In this document: positions 1-64,000 of the stretch, in pieces | Layout of the letters: every line of letters starts with the position of its first letter | Position numbering within the stretch: the first letter of the stretch is position 1 | Source of the DNA: Oscillospiraceae bacterium | GTDB taxonomy: Bacteria > Bacillota > Clostridia > Oscillospirales > Oscillospiraceae | NCBI GenBank assembly: GCA_045631645.1 | Contig: JAZQVC010000038.1 | Span: forward strand, 1,856-65,855 | Direction: 5' to 3' | DNA length: 64,000 nucleotides | Made by a program: the position numbers and the translations under genes | Notes under the pieces: generated by a model | The model's input: only the letters and a program-made list of their open reading frames with translations | Told to the model about the DNA's origin: nothing | Database searches by the model: none

Positions 1-627
1 TACACCTATATAGGTCTCGTTCTTTTCCTCGCAGGCGCAAATGTTGGTTTCATGCCCGCCGGTACTTATATCGGAAGCGTTCTTGCATCTTCCGCATTCC
101 GCTTTGTACTCATTCCTATCGGAGCCCTTATTGGATACTTCATCGTCAAGGCTGAGCCGGCTGTTTATGTTCTAAACCATCAGGTTGAGGAAATAACCGA
201 AGGTGCCATCTCTGCAAAAGCAATGGGCATCAGCCTCTCCGTCGGTGTTGCGGTCTCTGTTGCTCTTGCAATGACCAGAGTTCTTTTGGAGATACCCATA
301 ATCTATTTCCTTATTCCTGGATATGCAATTGCTCTCGGACTTAGCTTCGTTGTTCCCAAGATATTCACCGCAATAGCCTTTGACTCGGGTGGAGTTGCCT
401 CAGGTCCCATGACCGCCACTTTCCTCCTTCCCCTCGCCCAAGGCGCATGCGTTGCCGTAGGCGGCAATCTTTCATCCGACGCTTTCGGCGTTGTTGCCAT
501 GGTTGCCATGACTCCTCTTATCACCATTCAGATTCTCGGTCTTATCACCATGCTGAAAAACCGCAAAAGAAAAGCATCCGAAACTCTCGGATTCATTCAG
601 GATGATGATGCCATTATTGAACTTTAA
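1..627 (+). CDS. DUF1538-family integral membrane protein (5' end lies outside the window)
   Basis: Frame 1 is open from base 1 (YTYIGLVLFLAGANVGF precedes the tracked Met at 52). The product is hydrophobic and Gly-rich (AFDSGGVASGPMTATFLLP), typical of DUF1538. A P-II-like gene follows, as is usual for this family. Confidence 0.65.
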   Translation, partial: YTYIGLVLFLAGANVGFMPAGTYIGSVLASSAFRFVLIPIGALIGYFIVKAEPAVYVLNHQVEEITEGAISAKAMGISLSVGVAVSVALAMTRVLLEIPIIYFLIPGYAIALGLSFVVPKIFTAIAFDSGGVASGPMTATFLLPLAQGACVAVGGNLSSDAFGVVAMVAMTPLITIQILGLITMLKNRKRKASETLGFIQDDDAIIEL

Positions 628-649
628 TTAACACTTCGGAGGTTAGCCT

Positions 650-1339
650 ATGAGCCAGCTCCACTTGATGGTTACTATAACAAGCCGAAATTTCACTAAA
701 AAATTTACCGATTTCTATAAAGAATGCGGTCTTGAAGTCTCGTTTCTCTCTTTGGGAAAAGGTACTGCATCAAATGAAATTTTGGACTATTTCGGCCTTG
801 ACGGTCCCGAAAAAACTCTGCTTTTTCATATTGTAAGCTCGGATAAGTGGAAAAGCGTTAAACGCGAGCTTCGCAGAAAGATAAACATTGATATCCCTGG
901 CATCGGCATAGCCTTCCTTGTACCCTTGAGCAGTATCGGAGGCGGAAAAGCCCTCAACTTCCTCGCATATGGTCAGGACTTTGTTAAAGGAGAGGAATCT
1001 ATTTTGAAAGACACCAAATATGAGCTTTTAGTTGCAATCAGCAATCAGGGCTATTCGGATCTTATAATGGACGCTGCAAGAAAGGTTCATGCAGCAGGCG
1101 GAACAGTTATTCACGCCCGCGGAACCGGTAGCCATCTTGCAGAAAAGTTCATGGGCGTTACTATCGCTCCTGAAAAAGAGATGGTATTTATCGTTGTCCG
1201 AAAGGATCAGAAAAACGACATAATGCGTTCCATTATGGACGAAGCAGGCATTAACACCGAGGCAAGAGCCATTGTCTTCTCCCTTCCCGTTACCGACACC
1301 GCCGGTATGCGACTGATGGACGATATTGACGAAGAATAA
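650..1339 (+). CDS. P-II-like signal-transduction protein with tandem P-II-like halves, DUF1538-associated
   Basis: 229 aa with an SD (GGAGG) 8 nt upstream. Two similar halves (LMVTITSR.. / LLVAISNQGYSDLIMDAARKVHAAGGTVIHARG) resemble the GlnB/P-II fold proteins that accompany DUF1538 genes. Confidence 0.55.
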   Translation: MSQLHLMVTITSRNFTKKFTDFYKECGLEVSFLSLGKGTASNEILDYFGLDGPEKTLLFHIVSSDKWKSVKRELRRKINIDIPGIGIAFLVPLSSIGGGKALNFLAYGQDFVKGEESILKDTKYELLVAISNQGYSDLIMDAARKVHAAGGTVIHARGTGSHLAEKFMGVTIAPEKEMVFIVVRKDQKNDIMRSIMDEAGINTEARAIVFSLPVTDTAGMRLMDDIDEE

Positions 1340-1343
1340 AAAA

Positions 1344-1376
1344 TACTGCTGCAGTTAATCTGCAGCAGTATTTTTT
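1344..1376. terminator. Bidirectional intrinsic terminator between convergent genes
   Basis: Perfect 11-bp stem tactgctgcag/ctgcagcagta with a 5-nt loop, flanked by an A-run and a T-run. Confidence 0.75.
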
Positions 1377-2034
1377 ATATCAGCGATTGATTATTAATGA
1401 TAAGCTTGAAAGTCATTCCAAGAGCCGAGGCAGCATTGCGGCACATTATCATTCTCTGCATAAAAATCTCGAAATAGTCCATCACCGAGCTGTAGTTAGT
1501 GTCAACACCGAGAATCAAGGTCACAGTTTTCTTATCCTCACTTATTTCAAGTCGAGATTCGCAAACAGAGTAGTTAACTCTGTCATGAATATCAAAGCTC
1601 TTTTCATCTCTGTTGCGTACGCGGCTTCGGCGTACATCGCTTTTATCGGCAATTATAAGTGCCGCGGCGATTGGGCTGACAGGTCTTCCGGTACCCTCAT
1701 CATGATTGCCGATGGCAGTTATAATTTCTGCGATTTCCGAAGGCTCCATTTTCATATCGTTGAGTATATGGAAAGCCATAATAGCACCCGACTGGGAATG
1801 TTCAACACGATTGACAAGGTTTCCTATATCATGAAGATAAGAGGCAATGCAGCCTATCTCCTGCTGGCGCTCGGAATAACCCAATTCGGAAAGAATCATT
1901 CTGCAGTTATGGGCAACGAGACCCACATGAGCAAAACTATGCTCGGTAAAACCGAGAGCAACTAGGGACTCATCGGCTTTACGAATATATGTTTTAATTA
2001 TTTCGCTGTTTTTTATATCTTCAAAACACAACAT
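1375..2034 (-). CDS. HD-domain phosphohydrolase
   Basis: 219 aa with an H..HD signature (SYLHDIGN) and downstream GNHD/ADKSD motifs typical of the HD superfamily. Confidence 0.75.
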   Translation of the reverse strand: MLCFEDIKNSEIIKTYIRKADESLVALGFTEHSFAHVGLVAHNCRMILSELGYSERQQEIGCIASYLHDIGNLVNRVEHSQSGAIMAFHILNDMKMEPSEIAEIITAIGNHDEGTGRPVSPIAAALIIADKSDVRRSRVRNRDEKSFDIHDRVNYSVCESRLEISEDKKTVTLILGVDTNYSSVMDYFEIFMQRMIMCRNAASALGMTFKLIINNQSLI

Positions 2035-2182
2035 AATTTTCTCCTTTATGATTGTATTAATATATTAAACGAAATAGCATTAAAAATAAAGACTTGAGTC
2101 GTAAATTATCTATTAACAAATATAACTTAAACATATATTTTACGTGAAGTTTATGCTATACTTCAGGAAAGGAGGAATGGAT

Positions 2183-3013
2183 ATGCGATTTGTTACTCTC
2201 GTTGAAAATAGCTGCACCGAGGGCTTTGGATGCGCCCACGGGCTTTCCATATACATCGAAACCGCCGTGCACAAAATTCTTTTTGACGCAGGTCCTGACG
2301 GGGAGCTGCTTCTTTCCAACGCTGCAAAGCTTGGAATAGACCTCAGTGAAGTTGATATTGCCATAATCTCCCATGGACACTATGATCACACAGGAGGCTT
2401 GAGCGCTTTTCTTAATATTAATAGTTCCGCTAAAATCTATATTCACACTTTGGCCTACACTCGTCGCCATTACGCAGCAGAAAAAAGCGGTTGGCGCTAT
2501 ATAGGTCCGGACATGGAGCTTCTTAATAATAATTCCCATCGTATGGTTCTGACGGAAGATTTCTTATCAATTGATGATGAGCTTTCCCTTTTTGCCTGCA
2601 TACCCACCGCCGATTTTCTTCCCGACGGAAACAGTACGCTCTATGAAGAGATCGAAGGCGAGATTATTCCTGACAGCTTCTGTCATGAGCAAAATCTTAT
2701 AGTCAGAGAGGGAAATAAAACATTTCTTTTTGCCGGCTGTGCACACCGTGGAATAATAAATATAATTCGTGGTTTCACGAATATTGTCTGTTCTCACCCA
2801 GATTATATTATTTCAGGCTTCCATCTAACAAATCCCGGACTTAAAATCGATGCTCCTGACGGGCTGGTCTATAATGTAGGAAACGAACTGGATAAATTCC
2901 CCTGCATTTATTACACGGGTCACTGCACAGGCGAAAAGCCCTATGCTAAACTTAAAACCATACTGGGAGACAGAATCAATACTCTCAAGAGCGGCATCGG
3001 CGAAACCATATGA
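2183..3013 (+). CDS. MBL-fold metallo-hydrolase
   Basis: HxHxDH motif (ISHGHYDHTGG). Start moved to the ATG 7 nt after AGGAGG; the tracked ORF begins earlier at 2144. Confidence 0.75.
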   Translation: MRFVTLVENSCTEGFGCAHGLSIYIETAVHKILFDAGPDGELLLSNAAKLGIDLSEVDIAIISHGHYDHTGGLSAFLNINSSAKIYIHTLAYTRRHYAAEKSGWRYIGPDMELLNNNSHRMVLTEDFLSIDDELSLFACIPTADFLPDGNSTLYEEIEGEIIPDSFCHEQNLIVREGNKTFLFAGCAHRGIINIIRGFTNIVCSHPDYIISGFHLTNPGLKIDAPDGLVYNVGNELDKFPCIYYTGHCTGEKPYAKLKTILGDRINTLKSGIGETI

Positions 3014-3075
3014 GGCAAAATGCATAGTATATATCGGGCGCATATTTTTGCGTCCTATTATGAAGAAGGTATACT

Positions 3076-3312
3076 ATGTCGCCTGCATATAAACTCAGCG
3101 AACTTTCCATGGGCCGAAGCGCGCGCATTTGCGCAGTAGATCAAATCAAAAATGGCGAAAGACTTTCCGAACTTGGTTTTTACCCCGGAGCCACCGTAAG
3201 ACCCCTGTTTTCCGGGATTTTCGGGGAGCCTAAGGCCTATCTGGTGCAGAATGCGGTTATCGCCTTAAGGCGCACAGAAAGCGAAAAAATACTTGTAAAT
3301 GAATTACCCTGA
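3076..3312 (+). CDS. feoA: Ferrous iron transport protein A (FeoA)
   Basis: 78 aa SH3-like FeoA pattern (GxxxxIxxI...LxxLGFxPGxxV) immediately upstream of feoB. Confidence 0.85.
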   Translation: MSPAYKLSELSMGRSARICAVDQIKNGERLSELGFYPGATVRPLFSGIFGEPKAYLVQNAVIALRRTESEKILVNELP

Positions 3313-3338
3313 GAGCGCGTCAATGACGCGCTCTTTTA
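3311..3338 (+). terminator. GC-rich hairpin plus T-run between feoA and feoB (possible internal attenuator)
   Basis: agagcgcgtc-aat-gacgcgctct followed by ttttat. Confidence 0.5.
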
Positions 3339-3384
3339 TCATATTCAAAATTACGGCATATAATAACAAAGGAAGGGGGATTAT

Positions 3385-5172
3385 ATGCCGGATAAGGTTA
3401 TACTCGCAGGCAATCCCAATGTAGGGAAATCAACTATATTTAACGCACTGACCGGTCTTAGGCAACACACTGGCAACTGGACGGGCAAGACAGTGGGAAG
3501 CGCCTATGCCTATATTTCTTGCGGAAATAAAAGGATAATGATAATCGACACTCCCGGTACATATTCCCTTCTTGCCGATTCACCTGACGAAAAAGCTGCC
3601 GCAGAAACAATTATTAACACCGAATGTAATCATATAATATATATCTGCGACGCCTGTTGCCTTGAAAAAAGTTTATACCTTTTGCTGCAAATTATGGAAA
3701 AACGTGGCAATATCACCGTATGTCTGAACCTTATGGACGAAGCCGAAAGAAAAGGCGTCAAAGTTGACATCGATGCTCTCTCCCGTGAACTTTTACTTCC
3801 GGTCATACCCATGAGCGCCTCAAAAGGCTTAGGCCTCGATACGCTTCTAGCTACTGTTAACAAAGCGGGCTTCAGTGAAATTAAAGATTCCAAATCCGAC
3901 TTTGATATAATTGCGCTTAAAACAAGAGCTGCAGAAATTGCGAACAGATCCATCACATCATCAGATAAAGTAAAAATCAGCACTCTAGACAAACTGCTAT
4001 TCAGCAAGATTTTCGGTGTTCCGATTATGCTTGCAATGCTATTGGCAATTCTATGGATAAGCATCAGCGCCGCCAATGTCCCTTCTTCTCTTTTAAGCGC
4101 ATTATTTGACCATATAGGAACATTTTTAAGAAACTGCGCACAGACATTATCAATCCCAGAAATGCTGACAGGCGCGATAATTGACGGGATATACGGCACG
4201 GTGGCATGGGTTGTGTCTGTAATGTTGCCGCCTATGGCAATATTTTTCCCGCTCTTCACTTTACTTGAAGATTTCGGCCTTTTGCCGAGAATTTCCTTTA
4301 ATCTGGACCCTATTTTCAAATGCTGTGGCAGTTGCGGAAAGCAGGCTCTTACCATGTGTATGGGACTTGGCTGCAACGCTGTGGGTGTTACTTCCTGCGC
4401 AATTATTTCATCTCCTCGACAAAAACTTATAAGCATATTGACCAACAGCTTTATGCCCTGCAACGGAAGATTTCCTACTATCATTCTACTTGCGGCCATT
4501 TTATTTCCGGAAGGCGCTGATATAAGCGCACCAATAGCTGTAATGACAGTAATACTGCTGGGAGTCGCAGCTACACTCATAAGCACAAAATTACTCTCTC
4601 TTGTATATTGCAGGAACGAAACTATGTCCTTCACTTTAGAATTGCCGCCTTACCGAAAGCCGAAAATATGGGATACGCTGGTGCGTTCCTTTTATGATCG
4701 CACGCTGAAGGTTCTCTTTCGCGCAATCAAGGCCTCAGCCCCTGCAGGACTTATCATCTGGCTTTTAGCTAACATTAAAATCAATGACGCAAGCCTGATA
4801 TCCTATATATGCGGCTATTTGGAAGCGCCTGCTTCAGTTTTCGGATTAAACGGAATAATACTGTTTGCATTCATACTCGGTCTTCCAGCCAATGAAATTA
4901 TAATGCCAATAGTTCTTATGTGCTGCACATCAGGAAGCAGTCTTATGCTTATTCCCGATGCCCAGGAAATGGGAACTATCCTACAAAATAACGGTTGGAG
5001 CGGATGTACAATAATATGCGTTCTTATTTTCACTCTTTTTCACTGGCCCTGCGCTACAACGCTTATGACTATAAAAAAAGAATGCGGTAAAATGCGCTAT
5101 GTTGTACTCGCCGCACTTCTCCCGTGTCTCTGGGGATTTTTACTGTGCTATCTTGTAAATCTGATTATATAA
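3385..5172 (+). CDS. feoB: Ferrous iron transporter FeoB (G-domain plus permease)
   Basis: N-terminal GTPase G1 motif GNPNVGKST, DTPG, and a long polytopic C-terminus with conserved Cys-containing gate motifs. Confidence 0.95.
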   Translation: MPDKVILAGNPNVGKSTIFNALTGLRQHTGNWTGKTVGSAYAYISCGNKRIMIIDTPGTYSLLADSPDEKAAAETIINTECNHIIYICDACCLEKSLYLLLQIMEKRGNITVCLNLMDEAERKGVKVDIDALSRELLLPVIPMSASKGLGLDTLLATVNKAGFSEIKDSKSDFDIIALKTRAAEIANRSITSSDKVKISTLDKLLFSKIFGVPIMLAMLLAILWISISAANVPSSLLSALFDHIGTFLRNCAQTLSIPEMLTGAIIDGIYGTVAWVVSVMLPPMAIFFPLFTLLEDFGLLPRISFNLDPIFKCCGSCGKQALTMCMGLGCNAVGVTSCAIISSPRQKLISILTNSFMPCNGRFPTIILLAAILFPEGADISAPIAVMTVILLGVAATLISTKLLSLVYCRNETMSFTLELPPYRKPKIWDTLVRSFYDRTLKVLFRAIKASAPAGLIIWLLANIKINDASLISYICGYLEAPASVFGLNGIILFAFILGLPANEIIMPIVLMCCTSGSSLMLIPDAQEMGTILQNNGWSGCTIICVLIFTLFHWPCATTLMTIKKECGKMRYVVLAALLPCLWGFLLCYLVNLII

Positions 5173-5177
5173 AAAAT

Positions 5178-5200
5178 AAAAGCTGCATTACGCAGCTTTT
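5178..5200. terminator. Bidirectional terminator hairpin
   Basis: aaaagctgc-attac-gcagctttt between convergent feoB and the S4-domain gene. Confidence 0.6.
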
Positions 5201-5441
5201 ATTCTATCTCTTTATACATAGCAGAAGCATCTGCCTTATTTGCAAACTCATTGATCTCGGTAACCTGAACCTTAAGAGAACGCTGTCCAAAAGCAATCTC
5301 TATAACATCACCGATTTTGACCTGATAGCTGGCCTTGACCTGTCTTCCGTTTACAAAAATTCTTTCACCGTCGCATGCCTCATTTGCAACAGTCCGTCTT
5401 TTTATAAGGCGGGAAACCTTAAGATATTTATCTATTCTCAT
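5199..5441 (-). CDS. S4-domain RNA-binding protein (YabO/Hsp15-like)
   Basis: MRIDKYLKVSRLIKRRTVA...V.VNG is the S4 motif. The internal Met was chosen as the start; the tracked ORF extends to 5495. Confidence 0.8.
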   Translation of the reverse strand: MRIDKYLKVSRLIKRRTVANEACDGERIFVNGRQVKASYQVKIGDVIEIAFGQRSLKVQVTEINEFANKADASAMYKEIE

Positions 5442-5533
5442 ATAATTACTCCCAGATATAAAAAATGATAAAGCGGCATAGCCACCATAGGCCATGCCGC
5501 TTTTATCAAGGGGTTTGACCCTTAGAAATTAAC

Positions 5534-5809
5534 TTACTTGGAAAGAGCTTCCTTCAGAGCCTTGCCGGCCTTGAAAACGGGAACGCGAGATGCAGGAATC
5601 TCAATCTCTTCCTTGGTCTTGGGGTTACGACCCATGCGAGAACCGCGCTCTTTTACATCAAAAGCGCCAAAGCCAACGAGCTGAACCTTCTCGCCTGCTT
5701 CCATGGAAAGAGTAATGGTGTCAAAAGTGGCATTGATAGCCTTTTCGCTGTCCTTCTTGGAGAGACCGGTCTTCTCTGCAACAGCGGAAATGAGTTCTGC
5801 CTTGTTCAT
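5534..5809 (-). CDS. hup: DNA-binding protein HU
   Basis: 91 aa: MNKAELI...[41 protein letters not shown], the canonical HU/IHF fold sequence. Confidence 0.95.
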
Positions 5810-5920
5810 TCTTATTCCTCCTGTTATGATAGCGGAAATTTCCGCAGAAAAATAGATATATATCAGCGATTTGTGACAACTTATGCCTCAAAGCGCAGCC
5901 ATAAAAATTTACCAAAAATC

Positions 5921-6760
5921 CTACTGCTTGTCAAGATAAAACTTCATTTCTTTGCCTTCATTTTCAGCTCTTACAAGCTGATAATATCTCTCCATTTCAA
6001 CAATAGACATCTCCTCAAGCTTTTTTCCTTCGGAGAGAACTTTCTCCTCCATATTGCGGAAACGTCTGATAGATTTTTCGCAGGCTTTATGAAGAGCGGT
6101 TTCAGGATCAACCTTGCAATGACGGGCAACATTTACAACAGCATACAAAAGATCTCCTATTTCCTCTTCTATGTTTCCCCCGTCATTTGTAGAAATGCCT
6201 TCTTGCAATTCATTAAACTCTTCATCAACTTTCATAAGCGCATAGCTTACATCAGGCCAAACGAAGCCGCTGTCAGCAGCTTTTTTCTGAACCTTTTCAG
6301 CTCTCCAAAGAGCAGGAAGCGTCTCTGCAACGCCTTCCATTGCGCTTGTCACGGTTTTCTGGGATTTTTCAAGGCGCTTAACCTCGTCCCATGTTTTAAG
6401 GACTTCTTCGCTGTTTTCGCAAACAGCATCGCCAAAAACATGAGGATGGCGGAAAACAAGCTTTTTACACGCTGTATCAGCAACTGCATTCAGGTCAAAG
6501 TTGCCCTTTTCCTCTTCCATACAGGTATGGAAAATTACCTGCATAAGAAGATCGCCCAGTTCTTCGCGAAGATTTTCATTATCTCCGCTATCGATGGCAT
6601 GAGCAAGCTCATAAGCTTCCTCAATTACATTGCGTCGAATACTCTCATGAGTTTGTTCAGCATCCCAGGGGCAACCACCCGGAGCGCGAAGAATTGCAAT
6701 TATTTTTCTGAAATCTTCTATATCGTAATTGTCTTTAATGCTGAAGTTCGTCATTTCCAT
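5921..6760 (-). CDS. mazG: Nucleoside triphosphate pyrophosphohydrolase MazG
   Basis: Tandem MazG EExxE motifs (EEAYELAHAI; EEIGDLLYAVVNVARH). Confidence 0.9.
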   Translation of the reverse strand: MEMTNFSIKDNYDIEDFRKIIAILRAPGGCPWDAEQTHESIRRNVIEEAYELAHAIDSGDNENLREELGDLLMQVIFHTCMEEEKGNFDLNAVADTACKKLVFRHPHVFGDAVCENSEEVLKTWDEVKRLEKSQKTVTSAMEGVAETLPALWRAEKVQKKAADSGFVWPDVSYALMKVDEEFNELQEGISTNDGGNIEEEIGDLLYAVVNVARHCKVDPETALHKACEKSIRRFRNMEEKVLSEGKKLEEMSIVEMERYYQLVRAENEGKEMKFYLDKQ

Positions 6761-6775
6761 ATTCTGTCCTTTTAC

Positions 6776-8401
6776 TTAATGTATATGCAAGAGCTTTGCA
6801 ATTTTTTCACCTTTGGGAATAAGCTTCATATCCTCAATGGTAATTGCTCTTGTAACGATTATGAGCACAAGATAAACAAGCGCAGCAGCGCCAACACCCA
6901 CGACCATTGCAAGAGCCATTCTTGACCAACCATCGCCAAGAATATAGGACACGATTCCGTAAACAGCCCATGCAGCAGCCGCCATAACGAGGCAGCTTAT
7001 TACGGGACGGAGGAGCATTCTCTTAAGCGAGGGCTTTCTTTCCATGCACTTGCAAAGGAAGAAATAGTTCATGCCGCACATAACAATATAGCAACAAAGG
7101 GTGCCAATAGGAGCGCCAACAATATTGATATTGGGATTGCCGACCAGTACCCAGTTTACGCCTATCTTAACAAATCCGCCGATAATCATGGAATAAAGGG
7201 GATATCTTTCGTTTCCGTGTGCCTGCAAAATTGCATTGGAAACAAGGGCAAGGCAAACGAAAACAGAACTGATGCCGAGAAGCATAAGCAGGGATGAACC
7301 AGCTTCGTGGCTATCGGGATAAACGACATTCATAATGGGATAGCTCAGTACGCTAAGACCTATGCCCATAGGCATGCAGATAATGGATGCGATTCTTACG
7401 CAACTTTCACCGATTTCGCATCCCTCCTCACCTTTCTTAGCAGCAACGCAAGCCGCAATTGAGGGAACAAGAGAAATTGTGAGGGGAGTTATAAATGCTG
7501 CGGGAAGATTATAGAGAGTGACTGTCTTAGAATATACGCCGTAGAGGACATCACTTTCTGCAACGGTGAAGCCCGCGCTGTTCTGAAGCTGAGACAATAC
7601 CAGCTTACTGTCGATAAGAGTGAAGATGCTCATAACGCTTGCGCCCAAGGTAATGGGAATTGCAATTGTCATAAGCTTTTTAAATATCTTGCCTGCCTTA
7701 TCTGGAACATCTGCATTTTCTCTGCTTACGACATTATAATCGCGTCTCTTGCAGAAGAACATATAGGCCAAAGCAGCAAGGGATCCAGCCGAGACACCGA
7801 AAATCGCGCCTGCAGAGCTTACAGGAAGGCCAAGACCTTTTTTGGTGAGTAGAAAAGCAAGGGCAAATCCAACTATAAGTTTGACAAGAACCTCAATAAT
7901 CTGGCTTACGGTGGTGGGGGTCATATTACCGTGACCCTGAATATATCCTCTGTACGCGCTGATTACGCAGCAGAAAAACACGCTGGGTGCAATTGCCAAA
8001 ATGCTCTGTGCAGATCGGGGAGAATCCATTCCCACAGCAAACTCAACGTGAAATATGGAAAGAGCAGCAGTTCCGATGATACCAATAACGGCGAAGGTTA
8101 TAAAGGCAACGGAGAAAGTGCGCTTTGCCTGCATGGGTCTGCCGAGGGTATTGGCTTCGCTTATCATTCTTGAAAGCGCAACGGGAAGACCGGCAGTGGC
8201 AATAGTGAGGAAAACATTATAAATGTTATAGGCCATATTGAAATAGCCAAATCCAACGTCTCCGAGAATATTGCCGAGAGGGATCTTATATATAGCTCCG
8301 AGTATTTTAATTAAAACAACGCCGAATGTGAGTATAGCGGCGCCATGAAGATAATTTTGTTTCTTAGAATCAGACAAAATATTTCCTCCGTTTTTAATCA
8401 A
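6776..8401 (-). CDS. MOP-superfamily polysaccharide/lipid II flippase (SpoVB/YabM-like)
   Basis: 541 aa and about 14 TM. Its position upstream of mazG matches the Bacillus yabM-yabN-yabO synteny. Confidence 0.8.
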   Translation of the reverse strand: MIKNGGNILSDSKKQNYLHGAAILTFGVVLIKILGAIYKIPLGNILGDVGFGYFNMAYNIYNVFLTIATAGLPVALSRMISEANTLGRPMQAKRTFSVAFITFAVIGIIGTAALSIFHVEFAVGMDSPRSAQSILAIAPSVFFCCVISAYRGYIQGHGNMTPTTVSQIIEVLVKLIVGFALAFLLTKKGLGLPVSSAGAIFGVSAGSLAALAYMFFCKRRDYNVVSRENADVPDKAGKIFKKLMTIAIPITLGASVMSIFTLIDSKLVLSQLQNSAGFTVAESDVLYGVYSKTVTLYNLPAAFITPLTISLVPSIAACVAAKKGEEGCEIGESCVRIASIICMPMGIGLSVLSYPIMNVVYPDSHEAGSSLLMLLGISSVFVCLALVSNAILQAHGNERYPLYSMIIGGFVKIGVNWVLVGNPNINIVGAPIGTLCCYIVMCGMNYFFLCKCMERKPSLKRMLLRPVISCLVMAAAAWAVYGIVSYILGDGWSRMALAMVVGVGAAALVYLVLIIVTRAITIEDMKLIPKGEKIAKLLHIH

Positions 8402-8404
8402 CTA

Positions 8405-9682
8405 TTAATCGACATAGTGGGTGCGGATAATCTCCTCCCACTCAAGGTATTTATGCTCGTAAAAATGAACTCCGTCCCAAGTATCACGGTCAGAAAGAAA
8501 ACCTGTTTCATCAACCATTGTTGTCACGCAATCCAGATAATAGCAGCCTTTTTCAATAGCGAGTTTCTTGAGAGCTCCGTTATAGGCATTTACATTTGCC
8601 CTTGTGAAAATCCCTCCGGAATCACGTTTTGTATTCACGGGAGTCAGAGACAGAATATAGATATCGGCATCAGGAAGAGAGCTTTGAAGAGTGTCGATTA
8701 TTACAGCATAATTGGCCTTAAATCGCGAAGGATCCATTCCAATTTCGTTTATGCCAAGTTCTATATAAACCTTTGAATAATCTCCTGCGGCAGCTGCGCC
8801 CACGGCGGTTTCATATGTACCGATGGGAGAATAAAAATCATATTTGGAAATGGCAGAGAAAACGGTCATTCCAGTGGTTGAATAGAAAGCCCCGGCATCT
8901 ATCTCACTGTAATAGCTTAGTCCGTCCACAAGGCTGTTGCCGATGAAGCAGGCATCGCGAAAAAAGTCATCCCCTGCCCGCTGACGCAAAGGAGCAGTGG
9001 ATCCAACATGATCCTCAAGACTAACTCCACTGCGCAGGCTCGGAATAAGTATGCGGGAAATTATGGAGTAAAGCTCTCCCCTGCTTACACTGTCTTCCGG
9101 GCGAAAGTTCCCCTTTTCATCCAGATCGAAAAAAACGCCGACTCTGCAGAGGTAATAAATTGCTTCTGCATAGGGATTTCCAACATCCACATCGGGAATG
9201 CTTCCGTCAAGAATATGGCTGATAACGGGCATATTTTGCTTGGGAAATGCCTTATAGAGCATATGTGCAAGCTCGCCGCGGGTAACAGCCGAATTAAGAG
9301 TTGCGTCATCGGAAATAATCAATCTATATTTAAGAGAGTAATCCACATATGTTCTGTGCCAAGGCTTTGTTTCGGGAAAAACATAGTTATCCAGATAAAA
9401 CATACTGTGAATTTTGGCAGCAGCGGATATAGCTTCTACCCTTGTCAGATTACCGCCGCATTCAGCAACGGAATTGCCCGCAGCGCCTGAGGTTGCCACG
9501 GAAAAAACCTTGGCAAGATAATCGGCACCTTCAAGACCTTCACCGAATTCGGTAAAAAGATTATGCTCATGCTCGAAATTATTATGAGGGTCCAACTTTC
9601 TGGGCTGCCAAGCAAAGGAAGAGGTACACAGGACAGATATAAAAATACAAAATGAAAGCGCAAAGCATAAAAGCTTTTTCAT
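8405..9682 (-). CDS. Secreted protein with SLH-like N-terminal repeats and a C-terminal SGNH/GDSL-type hydrolase domain
   Basis: Signal peptide MKKLLCFALSFCIFISVLCTSSFA. SLH-like segments (TRGELAHMLYKAF, SRGELYSIISRIL). C-terminal FIGNSLVDG ... DGVHF resembles the SGNH block I/V motifs. Confidence 0.6.
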   Translation of the reverse strand: MKKLLCFALSFCIFISVLCTSSFAWQPRKLDPHNNFEHEHNLFTEFGEGLEGADYLAKVFSVATSGAAGNSVAECGGNLTRVEAISAAAKIHSMFYLDNYVFPETKPWHRTYVDYSLKYRLIISDDATLNSAVTRGELAHMLYKAFPKQNMPVISHILDGSIPDVDVGNPYAEAIYYLCRVGVFFDLDEKGNFRPEDSVSRGELYSIISRILIPSLRSGVSLEDHVGSTAPLRQRAGDDFFRDACFIGNSLVDGLSYYSEIDAGAFYSTTGMTVFSAISKYDFYSPIGTYETAVGAAAAGDYSKVYIELGINEIGMDPSRFKANYAVIIDTLQSSLPDADIYILSLTPVNTKRDSGGIFTRANVNAYNGALKKLAIEKGCYYLDCVTTMVDETGFLSDRDTWDGVHFYEHKYLEWEEIIRTHYVD

Positions 9683-9692
9683 ATAACACCAC

Positions 9693-10196
9693 TTAATCGT
9701 TAATTGGGAGCTGGATAAGCTCAAGTCCGTTTCTTATAGCATAAAGCAGAGTATTCATAGTTCCACCTCTGCGACCATTATACGCAGCAATCAGAACAGA
9801 AGAGGAATCAACCATATAACGGTTTCTGTTCATATAACAGTCAGGAGAATAATCCCTTTGAATAACGGTCTGATAGTCACATTCAGAAACAAGACGAAGG
9901 TAACGTTGCTTTTGTTGTGCATTCCACCCCATCGCCTGCCCCTCGAAGGGAATTGCGGCTTCAAGGGTAACTTCCGGATGTTCTTCACGAAGGGACAAAA
10001 CGGCTTCGCAAAAATAAAAATCGCAGCCCGTCGCCATGCCGCAAATGAAATGGCACCTTCCGCTGCGATAAACGGCTTCTACAGCGTCGTAAATGCTTTC
10101 TTTAAGAGCAATGCAGTTTTTATCCTCTTCATTCTGCCCCCAGGGCAGCTTGGATTCTCTATGACCTGTAAAGCAGCAGCTGTTTGATTTTTCCAC
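9693..10196 (-). CDS. SLOG-fold DUF1273 protein (YpsA-like)
   Basis: 167 aa: CCFTGHR ... GMATGCD ... GGT, the hallmark motifs of DUF1273/YpsA. Confidence 0.7.
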   Translation of the reverse strand: MEKSNSCCFTGHRESKLPWGQNEEDKNCIALKESIYDAVEAVYRSGRCHFICGMATGCDFYFCEAVLSLREEHPEVTLEAAIPFEGQAMGWNAQQKQRYLRLVSECDYQTVIQRDYSPDCYMNRNRYMVDSSSVLIAAYNGRRGGTMNTLLYAIRNGLELIQLPIND

Positions 10197-10300
10197 CGTT
10201 TCTCACCTCGTATCAAGCTATTTTACTACCATTTATATATAATGTCAAAACCCTATTGCATAATTTATCGAATGTGGTATACTTGCATTAATAATACAGA

Positions 10301-10424
10301 TATCTTCAGGGCAGGGTGAAAATCCCGACCGGCGGTATAGTCCGCGAGCGCTTGCGCATGAATCGGTGTAACTCCGATACCGACAGTAATGACCATTGGT
10401 CAAAGTCTGGATGGAAGAAGATAA
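10301..10424 (+). promoter_or_regulatory. FMN riboswitch (RFN element)
   Basis: cttcagggcagggtgaaaatcccgaccggcggtatagtccgcgagcg ... ccgacagt ... agtctggatggaagaag matches the RFN core. P1 pairs tatcttc with gaagata. It sits upstream of a riboflavin ECF S-component gene. Confidence 0.9.
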
Positions 10425-10454
10425 TAGCGATTTTTTACCTTCGCTTAATCTTTG

Positions 10455-10497
10455 TGCATCTGCAGATATATCTGTATGATGCATTTTTATTTTTTGG
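10455..10497 (+). terminator. Riboswitch expression-platform terminator
   Basis: tgcatctgcagata/tatctgtatgatgca hairpin followed by tttttatttttt. Confidence 0.6.
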
Positions 10498-10508
10498 AGG
10501 TAGTTCCC

Positions 10509-11060
10509 GTGAATGTTAAGCACCGTACCCGCAAACTCACCGCAATGGCTATTATGATTGCGATATCCGTTGTGTTGGTTTATTTTATTCATATCCCCAT
10601 CTTCCCTCAGGTCGCTTTTCTTGAATATGACCCCGCAGACATCTCAATTCTCATCTGCGGCTTTGCCTTCGGACCCGTTGCTGGAATTTGCGTAACAATT
10701 ATAGCATCCCTTATTCAGGGGCTCACCGTCAGCGCCCACAGCGGTGTTTACGGAATACTCATGCACGTTATTGCAACAAGCGCCTTTGTTCTTGTTTCTT
10801 CGATCATATATCGCCGGCATAAGAGCAAAAAAGCAGCAGCCATTGCGCTTATTTGCGGTGTTGCTGCAATGGTTATCGTTATGGTTCCTGCCAATCTTTT
10901 TATCACTCCTTACTTTATGGGAGTTCCCAGAAGCCTTGTCGTCGATCTTCTTGGCTTTATCGTTGCATTTAACGCCATTAAAGCCGGAATTAACGGATTT
11001 CTAACCTTCCTGCTTTATAAAAGCGTATCCAAACTTTTCAAACATTTTGAAGTTAAATAA
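10509..11060 (+). CDS. ribU: ECF transporter S component, riboflavin-specific (RibU)
   Basis: GTG start 8 nt after GGAGG. About 6 TM and about 183 aa. Directly downstream of the FMN riboswitch. Confidence 0.85.
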   Translation: MNVKHRTRKLTAMAIMIAISVVLVYFIHIPIFPQVAFLEYDPADISILICGFAFGPVAGICVTIIASLIQGLTVSAHSGVYGILMHVIATSAFVLVSSIIYRRHKSKKAAAIALICGVAAMVIVMVPANLFITPYFMGVPRSLVVDLLGFIVAFNAIKAGINGFLTFLLYKSVSKLFKHFEVK

Positions 11061-11065
11061 TAAAA

Positions 11066-11097
11066 AATAACCGATGCAATTGCATCGGTTATTTTTT
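11066..11097. terminator. Bidirectional intrinsic terminator
   Basis: aaccgatgcaattgcatcggtt palindrome flanked by A- and T-runs, between convergent ribU and the ligase gene. Confidence 0.8.
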
Positions 11098-11100
11098 ATA

Positions 11101-13380
11101 TTAAAGCTTGCTTCTAATTATCTTGCCGCTGGTGGTCTTGGGAAGTTCAGTGCGGAAGACAATGATTCTGGGATACTTATAGGGAGCGGTACGCTTCTTA
11201 ACATACTCCTGAATCTCAGCAGCGAGCTCATCGCTACCCTCATTTCCCTTAGTCAGAACGATGCTGGCTTTGACAACCTGTCCACGTACGGGATCGGGTT
11301 CAGCGGAGACACCGCATTCAAGAACATAGGGAAGTTCCATAATAACGGACTCGATTTCGAAAGGTCCGATTCTGTAACCGGAGGACTTGATAAGGTCATC
11401 AGCGCGGCCGACATACCAGAGGTAGTCATCCTCATCGCGCCATGCAAGGTCACCGGTATGGTAGAATCCGTCATGCCAAACAGCAGAGGTTTCGGCTTCA
11501 TTTTCAAAATAACCCATGAAAAGTCCGCAGGGAGCGCCATCGCTGACCTTTATGCAGATTTCACCGGGTTCGCCATCGGCAGCCTCTTCGCCTTCAGCAG
11601 TAAGCAGGTGGACATCATACAGGGGGTTAGGTTTACCCATAGAGCCGATTTTAGGCGCCATACCTACATAGTTACCGATAACGCAGGTGGTTTCGGTCTG
11701 ACCAAAACCTTCCATGATGGAGAGTCCGGTATGCTCGCGGAAGCGGTTGAAAACTTCGGGGTTCATTGCCTCGCCGGCAGTGGATGCATGCTTAATAGTG
11801 CTGAGGTCATATTTGCTGAGATCTTCTTTAATGAAGAAGCGATACATGGTGGGAGGCGCACAGAAGGTGGTTATGCCGTACTTCTTGAACATCGGCATAA
11901 TGTCATCGGCATGGAAACGGTCGAAGTCATAGACGAATACAGCTGCTTCGCAGAGCCACTGACCGAAGAGCTTGCCCCACATAGCCTTTGCCCAGCCGGT
12001 ATCGGAAATTGTGAGATGAAGTCCATCGGGATCAACACAGTGCCAATATCTTGCAGTAACGAAATGTCCGAGAGGGTATTTGCAGTTATGTGCTGCAAGC
12101 TTGGGATAGCCGGTAGAGCCGGAGGTAAATATCATCATCATAGGATCATCGCCGCAAATACTGTCCGCAGTGCGGGCGAAGCGGCTTGAATACATCTCGA
12201 ACTCATCGTCGAAGCAGTGCCATCCTTCGCACTTACCATTGACAACGATCATGTTTTTGATATTACCGTATTTTTCAATAGCGCTGCGGGATTCGATGGT
12301 GGATGTTCCGTCAGCAGTGCAGATAATATGCTTAACGTGAGCAACATCAAAGCGGTAGAGATAATCCTTCTCGAGAAGCTGGTCAACGGCCGGAATAGCA
12401 ACTGCGCCAAGTTTTTCAAGACCAATAAGTATGGGCCAGAACTGCCAGTTGCGGCGGAGAACAAGCATTACAGCATCGCCTTTTTCAATTCCCAGAGAGC
12501 GGAAATAGTTAGCAGCTCTGTTGCTCATCTTTTTCATTTCGCCAAATGTGAAACGATGCTCGCTCTTATCAGCGCCAATATGCACCATTGCAAGCTTGTC
12601 AGGCTGCTTTTCTGCTATTGCGTCAACAACATCGAAAGCGAAATTGAAACGATCGGTGTTTTTGAAAGAAATGCTCTTGAGAACACCGCTGCCGTCTTCA
12701 ACAGGCTCGATGAAGTTTTCCCAAATGCGCTTTTTGCCTGCTTCGCGGGTTGCGGTAATTGCAGGAACTGCGGCGCGCTTGGGCTGAACTTCCTCATCGG
12801 GAGTGAGAACAATAGCATAAAACTCGCAGTCGGTGCCATTGGTTGCAATGAGACCGTGAGGAGTTGTGGAGTCATAGTAAACGGTATCGCCGGGGCCAAG
12901 GATCTCGATATGATCACCAATCTGAACCTTCAGATAACCGCTTATAACGATATCGCACTCCTGACCTTCATGAGTGGTCAGTTCAATAGGCATCAGCTGA
13001 GCTTCAGGGGAAAACTTGCTGTAAACATAAAGAGGCTCTGCAATTCTGTTGCGGAATCTATGAGCAAGGTTATAGTAGGTCATTCCGTGGGCCTGCTCAA
13101 CGCGCTGTCCTTCCCCTCTTCTTGTAAGGGTATAGCTGCTGAGTCGGGGCGCAGTGCCTTCAATAAGCTCTGTAACGTCGACGCCAAGAGCCTGGGCGCA
13201 CATATAAAGGAATGCGAAGTCCAGATCCTGCTCGCCGGCCTCATAGGAAAGATACTCATCAAGAGATATGCCAATCTTCTTGGCCATATAATCTTCACTG
13301 TAACCAAGTATTGAGCGCAGTTCCTGAATACGACTGGCGATTTCCAGAATTTTGAACTGCAAAGCATTTTTTGTCTGCAT
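11101..13380 (-). CDS. Fusion protein: XRE-type HTH + cupin + AMP-forming (medium-chain-type) acyl-CoA ligase, paralog 1
   Basis: 759 aa. N-terminal HTH (LRSILGYSEDYMAKKIGISLDEYLSYEAGEQD), then a cupin (HEGQECDIVISGYLKVQIGD...PGDTVYYDSTTPHG). Ligase motifs follow: FTSGSTGYPK, GQTET, YHTGD, SSGYRIGPFEIES, SGKIIRSKL. Confidence 0.9.
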   Translation of the reverse strand: MQTKNALQFKILEIASRIQELRSILGYSEDYMAKKIGISLDEYLSYEAGEQDLDFAFLYMCAQALGVDVTELIEGTAPRLSSYTLTRRGEGQRVEQAHGMTYYNLAHRFRNRIAEPLYVYSKFSPEAQLMPIELTTHEGQECDIVISGYLKVQIGDHIEILGPGDTVYYDSTTPHGLIATNGTDCEFYAIVLTPDEEVQPKRAAVPAITATREAGKKRIWENFIEPVEDGSGVLKSISFKNTDRFNFAFDVVDAIAEKQPDKLAMVHIGADKSEHRFTFGEMKKMSNRAANYFRSLGIEKGDAVMLVLRRNWQFWPILIGLEKLGAVAIPAVDQLLEKDYLYRFDVAHVKHIICTADGTSTIESRSAIEKYGNIKNMIVVNGKCEGWHCFDDEFEMYSSRFARTADSICGDDPMMMIFTSGSTGYPKLAAHNCKYPLGHFVTARYWHCVDPDGLHLTISDTGWAKAMWGKLFGQWLCEAAVFVYDFDRFHADDIMPMFKKYGITTFCAPPTMYRFFIKEDLSKYDLSTIKHASTAGEAMNPEVFNRFREHTGLSIMEGFGQTETTCVIGNYVGMAPKIGSMGKPNPLYDVHLLTAEGEEAADGEPGEICIKVSDGAPCGLFMGYFENEAETSAVWHDGFYHTGDLAWRDEDDYLWYVGRADDLIKSSGYRIGPFEIESVIMELPYVLECGVSAEPDPVRGQVVKASIVLTKGNEGSDELAAEIQEYVKKRTAPYKYPRIIVFRTELPKTTSGKIIRSKL

Positions 13381-13414
13381 AAGGCAAACCTCCCTGAAAA
13401 TTTTTGGGATAAAT

Positions 13415-13664
13415 AAAAAAGTCCCCGGAAATCCGGGGACGGAATATACCGCGGTACCACCCTGGTTGCGGATTATAAATCCGCCACTTTTAGAGTCTTA
13501 TAAAACTCATATTGCTCTTACGCGGCTTCACGGGAGGCTCTACTAACCTTTCGGTTTTCTGCTCTCCGACTCCGGAGCGACAAGTTTCGGAAACAAACGC
13601 AATCTGCTTTCACCGACCGCAGACTCTCTGATGCGTCATAAATCCAACTCTCTCCATCATTGCC
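13415..13664 (-). promoter_or_regulatory. T-box leader 1 (tRNA-sensing transcription attenuator)
   Basis: Minus-strand RNA shows GGC-AAUGAU-GGAG (K-turn), AGAGU, the CAGAGAG AG-bulge, the GGUGAAAGC distal loop, the conserved T-box AACCAGGGUGGUACCGCGG (13449-13467) and the terminator GUCCCCGGAUUUCCGGGGAC + U6. Confidence 0.85.
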
Positions 13665-13698
13665 TTTAGTGTATTAAATTGATAAATAACTTTAAAAA

Positions 13699-13726
13699 GT
13701 ATAAACGATAGCCCAAATTTCGTCAA
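13699..13726 (-). promoter_or_regulatory. Putative sigma-A promoter for T-box leader 1
   Basis: Minus strand TTGACG-17 nt-TATACT, immediately upstream of Stem I. Confidence 0.45.
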
Positions 13727-13742
13727 GATCTTTTTGTCAAAA

Positions 13743-14429
13743 TCAAAGGCTTTCTATAAGCGCAGGTATTTCATCAAGACTCTTGACTACAAACTCGGGA
13801 ACGATGTCCTCTCTGCCCTGCTTACCACTGGGATTAAACCAACAGGTATGGATTCCAACGTTGAGACCGCCCTTGATATCACTTGTGAGACTATCGCCGA
13901 TTATTATCATCTCACTCTTCTCATAAGGAGGCATCTGGGCGAAGCATTTATCGAAAAACTCTACACGGGGTTTATCAAATCCAACACGCTGAGAAATAAA
14001 TATTTCCTCAAAGAAATGACCTATGTCTGCGCTTTTAAGTCTGGGCACCTGAACGGATTCATTTCCGTTAGTGACCAAATAAAGCTTATATTTTCCATAG
14101 AGGGACTCAAGAAATTCAACAGCACCGGGAATGAAATAGTGTCCTATACCCAGATTGGTATTATAAAGCTGCTGAGTGGCGGCGCTGTCTCCCTCTACTC
14201 CAAGTGCCTCAAAAAGTCTGTCAAAACGATATACAAGGACCTGCTCTCTTGTAAGCTCTCCGCGTTCAAGCATCTCCCAGTGGCGCTTATTTATTTCGCT
14301 ATAAAGACTAATGGTCTCTTCATTAGGCTCAATTCCCACTTCGCGAAAGGTTTTCCGGATTGCAACATGTTCTGCCTTGGTGAAATCAAGCAAGGTATCA
14401 TCGCTATCAAGCAAAACCGCTTTAATCAT
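13743..14429 (-). CDS. HAD-superfamily hydrolase, YjjG-like nucleotidase subfamily
   Basis: DSDDT motif I (LLDSDDTLLDF), TNG motif II and GDS..SDI motif IV. 228 aa. Confidence 0.8.
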   Translation of the reverse strand: MIKAVLLDSDDTLLDFTKAEHVAIRKTFREVGIEPNEETISLYSEINKRHWEMLERGELTREQVLVYRFDRLFEALGVEGDSAATQQLYNTNLGIGHYFIPGAVEFLESLYGKYKLYLVTNGNESVQVPRLKSADIGHFFEEIFISQRVGFDKPRVEFFDKCFAQMPPYEKSEMIIIGDSLTSDIKGGLNVGIHTCWFNPSGKQGREDIVPEFVVKSLDEIPALIESL

Positions 14430-14484
14430 ATATTTTCTCCTTGTGTAAATGGGGCGAACAAAAGGTTCGCCCCATAAATTTTGA

Positions 14485-16791
14485 TTAGAGTTTGTTTCTT
14501 ATGATCTTACCGCTGATGGTCTTGGGAAGTTCATCTCTGAACTCAACAATTCTGGGATACTTATAAGGAGCAGTGCGCTTTTTGACGTATTCCTGAATCT
14601 CTTTGGCAAGCTCATCACTTGGCTGAGTACCCTTTACAAGGGTGATGCAGGCCTTTACAACCTGTCCGCGAATTTCATCGGGAGCTGCGCAAACGCCGCA
14701 TTCAAGAACATAGGGAAGTTCCATGATAACGGACTCGATCTCGAAAGGTCCGATGCGATAGCCGGAGGATTTGATAACATCATCAGCGCGTCCGACATAA
14801 TAGAAATATCCGTCCTCATCGCGCCAAGCGAGGTCACCGGTGTGGTAATAATCATCGTGCCAGCTATTATGTGTTGCATCAGGAGCATTGAAATAGCCCT
14901 TGAAGAGACCGCATGGAGCGCCATCGCCGGTGTAAATTACAATTTCGCCGGTTTCACCGTCGCCCACAAGTTCGCCATCGAGGTTCATAAGCTTAACATC
15001 ATACATGGGATTGGCCTTACCCATAGAACCAAGTTTGGGTCTTGTTCCAACAAAGTTACCGATAGTGAGGGTGGTTTCGGTCTGTCCAAATGCTTCCATA
15101 ATAGTAAGACCAGTTGCTTCCTTGAAACGGTTGAAAACTTCGGGGTTAAGAGCCTCGCCGGCGGTAGTGGCATGCTTGATGGAGCTAAGATCGTACTTGC
15201 TGAGATCTTCCTTGATGAAGAAACGGTACATAGTGGGAGGTGCGCAGAAGCTGGTTATGCCGTATTTAGCAAACATAGGCATAATGTCATCTGCTGCGAA
15301 TCTATCAAAGTCATATACAAAGGTTGCTCCACCGCACATCCACTGTCCATAGAGTTTGCCCCAAAGAGCCTTACCCCAACCGGTTTCAGAAATTGTGAAA
15401 TGAACGCCGTTGGGATCGATATTATGCCAGAAACGGGCAGTTACATAGTGTCCGATGGGATATCTGTAGCTATGGTCAACAGCCTTGGGATAGCCGGAAG
15501 TTCCGGAAGAGAAAAGCATCAGCATAGTGTCATCGCCACAGGGACTATCCTCGGTGCGGCTGAAACGGCTGGAATACATATCATATTCATCGTCAAAGCT
15601 GTGCCATCCTTCGCGAGTGCCGCCTGCAATAACCTTAAGACGGACACTGGGGCAGCGTTCCATTGCCTTCTCTGCTTCAACAGAGCTTGTTCCGAAGGCG
15701 CTGCAAACAACTGCAGAGACATTTGCGGCATTGAAGCGATATTCGAAGTCTTTTTCAACAAGCTGGTCGGTTGCAGGTATTGCAATAGCGCCAAGCTTAT
15801 GCAGACCAACAATGATGGGCCAGAATTCCCAGTTACGGCGGAGAACAAGCATTACGCGCTCGCCTTTCTTTATACCAAGAGCACGGAAATAGTTGGCTGC
15901 TCGTGCGCTCATCTTCTTCATCTGGAGGAAGCTGAAGCGGCGCTCATTCTTCTCGCGATCGATATGTATCATTGCAAGGCGATCAGGTTCGCGCTCTGCA
16001 ATGGCATCAACAACATCAAAGGCAAAGTTGAAGCTATCAGTGTTGGAAAACTTGATGCCAACGGGAGTTCCTTTTGCGTTCACCTCAGCAGTGATGAACT
16101 TATCCATGTAGTTGGGGAATTCCTTGACCTGAGGCAGTTCAATTGCTTCGGCCGCCTTAACGGCAGAAGCGTTAACCATCTTTCCATGGCTCCATATAAG
16201 TTCTTCATCTTCATCAGGAAGAACGATGGCGCAGAAAACGCAGTCAGAACCTCCAACAGCAATCATGCCGTGAGGAGTTGAGGAGTTATAGAAGATGCTG
16301 TCGCCTGGAGCAAGAACTTCGGTGTGTTCTCCTATGCGAACCTTGAGGGAGCCTTCAATGACAATGTCGAACTCCTGACCTGCATGAGTATCCTGCTCGA
16401 TAGGCTGAGACTGCTGTGCCTCGGAATACTCATAACGAACCCAATAAGGGTCGGCCTTGCGGTTTTTGAACATGGGAGCAAGACTCTGAATAGTAATTCC
16501 CTGCTCTCTTGCAGTGAGCTGTCCGTCTCCGCGTCGGGTAACGGTATAGCCGCTGAGGCGAGGAGCACTGCCGCGAAGCAGCTCCATCATCTCAACATCA
16601 AAAAGCTCTGCACATTTATGAATATAACTAAAGGGCAGGTCTGCCTTTGCATTTTCGTAAAGCTCACATTCAGCGAGGGAGAAGCCGGTAAGCTCTGCCA
16701 TCTGCTCAATAGAGTAGCCGCAGTCAAGTCGCAGGGACTTAATTCGCAGCGCAACCTCCATCATAAGCATTCCACTGTTTGTAGTAGCCAT
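14485..16791 (-). CDS. Fusion protein: XRE-type HTH + cupin + AMP-forming (medium-chain-type) acyl-CoA ligase, paralog 2
   Basis: Start reassigned to MATTNSG (ATG at 16791, SD GGAGG 8 nt upstream), because the 872-aa tracked ORF runs through the T-box leader. Same three-domain layout and ligase motifs as paralog 1: FSSGTSGYPK, GQTET, YHTGD, SSGYRIGPFEIES, SGKIIRNKL. Confidence 0.9.
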   Translation of the reverse strand: MATTNSGMLMMEVALRIKSLRLDCGYSIEQMAELTGFSLAECELYENAKADLPFSYIHKCAELFDVEMMELLRGSAPRLSGYTVTRRGDGQLTAREQGITIQSLAPMFKNRKADPYWVRYEYSEAQQSQPIEQDTHAGQEFDIVIEGSLKVRIGEHTEVLAPGDSIFYNSSTPHGMIAVGGSDCVFCAIVLPDEDEELIWSHGKMVNASAVKAAEAIELPQVKEFPNYMDKFITAEVNAKGTPVGIKFSNTDSFNFAFDVVDAIAEREPDRLAMIHIDREKNERRFSFLQMKKMSARAANYFRALGIKKGERVMLVLRRNWEFWPIIVGLHKLGAIAIPATDQLVEKDFEYRFNAANVSAVVCSAFGTSSVEAEKAMERCPSVRLKVIAGGTREGWHSFDDEYDMYSSRFSRTEDSPCGDDTMLMLFSSGTSGYPKAVDHSYRYPIGHYVTARFWHNIDPNGVHFTISETGWGKALWGKLYGQWMCGGATFVYDFDRFAADDIMPMFAKYGITSFCAPPTMYRFFIKEDLSKYDLSSIKHATTAGEALNPEVFNRFKEATGLTIMEAFGQTETTLTIGNFVGTRPKLGSMGKANPMYDVKLMNLDGELVGDGETGEIVIYTGDGAPCGLFKGYFNAPDATHNSWHDDYYHTGDLAWRDEDGYFYYVGRADDVIKSSGYRIGPFEIESVIMELPYVLECGVCAAPDEIRGQVVKACITLVKGTQPSDELAKEIQEYVKKRTAPYKYPRIVEFRDELPKTISGKIIRNKL

Positions 16792-16828
16792 AAAATCGCC
16801 TCCAGAAAATAATGTGAGATGCGGAGAT

Positions 16829-17101
16829 AAAATAAAAACCCGCCTCAAAGATACAAGACCTTGAGACGAGCTAAACATTAACCCGCGGTACCACTCAAAT
16901 TGCGATTTGAAAAATCGCCACTCATCGGACTCTGTCAAGCCCTTGGCATTAACGCAGCCTTCACGTGGACTCTTACCCGATTTTACCCGCTCGGAATCCC
17001 GACTCGGAAGTGATGGACATATTGGCGTCTTCGTCATCCGCTTGCAGCAAAACGCGGACTCTCTGTGTCGGAAGGACATCCATGTCGTCTTCGTCATTGT
17101 C
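16829..17101 (-). promoter_or_regulatory. T-box leader 2 (tRNA-sensing transcription attenuator)
   Basis: Minus-strand RNA shows GAC-AAUGAC-GAAG (K-turn), the CAGAGAG AG-bulge, the conserved T-box AAUUUGAGUGGUACCGCGGG (16882-16901) and a terminator hairpin CGUCUCAAGG/CUUUGAGGCG + GGUUUUUAUUUU. Confidence 0.85.
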
Positions 17102-17111
17102 ATTTGAAGAT

Positions 17112-17140
17112 ATTAAAGCACTTACATTATTTTTTGTCAA
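17112..17140 (-). promoter_or_regulatory. Putative sigma-A promoter for T-box leader 2
   Basis: Minus strand TTGACA-17 nt-TTTAAT just upstream of Stem I. Confidence 0.45.
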
Positions 17141-17224
17141 TCACTTTAGTTATTAAATATATACAAAAAGCGTATTTTATTTATCAAATTAAATTGATGA
17201 AGAGTAAAAAATTATCAAACTTTC

Positions 17225-17253
17225 TTGACGGAGCAAATTAAGGGATATATAAT
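17225..17253 (+). promoter_or_regulatory. Putative sigma-A promoter of the P-loop/oxidoreductase operon
   Basis: TTGACG-17 nt-TATAAT, 46 nt upstream of the 17299 start. Confidence 0.5.
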
Positions 17254-17298
17254 CAACAAATGGCGCTTTATACATTAATCTAAGGAAAGTCGGAGTAT

Positions 17299-18003
17299 AT
17301 GACGAATTTTCTCTCGCTTATGGCACATGGGCCAAGAAAAATTGCCGTTACAGGGCATTTCGGCTGCGGTAAAACCGAGTTTGCCGTATCCCTTGCAATG
17401 GCATTGGCAAAATTAAATATTCCAAATCTGGCTCTTGCGGATCTTGATCTCGAAAACCCCTATTTCCGCTCAAGAGAGAGAATGACCGAGCTTGAGAACG
17501 CCGGTATAAAGGTTTATTCCGACCCTTTCAAAGGTAAAAACGGCAGCGAGCTTCAAACACTGGATCCTGCCATAAGAGCGCCTCTCGAAAATCCCGATTG
17601 CAGAGTTATTCTCGATGCAGGCGGCGACTTTACAGGCGCAATGATACTTAATCAGTATTCAAAATATCTTAAGGAAGATACTCAGCTTCTTTATGTACTC
17701 AACAAAAACCGCCCCGGAACAAGCGATCTGGAAGGTGCGCTCTTTCAGCTGAAAAGCATTGAAGAAACCACCTCTCTTTCCGTAAGCGGCATAATATCCA
17801 ATTCTCATCTTATCCGATATACAAGCGAGGAAGATATTATTGAAGGCTGGGAATTTGCTCAGGAAGTGAGCAAAGCAACCAGCATACCCGTTCTTTGCGC
17901 ATGCTGCATGGAACAACTTGCTCCTTTAGTCAGCGGAAAAGGATTTGACGTGTTCCCCATCGGAATGTACATGAGGGACAGCTATCTTGACAAACAAGTT
18001 TGA
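17299..18003 (+). CDS. SIMIBI-class P-loop NTPase of unknown function, first gene of the 2-oxoacid oxidoreductase operon
   Basis: Walker A GHFGCGKT, Walker B-like VILDAGGD, and a possible degenerate NKxD (LNKNR). 234 aa. Confidence 0.6.
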   Translation: MTNFLSLMAHGPRKIAVTGHFGCGKTEFAVSLAMALAKLNIPNLALADLDLENPYFRSRERMTELENAGIKVYSDPFKGKNGSELQTLDPAIRAPLENPDCRVILDAGGDFTGAMILNQYSKYLKEDTQLLYVLNKNRPGTSDLEGALFQLKSIEETTSLSVSGIISNSHLIRYTSEEDIIEGWEFAQEVSKATSIPVLCACCMEQLAPLVSGKGFDVFPIGMYMRDSYLDKQV

Positions 18004-18024
18004 TTCACATATTTGGAGGTAATT

Positions 18025-18264
18025 ATGTTTAAGAGATTCAAAGTCCTATTTAACAGAGACAAGTGCAAGGGCTGCGAGCTTTGCGTAAACTTCTGCCCTA
18101 TGAAGATAATAGAAATGGACAAAAGCAGCGTCAACAGCAAGGGCTATCATCCCGCTTCCATTGACGAGGACAATATGGAGTGCTGCGTAGGCTGCTCCAG
18201 CTGCGCCCTGATGTGCCCTGACTGCTGCATCTCCATTTATCAGCTTGAGGAGGGTGAAGAATGA
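18025..18264 (+). CDS. 2-oxoacid:ferredoxin oxidoreductase delta subunit (2x[4Fe-4S] ferredoxin)
   Basis: CKGCELCVNFCP and CVGCSSCALMCP cluster motifs. ATG 7 nt after GGAGG. Confidence 0.85.
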   Translation: MFKRFKVLFNRDKCKGCELCVNFCPMKIIEMDKSSVNSKGYHPASIDEDNMECCVGCSSCALMCPDCCISIYQLEEGEE

Positions 18265-19337
18265 AAAAGATACTTATGAAAGGTAATGAGGCATTTGCTG
18301 AGGCTGCCATTCGCGCAGGCTGCAAGTGCTACTGCGGCTATCCCATCACCCCTCAGAATGAAATACCCGAATACATGAGCCACGAGCTTCCCAAGGCAGG
18401 CGGCGCATTTGTGCAGGCCGAAAGCGAGCTTGCAGCTGTCAATATGGCCTACGGCGCTGCAGCAAGCGGCGGAAGAGTTTTCATCTCCTCTTCCTCCCCC
18501 GGAATCAGCCTTATGCAGGAAGGTCTCGGCTTCATCTGTTCTGCCGAAGTTCCCCTTGTTGTACTCAACGTCTCCCGCGGCGGCCCCGGCGTTGGCGGCA
18601 TTCAGCCCGGTCAGGCAGACTATAATCAGGTTACCCGCGGCGGCTATAACGGCGACTGCAAGATCCCCGTATTTGCACCCGCAGGAATTCAGGAATGCGT
18701 TGACCTTATTTATGAATGCTTCGACCTCGCTGAAGAATACCGCAATCCTATGATGATTCTTGCCGACGGTATGATGGGACAGATGATGGAGCCCATTGTT
18801 CTTCCCGAAGCTAAGGGTATTACCCCTGTTGATAAAATCTCCGAGGAAAAGCCCTGGGCCATCACCGGCACAGACTCTCACCCCGGCAGAAATGTAATCT
18901 ATTCTCTGCGTATGGAGCCCGATGTTCTTGAAAAGCATGTTTATCATCTCTTCGAAAAGTACGAAAAAGCAGAGAAAGAGCTTGTGCGTTACAAATCTCA
19001 GGGTCTTGAAGATGCTGAAATTGTTTTTGTTGCATTCGGAACTATGAGCCGTCTTTGCGCAGAAGCAATTGAGCTTCTTGGCGAAAAAGGCATTAAGGCA
19101 GGTATGATCCGTCCTATCAGCCTTTGGCCCTTCCCCGACAAGGCTTTTGACGAAATCGGCGATAAGTGCAAAATTGTTATTTCCACTGAGCTCAGCATGG
19201 GTCAGATGCTTGCGGATGTTAAGTCCGCCGTGGCAGGTCGTTGGAAATGCGGTCTTATAAACCGCACCGGTGGCATTGTCCCCTCCTCTCTTGAGATCGT
19301 CGAGAGAGCAATCAAACTTTGGGAGGAAGCCAAATGA
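18261..19337 (+). CDS. 2-oxoacid:ferredoxin oxidoreductase alpha subunit
   Basis: 358 aa: MKGNEAFAEAAIRAGC..YPITPQNEI...QAESELAAVNMAYGAAASG, the typical Kor/Vor/Por alpha N-terminus. Overlaps delta by 4 nt. Confidence 0.9.
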   Translation: MKKILMKGNEAFAEAAIRAGCKCYCGYPITPQNEIPEYMSHELPKAGGAFVQAESELAAVNMAYGAAASGGRVFISSSSPGISLMQEGLGFICSAEVPLVVLNVSRGGPGVGGIQPGQADYNQVTRGGYNGDCKIPVFAPAGIQECVDLIYECFDLAEEYRNPMMILADGMMGQMMEPIVLPEAKGITPVDKISEEKPWAITGTDSHPGRNVIYSLRMEPDVLEKHVYHLFEKYEKAEKELVRYKSQGLEDAEIVFVAFGTMSRLCAEAIELLGEKGIKAGMIRPISLWPFPDKAFDEIGDKCKIVISTELSMGQMLADVKSAVAGRWKCGLINRTGGIVPSSLEIVERAIKLWEEAK

Positions 19338-20080
19338 AAACCATATTTGAACCCACAAAAGGCATCGTCCCTGTTGACAACAGCTACTGCCCCGGTTGCT
19401 CCCACGGCATTGCCCATCGTCTCATAATGGAATGCCTTGAAGAACGCGGCCGCCTTGGCAAAACCATCGGCGTTGTCCCCATCGGCTGCTCCATCAACGC
19501 TCATCACTTTATGAACATCGACATGTGCGAATCCACCCATGGACGCGCCCCTGCAATCGCCAGCGGTATTCGCCGCGTGCATCCCGACAAGACCGTTTTC
19601 ACCTATCAGGGTGACGGCGACCTTGCATCCATTGGCGCAGGCGAAATTGTACACGCAGCCCATCGCGGCGAGAAGTTTACTACTTTCTTTATCAATAACG
19701 CCATTTACGGTATGACTGGCGGCCAGATGGCTCCCACCACCCTTATCGGACAGAGAGCAACCACCGCTGTTGACGGTCGCACCAAGGAACAGGCAGGTCT
19801 GCCCCTCAGAGTAAGCGAAATGCTTGCAACCATTGACGGCGCTGTTTTTGTTGAGCGCGTTATGCTTAATAACCCCGCTAATATCCGCAAGGCAAAAAAG
19901 GCCATTCACAAGGCTTTGGATGTTCAGGACGCAGGTCTTGGTTTCAGCTTTGTTGAGTTTCTCTCCGTTTGTCCCACCAACTGGGGCTACAATCCTTATG
20001 ACGCCATAAAGTGGATGGAGAAGAACATGGCCGAATATTATCCCATTGGAAATTTCAAGTGCCCGGAGGAAATGAAGTAA
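19334..20080 (+). CDS. 2-oxoacid:ferredoxin oxidoreductase beta subunit (TPP-binding)
   Basis: CPGCSHG, GDGD and NNAIYGMTGGQ motifs. ATGA overlap with alpha. Confidence 0.9.
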   Translation: MKTIFEPTKGIVPVDNSYCPGCSHGIAHRLIMECLEERGRLGKTIGVVPIGCSINAHHFMNIDMCESTHGRAPAIASGIRRVHPDKTVFTYQGDGDLASIGAGEIVHAAHRGEKFTTFFINNAIYGMTGGQMAPTTLIGQRATTAVDGRTKEQAGLPLRVSEMLATIDGAVFVERVMLNNPANIRKAKKAIHKALDVQDAGLGFSFVEFLSVCPTNWGYNPYDAIKWMEKNMAEYYPIGNFKCPEEMK

Positions 20081-20081
20081 T

Positions 20082-20609
20082 ATGAAACGCAAACTCTTTT
20101 TCGCCGGAAGCGGCGGTCAGGGCACTCTCGCACTGGGCCAGATGATTGCAAAAGCCGCTATGGATGAGGGAAAAGAAGTCACCTGGCTTCCCTCCTATGG
20201 ACCTGAAATGCGCGGCGGCACCGCAAACTGCACTGTTGTTGTCTCCGACAAGGCTATAAGCTGCCCACTCATTAACGATGCCGATGTACTCGTCGCCATG
20301 AATCTCCCTTCCCTGCGCAAATTTGAGAACATGGTAAATCCCGGCGGCGTTATCCTTATGAACACTTCTCTTATTCCTGAAAAATGCCTTCGCGATGATG
20401 TCAAGGTTGTAGAAATTCCCTGCAATGACCTCGCAAAGGAACTGGGAAATGAAAAATGCGCTAACATCATTATGCTTGGCGCCATTTTGAAGGAAACCGA
20501 AATTGTTTCCCTCGAGACCATTCATGAGCAGCTTGAGCATATGTTCTCCGGACGTAAAGCCGCTTTCCTGCCCCTTAACAAGAAGGCACTTGACATCTAC
20601 ACCAAATGA
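20082..20609 (+). CDS. 2-oxoacid:ferredoxin oxidoreductase gamma subunit
   Basis: 175 aa: AGSGGQGTLALGQMIA...YGPEMRGGTANCTV, the gamma-subunit signature. Confidence 0.9.
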   Translation: MKRKLFFAGSGGQGTLALGQMIAKAAMDEGKEVTWLPSYGPEMRGGTANCTVVVSDKAISCPLINDADVLVAMNLPSLRKFENMVNPGGVILMNTSLIPEKCLRDDVKVVEIPCNDLAKELGNEKCANIIMLGAILKETEIVSLETIHEQLEHMFSGRKAAFLPLNKKALDIYTK

Positions 20610-20615
20610 GTAATA

Positions 20616-20649
20616 AAAAGCTGAGAGAATATTTCTCTCAGCTTTTTTT
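20616..20649. terminator. Bidirectional intrinsic terminator
   Basis: agctgagaga-atatt-tctctcagct flanked by A5 and T7. Confidence 0.8.
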
Positions 20650-21320
20650 CATGAGCAAAATCTATGCTTTCCTATTACTGTTATAAGTGGTCTTGACCAT
20701 ATCCACTTACTTGTTGCAGTTGAAGGATTGAAATAGTAAATCGCTCCGCCCGATGGATCCCAACCGTTCATTGCATCTCTCGCCGCTTTATAGGCAGAAT
20801 CTGCTACAGGTTCATTGAACTGACCGTCATCTATACAGGTAAACGCCCCTGACTGGTAAATAACTCCTGACATTGTGTTGGGGAAAGAAGGATGCTCCAT
20901 ACGGTTAAGGACAACGGCACCCACCGCCACCTGACCTACATATGGCTCTCCTCTTGCTTCAGCAGATATGAGCCTTGCAAGAAGAGCAACATCTCCGCTT
21001 CCGCTTGAAGAAGCTGATCCCTGCGCATTTATACCCATATATGAAAGGGTTTGCTCGCCTGCAATTCCGTCTACCTTCAGGCCAAATCGCTTTTGATATT
21101 TCTTAACTGCTTCCTCGGTTCCGCTACCGTACACACCATCTACCGCTCCCGAGTAAAAGCCCTGGTTTTTCAAAAGTGTTTGTATCTGGCTCACAACAGA
21201 GCCCGTTGAACCTTTTTTGTAGCTGGCAGCATCAACATACTGCACAAGAGAAATAATGAGTATGTTAACAGCAAACACAACGACAAGAGCAAGATATAAC
21301 TTTTTTCTTGATTGTGACAT
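20649..21320 (-). CDS. Cell-wall hydrolase of the SleB/CwlJ family with a peptidoglycan-binding domain
   Basis: N-terminal TM, a PG_binding_1-like segment (VSQIQTLLKNQGFYSGAVDGVYGSGTEEAVKKYQ) and a C-terminal Hydrolase_2 motif (ARLISAEARGEPYVGQVAVGAVVLNR). Confidence 0.8.
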   Translation of the reverse strand: MSQSRKKLYLALVVVFAVNILIISLVQYVDAASYKKGSTGSVVSQIQTLLKNQGFYSGAVDGVYGSGTEEAVKKYQKRFGLKVDGIAGEQTLSYMGINAQGSASSSGSGDVALLARLISAEARGEPYVGQVAVGAVVLNRMEHPSFPNTMSGVIYQSGAFTCIDDGQFNEPVADSAYKAARDAMNGWDPSGGAIYYFNPSTATSKWIWSRPLITVIGKHRFCS

Positions 21321-21411
21321 AATAATACGCTCCTTGCAGATTTATGTTTTTAGTCTGCGAAGGAGCGTTTTTGTTATGTTATTAAATTTTTGTCACGGAT
21401 AGAAAATTTTA

Positions 21412-22602
21412 TTATTCCATCTTTCCGATATTCTCAGGGATTGCTATAGGATAAGCCTCATAGTCCCACTGATGGTCAGTGCAAGCAAAATACTCGGAGC
21501 TTTTGTTGAAATAATTAAACCACTTTGCTTCAACAGACTCGTCCCATGTAGTATCAACGCAATACCATTCTCCATCAATTTTAACCATGTTCCATGCGTG
21601 ATCCTCGCGAGATGAAAAAGCCGCACCAACTACGGTGATGCACTCGATGTCAAGAACGTCCATAAAAAGTTGAAAAGCTGTTGCATAACCGAGGCATATA
21701 GCTTTTTTCTCAACTATTGCGCCGTAAGGCTCATAGGATTCACGGGGTGCGGCATTGGGAATCTCATAATGACGGTAATCATATTCGCAGTTTTCACAAA
21801 GCCATTTATATACAGCCTGTTCTTTTTCAAGCTCCGACATACCATCACTAATAATAGAGTTAAGGATTATATTTAATTCCTTATAAAGCTTTTTGCCTTT
21901 ATGATCAAGTTTTTCACCATTAGCGTTTCTTACAGCTTCAACAAGAGCAGAATTATCCCAAAGAGTCATATCGTCAACATCAGGATCGACATAAGGATAC
22001 CAGTATTCCGGCAGATCACCAAATTCAGAATGCTCTACGGGATCCCTCTGTATTTCCTCGGAGGGCAAAGGTTTATCATATTCAGGCAATATCATACCCA
22101 GTGCATAGAAAAAGGCTCTATCAGCATCCTCGGGATTTTCGCAAATCAAAACAGTTGCCCAAACTCCGTCGGAGCTGATACTAACAATGGCCTTATCCAC
22201 TATGGATGCCTGTTCTGGGTTATAGCCGAAAAAGTCGCCCTGTCTGCCGTGGCGGTAGGATTCAAGCTCATTGAAAACGGTGTTCAGATCAGCCTTGTCC
22301 GTAAGCTTGAAAATGCTTATCTCATCAGCTCTCATAGGATCTGTACTGCGATAAACAGCGGCATCAAACAAAGTATCAGGAGAAAGTCCATAAAATCCCT
22401 GAATATATTTGCCCATTGCAGTCTCATCGTAGTTATCGTTCACACATTGAAAATCCTCTTCGGCCAAGTTGATCCCTTCAATAACTTTGAGGGCAAGTTC
22501 CTTTGCCGTATAATCAGGTACGGTGATAGCAACAGACTCCTCTTTGCCGCAAGCACTAAGGAACAAAATCAATATTAAAATTACAGAAACTAATCTTTTC
22601 AT
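21412..22602 (-). CDS. Lipoprotein with a C-terminal transglutaminase-like cysteine protease core
   Basis: Lipobox LFLSAC. C-terminal KKAICLGYATAFQLF ... HAWNMV ... D matches a Cys-His-Asp transglutaminase-like core. Confidence 0.6.
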   Translation of the reverse strand: MKRLVSVILILILFLSACGKEESVAITVPDYTAKELALKVIEGINLAEEDFQCVNDNYDETAMGKYIQGFYGLSPDTLFDAAVYRSTDPMRADEISIFKLTDKADLNTVFNELESYRHGRQGDFFGYNPEQASIVDKAIVSISSDGVWATVLICENPEDADRAFFYALGMILPEYDKPLPSEEIQRDPVEHSEFGDLPEYWYPYVDPDVDDMTLWDNSALVEAVRNANGEKLDHKGKKLYKELNIILNSIISDGMSELEKEQAVYKWLCENCEYDYRHYEIPNAAPRESYEPYGAIVEKKAICLGYATAFQLFMDVLDIECITVVGAAFSSREDHAWNMVKIDGEWYCVDTTWDESVEAKWFNYFNKSSEYFACTDHQWDYEAYPIAIPENIGKME

Positions 22603-22625
22603 ATAAAGCCTATATTGAACAAATG

Positions 22626-23645
22626 TTACTCTGATAATTCTCCGCGAAGATTCTTCTCCATAAGACTCTTGATGCGCTGGGAAGAGCAGCGTTTTGCAAA
22701 GAGATAGCGAAGCTTAGTAACTGCAGCTTCAACAGTCATATCTCCACCGCTTACAGCACCGGCTCTTTTCAATGCAGAGCTTGTTTCATAAGTTCCAAGC
22801 TGAACCTTGCCGCGGAGGCACTGGGTGCACACAACAATGATTGTGCCGTTATCTGCAGCCTTGCTTATAAGGGGCAAAAGTTCCGCATCATACTGGGGAA
22901 TATTGCCCACACCGAATGCTTCGATAACAAGAGCTTTGAGGTTCTCCGTCATTATATTCTCAAACATTCTGAACTGTATGCCGGGGAATATTTTTAAAAC
23001 TGCAATAGGAAGATCCTCTGCAAAATCCACAACATTAAGATCATTTTCTTTCTCACGGATAAGAGCATCAATATAGCGAATATCTATCGCAGCAGTGGCG
23101 AGAGGCGGAAAATTGGGAGAAGAGAACGCTTCCATTTCATCTGCAGAAACTTTTGTGGAACGATTGCCGCGAAGAAGTTTTTTGCCGAAATATAGGCAAA
23201 CTTCGGGCACTCTGCCTTCACCTGCAATAATAATAGAGCCGATAAGATTATCCCGTGCGTCGGAGCGGGCATGGCCGATGGGAATCTGCGCACCTGTCAA
23301 AACAACAGTTTTACCCAGTCCTTCAAGCATAAAGCTAAGAGCGGAGGCTGTATATGCCATTGTATCCGTTCCATGAAGAATGACAAAGCCGTCATACTTA
23401 TCATAATTATCTTTTATGGTGTGAGCCATAGCGCTCCAATCGCTTATGGAGATATTGCTGGAATCACAAATATGCTCAAACTCAATTAGCTCCCACTGGG
23501 GCATTCCGGAGTGGAAAAGCTCACTCATTCTTCCAAGCACTCGATGAAGATAACCGCTTTTGGTTGCATATCCGTCCTCGGTTTCCACCATACCGATAGT
23601 GCCGCCGGTATATATAATGAGAACTTTTTTATTGGATAACATCAA
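22626..23645 (-). CDS. ansA: Type I L-asparaginase
   Basis: YTGGTIGM N-terminal Thr motif and the HGTDTM second motif. 339 aa. Confidence 0.9.
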   Translation of the reverse strand: MMLSNKKVLIIYTGGTIGMVETEDGYATKSGYLHRVLGRMSELFHSGMPQWELIEFEHICDSSNISISDWSAMAHTIKDNYDKYDGFVILHGTDTMAYTASALSFMLEGLGKTVVLTGAQIPIGHARSDARDNLIGSIIIAGEGRVPEVCLYFGKKLLRGNRSTKVSADEMEAFSSPNFPPLATAAIDIRYIDALIREKENDLNVVDFAEDLPIAVLKIFPGIQFRMFENIMTENLKALVIEAFGVGNIPQYDAELLPLISKAADNGTIIVVCTQCLRGKVQLGTYETSSALKRAGAVSGGDMTVEAAVTKLRYLFAKRCSSQRIKSLMEKNLRGELSE

Positions 23646-24202
23646 TATTGTCCTCCAGTAGGTAATTTAATGTTCTTTCGTATTTTTTTAACAAGTGCAG
23701 GTGTAACAAAAGCAAACAAAACAGCCAGAATAATGCTTATAACAAACTTAGGTATAAGCAAACCGAACACCAACGCATAGGAATAATATTTATAAATTAT
23801 ACTGTCCACATAAAGAGCAAGAGTATTCAGTGCGGTTGTAAGTATACCTGCAATAATGGTGAAAACCATAAGAGCACCAACGGACGGTGAATAATTCTTA
23901 TGTTTGGAATAAAATCCTATAATCAGACCACGAACTATAACGGGCAACATCCAAAGCAAGGTTGTTGGAGTAATGCCATAGCCAGAAAAGAAAAGCTGAT
24001 ATATGCCGCTCCCCAAAAAGCCTATAAGAGAACCATGGAAAGGACCAAACATTACAGCTCCAACAATTATTGGAAATGCATCAAGGGTAAACTTGAAATT
24101 AGCCACCCTGAAGGCAATGGAATTTAAGACAACATACATGGCAACAAGAACAGCGTCGGTGGCCATCATGCGTATATTGAGTCTTCCCTTTCTTCCACTC
24201 AT
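23642..24202 (-). CDS. folT: ECF transporter S component, folate family (FolT)
   Basis: 186 aa and about 6 TM. Directly downstream of a THF riboswitch. 4-nt overlap with ansA. Confidence 0.8.
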   Translation of the reverse strand: MSGRKGRLNIRMMATDAVLVAMYVVLNSIAFRVANFKFTLDAFPIIVGAVMFGPFHGSLIGFLGSGIYQLFFSGYGITPTTLLWMLPVIVRGLIIGFYSKHKNYSPSVGALMVFTIIAGILTTALNTLALYVDSIIYKYYSYALVFGLLIPKFVISIILAVLFAFVTPALVKKIRKNIKLPTGGQY

Positions 24203-24258
24203 AAAGAAACTCCTTTCGTGACAGTTGCCACGAAAGGAGCATTAATCGTCCCTATTTG

Positions 24259-24360
24259 GTGGCAGCGGATGCGGGAAAAGCATCGCACACCTATAAAGGT
24301 GCTTCGTCCTGAGACAACTCCCATCCTCAGGCACTTGACGCGCAGTTCCCTACTCTGTCC
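24259..24360 (-). promoter_or_regulatory. THF (tetrahydrofolate) riboswitch
   Basis: Minus-strand RNA ACAGAGUAGGGAACUGCGCGUCAAGUGCCUGAGGAUGGGAGUUGUCUCAGGACGAAGCACC...GCAUCCGCUGCC closely parallels the folT-motif THF aptamer as I recall it (AGAGUAG..CGCGUUAAGUG..GAAUGGGAUG..ACGAAGC..GCAUCCGCU). Confidence 0.85.
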
Positions 24361-24395
24361 AAAATATTTATTTACGATATAGTATTACCACAAAA

Positions 24396-25256
24396 TTACT
24401 TCTTTGTCACCATATTTTCTGCACTTTCAAGAGTATGACGGAGCAAAACAGCAGTTGTAACAGCGCCGACTCCGCCGGGCACAGGCGTTACATAGGATGC
24501 GATTTCTTCAGCAGCAGAAAAATTAACGTCTCCGCACATTTTTCCATCGTCATCAAAGTTGATACCGACATCAATAACGCACTGTCCTTCGCGGAAATAA
24601 TCACCATTGAGAGCCTTTGCTTTTCCAAGGGCTGCAACAACAATATCAGCCTTCCTGGAAATTTCATCGGCGCCAAGGGTGTGGCTATGGCAGACAGTTA
24701 CAGTTGCATTTTCAGCCATTAGAAGCATACTGACAGGCTTTCCGATAACCAGACTGCGTCCAAACACGACAGCTTGGCGGGATGCAATGGGGATATTGTA
24801 ATATTTGAGAATTTCTATTACGGCGCGAGCAGTGCAAGGGGCAAAGCCGCTGCCTTTTCCTGAATACACGAAAGCCGCCGAGCCTGATGTTACACCGTCA
24901 ACATCCTTCGCAGGCAATATAGTTTCACGTACAAGAGTTTCATCAATATGGGAAGGAAGAGGCATGAAGACAAGAATTCCATGAACATTATTATCATTAT
25001 TCAGCTCAGTGATAACACTGATTATTTCGTCCTGACTTACGCTTTCGCTCAGGACAATTTGTTTTGCCTCCACATTTAATGTGCTACAGCGCTTGAGAAT
25101 ACCTCTTTCATATGCAATGTCATCTCCTCGTTCACCAACTCTTACAATGGCAAGACAAGGGCTTATTCCTTTATCTCTGAGAGAAAGGCAAATTGCTTTT
25201 GAACCTTCATTCAAAGCGGATGCAACCGCCGCTCCCTTCAAAATTTCAGCGCTCAT
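24396..25256 (-). CDS. folD: Bifunctional methylene-THF dehydrogenase / methenyl-THF cyclohydrolase
   Basis: 286 aa: GRSLVIGKPVSMLL, TPVPGGVGAVT; canonical FolD. Confidence 0.95.
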   Translation of the reverse strand: MSAEILKGAAVASALNEGSKAICLSLRDKGISPCLAIVRVGERGDDIAYERGILKRCSTLNVEAKQIVLSESVSQDEIISVITELNNDNNVHGILVFMPLPSHIDETLVRETILPAKDVDGVTSGSAAFVYSGKGSGFAPCTARAVIEILKYYNIPIASRQAVVFGRSLVIGKPVSMLLMAENATVTVCHSHTLGADEISRKADIVVAALGKAKALNGDYFREGQCVIDVGINFDDDGKMCGDVNFSAAEEIASYVTPVPGGVGAVTTAVLLRHTLESAENMVTKK

Positions 25257-25870
25257 TTAAGTCTCTCCCAAACTTTTTCATAAACATTTTCAGCGATTTT
25301 CCAATGCTCGGACATAAGAGAATCCACTTCATCGTTAAGCTTCTCTGCATATGCTCGGTCTGTCATTAGTTTTGTATTCACTCTGACATTCATAGCCGCT
25401 CCATAAAGAGACGCCCAAAGGATGATAACGCCCGTACCAACATCAGAAACAGCCAAAACACTTCCAATTTCCTCAAGACGACGGTGAATCTTAATCCCCT
25501 TGCAGGAAAGACGAACTATTTCCATAGGCGGCTCAGCAGCCAAACGAAGGCATCGCTCCATCTCCTCAGCTCTGGTAGGATCATCCTTGGGTATTGAGTA
25601 GGCTTTTGACAAGGGCTCAAAGGCTTTTGCATCCTCATCAATAAGGCATTGACATTTGCTCACGAGCTCCTCAAGTTCATGTAGCAGCTTATTAAGCTCA
25701 TCTTCATACTGAGAATACTTTTTCTTGCCTATCGTAAGATTCACAACCATTGAACCGAGAGCGCAGCCCAAAGATGCTGCAAGAGCGCTTGCTCCGCCGC
25801 CACCGGGCACGGCAGAACGGGATGCCAAAAGAGTATTAAAATTATCTATCTGCATTGCAGAAAAATCCAT
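25253..25870 (-). CDS. fchA: Cyclodeaminase/cyclohydrolase family protein (FTCD_C-like, FchA-type)
   Basis: VPGGGGASALAASLG motif. Start set at the internal Met because the longer ORF runs into the upp terminator hairpin. Confidence 0.75.
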   Translation of the reverse strand: MDFSAMQIDNFNTLLASRSAVPGGGGASALAASLGCALGSMVVNLTIGKKKYSQYEDELNKLLHELEELVSKCQCLIDEDAKAFEPLSKAYSIPKDDPTRAEEMERCLRLAAEPPMEIVRLSCKGIKIHRRLEEIGSVLAVSDVGTGVIILWASLYGAAMNVRVNTKLMTDRAYAEKLNDEVDSLMSEHWKIAENVYEKVWERLK

Positions 25871-25885
25871 AATAGAACCGTCCTT

Positions 25886-25917
25886 CAATAAAACGGGAGG
25901 CAATAATTCCTCCCGTT
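25886..25917 (-). terminator. Intrinsic terminator after upp
   Basis: Minus strand aaacgggagg-aattattg-cctcccgtttt. Confidence 0.65.
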
Positions 25918-25923
25918 TATCGT

Positions 25924-26556
25924 TTATTTAGTACCAAAAATTCTGTCACCGGCGTCACCGAGGCCGGGAACGATGTAACCATGGTCATTAAGGCAATCAT
26001 CCTCTGCAGCAACAAAAATGTCTACATCAGGATGAGCGCGGTGAACGGCTGCAATTCCCTCGGGAGCGGCGATTATGCACATAAGCTTAACGCTGCGGCA
26101 GCCATACTTATTTTTCATAAATTCGCATGCTGCAACAGCGCTACCACCAGTTGCCAGCATGGGGTCAACAATAATAACATCACGCTCAGCAATATCGCTG
26201 GGCATCTTGCAGTAATATTCTACAGGCTCAAGAGTTTCGGGATCACGATAAAGACCAATATGACCAACCTTTGCGGAGGGAATCATAGCCAACATACCGT
26301 CAACCATGCCAAGACCTGCGCGGAGTATGGGAACAATAGCAAGTTTCTTACCTGCAAGGCGGCGCACCTTTGCCTCGGTTACGGGAGTCTTTATGATGAC
26401 CTCTTCGGTGGGAAGGTCTCTTGTTGCCTCATAGCACATGAGCATTGCGATTTCGCTGATAAGTGCTCTGAATTCCTTTACGCCGGTCTTTTCATCGCGA
26501 AGAATAGAAAGCTTATGCTGGATAAGAGGATGATCAAAAATATGAATAGTGGCCAT
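25924..26556 (-). CDS. upp: Uracil phosphoribosyltransferase
   Basis: 210 aa: [27 protein letters not shown]-binding motif, [14 protein letters not shown]-terminus. Confidence 0.95.
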
Positions 26557-26569
26557 TGAAATTCTCCTT

Positions 26570-27271
26570 TTATTTATTATCTTTCATTTTTTCAAGGCGT
26601 TCTCTCTCAGCTTGTGAAAGTCTGAGGTAAACGGGTGTTAACTCTGCTGCAGAAACCGCAGGAGCGTTCTCAGCCGCCCTACAGACTCCCCACGCATTTT
26701 GCATCTGCATGCTCACAGGGGCAATGGATACATTTGCAAAAACATTCTTAAGGTAATTATAACAAAGCTGCGCTCCGTCTCCGACAACAACAATATTGCT
26801 ATCGGTATTTTTAAGTTCATCTGCAAGCTCTGCGAGGGAAATTGCTCTGTCTTCACTAAGGCGCTTCACGGCACCGTTTTCAAAGGTAAATAAAGCGTTA
26901 TAAACCTGATTTCGTCTTGCATCCATGGCGCAGCAAATTACGCTGCCTTCAGGAGCGTACTCTCCGTTCCAAGCCATTGCCTCAAGTGTCGAAACACCGA
27001 TGGCAGGCTTATCCGCGCCCCAGCAAAGCCCCTTTGCAGCGGATACGCCAATGCGTATACCCGTGAAAGAACCCGGACCATGGGCAACGGCGACAGCATC
27101 TACATCAGAAATTTTAAGTCCTACATTTTTAAGAAGGTCCTCAGCCATAGGCAAAAGTGTGCAGCTATGGGTCAGCCCGCTGTTCTGAAAACTTTGTGCC
27201 AGAAGGCTACCGTCTTTTGAAAGAGCCACAGATGCGCTTTTAGCGGAGGATTCAAGGGAAAGAATTATCAT
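26570..27271 (-). CDS. tsaB: tRNA t6A37 biosynthesis protein TsaB
   Basis: MIILSLESS..., [12 protein letters not shown] motif. Adjacent to tsaE. Confidence 0.9.
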
Positions 27272-27273
27272 AA

Positions 27274-27684
27274 TTATTCACCTATACTTATTTTTCTGCC
27301 AGTATCGGAAATTTTTTCGATCTTAACGCTTATCTCGTTGCCCTCGAAAGCTTCAGAAACATTCTCACTCCACTCGACAGCGCACACACCGCCGCGTGAA
27401 AGATAATCCTCCCAGCCAATATCAAAAAGCTCATCGGCGGATCCCAGGCGATACATATCGAAATGATAAAGCTCTCTTTCTCCGATATATTCATTGACAA
27501 TGGTAAAGGTGGGACTATTCACACGGCTTGAAATACCCATACCTTTTGCCATTCCTCTTACGAAGGCAGTCTTGCCTGCTCCAAGGTCACCATAGAAAGC
27601 GACTACAGTTCCTCCGGGAAGGTCTTCAGCGAAGGCAGCACCTGCCTGCTCGGTTTCAATTTCGTTATTTGTGTATATAATCAT
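27274..27684 (-). CDS. tsaE: tRNA t6A37 biosynthesis ATPase TsaE
   Basis: GDLGAGKT Walker [17 protein letters not shown] motifs. Confidence 0.9.
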
Positions 27685-27849
27685 TCTTCATATCTCCGTT
27701 ATTTTTCTACCATATTATAAACCTAAAATTTGATTGCGTAAAGACCGATATTGTGTTAAACTGGGTTGAAATAAAAAAGAATTGATATTATGATATTAAT
27801 CAGGATACCAATTTGATGTAATTTCTCCGTAATATTAGGTAAAAGGCAG

Positions 27850-29019
27850 GTGATAGCCATTAAATTTTTGAACAGAATAAAGCCTCATGTGCAGGAATTC
27901 ACGAAACGAGCAGATATGGTTTTGTTTGCCCTCTGCTTCATTTGTTCTATATTTGGAATAGTGGTTATCGCCAGCGCCACGAAGGCTTATGACGGCGGTT
28001 CCTTCAAATTTATCTTTGTTCAGGTTTTTGCTTTAATTGTAGGAATTGTTCTTTTTGTTGCTCTTACAGTTCTTGACCTTGATGTTCTTGCGGATAAATG
28101 GATAATGCTTCTCGTTATCGCCGTTGTTCTTATTCTCGCCCTTGTCCCCTTCGGCGAGGATGACGGTACAGGTAACAAAAGCTGGATTCGCTTCCTTGGC
28201 ATAGGAATACAGCCTTCGGAAATTGTTAAAGTTATTTATGTTCTATTGATGGCGAAGCATATAAGCACTCTTAAAGAATATAAAAACCTTAACCACATCT
28301 TTTCCCTTGCTCAGGTTGGCGCCCATTTTGCTCTCTTCTTTGGCCTTATTATTGTCATTTCCGGTGACCTTGGAAGCGCCCTTGTTTTCTTTTTCATCTT
28401 TGCAGTTATGCTGTTTTTCGCGGGACTTAAACTATATTGGTTCGTTCTTGGCATTGCAGCGGTTGCCGCAATTATCCCCTTTGCATGGGAGCATTTCCTT
28501 AAGGAATATCAGAAAGCACGTATTCTTGCCCCCTATGACCCCAGCATTGACCCCAAGGGCGACGGATACCTTTGGCAGACAAACCAGAGCAAGCTCTCTC
28601 TTGCCTCCGGACGATTTTGGGGTACAGGACTTGGAAACGGTCCTCAGACACAGAATCCCTACTCAAACCCTGCAAAACATACCGACTTTATCTTCTCAGT
28701 AATCGGCGAAGAACTTGGAATGTTCGGCTGCATAATCGTATTTATACTTTTGATGCTTATAATCATCCGCTGTGCATATATCGGTCTCACAAGTAAGAAC
28801 CTTATGAGTACCCTTGTCTGCCTCGGTGTCGCAGGCACTCTCCTTTTCCAGACATTCCAGAACATCGGAATGTGCACAGGTCTTACCCCCGTTATCGGTC
28901 TTACTCTCCCCTTCTTCAGTTACGGAGGTTCTTCAATGTTCTCTCTGTTTGCCGCGGTTGGAATGGTTTCGGGTGTTAAATACCGACCAAAACCGCAACG
29001 ATTCTATCATTATCATTAA
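27850..29019 (+). CDS. SEDS-family peptidoglycan polymerase (FtsW/RodA/SpoVE)
   Basis: About 10 TM. Conserved HTDFIFSVIGEELG and LPFFSYGGSS motifs. The start (GTG at 27850) is uncertain. Confidence 0.85.
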   Translation: MIAIKFLNRIKPHVQEFTKRADMVLFALCFICSIFGIVVIASATKAYDGGSFKFIFVQVFALIVGIVLFVALTVLDLDVLADKWIMLLVIAVVLILALVPFGEDDGTGNKSWIRFLGIGIQPSEIVKVIYVLLMAKHISTLKEYKNLNHIFSLAQVGAHFALFFGLIIVISGDLGSALVFFFIFAVMLFFAGLKLYWFVLGIAAVAAIIPFAWEHFLKEYQKARILAPYDPSIDPKGDGYLWQTNQSKLSLASGRFWGTGLGNGPQTQNPYSNPAKHTDFIFSVIGEELGMFGCIIVFILLMLIIIRCAYIGLTSKNLMSTLVCLGVAGTLLFQTFQNIGMCTGLTPVIGLTLPFFSYGGSSMFSLFAAVGMVSGVKYRPKPQRFYHYH

Positions 29020-29052
29020 AAAAAAGCCACCGACTCAGTCGGTGGCTTTTTT
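29019..29052. terminator. Bidirectional intrinsic terminator
   Basis: gccaccgac-tca-gtcggtggc flanked by A8 and T6. Confidence 0.85.
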
Positions 29053-29055
29053 AAT

Positions 29056-29991
29056 TTAGAAAAGCTTTAATTGTTCATTAAAGAAATCGTGGCAAATTGG
29101 GCAAGCTGCTTCATCAGTGCTTATGGTCATAGATGCAAGTCTTGCACCGTATTTAACGGCCTCGGAAAGTTTCATTCCCTTTGTAAGAGCCATTACAGTA
29201 CCGGAGAAGAAAGCATCACCCGCACCGCAAGAGTCCACAAGGCGAACAGGTACAGGAGGACAAATTCCCTTTTCACCTGCTACAGTGTCATAGTAAACGC
29301 TTCCCTGCGCGCCCATTGTAACAACAATCGCAGGAATTGCCAATTTATCGGCAGCAGGGACAAGAAACTCAAGCATCTCTTCAGGAGTAAAGTTCTCAAC
29401 ATTAGCACCGAAAATCTTTCCGCATTCAACTTCGTTGCAAATAAAGCAATCAGTACGCTGCAGATATTCAAGGTGAGGAAGAATGACACTGAGATTGCCG
29501 ACTATTGCATAAGTTTTTTTATTATATTTCTCTGCAAGCTCAAAAACGCGCTCAGCAATGTGTTCATTCAAATCTATCTCAAGAACAACATTTTCACAGT
29601 TAGCAATTATCTGTTCACCCTGCTCATCAACAAGCTTTTCGAGGACAGAAACATCAGGCATGCTGGAAATAGAGCCTGCCAAATCGCCGTTTTCATCGAG
29701 AATAACAAGCCACATGCCTATTCCGTCATGATCCGACATTACCGTATATTTAAGATCAGCACCTACATTTTCAAGGCGTCTCGCGACATCTCTGCCAATT
29801 GCAGTGTCTTCAAGCATGCTGACAAAAGAAACCGGCATACCAACATTTGCAAAATTCTCTACCACATTGCGGCTAACGCCACCATGTACAATTTTTACCA
29901 TGCCAAGGTTTCTGCCAAGAGGATCATATTTACTTCTTGGAAATCCCTTAACATCAACAAAAGTTACTCCGATAACGGCAGTATTGGCCAT
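29056..29991 (-). CDS. PfkB-family sugar/nucleoside kinase (pseudouridine-kinase-like)
   Basis: GGVSRNVVENF N-terminal motif and the DSCGAGDAF C-terminal PfkB signature. Confidence 0.75.
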   Translation of the reverse strand: MANTAVIGVTFVDVKGFPRSKYDPLGRNLGMVKIVHGGVSRNVVENFANVGMPVSFVSMLEDTAIGRDVARRLENVGADLKYTVMSDHDGIGMWLVILDENGDLAGSISSMPDVSVLEKLVDEQGEQIIANCENVVLEIDLNEHIAERVFELAEKYNKKTYAIVGNLSVILPHLEYLQRTDCFICNEVECGKIFGANVENFTPEEMLEFLVPAADKLAIPAIVVTMGAQGSVYYDTVAGEKGICPPVPVRLVDSCGAGDAFFSGTVMALTKGMKLSEAVKYGARLASMTISTDEAACPICHDFFNEQLKLF

Positions 29992-30102
29992 AAAGTCCAC
30001 TCTCCCTCATGATATTAAATGGATTATAGCACAATCCGACACAATTCGGCAATATTATTTCCAGCTTAATTTATAACTTATTCCGTATACATATTCGTGG
30101 GA

Positions 30103-30131
30103 TTGACAGCTTGCCCAAGGGGGCATAAAAT
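30103..30131 (+). promoter_or_regulatory. Putative sigma-A promoter of the MATE gene
   Basis: TTGACA-17 nt-TAAAAT. Confidence 0.4.
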
Positions 30132-30162
30132 GTTGCTTATCAAATTATTAAGGGTATAAATA

Positions 30163-31536
30163 ATGGGTATTTCAAAAACATCATTCTTTACAAAAGATAA
30201 ATCTTTTTATAAAACGCTGTTCCCCTTGATGCTCACAATTGCGCTGCAAAACATTGTTGCTTACAGCGTGAATATGGCCGATAACATCATGTTGGGAACT
30301 TATAGTCAGGACGCTCTCAGCGGAGCTGCCATTGTTAACCAGATATTCTTCATGGTTCAGCAATTTGCTATTTCTATAGGCAACACGCTCGTTGCCCTTG
30401 CTGCACAGTACTGGGGCCAGAACCGAACCTCTCCCATCCGTACCCTTACAGGCATTGCCCTGAAGCTTGGAATTGCGGTTTCTCTCATTCTCGTTGTTCT
30501 TTGCCAGATAATTCCCGTTCCCATGCTCAAGATTTTCACCTCTGCACCTTCTATAATTGCGGAGGGCGAGGTTTATCTTCGTCTTGTTTCCTGGACCTTC
30601 CTTCTTTTTATAATCACCCAGACTTTGATGGCCGCCCTTCGCGCAGTGCAGACTGTAAACATTTCATTTTGGGTTTCTGCCGTTTCTCTTGTAGTCAACG
30701 TATTCTTCAACTATATCCTTATATTTGGCAAATTGGGACTTCCCGAAACGGGAATTGCCGGTGCAGCAATCGGCACCATTATCGCAAGAAGCGTTGAGCT
30801 TGCAATAATACTCGTATATATTCTTAAAAAGGACAAAAAGCTCTCTCTATTCGGAAAAGATTTATTCGCCAAAAATCCTCTTCTCCGAAAGGATTTCACC
30901 AAAGTATATATCCCCATCATGTGCGCGACCGTCCTTTGGGGCGTTTCCGTTCCTATGCAGACTTCTATATTGGGTCATCTCTCCGATAACGCCATAGCAG
31001 CAAACTCAGTTGCAACCACCTTCTATCAGTATCTGAAGGTTATCGTTATTGCCATGTCTTCTGCCTCAGCGGTGATGATCGGTACTGCAATAGGCAGGGG
31101 TGACATGGACAAAATCAAGTCAGACGCCCGCACTCTTTCCTGCATAGACATAGCAATAGGTCTAATTCTTGGACTTGCCCTTGTGCTTCTCAGAAAGCCT
31201 CTTCTCTCCTTCTATGATCTGAACGACGAAGCAATTGAAATGGCTTCTAACCTTATTGCAATAATGGGTCTAATCATGGTGGGTATGAGTTATCAGATGC
31301 CCGTCAGCTTCGGCATTTTCCAGGGAGGCGGCGACGGAAACTTCACCATGAAAATGAATCTTATCAGCACATGGTGCATCGTAATGCCCCTCTCTTTTGC
31401 TGCTGCATTCTGGTGGAAGCTTCCCGTGGAATGGGTCGTTATTGTAATTCAGTCCGACCAAATCTTCAAATGCCTTCCAACCTTCCTCCATTTCCGCAAA
31501 TATACATGGATGAAGAAGCTTACGAGAGCAGAATGA
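30163..31536 (+). CDS. MATE-family efflux transporter
   Basis: 457 aa, 12 TM, with the N-terminal PLMLTIALQNIV.. pattern typical of MATE. Confidence 0.9.
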   Translation: MGISKTSFFTKDKSFYKTLFPLMLTIALQNIVAYSVNMADNIMLGTYSQDALSGAAIVNQIFFMVQQFAISIGNTLVALAAQYWGQNRTSPIRTLTGIALKLGIAVSLILVVLCQIIPVPMLKIFTSAPSIIAEGEVYLRLVSWTFLLFIITQTLMAALRAVQTVNISFWVSAVSLVVNVFFNYILIFGKLGLPETGIAGAAIGTIIARSVELAIILVYILKKDKKLSLFGKDLFAKNPLLRKDFTKVYIPIMCATVLWGVSVPMQTSILGHLSDNAIAANSVATTFYQYLKVIVIAMSSASAVMIGTAIGRGDMDKIKSDARTLSCIDIAIGLILGLALVLLRKPLLSFYDLNDEAIEMASNLIAIMGLIMVGMSYQMPVSFGIFQGGGDGNFTMKMNLISTWCIVMPLSFAAAFWWKLPVEWVVIVIQSDQIFKCLPTFLHFRKYTWMKKLTRAE

Positions 31537-31571
31537 AATTTCATTTAATTCTACACAGGAGTTGAATTTAT

Positions 31572-32627
31572 ATGAAAAAAATCATATTATTCTCCGCAAC
31601 GCTTATTATGTGTATTCTGCTTTTGTCTGCCTGCGGATGTCAGCATCAATGGTCGGAGGCAAACTGCGTCTCCCCGAAAACCTGTGCTCTCTGCGGAGAG
31701 ACAGAGGGCGAAAAGCTATCACATCAATGGGCAGATGCCACTTGCACAGAGCCCAAAACCTGCTCCCTCTGTGAGGAAACGCAGGGCGATGTCTTAGATC
31801 ACCAATGGGAAGCAGCAAACTGCCTTACACCCGAGACCTGCGCCCAATGCGGCGCTACCCAAGGTACAAAACTTGAGCATATATACTCCGATTGGAGCTT
31901 TGACATAGATACCATGAGCCGCAGCTGCGGTCTGTGCGGCGAAACCGAGACCGCCGCCATTGACTACGTATTATATCTGAACTCCGTTCTTCGGGGCAGA
32001 TGGGATTGCGAAAAGGTTTTCGATAAGCTTGCCTATAATGTATATGGCCCTCAGGTTCCCTTCATTGAATTTCTCGATGACGACAGTATAAGATTTTTTG
32101 AATCCGACACTATAAGCCATGCAACAATGGAATTCGTAAGTCTTGAGGAATTCGAAGGGAAAAATCAGTACCATTTTCTCTTAAGCAGCGAAACGGTCAA
32201 TAAGATGGATTTCTGGTACATACCTGAAGATGACGCTCTTTTCTCCCTCATATTTGAATTTGATCGACTCGGCGAAGAAGTTGAGGGATATCTTGAAATT
32301 ATTACAGGAAAATGGACCTTTGATTCCATAGGAGTTATCTATGATGAAAGACTCAAAAATTATGACCACAGCGGCTACAGCATTGAGTTTTTTGAGGATG
32401 GTACATTTTCTGCTTTGCTGGATGAAAGAATTGACGGACATTGGTCAATCTTAAAAGACGATATTATTTATGATGAAAAAGGAGCAAATATTTTGCTCTT
32501 CGCACTTTATGACGGAGACTTTTATAACACCACCATTTTTATGAATGTTAACGATCAGGAAAGCATTCTCGGCATCACAAGATCGCTAAAAGAAACCGTC
32601 TATTTCACTAAAGAAAATTCAAAGTAA
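31572..32627 (+). CDS. Lipoprotein with three tandem 26-aa Cys-rich repeats; otherwise uncharacterised
   Basis: Lipobox LLLSAC. Repeats HQW-x2-A-x-C-x2-P-x-TC-x2-C-x4-G at residues 25-102. Confidence 0.6.
   Translation: MKKIILFSATLIMCILLLSACGCQHQWSEANCVSPKTCALCGETEGEKLSHQWADATCTEPKTCSLCEETQGDVLDHQWEAANCLTPETCAQCGATQGTKLEHIYSDWSFDIDTMSRSCGLCGETETAAIDYVLYLNSVLRGRWDCEKVFDKLAYNVYGPQVPFIEFLDDDSIRFFESDTISHATMEFVSLEEFEGKNQYHFLLSSETVNKMDFWYIPEDDALFSLIFEFDRLGEEVEGYLEIITGKWTFDSIGVIYDERLKNYDHSGYSIEFFEDGTFSALLDERIDGHWSILKDDIIYDEKGANILLFALYDGDFYNTTIFMNVNDQESILGITRSLKETVYFTKENSK
31644..31877 (+). repeat. 3 x 78-nt in-frame coding repeat (Cys-rich module)
   Basis: HQWSEANCVSPKTCALCGETEGEKLS / HQWADATCTEPKTCSLCEETQGDVLD / HQWEAANCLTPETCAQCGATQGTKLE, followed by a degenerate fourth copy (..SRSCGLCGETE..). 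Confidence 0.8.
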
Positions 32628-32661
32628 AAAAACGCTGAGCCAAACGGCTCAGCGTTTTTTT
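32626..32661. terminator. Bidirectional intrinsic terminator
   Basis: acgctgagcc-aaac-ggctcagcgt flanked by A6 and T7. Confidence 0.85.
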
Positions 32662-33467
32662 GTATATCTTTCTATAAAACTTATTGCAAGATCTTTCCAT
32701 GTTCCTGCAGGAAGGGCTTCGGAAAGTCCGCTTGCATGGTCTCCATCCGAGAAGACATGGAGTTCATGGGCAATCCCCTCTTCTGCAAGGGCTGATGCCA
32801 TTTCATAGCTTTGGGACACATTAACCATTTTATCCTTTGCGCTATGCCATATGAAGGTTGGCGGAGTTGAGCGGTCAACATTCTTAGGAGCACAGTATGT
32901 TTCCAAAAGCTCATCGGAATAGAAATCCATTGCACCAAAAACAGCGCGGTTCATAGTTGCTGATGCTCTTGTTAAGTTAACGGCAGGATAGCACAAAATT
33001 GCAGCGCAAGGTCGAGCCTGCTCCATATTATCGCAAACTTCGCCCCAAATATCGTCTCTTATCCAATAATTGCAGTAATTGGCCGCAAGATGTCCGCCTG
33101 CGGAAAATCCCATAAGAATTATTCTTTCGGGGTCAAGATTAAATTCCGCGGCTTTATCTCTGAGGAGCTTTATGGCCGCCGCTACCTGCAGCAAAGGCTC
33201 AGGAAATTTGGTATGAAGATTTGCTGGAACATCGCTTATATCAAAAGATGAATACAGTGTGCTATAGCGAAGCACAAATGCAGCAAAACCTCTTTTAGCA
33301 AAGTACTCAGCAACAACTGGACCTTCTTTTTCGCTCAAAGCATAATATGCTCCGCCCGGCATGATCAGGATAGCAGGAAGACTATCCCCCTCGACGGGCA
33401 AAAAAGCTTCAAGGCTCACGCTGCAATCCTTTTCCCAAAACCTGATAGAATCTCTTACAATATCCAT
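32649..33467 (-). CDS. Alpha/beta hydrolase (esterase/lipase-like)
   Basis: GFSAGGH nucleophile elbow and a C-terminal DH pair. 272 aa. Confidence 0.8.
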   Translation of the reverse strand: MDIVRDSIRFWEKDCSVSLEAFLPVEGDSLPAILIMPGGAYYALSEKEGPVVAEYFAKRGFAAFVLRYSTLYSSFDISDVPANLHTKFPEPLLQVAAAIKLLRDKAAEFNLDPERIILMGFSAGGHLAANYCNYWIRDDIWGEVCDNMEQARPCAAILCYPAVNLTRASATMNRAVFGAMDFYSDELLETYCAPKNVDRSTPPTFIWHSAKDKMVNVSQSYEMASALAEEGIAHELHVFSDGDHASGLSEALPAGTWKDLAISFIERYTKKR

Positions 33468-33473
33468 AGGAAT

Positions 33474-34643
33474 TTATCGGATTATGCGTACGCGCATAAC
33501 CTCATCCATAGCGGAAATCTGCTCCTCAATATGAGCGCTTATATCGCTGCCTGTATCGATTATGGTGTAAGCTATATCTCCGCTGGGCTTATTGATCATA
33601 TGCTCAACGTTGATATTCTCATCGCCAATAAGGTCAAGGAAGCGGTTGATCATACGGGGCACATTTCTGTGAATTACGCAAAGACGAGCCTCGCCTATAC
33701 GCTCAAGGCTGACAGTGGGCAGGTTGACGCTATTTTTGACGTTACCGGTCTTGAGATATTCAACAAGCTCCTGAGCGGCCATAACTGCGCAATTGACTTC
33801 GCTTTCCTCGGAGGAACCTCCCAGATGAGGAGTGAGAATAACATTCTTATGGCCTATAGTTGCCTCGGAGGGGAAATCGGAGGCGAAATAGGCAATTTTT
33901 CCGTTATCGATAGCCGCAAGAACAGCATCTTCATTGACAATTCCGCCGCGGGCGCAGTTTATAAGGCGCACTCCGTCTCGCATTTTTGCTATTGCCTTCT
34001 CATCTATCATTGCCTTGGTTTCGGGAGTGAGAGGAGGATGGAGAGTTATGTAGTCGCAGAGAGGATAAAGCTCGTCGAGGCTTTCTATGCGCTGAACATT
34101 CCTGCTGACCTTCCATGCAGCATCAACGGAGAGATAGGGGTCATAGCCATATACGGTCATGCCAAGATCCAAAGCCGCATTGGCAACCTTGCTGCCAACT
34201 GCACCAAGGCCGATTACGCCGAGGGTCTTTCCCTCCAATTCGGGACCCACGAAATCCTTCTTGCCTCTTTCAACCTCTTCCTTGATGGCATCGTCGCCCA
34301 TACCCTTGAGAGTGTCGATCCAACGCATGGAATCCACAACGCTTCGGGCGATAAGAACCATAAGACTTATGGTAAGCTCCTTGACGGAGTTGGAGTTGGC
34401 GCCGGGGGTATTGAAGACTGCAATACCCTCCTGAGTGCAGCGGTCAACGGGGATATTGTTGACGCCGACACCGCTGCGGGAGATTGCAAGAAGCTCTTTA
34501 TTGAAAACATAATCGTGAATTATCTTGCTGCGCATAAGAATGCCGATGGGGTTTTCCTCTTCTTCAGAAATGGCAAAGCCGGCATTTCTCAGCACGTCAA
34601 GTCCGTTTTCAGAAAGATTATTTATTATCTTTATATCAGCCAT
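33474..34643 (-). CDS. serA: D-3-phosphoglycerate dehydrogenase with a C-terminal ACT domain
   Basis: GVIGLGAVGSKVA NAD motif and D-2-hydroxyacid dehydrogenase signatures. Overlaps serC. Confidence 0.9.
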   Translation of the reverse strand: MADIKIINNLSENGLDVLRNAGFAISEEEENPIGILMRSKIIHDYVFNKELLAISRSGVGVNNIPVDRCTQEGIAVFNTPGANSNSVKELTISLMVLIARSVVDSMRWIDTLKGMGDDAIKEEVERGKKDFVGPELEGKTLGVIGLGAVGSKVANAALDLGMTVYGYDPYLSVDAAWKVSRNVQRIESLDELYPLCDYITLHPPLTPETKAMIDEKAIAKMRDGVRLINCARGGIVNEDAVLAAIDNGKIAYFASDFPSEATIGHKNVILTPHLGGSSEESEVNCAVMAAQELVEYLKTGNVKNSVNLPTVSLERIGEARLCVIHRNVPRMINRFLDLIGDENINVEHMINKPSGDIAYTIIDTGSDISAHIEEQISAMDEVMRVRIIR

Positions 34644-35727
34644 GATTTTTTACCTCAAATTCTTTCATAAAGTCCCTCAGCGCCCTGACAGCTTCAAGAC
34701 TCTGGGCATTATAGATGGAAGCACGCATACCGCCCACAAGACGGTGACCTTTAACATTCAAAAGTCCTGCTGCGGAAGCCTCCTTGGCAAAAAGGGCATC
34801 GGTCTCCTTATCCCCCGTTGTGAAGGTAACGTTCATATAAGAGCGAGCATCGGCCTGAGCACATCCCTTAAAAAGGCGGCTTTCATCAAGGAAATCATAT
34901 AAGAGCGAGCTTTTTTCTTTCTTAAGATCAGCCATTGCCTTGATTCCGCCCTGCTTATCCAGCCACTTTAGCACAAGACCAAGCATATATATGCTGTAGC
35001 AAGGTGGAGTATTATACATAGAGTCCTTGTCTATCATCCGCTTGTAACTGAGCATCAAAGGGGTGATGGGAAGCTCATTTCCCGCAAGGGACTTATCTAT
35101 AATAACAAGTGTGACTCCTGCAGGAGCCATATTTTTTTGAGCACCTGCAAAAATGATTCCGAATTTGGAAACGTCTATCTCCTCGCTGAGGATATTGGAG
35201 GACATATCGGAAACCAGAGGAACGCTGCCCGTTTCAGGCACATAGTGCCACTCTGTGCCGTAGATTGTGTTGTTGGCGCAATAATAAAAATATTTTGCGT
35301 CAGCACTGAGCTTAAGCTCGGATTGAGTAGGAATCCGGGTGTGTCCCTCATCCGATGTGTCAGCAACAATGTTCACTCTTCCGTATTTTGATGCCTCCTT
35401 GGCGGCGGAAGAAGCGAAATTACCGGTTACGGCATAATCAGCGAGCCCGTTTTCTCCCATAAGGTTCAAGGGAACCATTGAAAACTGGGTTGAAGCGCCG
35501 CCCTGAAGGAAGAGTATTTCATGAGTATCGGGCACATTTATAATGCGCTTGAGGTTTGCTTTGGTCTCAGCGAAAATATCCATATAGACGGATGAACGGT
35601 GGCTCATCTCCATAACGCTCATTCCGCTTGAACGGAAATTAAGCATCTCCCCCGCCGCAATTTCCAGAACTTCCTCAGGAAGCACAGAAGGACCTGCGGA
35701 GAAATTATAGGTCTTTTCTCTTGTCAC
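34636..35727 (-). CDS. serC: Phosphoserine aminotransferase
   Basis: YNFSAGPSVLP N-terminus and the AGAQKNMAPAG PLP-Lys region. 363 aa. Confidence 0.95.
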   Translation of the reverse strand: MTREKTYNFSAGPSVLPEEVLEIAAGEMLNFRSSGMSVMEMSHRSSVYMDIFAETKANLKRIINVPDTHEILFLQGGASTQFSMVPLNLMGENGLADYAVTGNFASSAAKEASKYGRVNIVADTSDEGHTRIPTQSELKLSADAKYFYYCANNTIYGTEWHYVPETGSVPLVSDMSSNILSEEIDVSKFGIIFAGAQKNMAPAGVTLVIIDKSLAGNELPITPLMLSYKRMIDKDSMYNTPPCYSIYMLGLVLKWLDKQGGIKAMADLKKEKSSLLYDFLDESRLFKGCAQADARSYMNVTFTTGDKETDALFAKEASAAGLLNVKGHRLVGGMRASIYNAQSLEAVRALRDFMKEFEVKNHG

Positions 35728-35807
35728 GGTTCAATCCCCCTTTTTCAATTTAACGCTTTAACGAAATAAGTGTAATTATATATAATATAAGCTTTTATTA
35801 AAAAATG

Positions 35808-37091
35808 TCAAATAATAATTCCGTAAAGAATATCATTTTTAACTTCTTTTATGAGAACATCAGCAAAAACTCCGTGGAGCGCAGTTCCCTCAGCACATAC
35901 CTCGCAGTAATTATCCGAATGTCCTCTCCAGATGCCGTCCTTTTCCGTTTCAAAAAGCACCCTGAGGGTTCTTCCGACCATAGTTTCGAGATAGCTTTTC
36001 TGCAGCTTTTTTGCCAAAGTCTGAGCCTGACGTGCTCTTGCGTTTTTAACGGATTTTTCAAGCTGTCCGTCCATGGAAGCTGCAACTGTGCCGGGTCTAA
36101 TTGAATATGGGAAAATATGCATTGATGAGAAGCGGCACTTTTCTATAAAAGCAAGGGTTGCATCGTGCTCCTCCTCACTTTCCCCCGGGAAGCCGGTGAT
36201 AAGGTCGGCACTTATGGCGCAATCAGGAAAATGCTTGCGCAGCATTTCCACCGCAGCATAAAACTCTCCGGTGTCATACTTTCTGTTCATATTCTTCAAG
36301 GTGCGGTCGCAGCCGCTTTGAAGGGCGAGGTGAAAATGCGGACATACATTTCCAAGTTCCTTAAGCATTACGCAAAAATCCTCATCTATAACCGTGGGCT
36401 CAAGAGAACCTATATGGATTCTGGTCTCGCCGGCTGCGGAGGCAATGGCTTTAATTACTGTGGCAAGATTTGGTTTTTCCGGAAGATCGATGCCGTAGGA
36501 GCTGATTTCAATTCCCGTTACAACTATCTCTTTATAGCCTTCTGCAGCAAGCTTTTTGGCTTCCTCAGCGCATTCATTCAAGGGCATGCTTCTTACATGT
36601 CCTCGGGCATAAGGAATTATGCAGTAGGAGCAATAGTTATCGCAGCCGTCCACAATTTTCATATGGGCTCTTGTGCGTCCTTCCATAGCACCACCGGGAA
36701 GTCTTTCAATGCTTTTTCTGCTGAAAGGATCATCAACATTTATCTGCTTTACTCTGTCAGCATAAGCCTTTTCAATGGCATCCACAAAGGCAGTTCTGTC
36801 TCCGCTTCCGAAAATAACGTCGGCGCCTATTGCCTCAGCTTCCTCTGCGCTCACCTGACTGTAGCATCCGCAAAGAGCGCTCAGGGCATAGGGATTATCC
36901 GCCATAAGTCTTCTTATTGCTTGGCGGGACTTGCGTCCGCTTTCAGCAGTAACGGCGCAGCTATTGACGATAACAACATCCGCTTCCCCGCTAATAGCAG
37001 GAATATGACCTCTTGAAGAGAGCATTTTTTCAATTGCCGCAGTTTCAAACTGGTTGACCTTGCAGCCAAGAGTTGTGATAATATATTTCAT
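35808..37091 (-). CDS. mtaB: tRNA t6A37 methylthiotransferase MtaB (radical SAM)
   Basis: TLGCKVNQFE N-terminal cluster, CDNYCSYCIIP radical-SAM CxxxCxxC, and a C-terminal TRAM. Start set at MKYIITT (ATG at 37091). Confidence 0.85.
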   Translation of the reverse strand: MKYIITTLGCKVNQFETAAIEKMLSSRGHIPAISGEADVVIVNSCAVTAESGRKSRQAIRRLMADNPYALSALCGCYSQVSAEEAEAIGADVIFGSGDRTAFVDAIEKAYADRVKQINVDDPFSRKSIERLPGGAMEGRTRAHMKIVDGCDNYCSYCIIPYARGHVRSMPLNECAEEAKKLAAEGYKEIVVTGIEISSYGIDLPEKPNLATVIKAIASAAGETRIHIGSLEPTVIDEDFCVMLKELGNVCPHFHLALQSGCDRTLKNMNRKYDTGEFYAAVEMLRKHFPDCAISADLITGFPGESEEEHDATLAFIEKCRFSSMHIFPYSIRPGTVAASMDGQLEKSVKNARARQAQTLAKKLQKSYLETMVGRTLRVLFETEKDGIWRGHSDNYCEVCAEGTALHGVFADVLIKEVKNDILYGIII

Positions 37092-37159
37092 AAAGCTTAC
37101 CTTGTAATAAAATTTAAGTTGATATATAATAATGAAAATTTTACACGGAGTTGAAAGCC

Positions 37160-38296
37160 ATGTCAATATATCTGGACAATGCGGCAACCACACGAGTATG
37201 CCCCGAAGCTGCCGCTGCCGCATTGAAAGCAATGACAGAAGAATACGCAAATCCAAGTTCTACCCACCGTATGGGCAGAAACGCCAAAAAGCTTCTTGAT
37301 GATGCAAGAGCAAAGGTTGCAAAAGCCCTGGGCTGCACCAGCGACGAGGTTTATTTTACCTCCTGCGGAAGTGAAGGCGATAACTGGGCAATCATTCAGG
37401 GTGCCCGCTATGCAGGCAGAAAGGGAAAACATATTATATCCTCCGCCGTTGAACATTCCGCCGTTAAAAAGAGTCTTGAAGTATTGGAAAAAGAAGGCTT
37501 CGAGGTAAGCGTTCTCTCCCCTGAAAAGGATGGAAGCATCTCAAAAGAGGCTGTACTTGCCGCTCTTCGCCCTGACACCTGCTTTATTACTCTTATGCTC
37601 GTTAACAACGAAGTAGGCGCAATTACGGATATTGCTGCTATCACCAAGGCAGTTAAGGCAAAAAATCCCAACATACTTGTTCACACTGACGCCGTTCAGG
37701 CTTTTTTGAAGATCCCCTTTAACACCGCCAAACTTGGAGTTGATCTTCTCAGCGTTAGCGGACACAAGGTTCATGCCCCCAAAGGTATAGGCGCCCTGTA
37801 TATCAAAAAGGGACTCAATCTTCCTGCATATATCACCGGCGCCGGACAGGAAAGCGGAAAACGAGCCGGCACAGAGGCTATGCCCCAAATACTTGCATTT
37901 GGAGAAGCTTGCGAAAGCGCCCGACTTAACTTCCCCGAATATCATCAGAGGCTCAAAGACCTTCGTGCTCACGCAGTTGAAAGGCTTGAAAGCGAGATTG
38001 ACGGCGTTGTTATCATTGGCGGCGGAGCTCCTCAGCTTCTTTCCGTGGCACTCCCCGGCTACCGCAGTGAAGTTATAATGAACTTCCTTGAAGCTCGCGA
38101 GATTTATGTTTCCAAAGGCTCTGCTTGCAAGAAGGGTCGCCGCAGTCAGGTTCTTGAGGCAATGAAGCTTCCTCCCGAGGTTATGGACGGCGCAATCCGC
38201 GTCAGCTTCTGCCGCTACACCACCCTTGAAGAAATCGATGCCCTTTGTGACGCTTTGAGAGACGCCCATCAGACTCTCCGATCTTCTGTGAAATAA
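37160..38296 (+). CDS. nifS: Cysteine desulfurase (NifS/IscS class V aminotransferase)
   Basis: IYLDNAATT, SGHKVHAPKG (PLP Lys) and SKGSACKKG (active-site Cys loop). Confidence 0.85.
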   Translation: MSIYLDNAATTRVCPEAAAAALKAMTEEYANPSSTHRMGRNAKKLLDDARAKVAKALGCTSDEVYFTSCGSEGDNWAIIQGARYAGRKGKHIISSAVEHSAVKKSLEVLEKEGFEVSVLSPEKDGSISKEAVLAALRPDTCFITLMLVNNEVGAITDIAAITKAVKAKNPNILVHTDAVQAFLKIPFNTAKLGVDLLSVSGHKVHAPKGIGALYIKKGLNLPAYITGAGQESGKRAGTEAMPQILAFGEACESARLNFPEYHQRLKDLRAHAVERLESEIDGVVIIGGGAPQLLSVALPGYRSEVIMNFLEAREIYVSKGSACKKGRRSQVLEAMKLPPEVMDGAIRVSFCRYTTLEEIDALCDALRDAHQTLRSSVK

Positions 38297-38302
38297 TTAT
38301 AG

Positions 38303-38337
38303 AAAAATCCCCCGAGTTCTCTACTCGGGGGATTTTT
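38303..38337. terminator. Bidirectional intrinsic terminator
   Basis: atcccccgag...ctcgggggat flanked by A5 and T5. Confidence 0.85.
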
Positions 38338-38339
38338 AA

Positions 38340-39758
38340 TCATTCTTCAGTGTTTTCGGAAATCTTGGGCTCTTCTGTGGTTTTTTCTTCGCCCGCGGAC
38401 TTATGCCTATTTTTGACATCCATAAAGCGTTTCCAGAGATTGCCCTTGTAATTATTCTTATGAGCTCTGAATTCTTTTTTGTCAGCTCTGTCTCTTTCGG
38501 GGTCGCGCTGGAGAGGTTCCCCAGTCTTGGGGTCAATATAACTTATATTCTTATAAACATCTCCATCCGTGGGAAGACCGCTTCTTCTCAGCTTGCGGTT
38601 AACAAGGTTGGTAATGAGGGTGTAAATGAGAACAAACACGGGAACGCCAAGGAGCATACCGCCGAATCCAAAAAGACCGGAGCCAACGATAATGGAGAAC
38701 ATTATCCAGAATCCGTTTATACCGACAATGTTTCCGAGAATCTTGGGGCCAAGGAAATTGCCGTCAAACTGCTGCAGAACAATAATGAAAATTGTAAAAA
38801 TAAGAGCCTTAACGGGAGATACCATGAAAATTATCATTATGGAAGGTATTGCTCCGATGAAAGGTCCAAAGAAAGGAATAATATTTGTTATACCAACAAT
38901 AACGGCAATCAGCATGGAATAAGGCATTCCCAGTATTGCGCAGCCGATATAGCAGATAACACCTATGATAGCGCTGTCAAGAATTCTTCCGGAGATAAAG
39001 CCATTGAATACTCTGTCTGCAAAACCTACGCCCATTATTACCTTCTCTGCAGCCTCAACGGAGAAAATGCAATAGACAAGCTTTTTCATATAGGCGCCGA
39101 AAGCATTGCGGTTATAAAGAACATAGACCGACGCAACCATGCCGATAATGATATTATAAACGCCTTTCAGAACGGTGAGAACACCGCTGGTGATGTTGCT
39201 CACGAATCCGGCAAGTTCGGGGATTATGGCCTCAATCCATCCGAAAATGGATTCAGAAATATTACCAATGGAAATTCCGAGGGTTGATGCCAGCTCAGGA
39301 TAATCTGCAAAGAACTTTTCTATCCATGCATAAACAGAGTTAATATAGTCTCCGCTGTTTTGAACAATGTTCTGAAGGCTGATAATCAACTGAGGAGCGA
39401 CAAGCCAGATAAATGCAGATATGAGTATAATCAGGGTAAGCATAGAGAAAAGAACCGCAAGTCCTCTATGAGTATTTTTATGCTTGCCTTCCCTGCCATT
39501 TCTGAATTTTTTATTTATAAAAGCAATCAGCGGCAAAAATACATGGCGTTCATATATATTTGTCAATGGACAAAGAAGATAGGAAATAACAAGACCCCAG
39601 ATAAAGGGACTAAGTATAGTAAATAACCTTCCTATTTTTGCCCCTATTACGGAGAACTGAGAGAGAATGAGATAAAAAGCCACTGAGCAAACAATAACCA
39701 AAAAGGCAGTTATACCCCAGTAGAGATATTTTTTGTCCCATCTGAATCTTTTCATCAA
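38340..39758 (-). CDS. AI-2E family transporter (PerM/UPF0118) with a charged C-terminal tail
   Basis: About 8 TM with a conserved QQFDGNFLGPKILG segment. 472 aa. Confidence 0.85.
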   Translation of the reverse strand: MMKRFRWDKKYLYWGITAFLVIVCSVAFYLILSQFSVIGAKIGRLFTILSPFIWGLVISYLLCPLTNIYERHVFLPLIAFINKKFRNGREGKHKNTHRGLAVLFSMLTLIILISAFIWLVAPQLIISLQNIVQNSGDYINSVYAWIEKFFADYPELASTLGISIGNISESIFGWIEAIIPELAGFVSNITSGVLTVLKGVYNIIIGMVASVYVLYNRNAFGAYMKKLVYCIFSVEAAEKVIMGVGFADRVFNGFISGRILDSAIIGVICYIGCAILGMPYSMLIAVIVGITNIIPFFGPFIGAIPSIMIIFMVSPVKALIFTIFIIVLQQFDGNFLGPKILGNIVGINGFWIMFSIIVGSGLFGFGGMLLGVPVFVLIYTLITNLVNRKLRRSGLPTDGDVYKNISYIDPKTGEPLQRDPERDRADKKEFRAHKNNYKGNLWKRFMDVKNRHKSAGEEKTTEEPKISENTEE

Positions 39759-40231
39759 TCAATACCATCCATTATATAGAATTCCATTTATAAGTTTACT
39801 ATTTTGCAATCAAAGCGTCAACTGTTTATAAAATTATATTGCTATATTTTTCAAATTCTTAACATTTTCAATGTGGAAAAGTATTTCAGCGCCCGAAAAT
39901 CTCGCTGTCGTTATTTGTCGAAAATAATAATTTATACCAATTTCATTTGTTATGTTAACCTTTTATGAATATTTGAAATACAAAATGTGGATTTTTACTT
40001 GTTGACAAACCTGTTGGAAATGTTAAAAACCTTGATTTTCAATGCTTTTCTAAGGATACAAGTTAAAACTTAGAAATACATGGTTAATGAATATTAAGAA
40101 TTAAAATAATTATTAAATCTATTATGTAAAACTATCGTAAACGATTTCTAAAAGAAGTGAATAGCTCGCCCCTCAGAGGCATATTCATCAGATAAGCAAT
40201 TATAATTTTCACACTCAGTTGGAGGGGCGAC

Positions 40232-41401
40232 ATGAAAAAAATCACCTCATTGATTATGACACTAATGATTATATTGTCCTCATTTACTATGGCATATGCC
40301 AACGATGATAATTACGTAGACATTGTAGGAGATAAGGTGCCCTCAGCAGTACTTATTGAGGCTGAAACCGGAGAGATTATCTTCCAGAAGGATGCTTACA
40401 GCCGAAGGGCTCCTGCTTCCGTTACAAAAATCATGACTATGCTGCTTGCTGCCGAAGCAGTAGAAAAAGGTCTGGTAAGCCTTGATGAAATCGTGACGAC
40501 ATCTGCACGGGCGGCGAGCATGGGAGGAAGCCAGATATGGCTCGAAGAGGGAGAAACAATGTCCTTCGGAGAAATGCTCAAATGCATCGCTGTTGTTTCC
40601 GCCAACGATTGCTGCGTTGCAATAGCTGAGCATTTAGCCGGAAGCGAAGAAGCTTTCGTTGCCAAGATGAATGATAAGGCTGCATCTTTGGGATTGGAAA
40701 ACAGCAATTTCGTATGCTGCAGTGGATTGAGCGACAGCAACGAGCATTATAGCTGCGCTTATGACCTGGCAATAATAAGCCGAGAGCTCCTGAAATATGA
40801 TTTTATCAGAAAATACACAACGACATGGACGGACAGTATTCGCGGCGGAGAGTTTACGTTGAATAATACAAATAAACTCGTCTATCATTTTCCTGATACA
40901 ACAGGGCTTAAAACAGGTTTTACAAGCAAAGCGGGTCACTGTCTTGCCGCAAGCGCCAAACGCAGCGGCACCGAATTCATTGCTGTTGTTCTAGGATGCG
41001 AAAGCTCCTCTGCCCGTTTCGAAGCAGCCAAGTCTCTTCTCAATTATGCTTTTTCAAATTACACGCTCATTTCGCTTGATGAACTATGTTCATTGCCTCC
41101 CATCAAGGTTGAGATGGGCAAATCAGATTGCATTAACGGTGTTATCTCCGAAAATCATATTTTGATAAAAAAAGATTTGGATTCCTCTATCAACTGCCTG
41201 CCGCAGCTCCCCGAAAAAATCAGTGCACCAATTGCGGAGGGGCAAAAACTTGGAACAGTAAAAATTATGGCAGGTGACGTGGAGATAAAAGAAATTGAAG
41301 TTGTGGCAACCGAAGCAATAGCATCTATGGCCTATTTTGACCTACTCCGTGCCTTCCTGGCATCACTGCAAAATTTTCTTGTAATAAATGCCGAGTTATA
41401 G
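40232..41401 (+). CDS. Serine-type D-Ala-D-Ala carboxypeptidase (PBP5/DacB/DacF-like)
   Basis: Signal peptide, SxxK (ASVTKIM), SxN (SANDC) and KTG (LKTGFT) motifs. Confidence 0.9.
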   Translation: MKKITSLIMTLMIILSSFTMAYANDDNYVDIVGDKVPSAVLIEAETGEIIFQKDAYSRRAPASVTKIMTMLLAAEAVEKGLVSLDEIVTTSARAASMGGSQIWLEEGETMSFGEMLKCIAVVSANDCCVAIAEHLAGSEEAFVAKMNDKAASLGLENSNFVCCSGLSDSNEHYSCAYDLAIISRELLKYDFIRKYTTTWTDSIRGGEFTLNNTNKLVYHFPDTTGLKTGFTSKAGHCLAASAKRSGTEFIAVVLGCESSSARFEAAKSLLNYAFSNYTLISLDELCSLPPIKVEMGKSDCINGVISENHILIKKDLDSSINCLPQLPEKISAPIAEGQKLGTVKIMAGDVEIKEIEVVATEAIASMAYFDLLRAFLASLQNFLVINAEL

Positions 41402-41469
41402 TAAAATTTCTATAACTAAACAGAGCAACACGATACGATAAAACTAATTTCAGATTGGAGAACTTAACT

Positions 41470-42753
41470 ATGGTAAAAGTTGATCTCAGCGGTGCAAAAG
41501 ATTTTTTTGACGCTACCGGTCCTGACTATGCAGCTGCTGCAGAAGCACACCGCACTCTTTTCAATGGCACCGGCGCAGGAAATGACTTTATCGGCTGGCT
41601 CAATCTCCCCCAGCGTATAATCGACACCGAGCTTAAAGCAATCCTTGCTGCTGCAGACAAAATAAAGAAGCAGTCCGACGTTCTTCTTGTTGTTGGCATC
41701 GGCGGCAGCTATCTTGGCGCCCGCGCTGCTATTGAGCTTCTGCAGACCCCCAGTCATAACCGCATCAGCGGCGAGACCGAAGTTTATTTTATGGGCAACA
41801 CCGTCTCCCCCGATGCAATAAACGAGCTCATCGCTGTTCTCGGCGACAGAGATTTCTCCGTTAACGTTATCAGCAAGTCCGGCGGCACCCTTGAGCCCGC
41901 TCTTGGTTTCCGTGTTGCCAAGGCTCTTCTTGAGCGCAAGTATGGACGCACCGCTGCCAAAAAGCGTATTTACGCAACCACCGACGGTGCCAAGGGCACG
42001 CTCTACAACATTGCAAAAAACGAAGGCTATGACATGTTTGTGGTTCCCGACGATGTTGGTGGACGCTACAGCGTTCTTTCCGCCGTTGGCCTTCTTCCTA
42101 TGGCAGTTGCAGGAATTGACATCGTAACTGTCCTCAACTGTGCGGTTGAGGAAATGCGCGCCCTTTCCCTTTCTTCTCCCGATAACCCCGCCTGGCAGTA
42201 TGCTGCAGCAAGACAGCATCTTTACAGCAAGGGCAAGAACATTGAGATCCTTGCCGGCTATGAGCCTTCCTTCCGCTTTTTCGCAGAGTGGTGGAAGCAG
42301 CTTTACGGCGAAAGCGAAGGCAAAAATTCCATCGGCATTTATCCCGCATCCGTTGAGTATACCGCCGACCTCCACTCTATGGGACAGTATGTTCAGGATG
42401 GTCCCCGCACTCTCATGGAGACCGTTGTAACTTTCGACGCTCCCCGCGCCGACTATAAAGTTCCCTTTGAGATGGGCGACCCCGACGGACTTAACTATCT
42501 GGCAGGTCGCAACTTCTCCGACATTATGGCCACCGTTGTTGATGCTGTTAAAGCAGCTCATATCTCCGGCGGTGTACCCAACATCGGAATTTCTGTTCCC
42601 TCCAGAGATGAAGCCGGTTTTGCATCTCTCGTTTGCTTCTTTGAAGTTGCCTGCGGCATTTCCGCTTATATGACGGGTGTTAACCCCTTCAACCAGCCCG
42701 GTGTTGAAGAATATAAAAAGAATATGTTCCGTATGCTCAAAGAACTTAAATGA
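41470..42753 (+). CDS. pgi: Glucose-6-phosphate isomerase
   Basis: VVGIGGSYLGARA, GGRYSVLSAVGL and QLYGESEGK motifs. ATG after GGAGA. Confidence 0.95.
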   Translation: MVKVDLSGAKDFFDATGPDYAAAAEAHRTLFNGTGAGNDFIGWLNLPQRIIDTELKAILAAADKIKKQSDVLLVVGIGGSYLGARAAIELLQTPSHNRISGETEVYFMGNTVSPDAINELIAVLGDRDFSVNVISKSGGTLEPALGFRVAKALLERKYGRTAAKKRIYATTDGAKGTLYNIAKNEGYDMFVVPDDVGGRYSVLSAVGLLPMAVAGIDIVTVLNCAVEEMRALSLSSPDNPAWQYAAARQHLYSKGKNIEILAGYEPSFRFFAEWWKQLYGESEGKNSIGIYPASVEYTADLHSMGQYVQDGPRTLMETVVTFDAPRADYKVPFEMGDPDGLNYLAGRNFSDIMATVVDAVKAAHISGGVPNIGISVPSRDEAGFASLVCFFEVACGISAYMTGVNPFNQPGVEEYKKNMFRMLKELK

Positions 42754-42866
42754 ATTTTGTAATTTTAAGCATTGAAGTTATTGTAATTTAGTGTTATTAT
42801 ATATACACAGCTAAGGCTGTTTTACAAAAAAAGCATTTTTTACTACACAAAAGGAGCGTGGTTAAT

Positions 42867-43277
42867 ATGGTTAAGCTTATTATGGGTCTCAAGGGCTCCG
42901 GCAAGACCAAAACTCTCGTCGATCTGGTTGTTAAGGCAGTTTCCGAGGAAAACGGCAATGTTGTCTGCATCGAGAAGGACAAGAAACTTACTTATGATAT
43001 TCCCTATTCCGCACGTCTTATCAACGCTAGTGAATATGGTATTAATTCCAATGCACTTCTTCGTGGTTTTATCTGCGGCCTCCATGCAGGCAACTATGAT
43101 ATAACTCACGTTTTCATTGATAATTTCTACAAGATTCTTGATGACGCATCCTATGATGCAGTTGCTGACCTCCTTGATTGGATGTATGATTTCGGCAAGG
43201 AGAACAACATCAAATTCACCATCACCATCACCGACGACGCTGAAAACGTCCCCGAGCGCATCAAGAGATATTTCTAA
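42867..43277 (+). CDS. Small stand-alone P-loop NTPase-like protein, function unknown
   Basis: 136 aa. Walker A GLKGSGKT at residues 8-15 and Walker B-like HVFIDNF. Own promoter-like TTGAAG-17-TATTAT and own terminator. Confidence 0.5.
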   Translation: MVKLIMGLKGSGKTKTLVDLVVKAVSEENGNVVCIEKDKKLTYDIPYSARLINASEYGINSNALLRGFICGLHAGNYDITHVFIDNFYKILDDASYDAVADLLDWMYDFGKENNIKFTITITDDAENVPERIKRYF

Positions 43278-43289
43278 ATACATAAAGCT

Positions 43290-43320
43290 AAACGCCTTGC
43301 TTTTGCAAGGCGTATTTTTA
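43290..43320 (+). terminator. Intrinsic terminator
   Basis: acgccttgc-tttt-gcaaggcgt + attttta. Confidence 0.75.
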
Positions 43321-43387
43321 TTGCATAATCCGCTCCGATATGGCACTATAAGCATGTATACGATTTTTGACAAGGAGGGCAGAAAAA

Positions 43388-45178
43388 GTGAAAAATAAAA
43401 ATGTAATAAAATCTATCAAGGGTACTAAAAGATATTTTGTTCCCGCGCTTTTCTGCACCCTTTTTTATACACTTTTCAAATTCCTCATTCCCCAGATAGT
43501 AGGTGTAACTGTAGATAATGTTATTGGCACACTTCCCACTGATGGACGCATTGCACAGTTTCTTATAGATTTGGGCGGAGGAAGAGAAAATCTTCGTGAT
43601 AATCTTATTTTCTGCGCCCTTGCAATAGGTATCTCTGCCCTTGCCGAAGGTATATTTAACTATTTTTCCCGTATAAACATCACCCGCGGCACGGAAAAAT
43701 TCACCATGGAGCTTCGCAACACTCTTCTTCGCCATATCGAATCTCTCCCCTTCTCATGGCACACCAAAAACTCAACAGGTGATATTATACAGCGCAGCAC
43801 CGCCGATGTTATGACCTTGAGAAACTTCATTTCATCTCAGCTTATTGAAGTTATAAAGACACTTATTCTTCTCAGCGTTGCTCTCGGAATCATGTTCTCA
43901 ATGAACGTAAAGCTTGCCTTTGTATTCTTTGCAACCGTTCCCGTTATTGTTATTTATTCCCTGCTGTTCCACAGCCGCATATCTCGTCAGTTCCGCCATG
44001 CCGACGAAGCTGAGGGCGAACTTCTTACTCAGGTTCAGGAAAACCTCAGCGGAATACGCGTTGTGAGAGCCTTTGGTCGCGAGCGCCATGAGCTTGATAA
44101 ATTTAACTCCACAAGCAACAAATATGTTAAAAACTGGGTCGATCTGGGATATACCCTTGGCTTTTTCTGGGGAATCGGAGATCTTGCCACATGCATACAG
44201 CTGATGAGCGTAATTTGCGTCGGCGCATTTTTTGCCGCAAAGGGTGAGCTTAGCCTCGGAACTCTTCTTATATTCATAAGCTATACTCAGTCTCTTGCAG
44301 GCCCCGTTCGCAGTCTCGGCAAGTCTCTTTCCGAGCTAAGCAAAGCAGGTGTTTCCGCCGAACGCATCGAAGAAATTCTCTCCTCGCCTTCCGAAAGCGA
44401 CAGCCCCGATGCTCTTTCCGAAGGTTTCGGTGGAGATATTGTATTTGAAAATGTAAGTTTTTCTTACGGAAACAATGAGGTACTGAGCAATATAAGCTTT
44501 TCAGTTCCCGAAGGCAGCACGCTTGGCATTTTAGGCACAACAGGCAGCGGCAAAAGCAGCCTCACTTATCTTCTCAATCGGCTGTATGATCCCTCTGAAG
44601 GCAGGATTACCATAGGCGGCAGAGATATCAAAAGCTTTAAGAAAAGCTATCTCCGCAAGAATATTGGTCTCGTGCTGCAGGATAATTTCCTCTTTTCAAA
44701 AACAATTGCCGAAAACATTTCCATTGCCTCGGATAATGCTGATATTGACGAAATACGCGAATGCGCCGCCACTGCTGCAGTGGACAGTGATATAAGTGCC
44801 TTCCCCGATGGTTACGACACTATGGTTGGCGAGCGCGGCGTTACCCTTTCTGGAGGTCAGCGCCAGAGAATTGCCATCGCACGCACTTTGATGCAGCGCT
44901 GCAGCGTTATGATTTTTGACGATTCTCTTTCCGCCGTTGACATGGAAACCGATGCGCAGATTAGAGAAAGCCTTCGTCGCAATACTTCAAACTCAACGGT
45001 ATTTCTTATCTCTCACCGCATCAACACCCTTATGGGTGCTGACAAGATTATCGTTATTGACGAAGGCAAAATCGTTGAAGAAGGCACACATGAAGCTCTT
45101 CTTGCCAAGGACGGTATCTATAGCCGCGTATGCGCTATTCAGTCCATGGCTGCAAAGGAGGTGGGCGAAGATGAATGA
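43388..45178 (+). CDS. ABC exporter, fused permease/ATPase half-transporter (subunit 1 of a probable heterodimer)
   Basis: 6-TM domain followed by GTTGSGKSS Walker A, LSGGQRQR signature and IFDDSLSAVD Walker B. GTG start after AGGAGG. Confidence 0.9.
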   Translation: MKNKNVIKSIKGTKRYFVPALFCTLFYTLFKFLIPQIVGVTVDNVIGTLPTDGRIAQFLIDLGGGRENLRDNLIFCALAIGISALAEGIFNYFSRINITRGTEKFTMELRNTLLRHIESLPFSWHTKNSTGDIIQRSTADVMTLRNFISSQLIEVIKTLILLSVALGIMFSMNVKLAFVFFATVPVIVIYSLLFHSRISRQFRHADEAEGELLTQVQENLSGIRVVRAFGRERHELDKFNSTSNKYVKNWVDLGYTLGFFWGIGDLATCIQLMSVICVGAFFAAKGELSLGTLLIFISYTQSLAGPVRSLGKSLSELSKAGVSAERIEEILSSPSESDSPDALSEGFGGDIVFENVSFSYGNNEVLSNISFSVPEGSTLGILGTTGSGKSSLTYLLNRLYDPSEGRITIGGRDIKSFKKSYLRKNIGLVLQDNFLFSKTIAENISIASDNADIDEIRECAATAAVDSDISAFPDGYDTMVGERGVTLSGGQRQRIAIARTLMQRCSVMIFDDSLSAVDMETDAQIRESLRRNTSNSTVFLISHRINTLMGADKIIVIDEGKIVEEGTHEALLAKDGIYSRVCAIQSMAAKEVGEDE

Positions 45179-46988
45179 ACGCAAAAAAATTGATTTCAAG
45201 ATATGGAAGCGTATAATTCCCTTCTTTGCTCCCCATAAAAACAAATTTATTATCATCGCGCTGATGATGCTTTTCTCCGCCGCAGTTGACGCTGTTGTAC
45301 CTCTTTTTACACGCTATGCAGTAAATAACTATATTGTTGAGCAAACCACAAAAGGAATGGGGAATTTTGTTCTTCTTTATCTTATCCTCATACTCCTTCA
45401 GACTGCAACAACGGTTATATATTCAAGACTCAGCATGGAAATTGAGATGTACTCCAGCAGCGATTTGAAGCGCAGCTGCTTCATCCATATTCAAAAGCTC
45501 CCTCTCAGCTATTTCAGCAAAAATAGCGTCGGTTATATTCTAGCCAGAGTTATGAGCGACACAAGCCACATCTCCGGAATGATAGCCTGGGCTTTGTTCG
45601 GTCTTGTTTGGCAAAGCTTTTATCTCATATCCCTTATTGTTGCAATGTTCTTTGTGAATGTTCGTTTTGCTCTTATAGTCTCTGCCGTTATTCCTCTCGC
45701 AATATTGGCTTCCCTTTGGTTTAGACCCAAACTCATGGCTGCAAACCGGGATGTTCGCCACCAAAACTCCGCTATTACAGGATTTATAAACGAGCATATA
45801 AACGGAGCAAAAACAACGAAAACCCTTGTCGCGGAGGAAAAAAGCGCTCAGGAATTCAAAATCCTCACAGGCAAGATGTTCTCTGCCAACATGAGGGTTT
45901 CCCACCTTAACTCTGTTTTTATTCCTCTCATCAGCTTCCTTGGCTCCGTTGCCGTTGCCGCAGCTCTTTTTACAACAGGATCCTCCGTTATAGACGGCGT
46001 GCTGGATTTTGGTATTCTCTCCGCATTTATTTCCTTCGCTATATGCATCATTGACCCCATCGTTTCCATTTCGGGTATATTCAACGAGTTTATTGCCGCC
46101 CAGGTGAATGTTGAAAGAGTATCCGATCTTCTTGATGAAAAAACAGAAGACGATGAAAGCGAGTCAGTTTTTCAGATTTATGGAGACTCCCTCTCCCCCA
46201 AGACGGAAAACTATCCCTCCATTCAGGGTGCTATACGTTTTGAAAACGTTTGGTTCCGCTATCCCGACGCGAAGGAAAATGATTATGTTTTGAAGGATAT
46301 TTCCTTTGAGGTTCCTGCCGGCTCAACAGTTGCTCTTGTAGGTGAAACAGGCGCCGGAAAAAGCACCCTTGTAAATCTTGTCTGCCGCTTTTTTGAACCC
46401 ACTTCAGGCTCAATATTTATTGACGGCGTTGACTACCGCGAAAGGTCAAGACACTGGCTCCACTCAAATCTCGGCTATGTTCAGCAATCCCCACAGCTAT
46501 TTTCAGGCAGCGTTGCATATAACATTCTTTACGGCAATATGAACGCTTCCGAGGAAGAAATGGAAATTGCGGCAAAGCTTGTTTCTGTTGACAAAATCGC
46601 TTCTCGTCTTGAAAACGGTTATGACACCGATGTAGGTGAAAACGGAGATAAACTGAGCACAGGCGAAAAACAGCTTGTTTCCTTTGCCCGTGCAATGCTT
46701 GCAAATCCGCCAATATTCATACTGGACGAAGCAACCAGTTCCATTGATACGGAAACCGAAGCTCTTATTCAGGACGCAATATCCCGCGTTCTGCCGGGCA
46801 GAACCTCATTTATCATCGCTCACCGCCTCTCAACAATCCGAAACGCTGATATAATTATGGTCGTTGAAAACCACTGTATAAGCGAAAAAGGAACTCATGA
46901 GGAGCTTATGGCGAAAAAAGGACGCTACTATAATCTCTATAGTGCAATGCAAATGAAAGACGAATCCGGTCTTGACGAAAAATTCTAA
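45171..46988 (+). CDS. ABC exporter, fused permease/ATPase half-transporter (subunit 2)
   Basis: Start at MNERKK, with an 8-nt overlap with the upstream gene. GETGAGKST, LSTGEKQL, ILDEATSSID. Confidence 0.9.
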   Translation: MNERKKIDFKIWKRIIPFFAPHKNKFIIIALMMLFSAAVDAVVPLFTRYAVNNYIVEQTTKGMGNFVLLYLILILLQTATTVIYSRLSMEIEMYSSSDLKRSCFIHIQKLPLSYFSKNSVGYILARVMSDTSHISGMIAWALFGLVWQSFYLISLIVAMFFVNVRFALIVSAVIPLAILASLWFRPKLMAANRDVRHQNSAITGFINEHINGAKTTKTLVAEEKSAQEFKILTGKMFSANMRVSHLNSVFIPLISFLGSVAVAAALFTTGSSVIDGVLDFGILSAFISFAICIIDPIVSISGIFNEFIAAQVNVERVSDLLDEKTEDDESESVFQIYGDSLSPKTENYPSIQGAIRFENVWFRYPDAKENDYVLKDISFEVPAGSTVALVGETGAGKSTLVNLVCRFFEPTSGSIFIDGVDYRERSRHWLHSNLGYVQQSPQLFSGSVAYNILYGNMNASEEEMEIAAKLVSVDKIASRLENGYDTDVGENGDKLSTGEKQLVSFARAMLANPPIFILDEATSSIDTETEALIQDAISRVLPGRTSFIIAHRLSTIRNADIIMVVENHCISEKGTHEELMAKKGRYYNLYSAMQMKDESGLDEKF

Positions 46989-47035
46989 GCAAGAAGCAGC
47001 AATCATCATTTTGATGATTGCGGCTTTTATGTTTA

Positions 47036-47109
47036 TGGAACGGATAACGGGAATCGAACCCGCCTCTACGGCTTGGGAAGCCGTCATTCTACCGATGAAC
47101 TATATCCGC
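47036..47109 (-). tRNA. tRNA-Gly (anticodon CCC), CCA encoded
   Basis: Minus strand GCGGATATAGTTCATCGGTAGAATGACGGCTTCCCAAGCCGTAGAGGCGGGTTCGATTCCCGTTATCCGTTCCA. It folds as a cloverleaf with anticodon loop TTCCCAA and T-loop TTCGATT. Confidence 0.9.
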
Positions 47110-47261
47110 ATGCCCATCTGAATTATAACACCACTAAAAAATCCTTATCAAGGGAAAAAGGGAGAATAATCTGCGTATTAAAGTTATGTTTTATCTTATT
47201 GTTTTTAGAGCAGAGATTGGTGTATAATGTTACTAAATTAAGTAAATAAGGAGATTTACAT

Positions 47262-47720
47262 ATGGTATACGACAATAACAACGGCGGCGAATACGGAAAA
47301 TATTTTGTACAGAACAGTCCCGGTCCTGCTATGGACAGTGAATTTAAGGCCATATACGACCAGTTTGCAAAGCGAGTTCTCTGGATGGACGGCAATGTAT
47401 GCCCCGGCGCTTTCCAGATGAACACCGCATGGTATTTTGACGCAGCTCCCCGTGACCCCATGTTTACAGAGCATTCCCATAGCGACACCAACGAACTTGT
47501 TTGCTTCTTCTCCAGCGATCCCGAGAACCCCTATGACCTTGGCGGCAAGATTGAATTTGCAATTGAGGGCGAATCCCATCTTTTGACAAAGTCCACCATG
47601 ATTTATATCCCCGCCGGTCTCAAGCATAATCCCATGCGTATACTTGAGGTCAACCGCCCCATCTTCCACTGCTCCATCATTATGAAAGAATCTTATGACG
47701 AGGACAGTACCTACAGATAA
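47262..47720 (+). CDS. Cupin-fold protein of unknown function
   Basis: 152 aa. Cupin motif 1-like EHSHSDTNE and motif 2-like IYIPAGLKHNP. Confidence 0.55.
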   Translation: MVYDNNNGGEYGKYFVQNSPGPAMDSEFKAIYDQFAKRVLWMDGNVCPGAFQMNTAWYFDAAPRDPMFTEHSHSDTNELVCFFSSDPENPYDLGGKIEFAIEGESHLLTKSTMIYIPAGLKHNPMRILEVNRPIFHCSIIMKESYDEDSTYR

Positions 47721-47731
47721 GTTGTTAAGAT

Positions 47732-47768
47732 AAAAAAGAGAGAAGCTTTCGCTTCTCTCTCTTTTTAT
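47732..47768. terminator. Bidirectional intrinsic terminator
   Basis: gagagaagc-tttc-gcttctctc flanked by A6 and T-rich sequence. Confidence 0.85.
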
Positions 47769-48983
47769 TTACTGCTGCTTATAGGTTTCAAGGAATTTGC
47801 CCATGCGGAGCATTGCGTCATAAATAACGGGAGCTTCGGGGAGCATTACGAGGCGGAAATGATCAGGTTCAGCCCAGTCAAAGCCGCTGCCGGGGATGAA
47901 GAGAATATTTGTGCCATGGAGCACATCCATTGCAAACTGCTTATCACTGGTAATATTGAAGCGCTTTGCATCGATTTTGGGGAAGAGGTAGAATGCAGCC
48001 TGATTCTTCACATAGCTGATACCGGGAATCTGGTCAAGAGCGCGGCAGGTTGCTTCGCGCTGCTCATAAATTCTTCCGCCGGGTACCATCATAGCCTGAG
48101 TGCTTTCGTTATCGGCAAGAGCGGCAGGAATAACAAGCTGGGTGAGAGCATTGCCGCAAAGGCGCATTGCTGCTATCTTCTGGATGTTCTCGACAGCCTC
48201 ACGTCTGAAGCTTTCGGGACCAGAAACGCAAAGCCAGCCGCAACGGAAGCCGCAGATGATATGGCTCTTGGAAAGGCCGTTGAAAGTGATAACGGGCATA
48301 TCGGGAGCAAGAGCGGCGGTGGAGGAATGAGTGCGGCCGTCCATAAGAAGGCGGTCATAAATCTCATCGGAGAGAAGGAGCAGGTTGTTCTCGCGGGCAA
48401 TCTGAATCATACCCTGCAGAATCTCATCGGGATAAACTGCGCCGGTGGGGTTATTGGGGTTGATAATGAGAAGAGCCTTGGTCTTGCTGGTAATCTTGCT
48501 GCGGATGTCATCAAGGTCGGGATACCAGTTGCTTTTCTCATCGCAGATATAGAGAACGGGCTTTGCTCCTGCAATATAGGTGATATTGGTCCAGAGAGAA
48601 TAACTGGGGCTGGGGATGAGTATTTCATCGCCAATCTCGAAGAAGCTGGTGCTTACCATCTGGGCAACTTCGCTAACACCGTTGCCGATGAAAATGCAAT
48701 CGGGATCAGTGGTGTGAATTCCTTTACCAACATGGTAGTTATAAATTGCGCGGCGAGCTTCAGGCATACCCTTGAGGTCGCAGTAAGCAACTGCCTTATC
48801 AGCGTTTTCAATAAGGGCATTACGAACGCTATCAGGCATTTTGAAGCCAAAGGTGGCGGGGTTGCCGGTATTGAGCTTGAGGACATCTATGCCCTGAGCG
48901 GACATTCTGTTAGCCTCTACAAAGATAGGGCCGCGTATATCGGAATGGACATCAGTCATTCTTTCAGCAATTTTTATATTCAT
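47769..48983 (-). CDS. Class I/II PLP-dependent aminotransferase (AlaA/aspartate aminotransferase-like)
   Basis: 404 aa with NPNNPTGAVY and the SKSHIICGFRCGW PLP-Lys motif. Confidence 0.9.
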   Translation of the reverse strand: MNIKIAERMTDVHSDIRGPIFVEANRMSAQGIDVLKLNTGNPATFGFKMPDSVRNALIENADKAVAYCDLKGMPEARRAIYNYHVGKGIHTTDPDCIFIGNGVSEVAQMVSTSFFEIGDEILIPSPSYSLWTNITYIAGAKPVLYICDEKSNWYPDLDDIRSKITSKTKALLIINPNNPTGAVYPDEILQGMIQIARENNLLLLSDEIYDRLLMDGRTHSSTAALAPDMPVITFNGLSKSHIICGFRCGWLCVSGPESFRREAVENIQKIAAMRLCGNALTQLVIPAALADNESTQAMMVPGGRIYEQREATCRALDQIPGISYVKNQAAFYLFPKIDAKRFNITSDKQFAMDVLHGTNILFIPGSGFDWAEPDHFRLVMLPEAPVIYDAMLRMGKFLETYKQQ

Positions 48984-49175
48984 TGCGCATTACTCCTATT
49001 ATACAGTCTAAACGGAAGTATATCACAGATATTTGAAAAATCCACAACAATTTACATTAGAAATAAAATTTCTGTTAAATAGTCAAGTCTTCTCCCCCCT
49101 GCCCGCAGCCTTTTGTTGACTATAACCGCAATTTAGTTTAGAATAATTAAACAAAATATTTTTCGGGAGAAGAAT

Positions 49176-50183
49176 ATGGATTACAGAAGCAATGCTCCTA
49201 AAATTCTCCGTGATTTTCTGATATATCACGAGACTATAAAGGGTCACTCCAAAAACACAGTTGATGAATATTATTTGGATCTGCGAACATTTTTCAGATA
49301 CCTTAAACTCAGCCGTGGACTTGTTGACCGCAAAACCGACATTGAGGATATTGACATCCGCGATGTCGATCTTGCTTTTGTTAAAGATGTAAGCCTTACA
49401 GAAGTATACGAATACCTTTCCTATCTCAGCCGCGACAGAGTTCGCAACCAGCGCAGTCGCGATGCAGAATTCGGCATCTCCGCCGCCTCCAGAGCGAGGA
49501 AAATTGCTTCAATAAAAAGCTTCTACAAATACCTCACCGTTAAAGCAAAGCTCATCGATGTAAATCCCGTTCAGGACCTTGATTCTCCAAAGCTTCCGAA
49601 AACCCTGCCCAAATATCTCAGCCTTGAGGAAAGCCAGCGACTTCTCTCGGCTATTGACGGCAAAAACAAGACTCGCGATTACTGCATTATCTGCATTTTC
49701 CTCAACTGCGGTCTTCGAATAAGTGAGATTATAGGACTAAATCTCTCCGATATAAGAGTTGATAATCTCCGCGTCATAGGAAAGGGCTCAAAAGAACGCG
49801 TTGTTTACCTCAATGATGCCACTGCCGCTGCCCTCAACGACTATCTCAAGGAAAGAAAGGATATTGCCGCCATTGACCGCAATGCCCTTTTCCTCTCCAA
49901 CCGCCGCGTGAGAATGAGCCGCGAATCCGTCCATTCCATGGTGAAAAAAAGCCTGCTCAAAGCAGGTCTGGACAGCAGCAAATACTCAAGCCACAAGCTT
50001 CGTCACACCGCAGCAACACTTATGCTTCAAAACGGTGTTGATGTCCGCACTTTGCAAGAGCTTTTGGGGCACGAGCATCTTAATACCACCCAGATATACA
50101 CCCACGTGGATAACTCCCAGCTTCGCAGCGCTGCCACCGCAAATCCCTTGGGCAGCTTCAATCCCAATAAGGAGGAAAACTAA
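49176..50183 (+). CDS. Tyrosine recombinase, XerC/XerD-like
   Basis: N-terminal SAM-like core-binding domain. C-terminal R...HKLRHTAAT...LLGHEHLNTTQIYTHV with the catalytic Tyr. Confidence 0.85.
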   Translation: MDYRSNAPKILRDFLIYHETIKGHSKNTVDEYYLDLRTFFRYLKLSRGLVDRKTDIEDIDIRDVDLAFVKDVSLTEVYEYLSYLSRDRVRNQRSRDAEFGISAASRARKIASIKSFYKYLTVKAKLIDVNPVQDLDSPKLPKTLPKYLSLEESQRLLSAIDGKNKTRDYCIICIFLNCGLRISEIIGLNLSDIRVDNLRVIGKGSKERVVYLNDATAAALNDYLKERKDIAAIDRNALFLSNRRVRMSRESVHSMVKKSLLKAGLDSSKYSSHKLRHTAATLMLQNGVDVRTLQELLGHEHLNTTQIYTHVDNSQLRSAATANPLGSFNPNKEEN

Positions 50184-50186
50184 AGC

Positions 50187-51584
50187 ATGGTATTTTCAAG
50201 CCTGCTGTTTATGTTCATATATCTTGTAGTCGTACTTGCCGTATACTACATTGCCCCTTTGAAATGGCGTAATCTTTGGCTTTTCATAGTCAACCTTGTT
50301 TTCTACGCATGGGGCGAACCTTTCTATGTTCTTTTGATGCTCTTCTCCATCTGCATCAACTACGCAAGCGGTTTTCTCGTTGACAAATACCGCACCGATA
50401 ATCAGGCAAAGGCTAAAAAGGTTCTTGCCGTCAATGTTGTTATCAACCTTGCACTTCTTGGATTTTTCAAGTATTACGATCTTTTTGCCTCCACCCTCAG
50501 CCTCATTCCCGGTGTTAATATTCCCACGCTCGGTCTTACTCTGCCCATCGGCATAAGCTTCTACACCTTCCAGACCATGAGCTACCCCATAGATATATAC
50601 CGCGGAGATGCAAAGCTTCAGCGCAACTTTATCTCATTCGGAACCTTTGTTGCTCTCTTCCCTCAGCTTATTGCAGGTCCCATTGTCCGATATAAGGACA
50701 TTGCCGACCAGCTAGGCTTTCGTGCAAGCAGTATTGACCAGTTCGCAAACGGTGTCCGCCGTTTCTGCGTTGGTCTTGCCAAAAAGGTTCTCATCGCAAA
50801 CAACATAGGTATGCTTTGGGATATTTACAGCGCCCAGTCAAGCGCTGAAATGACCGTTGTTGGCGCATGGATGGGTATTATCGCCTTCTCATTGCAGCTT
50901 TATTTCGACTTCTCTGCTTACAGCGATATGGCCATAGGTCTCGGCAGAATGATAGGCTTTGAGTTCCTGGAAAACTTCAACTATCCCTACATATCCAAGT
51001 CTGTTACCGAATTCTGGCGCCGCTGGCACATCAGCCTTGGCACATGGTTCAAAGACTATGTATACATTCCTCTCGGCGGCAACCGCTGCAGCAAAAGGAG
51101 ACAGTTTTTCAATATTCTTGTTGTCTGGGCTCTCACCGGCTTCTGGCACGGAGCAAACTGGACTTTCCTCTGCTGGGGTCTTTATTACGCCATCTTCCTT
51201 ATGATTGAAAAGGCCTTCCTCCTCAAAAAGCTGGAGAAAGTTCCCTTCATCGGTCATATTTACACTATTATAGTTGCAGTTTGCGGCTGGGTACTTTTCG
51301 ACCTTCCCTCTCTCAGCGCAGCGGCAGACTACTACACAAGCATGTTTGGCTTTGCTCAGGGCGGATTTATAAGCGCTACCGATCTTTTCTACCTCAAAAA
51401 CTTCGGTCTTATGCTTGTTATCACCATTATAGCCGCACTTCCCCTCGGCAAAAACCTCTACAACGCGCTTCCTAACAAGGTAAAAAGTATCGTCACGCCC
51501 ATTTTGATTGTTCTTTCCCTTGTTATTTCCACCGCTTATCTGGTTGACGCCAGCTATAACCCCTTCCTCTATTTCAGATTCTAA
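50187..51584 (+). CDS. MBOAT-family membrane O-acyltransferase (AlgI/DltB-like)
   Basis: 465 aa, polytopic, with RRWHISLGTWFKDYVYIPLGG and the conserved-His segment FWHGANW. Confidence 0.9.
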   Translation: MVFSSLLFMFIYLVVVLAVYYIAPLKWRNLWLFIVNLVFYAWGEPFYVLLMLFSICINYASGFLVDKYRTDNQAKAKKVLAVNVVINLALLGFFKYYDLFASTLSLIPGVNIPTLGLTLPIGISFYTFQTMSYPIDIYRGDAKLQRNFISFGTFVALFPQLIAGPIVRYKDIADQLGFRASSIDQFANGVRRFCVGLAKKVLIANNIGMLWDIYSAQSSAEMTVVGAWMGIIAFSLQLYFDFSAYSDMAIGLGRMIGFEFLENFNYPYISKSVTEFWRRWHISLGTWFKDYVYIPLGGNRCSKRRQFFNILVVWALTGFWHGANWTFLCWGLYYAIFLMIEKAFLLKKLEKVPFIGHIYTIIVAVCGWVLFDLPSLSAAADYYTSMFGFAQGGFISATDLFYLKNFGLMLVITIIAALPLGKNLYNALPNKVKSIVTPILIVLSLVISTAYLVDASYNPFLYFRF

Positions 51585-51601
51585 AGAAAGGAGATGCTGA
51601 A

Positions 51602-52720
51602 ATGAGTAAAAAAGCTCTTTGGCTTCAAACCCTTATTTTTCTTTGCTTTATCGGCGTCTTCTTTATCCTGAATATTGCAATTCCCGATAAGGACTTTTCC
51701 GAAAACGAAAACCGCAAACTTCAATCCCTTCCCAAATTCACATTCGAGGATCTTTTTGAAGGTAAGTTCACAGCGGATTTTGAAGACTATGTAACCGATC
51801 AATTTGCCTTCCGCGACCGTTGGACTGCCCTCAAAGCTCGCTGCGAGCTTGCTCTCGGCAAGGATGAAAACAAAGGTATTTTCCTCTGCGATGACCAGCG
51901 TCTTATCGAAGCATTTGAAACACCGAACATGGACGATATTGACTTCAGCCTTGAATCTATCGATATGCTTGCACAGTCTTCTGAGGCAAATGTCTATTTC
52001 GCTCTTATCCCCTCAGCATCTGAGGTTTATTCCGAGCTGCTCCCCAAGGGTGCACCCAATGCAAGTCAGCTTGATATAATAAACCACGCTTACGCCAGCG
52101 TTGGAGCTGTAAACGTGGATGTTTACTCAAAGCTGATGGCTCATAAGGACGAAAATATATTCTACCGCACAGATCACCACTGGACCACCCTCGGCGCATA
52201 TTACGGCTACACTGCAATTGCAGAAGCCATGGGCTTCGAACCGGTGGATATAAACTCCTACACTGAAGAAGTTGTTAGCACTGAATTTCTTGGTACCACC
52301 TTCTCCTCCTCCGGCTTTGGATGGGTGAAACCCGAAAGCATCAGCCGCTACGTACCTCAGGGAGATATGGTAATCACCAACTATCCCAGCGGCAGTCCCA
52401 CCGAAGGAACAATGTATGACGATAGTTTCCTTGCAGTGAAGGATAAGTATTCTTATTTCTACGGCGGAAACACTCCTCTTCTTAAAATTGAAACCGGCAA
52501 GGAAGGACTTCCCTCTCTCCTCATAGTCCGCGACAGTTATATGGACTCTCTCAGTCCTTATCTTACTGAGCATTTCTCCACTATCCATATTGTTGACCTC
52601 CGTTATAACAATGCAAGTCTCAAGGGATATATAGCCCAGAACGATATTGATAACATCCTTGTCTGCTACAGCGTCCCCAACTTCAGCACAGACGGAAACA
52701 TCTTCCTTGTTGCATACTAA
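51602..52720 (+). CDS. DHHW-motif protein (AlgX/AlgJ-like extracytoplasmic partner of MBOAT)
   Basis: N-terminal TM anchor and a literal DHHW motif (YRTDHHWTTLGAYYGY). Confidence 0.8.
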   Translation: MSKKALWLQTLIFLCFIGVFFILNIAIPDKDFSENENRKLQSLPKFTFEDLFEGKFTADFEDYVTDQFAFRDRWTALKARCELALGKDENKGIFLCDDQRLIEAFETPNMDDIDFSLESIDMLAQSSEANVYFALIPSASEVYSELLPKGAPNASQLDIINHAYASVGAVNVDVYSKLMAHKDENIFYRTDHHWTTLGAYYGYTAIAEAMGFEPVDINSYTEEVVSTEFLGTTFSSSGFGWVKPESISRYVPQGDMVITNYPSGSPTEGTMYDDSFLAVKDKYSYFYGGNTPLLKIETGKEGLPSLLIVRDSYMDSLSPYLTEHFSTIHIVDLRYNNASLKGYIAQNDIDNILVCYSVPNFSTDGNIFLVAY

Positions 52721-52726
52721 AATCAA

Positions 52727-52757
52727 AGAATCCCGAAGCCAAAGCTTCGGGATTCTT
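52727..52757 (+). terminator. Intrinsic terminator
   Basis: aagaatcccgaagc-caaa-gcttcgggattctt. Confidence 0.7.
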
Positions 52758-52903
52758 TATACTATTTTAAATGATTGCATTCAGTATAAAGAATACACAA
52801 AGTGGAATGTCAAGCAAATTTCAAAATAATTATACCATATATTTATTTTTTATGTTACAATGAAGTTTAATGATTAAAAATTAAGTGTTTAGGAGAATAT
52901 AAA

Positions 52904-54496
52904 ATGATTACAGTTGAAAATTTGGGTCTGCAGTACGGCGGTCAGGTTCTTTTTAATCAGGTTGACCTCCAGTTCACCCGCGGCAATTGCTACGGCATAA
53001 TCGGTGCAAACGGAGCAGGCAAATCCACCTTCCTCAAAATTCTTTCCGGCGAGGTTGAGTCCACCAATGGACACGTATACATCGACCCCAAGGCGAGAAT
53101 GAGCGTACTGAAGCAGAATCAGGGCATGTATGACGATTATCCTGTTCTCGAAACCGTTATCATGGGCAACATGAAGCTTTATGAATGCGGTAAGGAAAAA
53201 GACGCAATTTACGAAAAAGAGGATTTTTCCGACGAAGACGGCATCCGCGCCGCAGAGCTTGAGGAGCTTTACGCAGAGCTCGGCGGTTGGGAAGCTGAAT
53301 CCGATGCAAGCAAAATTCTGCAGGGTCTTGGAATTCCCACCGAGTTCCACTATACTCAGATGGCATCTATGGATCCCCGCCAGAAGGTTAAGGTTCTTCT
53401 CGCTCAAGCTCTTTTCGGTAATCCCGATATAATCCTTCTTGACGAGCCCACCAACAACCTTGACCTTGCCAGCGTTGTTTGGCTCGAAGACTTCCTGATG
53501 GACTATGATGGCACCGTTCTGGTTGTCAGCCATGACCGCTACTTCCTCAACAATGTCTGCACCCATATCGTTGACATCGACTACGGCAAAATCAAGATGT
53601 ATGTCGGTAACTACGACTTCTGGTATGAGTCCAGCCAGCTGATTCAGAAGCTTATTAAGGATCAGAACAAAAAGGCTCAGCAGAAAATTGAGGAACTGCA
53701 GAACTTCATTGCTCGCTTCTCTGCAAACAAGAGTAAATCCCGTCAGGCAACCAGCCGCAGAAAGCTCATTGACAAAATCAGCGTTGAAGAACTTCCTGCC
53801 TCCTCCCGTCGCTATCCCTGGGTTGGTTTCAAGGCAGAACGCGAGCCCGGCAAAGACAGACTTTTTGTTGAGGGTATCAGCAAAACCGTTGACGGAGTGA
53901 AGGTTCTCAATAATGTCTCCTTCATTATGGGTAAGGAAGACAAAATTGCCATCATAGGCTCCAATGAGATCGCCATCACCACTCTCTTCAAAATTCTTGC
54001 AGGAGAAATTGAGCCCGACGAAGGCACCGTTAAATGGGGCGTTTCCACCACCCAGAGTTATTTCCCCAAAGATCATGAACATCTTTTCGCCGGTTGCGAG
54101 TACAACCTCATCGATTGGATGCGTCAGTTCTCCGTTGATAAGCGCGAAAGCTATCTGCGTACCTTCCTGGGCCGTATGCTCTTCTCCGGCGACGAGGTTT
54201 ACAAGAATGTAAGCGTTCTCTCCGGTGGTGAGAAGGTTCGCTGCATGCTCAGCAAGATTATGCTTGAAGGCAGCAGCGTACTTATGTTCGACCAGCCCAC
54301 CAACCATCTTGACCTTGAAAGCGTTCAGGCTCTCAACAACGGTATGGATGCCTTCCCCTTTAACATTATTTTCACCAGCCACGACCATCAGCTTACTCAG
54401 ACCGTAGCTAACCGCATTATTGAAATAACCCCCGACGGCATCATCGACAGAATGATGAGCTACGATGATTATATGAATCTCTACAAAGCAGAATAA
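52904..54496 (+). CDS. ABC-F family ATPase (two NBDs, no TM domain)
   Basis: GANGAGKST and a second NBD, LSGGEK signatures and an inter-domain linker. 530 aa. Confidence 0.9.
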   Translation: MITVENLGLQYGGQVLFNQVDLQFTRGNCYGIIGANGAGKSTFLKILSGEVESTNGHVYIDPKARMSVLKQNQGMYDDYPVLETVIMGNMKLYECGKEKDAIYEKEDFSDEDGIRAAELEELYAELGGWEAESDASKILQGLGIPTEFHYTQMASMDPRQKVKVLLAQALFGNPDIILLDEPTNNLDLASVVWLEDFLMDYDGTVLVVSHDRYFLNNVCTHIVDIDYGKIKMYVGNYDFWYESSQLIQKLIKDQNKKAQQKIEELQNFIARFSANKSKSRQATSRRKLIDKISVEELPASSRRYPWVGFKAEREPGKDRLFVEGISKTVDGVKVLNNVSFIMGKEDKIAIIGSNEIAITTLFKILAGEIEPDEGTVKWGVSTTQSYFPKDHEHLFAGCEYNLIDWMRQFSVDKRESYLRTFLGRMLFSGDEVYKNVSVLSGGEKVRCMLSKIMLEGSSVLMFDQPTNHLDLESVQALNNGMDAFPFNIIFTSHDHQLTQTVANRIIEITPDGIIDRMMSYDDYMNLYKAE

Positions 54497-54500
54497 AGAT

Positions 54501-54542
54501 AAAAACCCGATATACCTTCGATAAAGGTATATCGGTTTTTTT
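54501..54542. terminator. Bidirectional intrinsic terminator
   Basis: cccgatatacctt-cgata-aaggtatatcgg flanked by A5 and T7. Confidence 0.85.
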
Positions 54543-55675
54543 CAAAACTTTCCTTTTGCTCTGAAAGCGCGAAGAGAATTCAATGTGAGAAGAATTGCTA
54601 TGCCGCTGTCAGCAAAAACAGCAAACCAGAGAGAGCTGATTCCAAACGCTCCGAGGATTATAACAACAAGTTTCAGCAAAACTGTTGCAATAATATTTTC
54701 AATGGCAATTCGTCTTGCCTTGGTGGATATTTGATGGGCAATGGCAAATCTTTCCTCGCCGCCAATCACAACAAGGTCAGCAGCCAGTTCCCTTTTTTCA
54801 TACTCATCAAGGAAAACAATGCTCTCCCCATGTCTGGAACTGTTTCGAGGACTGAGTTTATCTGTTGCGACGCGGTCAATAACGCTTGGGCCATGGAAGA
54901 AAACACCTCTTCCGGCGGCAGCTGCTATACCTGCAAAGTAAGCCATAGGAACGGAAATGACAACCGCGCAGGGGCAAGCCAGAACAAGGAAGGTCAGCGC
55001 TCTGCAAACTCCATCGCGGAGTGAGGTTTCCCCAAGAAGAGGAAGGGCTACAGCAATCAAGACAGCGCAGGCAAGAACAATGGGGGTATATATCTTTGCA
55101 AAGCGGGTTATAAAACGCTCACTTTTTGCCTTTTCCTGCCCTATGGGCGCATAAGAGCCGGTGACAGACGCGATTTTCCGTCTGCTATGGCGTATAGCGC
55201 AATCCTGAAATGTTTCTCCAACGCGATAAAGGAACATTACCGCGGCAGCTTCATGATAATTGCCGATTATGAATGCAGCAGCCGCTGCAACACTCATGAG
55301 AATATATTCGTTAAAATATTTTCCCTTGAAAAGATTTTTTACTGCAGAAATAAGAACATCATATCCTGCTATGATGGTAACAGCCGCAAAGAGAATTATC
55401 TCAATTACTGCATTATCATGGAGAAATCCCTCAAAAATCCAGTGGCTGAAGAAAAGAATTGCAGAGACAATAAGTCTTGCGACCATCATCTTATCTACTC
55501 CGTGATGATGCTGTATTTCATGATGGTGGCAGCAGCAGGTGCCGTCATCATGGTGGTGATGAGCATGTCCCTCGCCGTCACATTCCTCCGCGTGGCTATG
55601 ATGAGTGTGCTCATGCTCGTGCTTATATTCATTTTCATGTTCATGACTATGATGGTGTTTATGCAAATTTATCAC
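54542..55675 (-). CDS. P1B-type heavy-metal ATPase homolog lacking the A, P and N domains (membrane core plus His-rich N-terminus)
   Basis: 377 aa. His-rich tail (HKHHHSHEHENEYKHEHEHTHHSH...HAHHHH...CCCHHH). P1B membrane motifs are kept: LMSVAAAAAFIIGNYHEAAAVMFLYRVGE, FAKIYTP, LACPCAVVISVP, ADLVV..., NSLRA. TGES, DKTGT and GDGxNDxP are absent. Confidence 0.75.
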   Translation of the reverse strand: MINLHKHHHSHEHENEYKHEHEHTHHSHAEECDGEGHAHHHHDDGTCCCHHHEIQHHHGVDKMMVARLIVSAILFFSHWIFEGFLHDNAVIEIILFAAVTIIAGYDVLISAVKNLFKGKYFNEYILMSVAAAAAFIIGNYHEAAAVMFLYRVGETFQDCAIRHSRRKIASVTGSYAPIGQEKAKSERFITRFAKIYTPIVLACAVLIAVALPLLGETSLRDGVCRALTFLVLACPCAVVISVPMAYFAGIAAAAGRGVFFHGPSVIDRVATDKLSPRNSSRHGESIVFLDEYEKRELAADLVVIGGEERFAIAHQISTKARRIAIENIIATVLLKLVVIILGAFGISSLWFAVFADSGIAILLTLNSLRAFRAKGKF

Positions 55676-55728
55676 CTCAACAAAAAAGACAATTCATCCC
55701 CGCAAAAAGCTGCGGGGATGAAATAATG

Positions 55729-56325
55729 TTACTTCTTCAAAACCTCACAGAGAAGACTGATATGATTTTCCATTCTGCGTGTTATATCAAAATCGGCTCC
55801 ATGTATACACCAGTTATAACATACGCCTCTGAATATATCAAAAATATATTCAACAATTTGTTTTGATTTTATGTCAGTCTTCAATTCTCCCGCTTTCTTT
55901 CCCTCTTCGATCACATCATAGATCAGGTACTGCATCGGGCGGGCAAGGGCAAACCATTCATTGGTCGGATGGAAAAGAACTCTCATAACATCTATGCCCG
56001 TCTGCACATTCAGCTGGGCATAATGATACGCAAATATATGAAGCTTTTCTATGGAAGTTTTTCCTGCGAATTCGCTTTCAACGGCATCATGTATGTACTT
56101 ATCGCCGTGTTCATATATGCTTTTAAGTATATCAATTTTGGACTTGTAGCAGTTATAGAAAGTGCCGATAGGAATATTGGCCTCAGCGCAAATATCACGT
56201 ACGGTGGTACCCTGAAAACCCTTTTCGCTCATAAGCTGCATTGCTTTATCGAAAATAATCTTCTGGGTTTCAGAGGTCTTTCTATATGCTCTTTTTGTCT
56301 TTTCATTCATGACGTTTTTTTCCAT
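55729..56325 (-). CDS. TetR/AcrR-family transcriptional regulator
   Basis: N-terminal HTH (FDKAMQLMSEKGFQGTTVRDICAEANIPIGTFYNCYKSK). Start at MEKNV, 7 nt after GGAG. Confidence 0.85.
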   Translation of the reverse strand: MEKNVMNEKTKRAYRKTSETQKIIFDKAMQLMSEKGFQGTTVRDICAEANIPIGTFYNCYKSKIDILKSIYEHGDKYIHDAVESEFAGKTSIEKLHIFAYHYAQLNVQTGIDVMRVLFHPTNEWFALARPMQYLIYDVIEEGKKAGELKTDIKSKQIVEYIFDIFRGVCYNWCIHGADFDITRRMENHISLLCEVLKK

Positions 56326-56397
56326 TACCATACTCCGGAATAAAAATAACAAAAGATATAAAAAGACCTTTTACACTTTAACGGTAAAAGGTCTTTT

Positions 56398-56474
56398 TGG
56401 CACCCTCGACTGGATTCGAACCAGCGGCACATGGCGTCGGAGGCCATTGCTCTATCCATCTGAGCTACGAGGGC
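56398..56474 (-). tRNA. tRNA-Arg (anticodon CCG), CCA encoded
   Basis: Minus strand GCCCTCGTAGCTCAGATGGATAGAGCAATGGCCTCCGACGCCATGTGCCGCTGGTTCGAATCCAGTCGAGGGTGCCA. Anticodon loop CTCCGAC. A hairpin at 56362-56397 lies downstream. Confidence 0.9.
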
Positions 56475-56553
56475 TTATTTTTACCGAACATGGGACATTA
56501 TATCCCACAATTTTGTAAAAGTAAAGCCCATTATGTCAGAGTTCAAGCCGAAT

Positions 56554-57474
56554 TCAGAACAAAACGTACATTATAATTGGGATCGAAATCAGGGACACGA
56601 GAGTGGTCATAAACACACCTCTGCTGGCAACATTTATGTCAGCACCATACTCAATGCTGAACATAGAAGCCAGAACCGCAGAGGGCATCGCGGAAGTTAC
56701 AACCAAAATTCCAAGATAAACGGGATTCGTAATAAAAAGACGGCAGATAAAGAAAATCAGCACGGGAGAAATAATAAGTTTAAGAAGGCACAGGCCGTAC
56801 ATTCTCAGATCCTTAAGCATTTCTCCAAGGCGGCTCATACCGAGGTTTGCACCGATGCACACCATAGAAAGAGGAATCAGAATTGCTGCGAGACCGGATG
56901 CCGCATCAAGAACTTCAACGGGCAGAGGCAGCTTGGCAACAAACAGAATAATGGCGGCAAAAGTTGCTACAAGAGCGGGATTGAGCAAAAAGTTAAAGCT
57001 CAGTTTAGCGCCAACCTGCCCGCCTTTTATCATGACAATTCCAATGGTATAGGTTGCAAGGAAGAAGGGTATCAGGCAAATGGCTGCAAGGAACACGGCG
57101 TCGGGTCCAAATAAAGCCGACACGATAGGAAAGCCCATGAAGCCGACGTTGCCGAAGGCCACTAAAAACTTGAAAAGACCTCTGTCGGCTTTTTTCCTCA
57201 CAAAAATCGGAACTAAAATATATGCAATGGCAAGGAGCAGCAGCTGCATGATTACCGCATACAGGAAAAGTTCTCCTATATCCCGAATGCTCATGGTAAG
57301 CCGTGTATCCAGCACGGATGAAATTATCATTGCAGGCTGGCCTATATAAAGCAGAACAGTATTAACTTTTTTAACTGTATCGGCCTCAATTTTTTTCACC
57401 TTGGCAGCTATAAAGCCAACGATGATATAAATAAAGAGTACGATAAGCCGACTAAAGAGGTTGCTGAGATCCAT
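56554..57474 (-). CDS. AEC-family (auxin efflux carrier-like) transporter
   Basis: 306 aa and about 10 TM, with two homologous halves typical of AEC/malate-permease-like proteins. Confidence 0.8.
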   Translation of the reverse strand: MDLSNLFSRLIVLFIYIIVGFIAAKVKKIEADTVKKVNTVLLYIGQPAMIISSVLDTRLTMSIRDIGELFLYAVIMQLLLLAIAYILVPIFVRKKADRGLFKFLVAFGNVGFMGFPIVSALFGPDAVFLAAICLIPFFLATYTIGIVMIKGGQVGAKLSFNFLLNPALVATFAAIILFVAKLPLPVEVLDAASGLAAILIPLSMVCIGANLGMSRLGEMLKDLRMYGLCLLKLIISPVLIFFICRLFITNPVYLGILVVTSAMPSAVLASMFSIEYGADINVASRGVFMTTLVSLISIPIIMYVLF

Positions 57475-57489
57475 TTAATTCCTTTCGCG

Positions 57490-58914
57490 CTATGCTCCAA
57501 GCAACAATCTGGCAATAGAGAAATATATAAGCAGGGAGACAGCGTCAGTTAGGGTTGTAATAATGGGACTTGCCATTACGGCAGGGTCAATACCTATTTT
57601 CTCGGCCAACATGGGAAGTGTGCAGCCAACTATCTTCGCAAATACAACAACAAAAAGAACGGTGGCGCTGACAGTGAGGGCAATCATCACATTAATGTCG
57701 CTGTTGCCGAGAATGAGCTTATCCAAAAGGAACATCTTGCCGAAGTTAACTATTGCAAGGCAAAGTCCGCAAAGAACAGAGACTCGAACTTCCTTCCAAA
57801 GCACCAAAAGCACGTCTCTGGGCTCAGTGTCACCTATGGAAAGGCTACGGATAACGGCTGTTGAAGCCTGACTTCCGGAGTTACCGCCCGTACCCATCAG
57901 CATAGGCATAAAGGCAATAAGCGCAGCCTGAGTTGCAAGGGCATCCTCAAAAGAGGTGAGAATCATGCTTGTGAAAGTTGCGGAAAGCATCAGCAGCATA
58001 AGCCAGGGCAAGCGGTTTCCAAAAATCTCCATTACGGGAGTTCGGGAATATGGCTTATCCGAAGGGGTGATAGCTGCCATCAGTTCGATATCTTCTGTGG
58101 CCTCCTGTTCCATAACGTCCATGACGTCGTCAACAGTTACTATACCCACAAGACGGTGCTCTTTATCCACAACGGGGATAGTGAGAAGGTTATAGTCGGA
58201 GAACATGGTGGAGACATCTTCCTGGTCGTCCTCGGTTGTTGCATAAATGAGAAGCTCATTCATGATGTCCTCGATAATGTCATCCTCTTCTGCCATTATC
58301 AGGTCCTTAACCGTTACAACGCCCTCAAGCTTTCTGTCCGCACTTGTAACAAAGCAGGTGTAAACAGTCTCCTTGTCCGCACCGATTCTCTTGATGCGGG
58401 CAAAGGATTCCTTTACGCTCATATACTTTTTAAGGTCTATAAACTCCGCAGTCATTATGCTTCCTGCGGAATTTTCGGGATACTTGAGATACTGGTTGAT
58501 AAGCCTTCTTGTTTCCGGAGTGGAAATACGCATGACACGGGCAACCACGTTTGCGGGAAGCTCTTCCATCATATCCACAGTATCGTCCAGAAACAGCTCA
58601 TCAAGGATGCTTCCAAGCTCTGCATCGGTTACAGAGTTGATGATATACTCCTGCTCAGGAACATCAAGCTCCGCGAAAACATCCGCTCCGTGTTCCTTGC
58701 TCAAAACACGGAAAACCTTTATCATCTGCTGCTCAGGAAGCTCCATGAGAAATTCAGCAACGTCGAAAGCGTCACTGGCTTCAAGGTGCGCCTGAAGAGC
58801 TTTAAGCTTTTTTTCCTCCAGAAGCCTGTGCATTTCCTCAAGCTTCTGTTCCTGTCGGGTTTCAAAGTCCATGGATTCTTCGTTTATCTCTTCAATGATT
58901 TCCATATCATCCAT
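57490..58914 (-). CDS. mgtE: Magnesium transporter MgtE
   Basis: N-domain, tandem CBS domains and the C-terminal TM domain motif MPMLMGTGGNSGSQAS. Confidence 0.95.
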   Translation of the reverse strand: MDDMEIIEEINEESMDFETRQEQKLEEMHRLLEEKKLKALQAHLEASDAFDVAEFLMELPEQQMIKVFRVLSKEHGADVFAELDVPEQEYIINSVTDAELGSILDELFLDDTVDMMEELPANVVARVMRISTPETRRLINQYLKYPENSAGSIMTAEFIDLKKYMSVKESFARIKRIGADKETVYTCFVTSADRKLEGVVTVKDLIMAEEDDIIEDIMNELLIYATTEDDQEDVSTMFSDYNLLTIPVVDKEHRLVGIVTVDDVMDVMEQEATEDIELMAAITPSDKPYSRTPVMEIFGNRLPWLMLLMLSATFTSMILTSFEDALATQAALIAFMPMLMGTGGNSGSQASTAVIRSLSIGDTEPRDVLLVLWKEVRVSVLCGLCLAIVNFGKMFLLDKLILGNSDINVMIALTVSATVLFVVVFAKIVGCTLPMLAEKIGIDPAVMASPIITTLTDAVSLLIYFSIARLLLGA

Positions 58915-58968
58915 GAATAAGCACCTCCCCCGAAAATTAATTATAAAGCGGTGCTACCGCCTGCAAAA

Positions 58969-60204
58969 TCAGATGCCCAGATACTCCATCTGCTCGGCGC
59001 TGAGAGTATCAATAGTGATACCGAGAGTTTCAAGCTTTTTGAAAGCAACAGCCCAATCGGTCTCTTTGGGAACAGCAATAACGTCAACGGGAACATTGCC
59101 ACGGTTATCAACGAGATACTTTGCGGAAAGAGCCTGAATTGCAAAGCTCATATCCATAATCTCTGCGGGATGTCCGTCACCTGCTGCCAGATTGACAATT
59201 CGGCCTTCGCCAAGAACATAGACGGTGTTGCCGGTGGGCAGAACATAGGCATCAATATTATTGCGTGCTTCATAAGTGGATACGGCATAGTTTCTGAGGC
59301 AGGCCATATCAACTTCAACATCGAAGTGACCGGCATTGGTCAGAATAGCGCCGTTTTTCATTTTTGCAAAATGTCTCTCGGTGATAACACAGTCGCAGCC
59401 GGTAACGGTGCAGAAAATATCACCTCTTGCGGCAGCTTCGTCCATAGTCATAACGGTGAAGCCGTCCATATGTGCCTCGATTGCCTTGACGGGGTCAACC
59501 TCGGTGACGATGACGCGGGCACCAAGACCCTTTGCGCGCATTGCAACACCCTTGCCGCACCAACCGTAACCTGCAACAACAACTTCCTTGCCGGCAACAA
59601 TAAGATTGGTAGTACGATTAATTGCATCGAATACAGACTGACCGGTGCCGTAGCGATTATCGAAAAGATGCTTGCAGTCAGCCTCATTAACCATGACCAT
59701 GGGGAACTTAAGAGTTCCTGCCTTGGCCATTGCCTTCAAACGAAGAATACCGGTTGTGGTCTCCTCGCAGCCGCCGATTACATCGGGGATAAGATGGGGG
59801 AATTCGGTATGCATCATATGAACAAGGTCGCCACCATCATCGATAATGATGTTGGGACCCCACTCCAGAGCTGCACGAATATCAGCCTCATACTGCTCCA
59901 TGGTTACACCGTGATGGGCGAAAACCTCAAGACCGCCTGCAACAAGTGCTGCGCAGACATCATCCTGAGTGGAAAGAGGGTTGGATCCGGTTACGCGCAT
60001 CTGTGCGCCGCCCATTGCCATAACGCGGCAAAGATAAGCGGTTTTTGCCTCAAGATGGACGGAAAGGGTACATTTCAGACCAGCAAAGGGCTTGGTCTTC
60101 TCAAATTCCTCAGCGATAGCGCGGAGGATGGGCATATTGTTTTCAACCCACTTTATTTTCTTTTCGCCTGCGGGGGCGAGATTGATATCGGTAATACTGC
60201 TCAT
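58969..60204 (-). CDS. ahcY: Adenosylhomocysteinase
   Basis: 411 aa: DDGGDL, EETTTG and GYGWCGKG NAD motif. Confidence 0.95.
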   Translation of the reverse strand: MSSITDINLAPAGEKKIKWVENNMPILRAIAEEFEKTKPFAGLKCTLSVHLEAKTAYLCRVMAMGGAQMRVTGSNPLSTQDDVCAALVAGGLEVFAHHGVTMEQYEADIRAALEWGPNIIIDDGGDLVHMMHTEFPHLIPDVIGGCEETTTGILRLKAMAKAGTLKFPMVMVNEADCKHLFDNRYGTGQSVFDAINRTTNLIVAGKEVVVAGYGWCGKGVAMRAKGLGARVIVTEVDPVKAIEAHMDGFTVMTMDEAAARGDIFCTVTGCDCVITERHFAKMKNGAILTNAGHFDVEVDMACLRNYAVSTYEARNNIDAYVLPTGNTVYVLGEGRIVNLAAGDGHPAEIMDMSFAIQALSAKYLVDNRGNVPVDVIAVPKETDWAVAFKKLETLGITIDTLSAEQMEYLGI

Positions 60205-60291
60205 GTTAATTCCTCTCTTTATTTACAAATTAATTTAACAAAATAAGACTATTTTATTTTATCACCGCAGTATTACAAAAACAACCTTAAT

Positions 60292-60330
60292 ATGAAAAAA
60301 ATTCTCACCACCTAATAGGTAGTGAGAATT
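60292..60330 (-). terminator. Intrinsic terminator after the small spoIIE-downstream gene
   Basis: Minus strand attctcactacc-tatta-ggtggtgagaat + ttttttt. Confidence 0.75.
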
Positions 60331-60334
60331 AAAT

Positions 60335-60673
60335 TTACAGTACATTCAAAATGATTATTGTTACAAATATTCCTACTGCCGCTCCCAGGGCTGAAAAGAA
60401 CAAAGGAGGCATATTTGACAAGAATTTTTTCGGCTGAGAAACATAATCTCTCACATAATCATCGGCCACTCTTTGGGCTTCTCTCAGCACTTCTCCTCCC
60501 CTTTCCCCTTGGGGCTCTTTAAGTATAAAAATAGCCTGCTCAAAAAATTTGGGGTCGGGAGATTTCACCACCACTACCCTTTTACTTGTTCCCTTTACCA
60601 CTTTTCTGCCCTCCTGTCTTGGAAATTTTTCTATTTGTTCCCAGTTTACCCGTTTATTGGAGGGATTATTCAT
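60335..60673 (-). CDS. Small C-terminally membrane-anchored protein of unknown function
   Basis: 112 aa from MNNPSNKR, basic N-terminal half and a single C-terminal TM (LFFSALGAAVGIFVTIIILNVL). Start chosen to avoid overlapping the spoIIE 3' end. Confidence 0.5.
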   Translation of the reverse strand: MNNPSNKRVNWEQIEKFPRQEGRKVVKGTSKRVVVVKSPDPKFFEQAIFILKEPQGERGGEVLREAQRVADDYVRDYVSQPKKFLSNMPPLFFSALGAAVGIFVTIIILNVL

Positions 60674-60734
60674 TGCGCCTTTATAGAACTTTGTTCTCCT
60701 GATCGCAGTAAAAAAATTCACCTTTCCCAGCACC

Positions 60735-63071
60735 TCACACACGCTTTTCAAGTTTAACCGCAAGTACAGTCATATCATCTCCCGCTCCATATCGGGTATA
60801 TGCTGTCTGGAGAGTTTGCCGCGCAAGATTTTTTGCGTCCGCGCCATCATATTCGCTCAATATTTCTCTGAGCCAGTCATCATTGGTTTCGGCAACAACG
60901 CCATCACTGGCTACAATGGCAACACTTCCCGGTTTTAATCTCATTTTCACAATATCAGGTCCGTCACCCTCTCCAACAACAAGACCGGCAGCAAGATTCT
61001 CGCTCCTCACTCTTCTTACTGTTTTTCCGCTTTTCACATAGCTAGGCGCTGCTCCGTATTTATAAAAATAAGTTTCACCACTAAAAAGATCTATACACAT
61101 CAGATCAACCGTTGCAAATCCCCACTCCTCTCCGTTTTTCAGCAACATCATTGAGTTTAAGATTTTCATTGCAACCACAGGATCCACTCCTGCTCTCAAA
61201 AACCGCTCCAAAATTCTTACGGCAGCGACGGACTCCTTCGCCGCATTTTCACCGCTGCCCATACCGTCAGACAAAATTATGCAAAGCTTTCCCTGATCGG
61301 TCTTAAAGTATGTTCCCCTGTCTCCCGATACTGCTTCGCCCCGCTTTTTCATTGATGCAATTCCAACGCTTGCGCTCAAAGGCTCTGCCTCAAGCAGCAC
61401 GATTCTTCCTTCTCCGGTATTTTCTTCGCTTACAGGTCTGCAGAGTCTTAATCCAACGGCAGCAGAGAGCTTATCCAGATAGGATTTATCTCTAAGCAAC
61501 TGATTAAGCTTTGTGCTTTCTATTGTTATATGAAGTCTTCCGCTTCTATCCCGGAATACAGAAACATCAGCTTCAACGTCAATGCTTCCCAAAAATCTTA
61601 AAATCCGTCTTTGACTGAGCATATCTGGTCCATAGGAATTAAGCAGCTCTTCTGATAAATCCTGAAGCAATTTGGAAAGATCTATATACTGCCCGTAGGC
61701 CGCAATTGCGTTTTCCCGAATTCTTGCTCTGAACTGTTTTCTATAAGTTTTCGCTCTAAGTTCACCGTTTATTGCTCCAACAAGTTCACCAATGCTTGGG
61801 CATTTCATGGCAAAATGTTCTGCAACATCGCTTTTAATAACCATTCCCCGACTTTTTATAACAGGAGTAACATCATTAAATACAGAGAGTGTATCCATAT
61901 AGTTATTATTCCAGCATTCATTTTTCTGCCTGCAATGGGCGCAAACCGCATCTGCAGCTCTATCGAATATTGCTGAAATATCCTCATCATTGCATTCTTT
62001 TCCCAAACTTTCATCAACGGTATAGAAAAGTTCTTTCATAGCTAGGGCAATTTTTTCAACGCGTCGGGCTGCATACTTTCTAAGCCCCGATTCCCCCTGA
62101 CTTAATTGTTGAGGTTTCAAAAAAGAACCTAAATAATTTTGAACACCGGAGGGCAAAAGCATAAACACCACACTTGATGCAAACACCTCATAAAAGACGC
62201 CCATCTCTCCGGTCTCTCCCATAGTCCCCAATGCAGCAACAGCCGCCGAAACTATAAAACTGATAACAAAAAACAACTTGCCGTGGCGGGAGAAAAGCCC
62301 CGAAATAAGCCCCGCAAAAGAATAAACAAATGTCATACCGGCCGATGAAGCGACAGATATATCCATTGCAAGGCCCAGAGCCGTTCCTGCAGCAGCGCCG
62401 GAGAGAGTTCCGCCCTTAAATGCGGAAACCATTACAACAATAAGTGCTATAAATCTTCCTATTGATACAAGTCCCATTATTTCTATTCTGTTAAGACTCA
62501 TCATTATTGCTGCCAAAAAGATAATGACAGCAACTCCATGACGTATCTCAGCAGATTCTGTATCCCGCTCCCCCGTGCTGAGCGCCTCACGGAAAAAGTA
62601 GGCTCCTCCTCCCGCCATAATTACTTTCCCAATAAGAATACTTAAGCCTTCAAAGCTTTCATTTATATCAAGGCTGCCGAGAATTCCAGTTACAAGAGTG
62701 AAAAAGGATGCAATCATCGGCATAAACCATAGCTTTTTATAAATTTTTAAATCCTGAAAAATATACACCGATGTAAAAACGAGAAAGACTGCCGCAACGC
62801 ACTTGATTCCCTCAGTAAATGGAAATCCCACCAGATATGCAACAGATGCACCAAGCGCGCAAAAAAAGCCCGAGAGATGCGCTCCCGATTGCGCTGCGGC
62901 AGCAATCCCCAAACTTCCGCATCCACCAAAAACCGGTATTATTCCCAGAATAAATCCCAGCAAAAGATTAAGAGACCATCCAAGCGCCGTTGATAGCTGC
63001 GGTCTTTGTCCCGTAATTGAGCCGCTTACCAATGCTCTTCTCAGCTCCATCATTCGTGGTTTAATTTTCAC
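60735..63071 (-). CDS. spoIIE: Stage II sporulation protein E (membrane-bound PP2C phosphatase)
   Basis: About 10 N-terminal TM helices and a C-terminal PP2C domain (ILSDGMGSGENAAKES ... ASDGV). The GTG start 7 nt after AGGGGG is tentative; the ORF is open to 63134. Confidence 0.85.
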   Translation of the reverse strand: MKIKPRMMELRRALVSGSITGQRPQLSTALGWSLNLLLGFILGIIPVFGGCGSLGIAAAAQSGAHLSGFFCALGASVAYLVGFPFTEGIKCVAAVFLVFTSVYIFQDLKIYKKLWFMPMIASFFTLVTGILGSLDINESFEGLSILIGKVIMAGGGAYFFREALSTGERDTESAEIRHGVAVIIFLAAIMMSLNRIEIMGLVSIGRFIALIVVMVSAFKGGTLSGAAAGTALGLAMDISVASSAGMTFVYSFAGLISGLFSRHGKLFFVISFIVSAAVAALGTMGETGEMGVFYEVFASSVVFMLLPSGVQNYLGSFLKPQQLSQGESGLRKYAARRVEKIALAMKELFYTVDESLGKECNDEDISAIFDRAADAVCAHCRQKNECWNNNYMDTLSVFNDVTPVIKSRGMVIKSDVAEHFAMKCPSIGELVGAINGELRAKTYRKQFRARIRENAIAAYGQYIDLSKLLQDLSEELLNSYGPDMLSQRRILRFLGSIDVEADVSVFRDRSGRLHITIESTKLNQLLRDKSYLDKLSAAVGLRLCRPVSEENTGEGRIVLLEAEPLSASVGIASMKKRGEAVSGDRGTYFKTDQGKLCIILSDGMGSGENAAKESVAAVRILERFLRAGVDPVVAMKILNSMMLLKNGEEWGFATVDLMCIDLFSGETYFYKYGAAPSYVKSGKTVRRVRSENLAAGLVVGEGDGPDIVKMRLKPGSVAIVASDGVVAETNDDWLREILSEYDGADAKNLARQTLQTAYTRYGAGDDMTVLAVKLEKRV

Positions 63072-63280
63072 ATTATTGCCCCCTAAAATAAGTTTACATA
63101 AATTATAGAGGACGGCACTCGGAAAACCTGTCATAGGGTGCTGTTGATAAATATTGTTTATGATATGGAAATGACGGGAAATATGTTAGTCAATTTTCCC
63201 CTAATCCCAAGCTTATTGATTTTTGCACGAAAATGTGTAAAAATAAGCTTATAAAATAAGTGCGAATGGAGGGATTTATC

Positions 63281-64000
63281 GTGGAAAGCAAATATAAAAT
63301 CAGCGGAATGCACTGCGCTGCCTGCTCCGCTGCCATAGAGCGCTTTTTAGGAAAGCAAAACGGCATTGAATATGTTTCCGTCAACCTTGCCACAGAGAAA
63401 ATGCTGGTAAAATACGATGAATCCATATATTCCTGCTCCGATATAGAAGCACTTGTTGAAAAACTGGGTTATGGCTGCATGGAACAGTCCGCAGCTGAAG
63501 CTGCCGCTCTGAAAGCGAAAATGCAGGAGAAGGAAGCTGCCGACAAAGCTCTGCAAAAGCAGATTAAAAACGCCCTTTTTGCCCTGTGCTTTGCCATTCC
63601 CCTTCTTTATGTTTCCATGTTTCACATGATGGGCGCTCCCCTGCCAGAGTTTATAGATATGCATCGCTCACCCGTTGGGCATGTTATTGTGCAACTTCTG
63701 CTCACGCTTCCCATTCTCATTTGCGGACGCAGCTTTTTCACAAGCGGCTTCCCCTCTCTTTTCCGACTTCATCCCAATATGGACTCCCTCGTTGCAGTGG
63801 GCACAGGCGCTGCATTTCTATTCAGCATTTATGTTAGCATAAGAGTGTTCATCGGAGACAACCAATATATCCATTCTCTATGCTTTGAATCCTCCGCCAT
63901 TGTTATCGCCTTTGTTATGCTTGGAAAGGCTCTTGAAGCTCGCAGCAAAAAGCGCACAGGAGATGCCATAGCCCGTCTTACAGAGCTTGCGCCTGAGACT
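63281..64000 (+). CDS. copA: Copper-translocating P1B-type ATPase CopA (3' end beyond the window)
   Basis: Read manually, because this open frame is not in the ORF track. GTG after GGAGGG, then an HMA domain SGMHCAACSAAIERF, then GRSFFTSGF...PNMDSLVAVGTGAAF...FESSAIVIAFVMLGKALEARSKKRTGDAI. Confidence 0.9.
   Translation, partial: MESKYKISGMHCAACSAAIERFLGKQNGIEYVSVNLATEKMLVKYDESIYSCSDIEALVEKLGYGCMEQSAAEAAALKAKMQEKEAADKALQKQIKNALFALCFAIPLLYVSMFHMMGAPLPEFIDMHRSPVGHVIVQLLLTLPILICGRSFFTSGFPSLFRLHPNMDSLVAVGTGAAFLFSIYVSIRVFIGDNQYIHSLCFESSAIVIAFVMLGKALEARSKKRTGDAIARLTELAPET

Follow-up and report, generated by a model that had tools for sequence, protein, structure and literature searches.

The window, that is, the whole 64-kb stretch of DNA analysed, contains two paralogous genes, ligA and ligB, each preceded by its own leader, and an oxidoreductase operon that runs divergently from ligB. 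The features are, in order:

11060-11099, minus strand: terminator-like hairpin 3' of ligA, common to the convergent ribU gene
11101-13380, minus strand: ligA, HTH-cupin-acyl-CoA ligase of 759 aa, Val-type, predicted isobutyrate-CoA ligase
13421-13440, minus strand: terminator hairpin of leader A, followed by UUUUUU
13432-13669, minus strand: leader A, Val T-box; full-length match to RF00230, 101.5 bits, E 3e-21
13698-13726, minus strand: promoter-like site of leader A and ligA, TTGACG-17-TATACT
13743-14429, minus strand: HAD-family YjjG-type nucleotidase gene, lying with leader A between ligA and ligB
14485-16791, minus strand: ligB, HTH-cupin-acyl-CoA ligase of 768 aa, Ile-type, predicted 2-methylbutyrate-CoA ligase
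16837-16872, minus strand: terminator hairpin of leader B, followed by a U-run
16859-17106, minus strand: leader B, Ile T-box; RF00230, 84.4 bits, E 1e-18, model positions 1-219
17112-17140, minus strand: ligB promoter, TTGACA-17-TTTAAT with TG upstream, kept in orthologs
17225-17253, plus strand: promoter-like site of the oxidoreductase operon, TTGACG-17-TATAAT, with no riboswitch after it
17299-18003, plus strand: P-loop (SIMIBI-class) NTPase of 234 aa, first gene of the oxidoreductase operon
18013-20609, plus strand: four-subunit VOR-type 2-oxoacid:ferredoxin oxidoreductase (Pfam POR_N, PFOR_II, TPP_enzyme_C, POR and 2x[4Fe-4S])
18013-18264, plus strand: VOR delta
18261-19337, plus strand: VOR alpha
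19319-20080, plus strand: VOR beta
20082-20609, plus strand: VOR gamma

Pfam assigns HTH_3/HTH_19, Cupin_2, AMP-binding and AMP-binding_C domains to both LigA and LigB, in agreement with an earlier note on this DNA, which had described two paralogous HTH-cupin-acyl-CoA ligase fusions of 759 and 768 aa. The same note overstated their relatedness as around 80% DNA identity over long stretches: across 1570 nt of ligase sequence the figure is 72%, and it reaches 81-86% only in single 150-nt windows. The proteins are 61% identical. It also called them fatty-acid ligases, but short branched acids are the predicted substrates instead. The mechanical open reading frame of 872 aa (14485-17103) is ligB plus a run-on through leader B, and the ligB ribosome binding site, GGAGG, lies 7 nt 5' of the ATG. 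The HAD gene reported between the paralogs is indeed there, scoring 216 bits against TIGR02254 (YjjG-type pyrimidine nucleotidase, cutoff 160). A hairpin at 14449-14475, between ligB and the HAD gene, has a weak U-run and no promoter accompanies it; the HAD gene is probably transcribed by read-through from ligB. Its membership in the system was considered and rejected, since among the relatives' loci only the closest ones (L001-L006) carry it, and it is a lineage-specific insert rather than a conserved part of the system. Tandem spacing is ~700 nt shorter in L007, L008, L020 and L024. The only tRNA genes in the window are tRNA-Gly and tRNA-Arg.

The T-box hallmarks claimed for both leaders are present, with a K-turn region (UGA...GGAG/GAAG), an AGAGA bulge, a distal loop, an antiterminator and a terminator with its U-run. 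The conserved T-box string is GGGUGGUACCGCG in leader A and GAGUGGUACCGCG in leader B, and UGGUACCGCG, the antiterminator feature with the UGGN bulge, occurs in both alike (the UGGU bulge of leader A is at 13456-13459). In both leaders the 3' arm of the antiterminator overlaps the terminator arms, and the predicted energies of terminator and antiterminator are -23.3 vs -9.8 kcal/mol in leader A and -22.2 vs -12.5 kcal/mol in leader B. Comparison with RF00230 bore out the assignment fully for leader A, which lies above the gathering score of 93 bits (101.5 bits), but only in part for leader B, which falls below that score (84.4 bits) despite a full-length model match and an E value of 1e-18. 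Orthologs of leader B score 86-96 bits; its distal loop is deviant, GCUGCAA in place of GGUGAAA, and this is probably what lowers its score. Among 11 aligned orthologs of the B-type leader, double (compensatory) changes were found in 17 of the 51 predicted pairs.

The specifier codon of leader A is GUC (Val, 13579-13581), followed by a purine (G) and the helix CUCC, and that of leader B is AUC (Ile, 17012-17014), followed by A and the helix CUUC; specifiers were read by regular expression, with those of L067 and L117 taken from Rfam alignments. In A-type leaders GUC, the purine and CUCC are invariant while neighbouring bases and the flanking triplet vary, and in B-type leaders AUC, A/C and CUUC are invariant, with AUC kept in 11/11 aligned orthologs. 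Val or Ile identity is kept across ~85 orthologous leaders. Since Val-type leaders of distant relatives carry GUA or GUG in place of GUC, a synonymous switch, it is the amino acid and not the sequence that is conserved. The survey of T-box and ligase co-occurrence in related genomes, which the earlier note had suggested, returned only Val and Ile specifiers ahead of this ligase family (147 loci). A Leu/isovalerate ligase of the same family was also considered and has no instance in the 147 loci, where Leu T-boxes precede leuA-like genes only.

The specifier is tracked by one position of the ligase pocket. The pocket motif is GWAKAMWG in LigA (residues 462-469) and GWGKALWG in LigB, and position 464 is Ala (GW-A-K) with a Val leader in 42 of 43 cases and Gly (GW-G-K) with an Ile leader in 43 of 44, the two exceptions being L081 and L135. 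Position 464 aligns with an acetate-pocket residue of S. enterica Acs, Val310 (its numbering was checked). All catalytic ligase motifs are conserved in the window proteins, and residues 242-757 match M. acetivorans Macs (PDB 3ETC) with 603 bits and 52-53% identity. The equivalent of Macs Trp259, described as an important alternate pocket tryptophan (PMC10455477), is conserved in 39/39 sequences, and Macs favours 2-methylbutyrate as substrate. The best NCBIfam match of LigA and LigB is MbcS (NF047394), with 406 and 421 bits against an equivalog cutoff of 850, so by these scores they are relatives of MbcS and not its orthologs. MbcS of S. aureus is selective for isobutyrate and 2-methylbutyrate, and its documented role is the priming of branched-chain fatty acids. 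These relatives, plus the single pocket position, suggest isobutyrate for LigA and 2-methylbutyrate for LigB.

In the divergent operon, VOR alpha scores 469.6 bits against the VorB subfamily of NCBIfam (NF005507, cutoff 399). The P-loop protein has no Pfam or NCBIfam match; its AF2 model (pLDDT 85) resembles SRP/FtsY and ATPase-type HypB in Foldseek at a TM of ~0.55, and its gene is co-located with VOR in two phyla, always preceding it. An Rfam scan found no T-box on the oxidoreductase operon of the window, ilvE is absent within the 64 kb and no other branched-chain amino acid gene occurs among 30 further open reading frames. Among relatives, whose genome matches are all rumen or gut MAGs, a VorB-type oxidoreductase adjoins the ligase in Oscillospiraceae, Lachnospiraceae and rumen Coriobacteriia, and eleven loci (L066, L067, L069, L071, L072, L075, L084, L088, L090, L091 and L116) have a T-box-ligase-P-loop-VOR-IlvE operon; in these metagenomic relatives leuA, behind a Leu T-box, and liv transporter genes are often next to it. 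The leader has been lost in the close relatives L013, L015, L016 and L018 and is only a remnant in L011, L012, L014 and L017; no T-box reached the Rfam gathering threshold in the Coriobacteriia homolog loci, L011-L018 or L029, which have remnants or plain promoters only. T-box control is thus not obligatory for the pathway.

This gene context bears on two other ways of reading the locus. Isobutyryl-CoA and 2-methylbutyryl-CoA could mainly go to FabH to prime branched-chain fatty acids, the use they have with MbcS in S. aureus, and the T-boxes would then respond because, when Val or Ile runs short, so do the primers normally derived from them. MbcS, with its role in fatty acid priming, is the best-scoring named family, and the acyl-CoA product could equally well serve either fate, but we regard this reading as unlikely, given that the ligase in many loci shares an operon with VOR and IlvE, beside leuA and liv transporter genes, that no fab genes were seen in the window or in the inspected loci, and that a separate leader for each amino acid fits amino-acid supply. 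Lipid-primer and amino-acid uses could coexist. It is highly improbable, on the other hand, that the system is catabolic, with VOR oxidising branched 2-oxoacids and the ligase working in reverse to free the acid and make ATP. VOR is reversible and branched acids are typical end products of rumen fermentation, yet induction by uncharged cognate tRNA, a sign of scarcity, is the opposite of what degradation needs, and co-location with the biosynthetic leuA speaks against it as well.

The N-terminal module is HTH_3 and Cupin_2 in both proteins, with 26.7 bits (cutoff 23) and 42.4 bits (cutoff 27.2) in LigA and 23.3 and 43.7 bits in LigB. In Coriobacteriia the HTH-cupin is a separate gene of 198-200 aa adjoining the ligase, and 8/11 of the clade-fixed differences between Val- and Ile-type proteins lie in this module. 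Compared with PDB sequences, it gave only marginal matches, to the 434 repressor and to cupins (E > 0.03). A full-length AF2 model has three modules joined by disordered linkers, with a pTM of 0.63 and unreliable inter-domain contacts. A search for inverted repeats and an alignment, applied to the stretch between ligB and vor and to that upstream of leader A, revealed no conserved palindrome that could be an operator for the HTH; all that these regions share, within the window's own lineage, is a ATCAATTTAAT-like string. We infer that the HTH-cupin is probably a second, ligand-sensing layer of control that derives from a formerly separate regulator. One could go further and see the fusions as XRE HTH plus cupin transcription factors in the first place, with the ligase domain as a sensor or secondary and the T-boxes setting the level of the regulator. 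Domains that pass or approach the Pfam thresholds, the independent gene of Coriobacteriia and the clustering of clade-fixed differences would agree with this, but the full set of catalytic motifs, the level of identity to an active enzyme and the missing palindrome do not, and the co-variation of the pocket residue with the specifier argues for catalytic selection; we find this very unlikely.

The reading that we favour, and consider likely, is that of a T-box-gated salvage module that makes Val and Ile from the branched short-chain acids of the rumen. From the observed T-box anatomy, specifier conservation, domains, neighbourhood and specifier/pocket correlation, we infer the substrates, the direction of flux and the tRNA dependence of read-through. 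Each ligase gene would have a sigma-70-type promoter to itself, from which transcription runs into a T-box leader of ~250 nt, where the free NCCA end of the uncharged cognate tRNA would pair with the UGGU bulge and stabilise the antiterminator, letting polymerase enter the gene, whereas with charged tRNA the far more stable terminator would form. LigA, with Ala at the pocket, would then activate isobutyrate to its acyl-CoA, and LigB, with Gly, 2-methylbutyrate, each converting ATP to AMP. The VorB-type oxidoreductase, with reduced ferredoxin and CO2, would reductively carboxylate the acyl-CoAs to 2-oxoisovalerate and 2-oxo-3-methylvalerate, which IlvE would transaminate to Val and Ile; 2-oxoisovalerate could also supply LeuA for leucine. 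The proposal of the earlier note that starvation for an amino acid switches on activation of its precursor acid, in two amino-acid/acid pairs, gains support in this way from the specifiers, the pocket co-variation, the enzyme relatives and the VOR/IlvE context; the naming of the two amino acids and the adjacent oxidoreductase operon are additions to that note. That rumen anaerobes form isoleucine from 2-methylbutyrate by reductive carboxylation belongs to classical physiology (Robinson & Allison 1969, as cited in PMC2812497). A 2020 paper termed the reverse, carboxylating reaction unproven.

A more elaborate version of this salvage module, in which a trigger enzyme, the T-box, a P-loop-assisted VOR and the specifier as a substrate label make up a gate with two keys, is a possibility that we put forward tentatively as a whole. 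Here, the fused HTH-cupin would respond to the branched acid of its ligase, or to Val/Ile, and govern transcription initiation at the ligase gene, at the divergent oxidoreductase operon or at both, while the T-box would separately check amino-acid demand during elongation. The SIMIBI P-loop protein would be a nucleotide-dependent helper, in maturation or in redox/energy coupling, for uphill carboxylation by VOR, and the specifier codon would be a natural label for the specificity of an adenylate-forming enzyme through the Ala/Gly code.

That fibre-degrading bacteria of the rumen require isobutyrate and 2-methylbutyrate has been recognised since the 1960s, and cattle receive 'isoacids' in their feed. 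In the literature searched, no paper was found that links T-boxes to acyl-CoA ligases, or that names genes or regulation for the conversion of isoacids to amino acids in rumen Clostridia, and the T-box regulon surveys examined make no mention of CoA ligases or ferredoxin oxidoreductases, which is in line with the earlier remark that such ligases lie outside the classical T-box regulon. What is new here are the Val and Ile specifiers, the pocket motif that tracks them, the kinship with Macs and MbcS and the neighbouring VOR operon. The locus offers candidates for every step, namely two acid-specific ligases, VOR together with its new accessory NTPase and, in relatives, IlvE, so that a rumen nutrition pathway of the 1960s would gain genes as well as control logic. 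The specifier may act as a built-in functional label of the amino acid that each ligase serves, and the Ala/Gly code is a simple hypothesis on specificity that could guide the engineering of short branched acyl-CoA synthetases. These genes could also be markers for isoacid use in metagenomes and metatranscriptomes of the rumen and human gut, and they would bring an enzyme of carboxylic-acid salvage into the T-box regulon, next to its synthetases, transporters and de novo biosynthesis genes.

BirA is a 'trigger enzyme', an enzyme/DNA-binding fusion. It is likewise an adenylate-forming enzyme fused to a helix-turn-helix, which suggests that transcription could follow the level of a substrate or product, although BirA and the window fusions have no sequence relationship, and for the latter DNA binding, operator and ligand are all putative. 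Macs is the closest solved structure to the window ligases, with similarity that spans the whole ligase domain, but it has neither the HTH-cupin module nor a T-box, which the window ligases both carry, and it has GWGK where the window enzymes are a specificity pair of GWAK and GWGK. MbcS takes the same two acids that are predicted for LigA and LigB, but as one enzyme for both and in fatty-acid priming, without regulator fusion, T-box or VOR partner. With 2-ketoisovalerate:ferredoxin oxidoreductase, the window enzyme shares the delta-alpha-beta-gamma subunit set, and it differs in being preceded by a SIMIBI P-loop protein and in its proposed carboxylating direction. The leaders share with canonical Firmicutes T-boxes (RF00230; B. 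subtilis tyrS and ilv-leu) Stem I with its K-turn, the specifier loop with codon and purine, the AG bulge, the distal loop, Stem III, the UGGN antiterminator bulge and the competing terminator, and presumably work by the same transcriptional mechanism, but where canonical T-boxes control genes for aminoacyl-tRNA synthetases, de novo biosynthesis and transporters, those of the window stand ahead of an acyl-CoA ligase that would supply a salvage route by reductive carboxylation.

The two ligase paralogs of the window, ligA and ligB, each lie behind a T-box leader of their own, one with a valine and the other with an isoleucine specifier.

The ligase paralogs, their leaders and the gene between them
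11101-13380, minus strand: ligA, 759 aa
13432-13669, minus strand: leader A, T-box (Rfam T-box model, 101.5 bits, E 3e-21)
13579-13581: specifier of leader A in the Rfam alignment, GUC (Val), followed by G
13743-14429, minus strand: HAD nucleotidase gene (YjjG-type pyrimidine nucleotidase), between ligB and leader A
14485-16791, minus strand: ligB, 768 aa, starting with the ATG at 16791 behind GGAGG
16859-17106, minus strand: leader B, T-box (Rfam T-box model, 84.4 bits, E 1e-18, full-length match)
17012-17014: specifier of leader B in the Rfam alignment, AUC (Ile), followed by A

The earlier note had taken both leaders for T-boxes, and the Rfam check bears this out directly for leader A, which scores above the gathering score of 93 bits, while leader B is formally below that curated threshold. 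Leaders orthologous to leader B score 86-96 bits with the same model, 17 base pairs are kept through two-sided changes in an alignment of 11 of them, and leader B has the full set of T-box sequence hallmarks, all of which argues that it is a real T-box despite its score. Promoter-like sites precede leader A (TTGACG-17-TATACT) and leader B (TTGACA-17-TGcTTTAAT, conserved in orthologs), both leaders end in a hairpin with a U-run, and in both the terminator hairpin exceeds the antiterminator, which carries the UGGUACC bulge, in stability by 10-13 kcal/mol. The T-boxes here are presumably ordinary in mechanism.

Specifiers were compared in leaders collected upstream of ligase homologs at 63 genome loci, 4 contigs identified by exact look-up of proteins and 80 metagenome loci. 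AUC is invariant in the B-type (isoleucine) leaders, and in the A-type (valine) leaders GUC + purine + CUCC never varies, whereas the preceding triplet does. Since GUA or GUG replaces GUC in more distant relatives, the conserved feature is the valine identity and not the sequence itself. Every specifier found ahead of this ligase family in the 147 loci is Val or Ile, and the leucine T-boxes of the same clusters stand solely ahead of leuA-like genes. Leucine-specifier T-boxes (CUG/CUC) at four loci (L086 280-3582; L104 3704-380, minus strand; L110 4330-1003, minus strand; L113 3006-6303) are followed by a leuA-like gene and then a gene that fuses a xylose-isomerase-like TIM barrel to a FadD-type AMP-binding domain, and these units adjoin an Ile-type ligase.

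A domain search identified an XRE-type HTH, a Cupin_2 barrel, AMP-binding and AMP-binding_C in both ligases, which are 61% identical as proteins. Their DNA identity had previously been put at about 80% over the ligase part, but this is too high: it is 72% over 1570 nt, and 81-86% is reached in single 150-nt windows only. The mechanical ORF of ligB (14485-17103, minus strand) is over-long at 872 aa because no stop interrupts its frame within the Ile T-box leader, and N-terminal extensions of about 100 residues from ligase gene calls into the T-box are an annotation artefact. The same extension occurs in a public gene call at locus L066 (3047-5635, 862 aa). The HAD hydrolase gene said to separate the paralogs is indeed there, together with leader A; L001-L006, the closest relatives of the window, are the only ones to carry this inserted gene. 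It lacks its own promoter and the hairpin upstream of it has a weak U-run, so its position may by chance have placed it under the control of the Ile T-box.

The specifier is correlated with the ligase behind it. Between 19 Val-leader and 13 Ile-leader ligases, 11 positions are fixed and different, three of them within the ligase (N381G, A464G and M467L), with positions 464 and 467 inside the motif GW[A/G]KA[M/L]WG. Position 464 aligns, with the numbering checked, to Val310 of Salmonella acetyl-CoA synthetase, where four residues, Val310 among them, form the wall of the acetate pocket. In the parsed pairs, which are phylogenetically non-independent, Val-leader ligases have Ala 42 times and Gly once (L081), and Ile-leader ligases have Gly 43 times and Ala once (L135). 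The rule is kept at L066 and L067, whose paralogs cluster together outside the window's A and B clades, and also in a T-box-less Lachnospiraceae pair (L065). The rule reads most obviously as a pocket that is smaller where the C4 acid is bound and larger where the C5 acid is.

Beyond leader B begins a divergent operon that the earlier note had missed.

The divergent operon
17225-17253, plus strand: promoter-like site, TTGACG-17-TATAAT
17299-18003, plus strand: 234-aa P-loop protein gene, first in the operon
18013-20609, plus strand: four-subunit 2-oxoacid:ferredoxin oxidoreductase (VOR); alpha subunit in the NCBIfam VorB subfamily, 469.6 bits (cutoff 399)

The P-loop and VOR cluster also adjoins the ligase in other Oscillospiraceae, in one Lachnospiraceae MAG and in rumen Coriobacteriia, the last entirely without a T-box. 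Genome matches are all rumen or gut MAGs, and metagenome matches include human gut samples. VOR is free of T-box control in the window and under it at L066 and L067. Many relatives have a single transcription unit of T-box(Ile)-ligase and T-box(Val)-ligase-P-loop-VOR(delta, alpha, beta, gamma)-IlvE, where IlvE is the branched-chain aminotransferase, commonly with liv-type ABC transporter genes and a Leu-T-box leuA on its flanks. The P-loop protein (Walker A GHFGCGKT, DAGGD, invariant Cys202) has no match in Pfam or NCBIfam, and its roughly 1650 homologs are named merely 'ATP-binding protein'. Its AF2 model (pLDDT 85) is of the SIMIBI class (SRP/FtsY, ATPase-type HypB, Mrp-like; TM ~0.55) and its gene always precedes the VOR genes, across two phyla; a possible role of the protein is in VOR maturation or energy coupling.

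Reductive carboxylation turns a branched acid into its amino acid in three steps, and ligase, VOR and aminotransferase match these exactly; in rumen anaerobes this route is classical physiology (Robinson & Allison 1969, as cited in PMC2812497). The analysis shows the anatomy of the RNAs, the conservation of the specifiers, the domain and family assignments, the linkage of the genes and the correlation of specifier and pocket, whereas the ligase substrates, the direction of flux and the dependence on tRNA are inferred. When Val or Ile runs short, uncharged tRNA would accumulate and stabilise the antiterminator in the leader that it matches, so that the corresponding ligase would be made; the ligase would then couple isobutyrate or 2-methylbutyrate to CoA at the expense of ATP, VOR would use reduced ferredoxin to carboxylate the thioester, and IlvE would perform the last step, to the amino acid. 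Gating the first step, which is ATP-consuming and essentially irreversible, makes sense since VOR itself is reversible. The ligases could instead prime branched-chain fatty acids, the role of MbcS of S. aureus, which has the first step in common with amino-acid salvage and may coexist with it; left unexplained by this are both the operon that includes VOR and IlvE and the presence of a separate leader for each amino acid. The predicted induction when the amino acid itself runs short contradicts a catabolic role of the module.

The HTH-cupin part raises the question of whether these proteins are mainly regulators, which fits poorly with their fully conserved catalytic domain. In the AF2 model, disordered linkers connect the HTH (6-74), the cupin (92-192) and the ligase (219-759). 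Since rumen Coriobacteriia keep the HTH-cupin as a separate gene (198-200 aa) directly upstream of the ligase gene (604-612 aa), as at L032 (5965-6567 and 6667-8481) and L045 (5971-6567 and 6648-8486), both without a T-box, the Clostridial protein represents a stand-alone XRE-cupin regulator fused to the enzyme next to it. The module holds 8 of the 11 clade-fixed Val/Ile-type differences, a hint that its ligand is specific to each clade. As no conserved operator was found in the ligB-vor intergenic region or upstream of leader A, a regulatory role is no more than plausible. A ATCAATTTAAT-like string lies at 17145-17192 (ligB-vor intergenic), in an imperfect inverted repeat ATCAA-N6-TTGAT, and at 13676-13690, just before leader A; its conservation is confined to the lineage of the window, which makes it a weak candidate for the operator of the HTH module.

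Relics of the T-box occur upstream of the ligase at L011 (~190-260), L012 (~4910-4980), L014 and L017, where just the 3' antiterminator/terminator part (CGTCCCCGGAA...TTCCGGGGAC) is left behind a normal promoter, and at L013, L015, L016 and L018 the leader is wholly absent; the T-box was thus repeatedly lost within one clade. The window also has other riboswitches.

Other riboswitch loci of the window
10298-10426, plus strand: FMN riboswitch (98.7 bits), ahead of the next gene
10452-11060, plus strand: ECF riboflavin S-component gene, convergent with ligA
11060-11099: terminator hairpin common to ligA and the riboflavin S-component gene
22626-23645, minus strand: type I asparaginase gene (403 bits)
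23642-24202, minus strand: folate-family ECF S-component gene, 4-nt overlap with the asparaginase gene start
24261-24359, minus strand: THF riboswitch (74.6 bits), upstream of the folate-family S component
24396-25903: folD + cyclodeaminase gene, just upstream of the THF riboswitch

The asparaginase gene is an unusual passenger of the folate riboswitch.

What is new is what the T-boxes control, not the riboswitch mechanism. Two T-box regulon surveys nowhere mention CoA ligases or ferredoxin oxidoreductases, in agreement with the earlier note, which had placed such ligases outside the classical regulon, and a literature search for T-boxes with acyl-CoA synthetases or VOR found no paper linking them. 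The acid-to-amino-acid direction was still termed unproven by a 2020 rumen paper; the locus renders the old question of the isoacid (branched short-chain acid) requirement testable gene by gene, and, of practical use, the function of a given ligase can be read from its specifier codon. Among known enzymes, the ligase domain is 52-53% identical (603 bits) to Macs of Methanosarcina acetivorans (PDB 3ETC), which prefers 2-methylbutyrate and depends critically on pocket Trp259 (PMC10455477), a residue whose equivalent is invariant among these ligases. The top NCBIfam model is MbcS, which is selective for 2-methylbutyrate and isobutyrate but acts poorly on isovalerate (PMC10026030), and its scores of 406-421 bits are far under its equivalog cutoff of 850. 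The window ligases are thus predicted to work like Macs and MbcS, and they are related to MbcS without being its orthologs.

Follow-up and report, generated by a model that had tools for sequence, protein, structure and literature searches.

Two HTH-cupin-ligase paralogs at a single locus

The analysed window, a 64,000-nucleotide stretch of contig JAZQVC010000038.1 from an Oscillospiraceae bacterium, contains two paralogous genes (P1 and P2) in which an XRE-like helix-turn-helix (HTH) and a cupin precede an acyl-CoA ligase. Their positions, with those of their parts, are as follows.

11101..13380, minus strand: P1, 759 aa, XRE-like HTH, cupin and MACS-type acyl-CoA ligase, Val-T-box type
13153..13335, minus strand: P1 HTH-like alpha domain, aa 16-76, Pfam HTH_3 and HTH_19
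12811..12978, minus strand: P1 Cupin_2 barrel, aa 135-190, with invariant H137, E141 and H175
12736..12801, minus strand: P1 linker, variable and low-confidence, aa ~194-215 (AF2 pLDDT <50 at aa 194-211)
11104..12729, minus strand: P1 ligase part, aa ~218-759, with TSGSTGYPK, YHTGD, SSGYRIGPFEIES and the C-terminal SGK lysine
14485..16791, minus strand: P2, 768 aa, architecture as P1, Ile-T-box type, protein beginning MATTNSG
16201-16791, minus strand: P2 N-terminal module, HTH at aa 13-74 (16570-16755) and cupin at aa 131-189 (16225-16401)

Pfam HMM searches recovered the tri-domain architecture in both paralogs. In P1, HTH_3 covered aa 18-72 and exceeded its cutoff of 23 at 26.7 bits, and the further matches were Cupin_2 at aa 135-190 (42.4 bits against 27.2), AMP-binding at aa 254-625 (197 bits) and AMP-binding_C at aa 675-753 (74 bits); HTH_19 stayed under cutoff (28.9 bits against 30.2), as did HTH_31 in these searches. 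The P2 matches comprised HTH_3 at aa 17-70 (23.3 bits, barely over the cutoff of 23), Cupin_2 at aa 131-189 (43.7 bits against 27.2), AMP-binding (193 bits) and AMP-binding_C (76 bits). The translations carry FTSGSTGYPK (P1) or FSSGTSGYPK (P2) together with YHTGD and SSGYRIGPFEIES, and both proteins thus present the two AMP-binding domains, core motifs and C-terminal catalytic lysine of ANL-superfamily ligases. The earlier note had described this fusion, and the spans it gave for the N-terminal module (12790-13380 and about 16200-16791) correspond to the first ~197 residues of each protein; the three ligase motifs it listed, FTSGSTGYPK, YHTGD and SSGYRIGPFEIES, are likewise present in P1. An 872-aa open reading frame starting at 17103 was rejected as the P2 gene, since its 5' part is a T-box leader; the real start is therefore the ATG at 16791, which is preceded by GGAGG.

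T-box leaders and promoters

A T-box leader lies upstream of each ligase gene, and a vor operon diverges from the P2 leader.

13698..13726, minus strand: leader 1 promoter, TTGACG-17-TATACT
13432..13669, minus strand: T-box leader 1, specifier GUC (Val), Rfam 101.5 bits, above gathering score
13421-13440, minus strand: T-box leader 1 terminator, from the terminator scan
17135-17140: -35 box of the P2-leader promoter, divergent from the vor promoter
16859..17106, minus strand: T-box leader 2, specifier AUC (Ile), Rfam 84.4 bits, E 5e-18
16837-16872, minus strand: T-box leader 2 terminator, from the terminator scan
17225..17253, plus strand: P-loop/vor operon promoter, TTGACG-17-TATAAT
17299..20609, plus strand: vor operon with P-loop protein, encoding a 2-oxoacid:ferredoxin oxidoreductase, pathway partner of the ligases
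17299-18003, plus strand: P-loop protein gene
18013-18264, plus strand: ferredoxin-type delta subunit gene
18261-19337, plus strand: VorB-family alpha subunit gene (NCBIfam VorB PRK07119, 469.6 bits, above cutoff)
19319-20080 and 20082-20609, plus strand: oxidoreductase beta and gamma subunit genes

Both leaders span positions 1-219 of the Rfam model, and leader 2 is full length even though it scores under the gathering score of 93. With specifiers read from the alignment as AUC (Ile) and GUC (Val), the T-box layer posited by the earlier note is real, and places transcription of the ligase genes under Ile- and Val-specific control. A Leu reading of leader 1, based on a CUU immediately 5' of GUC, was rejected because this triplet is equally often UUU in orthologues. 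Of 127 fused genes, 118 possess a T-box core, and the specifiers are AUC and GUA/GUC. The Rfam search detected no T-box on the vor side of the divergent region, nor at four loci in which the HTH-cupin and ligase are encoded by separate, paired genes; a fifth such locus (L095) presents an Ile T-box. T-boxes are missing from two Lachnospiraceae loci, L005 and L077, and from the Bacteroidota split pairs.

Ligase family and putative pathway

Rumen and gut anaerobes need isobutyrate, 2-methylbutyrate and isovalerate, and carboxylate such acids to branched-chain amino acids. The ligase part of P1 is closest to MacsMa (PDB 3etc; 604 bits, E 2e-180) and matches ACSM2A with 312 bits, and the best NCBIfam match over both paralogs was MbcS, at 406-421 bits (406 for P1) against a model cutoff of 850, which is not reached. 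These matches agree with the MACS/ACSM type previously assigned to the ligases. MacsMa, the archaeal synthetase of M. acetivorans, uses and prefers 2-methylbutyrate (PMC10455477), and synteny of ligase and vor genes was observed in about 50 loci. Given the similarity to 3etc and MbcS, the T-boxes for Ile and Val and the syntenic VOR genes, we infer that P1 and P2 probably activate short branched-chain acids for Ile/Val synthesis. The ligases would convert 2-methylbutyrate and isobutyrate to their CoA esters, which the ferredoxin-dependent 2-oxoacid oxidoreductase would carboxylate to the keto acids of isoleucine and valine. The locus type would provide a concrete gene set for the route from branched acid to amino acid, composed of Ile- and Val-specific T-box-controlled ligases, a P-loop protein and a VOR (2-oxoisovalerate:ferredoxin oxidoreductase) operon.

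Distribution of fused and split forms

The census of the architecture that the earlier note had proposed revealed that the fusion recurs in every related locus that is complete, and that the pairing is frequent among anaerobes of gut and rumen. Across 80 related gut/rumen Clostridia genomes, each complete locus carries the fusion at full length, mostly as two tandem fused paralogs, and all of the best 120 full-length database matches were fused (120/120); on both counts, an assembly or frameshift artefact was rejected as the origin of the fusion. A single scan of species-representative genomes yielded at least 592 confirmed stretches of this locus type, many of them two per genome. Searches of the full-text literature and of T-box surveys did not find the HTH-cupin-ligase architecture described, and T-box control of acyl-CoA ligases or VOR was not found in them either.

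Split relatives were found in the Bacillota, Bacteroidota and Coriobacteriia, and eight of their HTH-cupin proteins (183-190 aa, 30-42% identical) were sampled. In seven of the eight, the HTH-cupin gene is located immediately 5' of a gene for a 549-564-aa AMP-binding protein; in the remaining case (L095), only 62 codons of the following gene precede the contig end. The spacing between cupin and ligase genes ranges from -4 to +28 nt, plus one gap of 73 nt. In one split operon, two cupin-ligase pairs follow each other with 4-nt overlaps; in another, the order is vorDABG-cupin-ligase. Identity between the partner ligases and the ligase part of P1 amounts to 46-52%. Split HTH-cupin proteins end at the equivalent of P1 aa ~192 and split ligases start at that of aa ~220-245, making the P1 linker (aa ~194-215) the counterpart of the gene boundary. 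As judged by these sequence comparisons, a single module exists in fused and split forms, and it is best read as dedicated to a single clade of MacsMa-like ligases for short branched-chain acids, each of which would come with an XRE-fold/cupin partner. Gene adjacency fits a regulator equally well, because XRE-cupin repressors act locally, as illustrated by the location of puuR inside its own operon.

The HTH-like domain and the case for DNA binding

The presence of an HTH ahead of an adenylate-forming enzyme raises the possibility of a trigger enzyme, in which an XRE-cupin dimer would bind an operator and repress or activate the ligase and vor promoters, and in which DNA affinity would respond to acid, acyl-adenylate or acyl-CoA through sensing by the cupin or the ligase. 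We regard this reading as unlikely, if far from negligible. It draws on the HTH_3 matches above cutoff in both paralogs and on the nature of the best PDB relatives of the alpha domain, which are repressors. Profile searches against the PDB matched 1y9q, SinR, the 434 repressor and a PbsX-family regulator, as well as HppE over aa 13-183, and the cupin H-x3-E...H aligns with that of PuuR, in keeping with the PuuR-like module that the earlier note had recognised. An HTH_3 match above cutoff, with true DNA binders as the closest PDB relatives of the alpha domain, is also an observation that speaks against a role of the module at the protein level.

Trigger-enzyme activity would further be in line with what is known of characterised XRE-cupin proteins, which are local repressors controlling adjacent metabolic enzyme genes via palindromes (PMC7901475), and has a precedent in the acyl-CoA ligase FadD1 (PMC12754631). 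In addition, the lack of T-boxes in L005, L077 and the Bacteroidota split pairs implies that these loci need some other form of control.

The composition of the HTH-like domain argues against this reading. PuuR orthologues and XRE repressors of solved structure possess a neutral to basic HTH, with net charges of +2 to +5 in 92 PuuR orthologues, +4 in the 434 repressor and +2 in SinR, whereas the net charge of P1 aa 1-76 is -7, and that of the domain ranges from -4 to -11 in fused forms and from -2 to -11 in split forms. Helix 2-3 is invariant in PuuR orthologues; here, by contrast, the recognition helix is variable, its exposed positions (40, 41, 44, 45 and 48) showing entropies of 1.5-3.4 bits and being rich in E, V, A and L. 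Positions aligned by profile to what we take to be the DNA contacts of the 434 repressor are acidic or hydrophobic. Conservation is instead concentrated in helix 4 (D52-A62), which is nearly invariant, and in the segment at aa 80-120, which is highly conserved. The consistent differences between Ile-type and Val-type proteins fall in the same region, with 7 of 13 positions at aa 94-117 and a few in or near helix 4; in the recognition helix, only the buried position 46 differs consistently between both types. Four basic residues of the domain (R17, R22, K35 and R/K60) are conserved, and a local DNA-binding patch is hence possible. As far as can be judged from sequence, the domain lacks the neutral-to-basic HTH with a conserved polar recognition helix that defines XRE-cupin regulators.

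Candidate operators

Two candidate operators were located in the window.

13674..13686, minus strand: candidate operator 1, TTTATCAATTTAA, lying past the -10 box (TATACT) and ahead of T-box 1
17183..17198: candidate operator 2, palindrome ATCAAATTAAATTGAT (ATCAA-N6-TTGAT), between the divergent P2-leader and vor promoters

The sequence TTTATCAAATTAA lies at 17180-17192 on the plus strand, within the inverted repeat at 17183-17198. The trigger-enzyme reading gains from this arrangement, in which a perfect palindrome sits between the promoters of P2 and of a divergent vor operon without T-box, and its half-site recurs past the leader-1 -10 box. Across the 64 kb of the window, the 13-mer occurs perfectly at exactly two sites, one at each leader region; allowing up to one mismatch gives 4 matches against 0.63 expected. 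The exact coincidence of the two perfect copies with the window's two leader regions is, in its own right, an observation against a protein-level role. A third copy with one mismatch, at 35741-35753, lies upstream of serC and was set aside as unrelated. The inverted-repeat pattern is unique in the window, and at least one match to it arose in 21 of 100 shuffles.

The palindrome precedes the vor -35 box by ~25 nt and the P2 -35 box by ~45 nt, and its location, at about -70 and -85, is not a repressor position. Furthermore, neither the palindrome nor the 13-mer is conserved in related loci: ATCAAWTTAA was present in only 4 of 125 orthologous upstream regions, and some Ile-type leaders, but not leaders in general, bear a loose resemblance to ATCAAATT / CAATTGAAT. 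The operator sequences proposed in the earlier note therefore exist at their sites in this window, but the motif and inverted repeat do not extend to orthologous loci. No other shared operator motif emerged from k-mer enrichment against shuffles in ~110 orthologous promoters, where the only enriched k-mers came from promoter elements (-35 and extended -10 boxes), the beginning of the T-box and the end of the upstream coding sequence. Promoters aligned on the T-box start presented spacers of 11-45 nt without a common word. Inverted repeats near orthologous promoters were in modest excess: those with arms of 7 nt or longer were seen in 26%, compared with 14% in shuffles. Many of them are A/T tracts or terminators, which dominate the excess. 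Most orthologous promoters leave no room for an operator, and many adjoin the preceding stop codon and span only 11-16 nt from -10 box to T-box; the duplication of cupin-ligase pairs within one operon also speaks against a trigger enzyme.

A more elaborate proposal holds that the module is a DNA-binding sensor of acid or acyl-adenylate, forming with the T-box demand signal a two-input AND gate and also controlling vor through 17183-17198; we consider it doubtful. Were the module to bind DNA, it would constitute a new trigger enzyme on top of a riboregulator, adding a layer for acid availability to the T-box layer for demand.

Function of the HTH-cupin module

The reading that we tentatively prefer, at somewhat short of an even chance, is that the module is a protein-level small-molecule sensor or regulatory partner of the ligase and does not read an operator. 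The HTH-like domain would have lost DNA binding, the cupin would bind a small molecule of the pathway, and the module would modulate, possibly allosterically, or organise the ligase. A point against this reading is that the AF2 models gave no confident inter-domain geometry (pTM 0.64). Plausible cupin ligands would be the amino acid, its keto acid, or the acid itself via a metal. The cupin aligns in P1 with metal cupins, and H137, E141 and H175, together with Q140, D143, K151, Q153, D165 and S171, are invariant or nearly so in both paralog types. The first three residues are presumably equivalent to the metal ligands of HppE.

The same residues, invariant or nearly so in the barrel, might instead point to an accessory catalytic domain, a His/Glu/His cupin metalloenzyme akin to HppE, HEPD and MPnS, coupled to acid activation and acting on acyl-CoA, acyl-adenylate or keto acid. 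One-to-one pairing and fusion are typical of enzyme subunits, and cupin enzymes with an XRE-like alpha domain are the top fold matches: Foldseek searches with the modelled module returned HppE (E 1.7e-10) and 1y9q first, with low TM-scores (0.28-0.39) that weaken this argument. Moreover, the ligase-VOR-transaminase pathway proposed here requires no extra step, HppE-type enzymes use O2 or H2O2 and are unsuited to strict anaerobes, and the regulator PuuR keeps H-x3-E...H too, so the triad does not imply catalysis. A catalytic role thus appears improbable.

A purely structural domain for oligomerisation or docking, for instance of the ligase to the VOR complex and without ligand sensing, is very improbable: cupin-HTH proteins do dimerise via such domains (1y9q is listed as a dimer, PMC2684688, and HppE described as a homotetramer, PMC9088020), the conservation of helix 4 and aa 80-120 resembles that of an interface and VOR genes accompany fused and split forms, but these genes are absent from 5 of 8 sampled split pairs, within the contig stretch seen, and the polar residues conserved within the barrel point to a binding site.

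Should the partner act as a regulator at the protein level, as we tentatively prefer, it would be a sensor subunit devoted to an acyl-CoA synthetase. The case is also a warning not to call such proteins transcriptional regulators on an HTH_3 match alone.

Comparison with known systems

Among known proteins, MacsMa, ACSM2A and S. aureus MbcS have ligases similar to those of P1 and P2, and the PDB chains in this group carry no HTH-cupin extension. BirA, NadR, PutA and RbkR resemble P1 and P2 in combining an enzyme and an N-terminal HTH in one polypeptide, through which ligand state could set gene expression. In BirA, a winged HTH is joined directly to a biotin ligase of class-II-synthetase-like fold, and bio-5'-AMP is the corepressor. 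P1 and P2 differ from it in their XRE fold, intervening cupin, ANL-superfamily ligase, T-box control and absence of operator evidence. Pfam searches matched only HTH_3, Cupin_2 and AMP-binding domains in P1 and P2, and no BirA-type domains. The BirA-like DNA binding suggested by the earlier note is thus weakly supported, as the HTH is acidic, the recognition helix variable and no operator conserved, and both winged HTH and biotin protein ligase are missing. FadD1 of P. aeruginosa is an ANL acyl-CoA ligase that doubles as a DNA-binding regulator, and its fatty-acid ligand modulates promoter binding (PMC12754631); DNA binding is there ascribed to a leucine-zipper motif in the ligase itself, and the protein is devoid of an XRE or cupin module.

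XRE-cupin factors (E. coli PuuR; P. aeruginosa PauR, PsdR and ErfA; 1y9q, listed as a dimer, PMC2684688) share with the module an XRE-type HTH followed by Cupin_2 and the barrel H-x3-E...H, are similar in size to the split relatives (about 185 aa), and are encoded, as here, next to or inside metabolic enzyme operons. The module differs from them in being fused to or strictly paired with an acyl-CoA ligase, and in its acidic HTH, variable recognition helix and lack of a detectable conserved palindrome. The best structural matches to the module are HppE, HEPD and MPnS, whose fold class is also common to PuuR and 1y9q; identity is 15-20%, and the chemistry of these enzymes is oxidative and not associated with a ligase. 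HppE is described as a homotetrameric non-haem iron enzyme composed of an all-helical alpha domain and a cupin beta domain (PMC9088020). As an enzyme and not a regulator, it provides a precedent for a two-domain alpha/cupin fold that need not bind DNA.

Domain composition of the two ligase paralogs

Pfam HMM searches confirmed the proposal of the earlier note that two minus-strand paralogs of the window, here termed P1 (valine T-box type) and P2 (isoleucine T-box type), join a helix-turn-helix (HTH), a cupin barrel and an adenylate-forming ligase, together with the coordinates proposed for these parts. The ligase motifs quoted in that note were also found in the translation.

Features of the window
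11101-13380, minus strand: P1, 759 aa, with HTH_3, Cupin_2, AMP-binding and AMP-binding_C domains (Pfam)
13432-13669, minus strand: T-box leader 1 (P1), Rfam 101.5 bits, specifier GUC (Val), terminator present
14485-16791, minus strand: P2, 768 aa, with HTH_3, Cupin_2, AMP-binding and AMP-binding_C domains (Pfam)
16859-17106, minus strand: T-box leader 2 (P2), Rfam 84.4 bits, specifier AUC (Ile), terminator present
17299-20609, plus strand: P-loop protein and vor delta, alpha, beta and gamma subunits, a 2-oxoacid:ferredoxin oxidoreductase

The HTH_3 matches were weak yet over the Pfam cutoff (26.7 bits in P1 and 23.3 in P2, against 23), and Cupin_2 was clear in both paralogs (42-44 bits). An 872-aa open reading frame was rejected as the P2 gene because it starts within the T-box leader, and the P2 start was placed at ATG 16791, with GGAGG directly ahead of it. 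The ligase part, residues ~218-759 in P1, matched the Methanosarcina acetivorans medium-chain synthetase (PDB 3etc; 604 bits), an enzyme with 2-methylbutyrate as substrate (PMC10455477), and human ACSM2A (312 bits). Both ligase parts scored 406-421 bits against the NCBIfam model of Staphylococcus aureus MbcS, under its equivalog cutoff.

A YjjG-family HAD pyrimidine nucleotidase gene (13743-14429, minus strand) separates the two paralogs in the window and was not found between paralogs in the related loci. Two riboswitches were also observed: an FMN riboswitch (10298-10426, plus strand) preceding the gene of a small membrane protein (10452-11060) that may transport riboflavin, and a THF riboswitch further along (24261-24359, minus strand).

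Fused and split forms of the module

A profile of the N-terminal module (the first ~195 residues, comprising an XRE-like HTH or alpha domain and the cupin) was run against species-representative genomes, where the first 600 candidates contained at least 592 confirmed stretches. The best 80 of these come from rumen and gut MAGs of the Oscillospiraceae, Acutalibacteraceae, Christensenellaceae, Ruminococcaceae and a few Lachnospiraceae; the fusion spans all 759 residues in every one where the contig permits, and most present two tandem fused paralogs. A protein 96% identical to the window's own belongs to an Oscillospiraceae/Ruminococcaceae MAG lineage. The best 120 full-length database matches are all fused, and are named in their sources only as 'AMP-binding protein', 'cupin domain-containing protein' or 'acetyl-CoA synthetase'.

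An exhaustive search with residues 1-197 returned 2105 clusters at E<=1e-3, of which 515 reached E<=1e-10; many of the clusters are stand-alone proteins of 183-190 aa with 30-45% identity. Such split forms occur in Bacillota, in Muribaculaceae and Prolixibacteraceae (Bacteroidota) and in Coriobacteriia. A gene for an AMP-binding protein of 549-564 aa lies directly downstream in 7 of 8 sampled cases; in the eighth (L095), which carries an Ile T-box, the next gene is cut off after 62 codons by the contig end. Gaps between the sampled split genes range from -4 to +28 nt, with one of 73 nt. Gene order is cupin-ligase-cupin-ligase with 4-nt overlaps in L090 and vorDABG-cupin-ligase in L091, and in L093 the P-loop and vor genes are divergent, as in the window. 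The split ligases are 46-52% identical to the ligase part of P1. Since the split genes adjoin ligases of the same clade and their boundary maps to the variable linker of P1, the sequence evidence indicates that each module goes with one ligase of this clade in a conserved pairing, which became a fusion in the window's Clostridia lineage. Full-text literature searches returned no paper describing either the fusion or the split pair. The architecture is widespread and uncharacterised.

T-box leaders and the vor operon

Both window leaders are complete T-boxes, one ahead of each paralog. Among related loci with the fused form (L001-L080), a T-box core was detected in 118 of 127 fused genes, 30-310 nt (mostly 50-140 nt) ahead of the start, with the upstream paralog nearly always specifying AUC and the downstream paralog GUA or GUC. 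Acyl-CoA ligases such as these are absent from the target lists of two T-box surveys, and full-text searches found no description of T-box control of acyl-CoA ligases or of 2-oxoisovalerate:ferredoxin oxidoreductase (VOR).

The T-box core is missing from the fused ligase genes of two Lachnospiraceae MAGs (L005, L077) and one other MAG (L002). The L005 leader (1915-2245) contains short CACTG-TTT-CAGTG hairpins, and some other control element may stand in for the T-box there. Many Ile-type leaders carry the words CAATTGAAT, AAATTTCAT or AAATCAAATTT between the -10 box and the T-box start (L006, L007, L016, L018, L025, L027, L032, L034, L036, L038, L046, L052, L056 and L068). Neither general among leaders nor palindromic, these words could be inherited from a common ancestor or form an RNA 5' element.

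The vor operon of the window, divergent from P2, lacks a T-box and has a good sigma-70 promoter (17225-17253); its alpha subunit belongs to the VorB family (NCBIfam, 469.6 bits). The cluster was found in about 50 related loci, usually on a single strand in the order ligase(Ile), ligase(Val), P-loop, vorDABG; in the window, L004 and L005 the vor genes are divergent and lack a T-box. This cluster probably encodes a reductive carboxylation route from branched-chain acids to isoleucine and valine, and we infer a pathway in which tRNA charging would control the conversion of the acids to CoA esters and the reductive carboxylation of these esters to the keto acids of Ile and Val.

The P-loop protein (17299-18003, plus strand; 234 aa) has only a weak CbiA/MinD-type Pfam match and no NCBIfam match. 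Its gene is invariably located between the Val-type ligase and vorD; in L093 it also adjoins a split pair. A third acyl-CoA ligase, ~25% identical and devoid of the module, adjoins the pair in about 14 loci, either upstream of the Ile-type paralog (L007, L021, L022, L025, L031, L044, L053, L060, L069, L072, L077, L079 and L080) or, in L005, downstream of the pair on the opposite strand. Its substrate might be a third acid, for instance isovalerate (Leu).

Sequence features of the module

The earlier note had proposed a BirA-like trigger enzyme, in which the putative DNA-binding module would make the ligase double as a regulator. The HTH-cupin-ligase architecture on which this rests is real, and the base rate for proteins combining HTH_3 with Cupin_2 leans towards regulators. 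Profile searches established homology of the alpha domain to XRE repressors (1y9q, a PbsX-family regulator, SinR and 434 repressor), and characterised XRE-cupin proteins are local repressors binding palindromes beside the enzymes under their control (PMC7901475); puuR lies within its own operon. The best fold matches of the AF2 model (pLDDT 74.5), however, include, besides 1y9q, the enzymes HppE, HEPD, MPnS and Psf4. The module profile also matches across both domains of HppE, an iron enzyme that pairs an entirely helical alpha domain with a beta domain of cupin type (PMC9088020). Residues H137, E141 and H175 are invariant and appear compatible with a metal site; since PuuR has the identical pattern, they cannot tell a regulator from an enzyme.

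Against DNA binding, all members examined have a strongly acidic alpha domain: its net charge is -7 in P1 and -6 in P2, and ranges from -4 to -11 among 22 further fused proteins and from -2 to -11 among 24 split ones, whereas controls are neutral or basic (434 repressor +4, SinR +2, 1y9q fragment +4, 9k3w 0, PuuR orthologues +2 to +5, n=92). The remainder of the fused and split proteins is far less acidic per residue. Furthermore, the recognition helix (S/T-x-E/D-E-Y-x-x-C/Y-E-x-G, followed by an invariant Asp) is variable at its exposed positions 40, 41, 44, 45 and 48 (entropy 1.5-3.4 bits over 80 Val-type and 46 Ile-type sequences; mainly E/V/A/L), while helix 4 (D52 to A62) is near-invariant; PuuR orthologues show the reverse pattern, with helices 2-3 invariant. 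Positions distinguishing Ile and Val types likewise fall mostly outside the recognition helix, which holds a single one (buried position 46): 7 of 13 lie at residues 94-117, in a conserved, poorly modelled stretch ahead of the barrel, and others in or near helix 4 (54, 59, 73 and 78).

The segment joining the alpha domain to the barrel (P1 residues 75-113; 13042-13158, minus strand) ranks with the best-conserved regions of the module, with T86, R87, G89, G91, G99, F109 and P116 conserved in or near it. The majority of the positions distinguishing Ile and Val types fall here as well. The pLDDT of the segment in the AF2 model is below 50, and it may be ordered only in an oligomer or with ligand bound.

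Candidate operators

The operators put forward for such a regulator, a shared 13-mer and an inverted repeat, are present in the window and are not conserved in related loci. The 13-mer TTTATCAAWTTAA occurs twice without mismatch in the 64 kb, once per leader region, the second copy lying between the -10 box and the T-box; the chance of two AT-rich intergenic regions sharing such a 13-mer is a few per cent, a rough estimate for a pattern defined post hoc. A third copy with one mismatch, upstream of serC, was discarded. The palindrome (17183-17198), which adjoins the T-box-free vor operon and thereby favours a trigger enzyme, lies ~70 nt 5' of the predicted vor start and ~85 nt 5' of the P2 leader start, and its position upstream of both is therefore activator-like rather than repressor-like.

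Across related loci, no copy of the perfect 13-mer or inverted repeat was detected, and ATCAAWTTAA occurred in 4 of 125 upstream regions. Only promoter elements (the -35 and extended -10 boxes) and the end of the ligase gene in front yielded k-mers enriched over dinucleotide shuffles. Many related promoters start a few bases past the preceding stop codon, with the -10 box and the T-box 11-16 nt apart. Inverted repeats with arms of at least 7 nt near promoters showed a modest excess (26% versus 14 +/- 4% in shuffles), many of which are A/T tracts or belong to the terminator of the gene upstream.

Proposed role of the module

Our tentative preference is for a role at the protein level, with the module as a small-molecule-binding partner (subunit or domain) that would modulate or organise the ligase, and transcription set by the T-box. 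This reading draws on the strict one-to-one pairing, the stable fusion in both paralogs, the tight spacing of split genes and repeated pairs in one operon, the acidic alpha domain and inverted conservation pattern, the lack of conserved operators and the HppE precedent. The most economical guess for the ligand would be an end product or keto acid that feeds back on the ATP-consuming step at the start of the route; alternatively, a carboxylate could be bound through the metal. Of the two main readings, the trigger enzyme is the less likely and we consider it doubtful, even though lineages without T-boxes require other control. An accessory catalytic role for the module seems improbable, and a purely structural one more improbable still.

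Comparison with known systems

The ligase part of P1 and P2 falls within the MacsMa/ACSM/MbcS group as an ordinary member. The proteins are not relatives of BirA, which combines a winged HTH with a biotin-ligase fold, both absent from P1 and P2. With XRE-cupin regulators the module has its domain order in common, but not their basic, conserved recognition helix.

Follow-up and report, generated by a model that had tools for sequence, protein, structure and literature searches.

The window analyzed here is a stretch of 64,000 nucleotides from an Oscillospiraceae bacterium (contig JAZQVC010000038.1). On its minus strand a gene for a protein of 759 amino acids (positions 11101-13380) combines, according to Pfam, an HTH_XRE domain, a Cupin_2 domain and an AMP-forming acyl-CoA ligase, and a T-box leader (RF00230; 13432-13669, minus strand) lies upstream of it. 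A paralog of this ligase with 768 amino acids is encoded at 16791-14485 and is preceded by a second T-box leader (16859-17106, minus strand; 84.4 bits in cmscan, below the gathering score of 93), whose specifier reads AUC followed by A, i.e. isoleucine; AUC stands at the specifier position in 36 homologous leaders. A divergent operon on the plus strand (18013-20609) encodes the four subunits of a VOR-type 2-oxoacid:ferredoxin oxidoreductase, for which the VorB subfamily model was matched with 469.6 bits (cut-off 399) and models of the delta, beta and gamma subunits were matched as well.

The leader upstream of the regulated gene is a genuine T-box, and the RNA itself is of the textbook kind. 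The whole RF00230 model (positions 1-219) is matched by 13432-13669 of the minus strand with 101.5 bits, the gathering score being 93 (cmscan, E = 3e-21), and the match comprises Stem I, Stem II with its S-turn, the IIA/B region, Stem III and the antiterminator. A preliminary description of this DNA had placed a T-box leader at 13415-13664, which the Rfam match bears out, apart from about 5 nt missing at the 5' end. A promoter-like site (TTGACG-17-TATACT, 13698-13726, minus strand) precedes the leader by about 30 nt; it agrees with the consensus in 10 out of 12 positions and is a consensus match only, the two such sites in the region being the number expected from shuffled sequence.

Stem I extends from 13664 to 13568 as judged from the sequence and the Rfam alignment. 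Its base helix is formed by GGC (13664-13662) and GUC (13570-13568), followed by a K-turn of AAUGAU (13661-13656) and GGA (13573-13571) and by a 4-bp helix of GGAG (13655-13652) and CUCC (13577-13574). Above this helix the specifier loop opens, with AGAGU (13651-13647) as its 5' strand and GAAACUUGUCG (13588-13578) as its 3' strand. An AG bulge (AGAGA, 13629-13625) and the distal loop GCGGUCGGUGAAAGC (approximately 13618-13608) complete the stem, so that the parts of the tRNA-elbow platform, namely basal K-turn, specifier bulge, AG bulge and distal loop, are all present. The fold of Stem I had been drawn by hand in the preliminary description, and each feature named there was found at its given position. 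The single-sequence MFE fold of Stem I alone was uninformative (z = +0.36), and the structure was judged by covariation instead. Stem III follows as a hairpin GGCGGAU...AUCCGC (13468-13485, minus strand) in the Rfam alignment.

At the 3' end of the leader two mutually exclusive structures are encoded. The antiterminator (13462-13436), taken from the Rfam alignment and a fold of 13432-13467, consists of helix A1 (GGG/CCC) and helix A2 (GCGG/CCGU) with a T-box bulge of 7 nt, UGGUACC, of which UGGU occupies 13459-13456. The T-box sequence is AGGGUGGUACCGCG, with N = U in the UGGN-ACC bulge. A terminator scan detected an intrinsic terminator (13440-13411 including the U-run) with the stem GUCCCCGG/CCGGGGAC at 13440-13421, followed by UUUUUUAUUU. 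This stem has 8 bp, seven of them G-C pairs, a loop of 4 nt and the U-run behind it; its fold energy is -23 kcal/mol (z = -2.76). The MFE fold of the antiterminator alone was uninformative (z = +0.47). GUCCC is common to both structures; the terminator's 5' arm and the 3' strand of the antiterminator overlap.

The specifier is GUC (13581-13579, minus strand; gac on the plus strand), a valine codon read by the anticodon GAC, and it is followed by G at 13578. The role of the purine after the specifier has been described (PMC7583486). This register, which the preliminary description had tentatively put forward as GUC plus G, is now supported by the Rfam alignment, by the rule used in TBDB, by the orthologous leaders and by the discriminator base. 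The structure-aware alignment to RF00230, proposed there as a check, puts GUC in the codon columns and the G behind it in the purine column, with CUU left as an insertion of 3 nt. Counting from the 3' end of the bulge, TBDB takes nucleotides 2-4 as the specifier (the '+0' frame; PMC7778990), and applied to the present leader this frame gives GUC.

To the comparison of orthologous leaders, the other check proposed, 22 leaders of genes resembling the regulated gene contributed from 22 genomes of the family. The specifier position is occupied by GUC in 15 and by GUA in seven of them, with a purine next to it in every one (G in 14, A in eight), and the N of the T-box bulge is U wherever it could be read. 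A further 22 near-orthologs from Oscillospiraceae MAGs (73-96% identity) have GUC throughout, so all 44 related leaders possess GUC or GUA plus a purine at this position. The near-orthologs keep GUC even where the neighboring CUU has changed to CGU, CCU, UCU, CCG or UAA; the registers of ACU and CUU vary freely. Leaders that were difficult to parse automatically were read by hand, and some others were checked against Rfam alignments.

Covariation supports the helices on either side of the codon. An RNAalifold consensus was built from 26 Val-type Stem I sequences, in which the 4-bp helix 3' of the codon shows eight compensatory changes from G-C to A-U, GGAG/CUCC alternating with GAAG/CUUC. On the other side, AGU (13649-13647) pairs with ACU (13585-13583) in a 3-bp helix: alignment columns 16-18 pair with columns 91-93, with two-sided changes at all three pairs and 91% of the cells paired. 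In the covariation analysis the paired cells amount to 96.9% compared to 83.4% in shuffles; none of 500 shuffles reaches the former value, and slid registers reach 51% at most. The 3-bp helix bears on the specifier loop, which had been noted as longer than usual and as containing both ACU (13585-13583) and CUU (13584-13582). Both triplets are indeed there, and the excess length is largely resolved by the helix, with U-GUC-G as the only unpaired part of the 3' strand. The S-turn GAA lies 4 nt away from the codon, unlike the canonical arrangement, and is not conserved in the orthologs; the local three-dimensional architecture of the specifier bulge is therefore uncertain.

The tRNA genes of the host agree with a valine specifier. 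All three tRNA-Val genes, with the anticodons GAC, UAC and CAC, carry A73, and the one with GAC (C13:24132-24207) matches the GUC specifier. That UGGU predicts A73 and thereby fits tRNA-Val had been stated before, and it withstands the comparison with the tRNAs of this very genome: A73 of tRNA-Val fits, U73, found in all three tRNA-Thr genes, does not. The leader of valS in the same genome (C5:90030-90239) likewise has GUC-G together with UGGU. At least eight of the ten other T-boxes of the genome obey the same register rule, in agreement with both the downstream gene and the discriminator; among them are, besides valS, thrS (ACC-A with UGGA), cysE (UGC-G with UGGA), trpB (UGG-G with UGGC), pheS, tyrS, a leuA-like gene and the Ile paralog described above. 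The rule has an apparent exception in the leader of hisS-aspS, where GAU (with UGGC) seems to be read in the -1 frame, and is thus not a strict one.

Other triplets of the loop have to be weighed against GUC. CUU would specify leucine, or both amino acids in a dual Val/Leu leader through the adjacent CUU-GUC, and this would make metabolic sense, since 2-oxoisovalerate formed from isobutyrate also feeds leucine synthesis. CUU follows the GAA after one base (GAA-A), which is the spacing between S-turn GAA and codon in the Rfam consensus; tRNA-Leu has A73, which fits UGGU, and the anticodon GAG exists. CUUGUC occurs in four of the 22 leaders, and a homolog of the regulated gene (L041) has CUC at the canonical position along with a Val-like pocket (Ala, Val, Met), from which we conclude that Leu-responsive versions of the system exist. 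Against CUU stands the behavior of its register: the 22 family leaders show eight different forms there (UUU nine times, CUU four, CCU three, UCA twice, and UUA, UCU, UAU and CGU once each), which is the picture of a U-rich linker and not of a codon, and an ortholog with 92% identity has CGU in this place and keeps GUC. Moreover C13584 and U13583 are part of the covarying 3-bp helix, the triplet is an insertion in the Rfam alignment and lies beyond the 5-nt window of TBDB, and the genome's own Leu T-box has CUC at the canonical register. A leucine or dual specifier is thus quite unlikely. The chance that ACU is the specifier is practically negligible. It stands directly 3' of the GAA and could be read by tRNA-Thr(GGU) through wobble, but it is paired with AGU as the 3' side of the covarying helix, occurs in only two of the 22 orthologous leaders, and would call for a tRNA whose U73 is unable to pair with the U of UGGU; the thrS T-box of the genome has ACC-A with UGGA.

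A frame shifted by one base would yield UGU (Cys, -1) or UCG (Ser, +1). The apparent -1 frame of the hisS-aspS leader is a precedent, UGU is conserved in 19 of the 22 leaders, and a tRNA-Ser(CGA) is present whose G73 could wobble with U. Against this, seven of the 22 leaders have UAG or UAA in the +1 frame, hence no sense specifier, and the -1 frame is AGU in three. The T-box of cysE, UGC with UGGA, implies U73, which is unfit for UGGU, and nothing ties an acyl-CoA ligase and a VOR to cysteine or serine. For UGU it is only this discriminator argument and the missing link to cysteine that exclude it. Taken together we regard a shifted frame as highly improbable. Very unlikely, too, is that the leader is a decaying relic without regulatory function, the gene being controlled otherwise, e.g. 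by its own HTH-cupin domain. Such losses do happen in the family: the close orthologs L092 and L093 have lost Stem I to Stem III, L094 and L097 the whole leader, and seven homologs in the family are without a T-box. The leader in the window, however, passes the Rfam cut-off and has all its domains intact, possesses a strong terminator, is conserved with compensatory changes over dozens of genomes, and its specifier covaries with a residue of the enzyme. We therefore conclude with high confidence that tRNA-Val is the specific ligand of this leader (13669-13411, minus strand), a T-box riboswitch of the transcription-attenuating type.

The regulated ligase itself contains the motif DTGW-A(464)-KAMW. 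Its best NCBIfam match is MbcS with 405.9 bits, under the equivalog cut-off of 850, and the nearest solved structure is 3ETC, Macs from Methanosarcina acetivorans, with 604 bits across the entire ligase domain. The pocket residue Trp259 of MacsMa is kept: it is the W of SGWGKCVW in 3ETC (chain index 282 corresponds to native residue 259, the offset of 23 being derived from Gly459-Tyr460-Lys461), and W468 of DTGWAKAMW takes this position in the alignment. The ligase probably works like the MbcS/Macs family, but is not to be filed as an MbcS equivalog. MacsMa prefers 2-methylbutyrate (PMC10455477), and MbcS accepts 2-methylbutyrate and isobutyrate (PMC10026030). The two known enzymes thus both activate small branched acids, and the window protein differs from them by its N-terminal HTH-cupin module and by an Ala, where they have Gly, at the fourth residue ahead of the pocket Trp. 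We infer that its substrate is most likely isobutyrate, which it would activate to isobutyryl-CoA.

The residue at position 464, beside the acyl pocket, parallels the specifier. It is Ala in 21 out of 21 Val-type proteins and Gly in 29 out of 29 Ile-type proteins, and this match holds in eight of eight independent contrasts (p = 0.008). Two clean clades of Val-type and Ile-type ligases were considered and rejected, as the tree requires at least eight label changes. In the protein tree the Val and the Ile clade of the window are sisters (99% support). Recent gene conversion between the two paralogs of the window is not evident: they share 62% amino-acid identity, among their identical residues the third codon positions agree at a fraction of 0.25-0.77, and there is no near-identical tract.

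A hint towards the metabolic role arises from the remainder of the genome. For ilvB, ilvC and ilvD no match above the cut-off was found in this genome, which is 96.6% complete, and the controls were matched in 14 out of 14 genomes. An IlvE-like gene is present. Among the genomes with a Val-T-box ligase ilvD is above the cut-off in only two of 22, compared to 79 of 129 in the rest of the sample. The adjoining VOR-type oxidoreductase would reductively carboxylate isobutyryl-CoA to 2-oxoisovalerate, and the IlvE-like aminotransferase would turn this into valine. Such an isobutyrate route would take the place of the acetolactate pathway, which the search of this genome did not detect. That salvage of isobutyrate is the function of the T-box-controlled ligase is the somewhat favored reading.

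In the proposed mechanism the leader would sense the valine supply through tRNA-Val(GAC). When valine is scarce, the anticodon of the uncharged tRNA would pair with the specifier GUC (13581-13579), which would be presented in a compact bulge of Stem I with G13578 stacked below it, and the free 3' end ACCA would pair with UGGU (13459-13456) in the bulge of the antiterminator. This contact would stabilize the antiterminator over the terminator at 13440-13421, and RNA polymerase would enter the gene at 13380. With charged tRNA-Val the contact of the 3' end would be impossible and the terminator would form. We assume that such tRNA-dependent read-through probably takes place in vivo.

In several respects the leader resembles the T-box leaders of valS, both in the same genome and among Val T-boxes of Firmicutes: it belongs to RF00230, its UGGU matches A73, it follows the terminator/antiterminator logic, and GUC-G stands, as in the valS leader, directly 5' of the 4-bp helix above the K-turn. 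Unlike them it controls an acyl-CoA ligase fusion and not an aminoacyl-tRNA synthetase, and its bulge is without the canonical spacing GAA-N-codon and apparently closed by the extra covarying helix. T-box control of branched-chain amino acid biosynthesis and transport is exemplified by the leader of the ilv-leu operon in B. subtilis. As in T-boxes of this type, it would be uncharged tRNA that gates how a branched-chain amino acid is supplied. Their known targets comprise synthetases, ilv and leu genes and transporters, whereas the gated step here would be the activation of an exogenous short branched acid. The text of two T-box surveys (PMC2494555, PMC3766115) makes no mention of CoA ligases or ferredoxin oxidoreductases.

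MbcS feeds fatty-acid synthesis in S. aureus, whereas the context in the window, with a T-box, a VOR and no ilvBCD found, points to amino-acid synthesis. In rumen anaerobes branched short-chain acids are reductively carboxylated to branched-chain amino acids, as is known from classical physiology. The proposed route from the acid via the acyl-CoA and, by VOR, the 2-oxoacid to the amino acid would be of the same kind, and the habitat agrees, the MAGs being those of rumen and gut Oscillospiraceae. In the literature searched we found no paper linking the reductive carboxylation route with T-box control; older surveys may list a T-box before such a ligase.

The valine specifier is mainly an annotation result, and its value is that of a label: an AMP-binding enzyme that would otherwise be generic is thereby assigned to a role in physiology. 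The Val leader, its Ile twin, the VOR and the ilvBCD genes not found together indicate that these uncultured Oscillospiraceae may turn on the activation of isobutyrate and 2-methylbutyrate when tRNA-Val or tRNA-Ile is uncharged. The exact Ala/Gly correlation represents a testable specificity determinant for the ligase family. On a wider scale, we give an even chance to the view that these T-boxes of rumen and gut Oscillospiraceae form a small regulon for the salvage of branched short-chain acids, in which the specifier (GUC or GUA for Val, AUC for Ile, rarely CUC for Leu) would predict the substrate of the HTH-cupin-ligase, RNA sensor and enzyme specificity would have co-evolved, specifier and pocket-adjacent residue (Ala for Val, Gly for Ile) having changed or persisted in step over at least eight independent lineage contrasts, and ilvBCD would have been replaced. 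If true, acid-CoA ligases would be added to the targets of T-boxes, and this regulon could be the molecular basis of the long-known requirement of rumen bacteria for branched-chain volatile fatty acids, which would provide a gene-level reason for the need that many rumen and gut anaerobes have for these acids.

The leader of the ligase gene at 13380-11101 (−), termed leader 1, was matched over its full length by the Rfam T-box model RF00230 at 13432-13669 (−), with a score of 101.5 bits (cmscan; gathering score 93, E = 3e-21), which confirms it as a T-box. All Stem I features of the preliminary description are present on this strand: the base helix GGC/GUC, the K-turn formed by AAUGAU (13661-13656) and GGA (13573-13571), the helix of GGAG (13655-13652) with CUCC (13577-13574), and a specifier loop with AGAGU on its 5' and GAAACUUGUCG on its 3' strand. 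According to the Rfam alignment, Stem II, the IIA/B region and Stem III (13485-13468) follow 3' of Stem I, as does the T-box sequence AGGGUGGUACCGCG with its bulge UGGU (13459-13456). A terminator scan returned a hairpin of 8 bp, seven of them G-C pairs, at 13440-13421, followed by UUUUUUAUUU; this region folds with −23 kcal/mol (z = −2.76). Antiterminator and terminator are mutually exclusive because GUCCC is common to the 3' strand of the former and the 5' arm of the latter. A promoter-like TTGACG-17-TATACT is located at 13726-13698 (consensus match only). The leader 1 RNA belongs to a well-known family and would act by the standard mechanism. The window also contains an FMN riboswitch before a RibU-like ECF transporter gene (10298-10426, +) and a THF riboswitch (24261-24359, −), both exceeding the Rfam cut-offs.

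The specifier had tentatively been read as GUC (Val; 13581-13579, followed by G13578), with ACU (Thr) and CUU (Leu) as alternatives in a loop regarded as longer than usual. Structural alignment to RF00230 places GUC in the codon columns and G in the purine column, and leaves CUU as an insertion of 3 nt behind GAAA. The default frame of TBDB is nucleotides 2-4 from the 3' end of the specifier bulge, with only ±1 shifts considered (PMC7778990); applied to leader 1 this rule yields GUC, while ACU and CUU lie beyond its 5-nt window. For calibration, every one of the 11 T-box matches in the assembly (1.98 Mb, 51 contigs, 96.6% complete) was read for codon and bulge. The leaders of valS (GAA-G-GUC-G, UGGU), thrS (ACC-A, UGGA), cysE (UGC-G, UGGA), trpB (UGG-G, UGGC), pheS (UUC-G, UGGU), an MBL-fold gene with tyrS (UAC-A, UGGU), a leuA-like gene (CUC-U, UGGU) and alaS (GCC-A, UGGU), together with the second leader of the window (AUC-A, UGGU; 84.4 bits, sub-threshold), show that the rule by which the codon and one further base immediately adjoin the 5' side of the 4-bp helix is valid here, and valS and leader 1 have GUC-G in common. 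The sole exception in register is the hisS-aspS T-box (locus L009, contig C14, 38117-38319; 63 bits), where the helix is preceded by GAA-GAU-A-G and the −1 frame is needed for GAU (Asp) to suit the bulge UGGC. A shift by one base is therefore possible, but a shift by three or four bases has no precedent among these 11 T-boxes.

The tRNA genes of the assembly (ARAGORN) bear on the same choice. The three tRNA-Val genes (anticodons GAC, UAC and CAC) all end in ACCA, so they carry A73, as had been predicted from the UGGU bulge; A73 is also found in all five tRNA-Leu genes, all three tRNA-Thr genes end in UCCA (U73), and tRNA-Ser genes carry G73. UGGU thus suits Val and Leu and rules out Thr, for which the thrS leader of this genome carries UGGA instead. 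A protein search in 151 genomes of the same family (sample drawn automatically) detected homologs in 68 of them, frequently two in tandem; their leaders were parsed, the unparsed ones read by hand and others cross-checked by Rfam alignment, which agreed in register in all cross-checked leaders (GUA-A, GUC-G, CUC-G, AUC-A, AUC-G). Among 22 Val leaders GUC occurs 15 and GUA seven times, always followed by G or A; AUC is found in 36 leaders of the sample and CUC in one, and the variable bulge base is U wherever the T-box motif was read. Synonymous alternation of this kind, confined to a single position, is what a valine specifier would be expected to show. The CUU register of the same 22 leaders reads UUU (nine), CUU (four), CCU (three), UCA (two) and UUA, UCU, UAU or CGU (one each), and the ACU register reads ACU in only two. 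The +1 frame contains UAG or UAA in seven of the 22 and hence holds no sense specifier. In a wider contig search, rumen and gut MAGs assigned to Oscillospiraceae and 'Ruminococcaceae' yielded further close orthologs of 73-96% identity; GUC plus purine is kept in all 22 that retain the T-box, and CUU is swapped for CGU, CCU, UCU, CCG, UAA or UUU in different lineages, the MAG samples being phylogenetically non-independent.

Independently of the leader parser, RNAalifold was applied to 26 related Val-type Stem I sequences. The consensus again contains the base helix, the K-turn gap and the 4-bp helix, with eight compensatory G-C to A-U changes in the last of these. It further predicts a 3-bp helix (columns 16-18 with 91-93 of the alignment; AGU 13649-13647 with ACU 13585-13583 in the window), each of whose three pairs has changed on both strands, with pairing in 91% of cells. 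Across the complete Stem I structure 96.9% of cells are paired compared to 83.4% in shuffles, none of 500 shuffles being as high; sliding the registers by 1-3 columns gives no more than 51%. Owing to the 3-bp helix the 3' bulge strand is reduced to U-GUC-G, with ACU fully and CUU in two of three bases paired; the loop strands are as had been described, and the concern about an over-long loop is largely removed. The predicted fold points to a locally altered form of the canonical S-turn arrangement in the bulge. With the 3-bp helix formed, the bulge of Val-type leaders of the ligase family consists of AG (5' strand) and N-codon-R (3' strand); the S-turn GAA is displaced, or missing in many orthologs, possibly a structural variant of Stem I. 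Taken together, alignment, the T-boxes and tRNAs of this genome, the related leaders and covariation make a valine specifier in leader 1 very probable.

A functional specifier should track the enzyme. The protein P1 encoded behind leader 1 (759 aa; HTH_XRE, Cupin_2, AMP-binding and AMP-binding_C) has the branched-acid ligase MbcS as its best NCBIfam model (406 bits, under the equivalog cut-off of 850); among solved structures, M. acetivorans Macs is nearest (3ETC, 604 bits across the whole ligase domain). When 50 fused ligases were sorted by the type of their leader, a single column fully separated the two groups: residue 464 of P1 (DTGW-A-KAMW; codon 11991-11993) is Ala in every Val-type ligase (21 of 21) and Gly in every Ile-type one (29 of 29), followed in discriminating power by residues 566/567 (after QTETT) and 467. 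Residue 464 lies four positions ahead of W468, which is aligned to Trp259 of MacsMa (offset 23 between chain index and native numbering, derived from Gly459-Tyr460-Lys461), a critical pocket residue (PMC10455477). MacsMa, which prefers the larger 2-methylbutyrate (PMC10455477), has Gly at the discriminating position like the Ile-type ligases, whereas P1 has Ala; MbcS accepts 2-methylbutyrate and isobutyrate (PMC10026030). Since Val and Ile labels interleave on the ligase tree with at least eight changes (loci L012-L081), a phylogenetically controlled test was possible: Ala/Gly is concordant in all eight independent contrasts (sign test, p = 0.008; tree built with the discriminating column included, 1 of ~548). 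DTGWAK is present in every near-ortholog that has a GUC leader. The Val clade of the window is sister to its Ile clade. The interleaving would imply either that copies duplicated repeatedly and switched specifier, or that tandem copies underwent gene conversion long ago; between the two copies in the window no tract of recent conversion was seen.

The sole Leu specifier among the ligase leaders, CUC-G (locus L041, contig C31 of genome G060, 3775-4019, −), precedes a ligase with a Val-like pocket (Ala, Val, Met); this one case would fit isobutyrate feeding leucine via 2-oxoisovalerate. In two 77%-identical orthologs (L092, L093) from the rumen 'Ruminococcaceae' MAGs RUG10684 and RUG13571 the leader, ~150 nt ahead of the ligase gene, retains only a promoter, the T-box-like AUGGUACCGC and a terminator (GUCCCCGG...CCGGGGAC with U-run), Stems I to III being missing, and in L094 and L097 the leader is entirely absent. 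Full-length fusions of 43-47% identity and Gly-type DTGWGKAVW occur in rumen MAGs of Coriobacteriaceae and Atopobiaceae (Actinobacteria; L113-L137), and no T-box core motif was found upstream of them. In L075-L079 (G044, G081, G009, G077, G066) HTH-cupin module and ligase are separate adjoining genes, with an Ile T-box ahead of the HTH-cupin gene where the upstream region is readable. Two tandem c-di-GMP-I-type riboswitch matches lie just 3' of a T-box-less homolog in G028 (L069, 3200-3416).

The paralog with its own T-box (16791-14485; 768 aa, 62% identical to P1) is located 1.1 kb upstream, divergent from a four-subunit 2-oxoacid:ferredoxin oxidoreductase (VOR) operon whose alpha subunit passes the VorB subfamily cut-off (469.6 bits vs 399). 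No IlvC, IlvD or acetolactate synthase large subunit scored above cut-off in the genome, although every model gave a match in each of the 14 control genomes. The contig with the Leu T-box and leuA-like gene also encodes a class IV (IlvE-like) aminotransferase. IlvD exceeds the cut-off in 81 of the 151 family genomes and in only two (G150, G071) of 22 with a Val-T-box ligase, counts that serve as support rather than as a statistical test, the genomes being related and some incomplete. A T-box ahead of an acyl-CoA ligase, or tied to reductive carboxylation, was not found in the searchable literature, although an earlier mention is possible; the texts of the T-box surveys PMC2494555 and PMC3766115 mention neither CoA ligases nor ferredoxin oxidoreductases. 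From the gene content we infer a route from isobutyrate to valine, in which the P1 ligase would convert isobutyrate to isobutyryl-CoA, VOR would yield 2-oxoisovalerate by reductive carboxylation, and IlvE would form valine.
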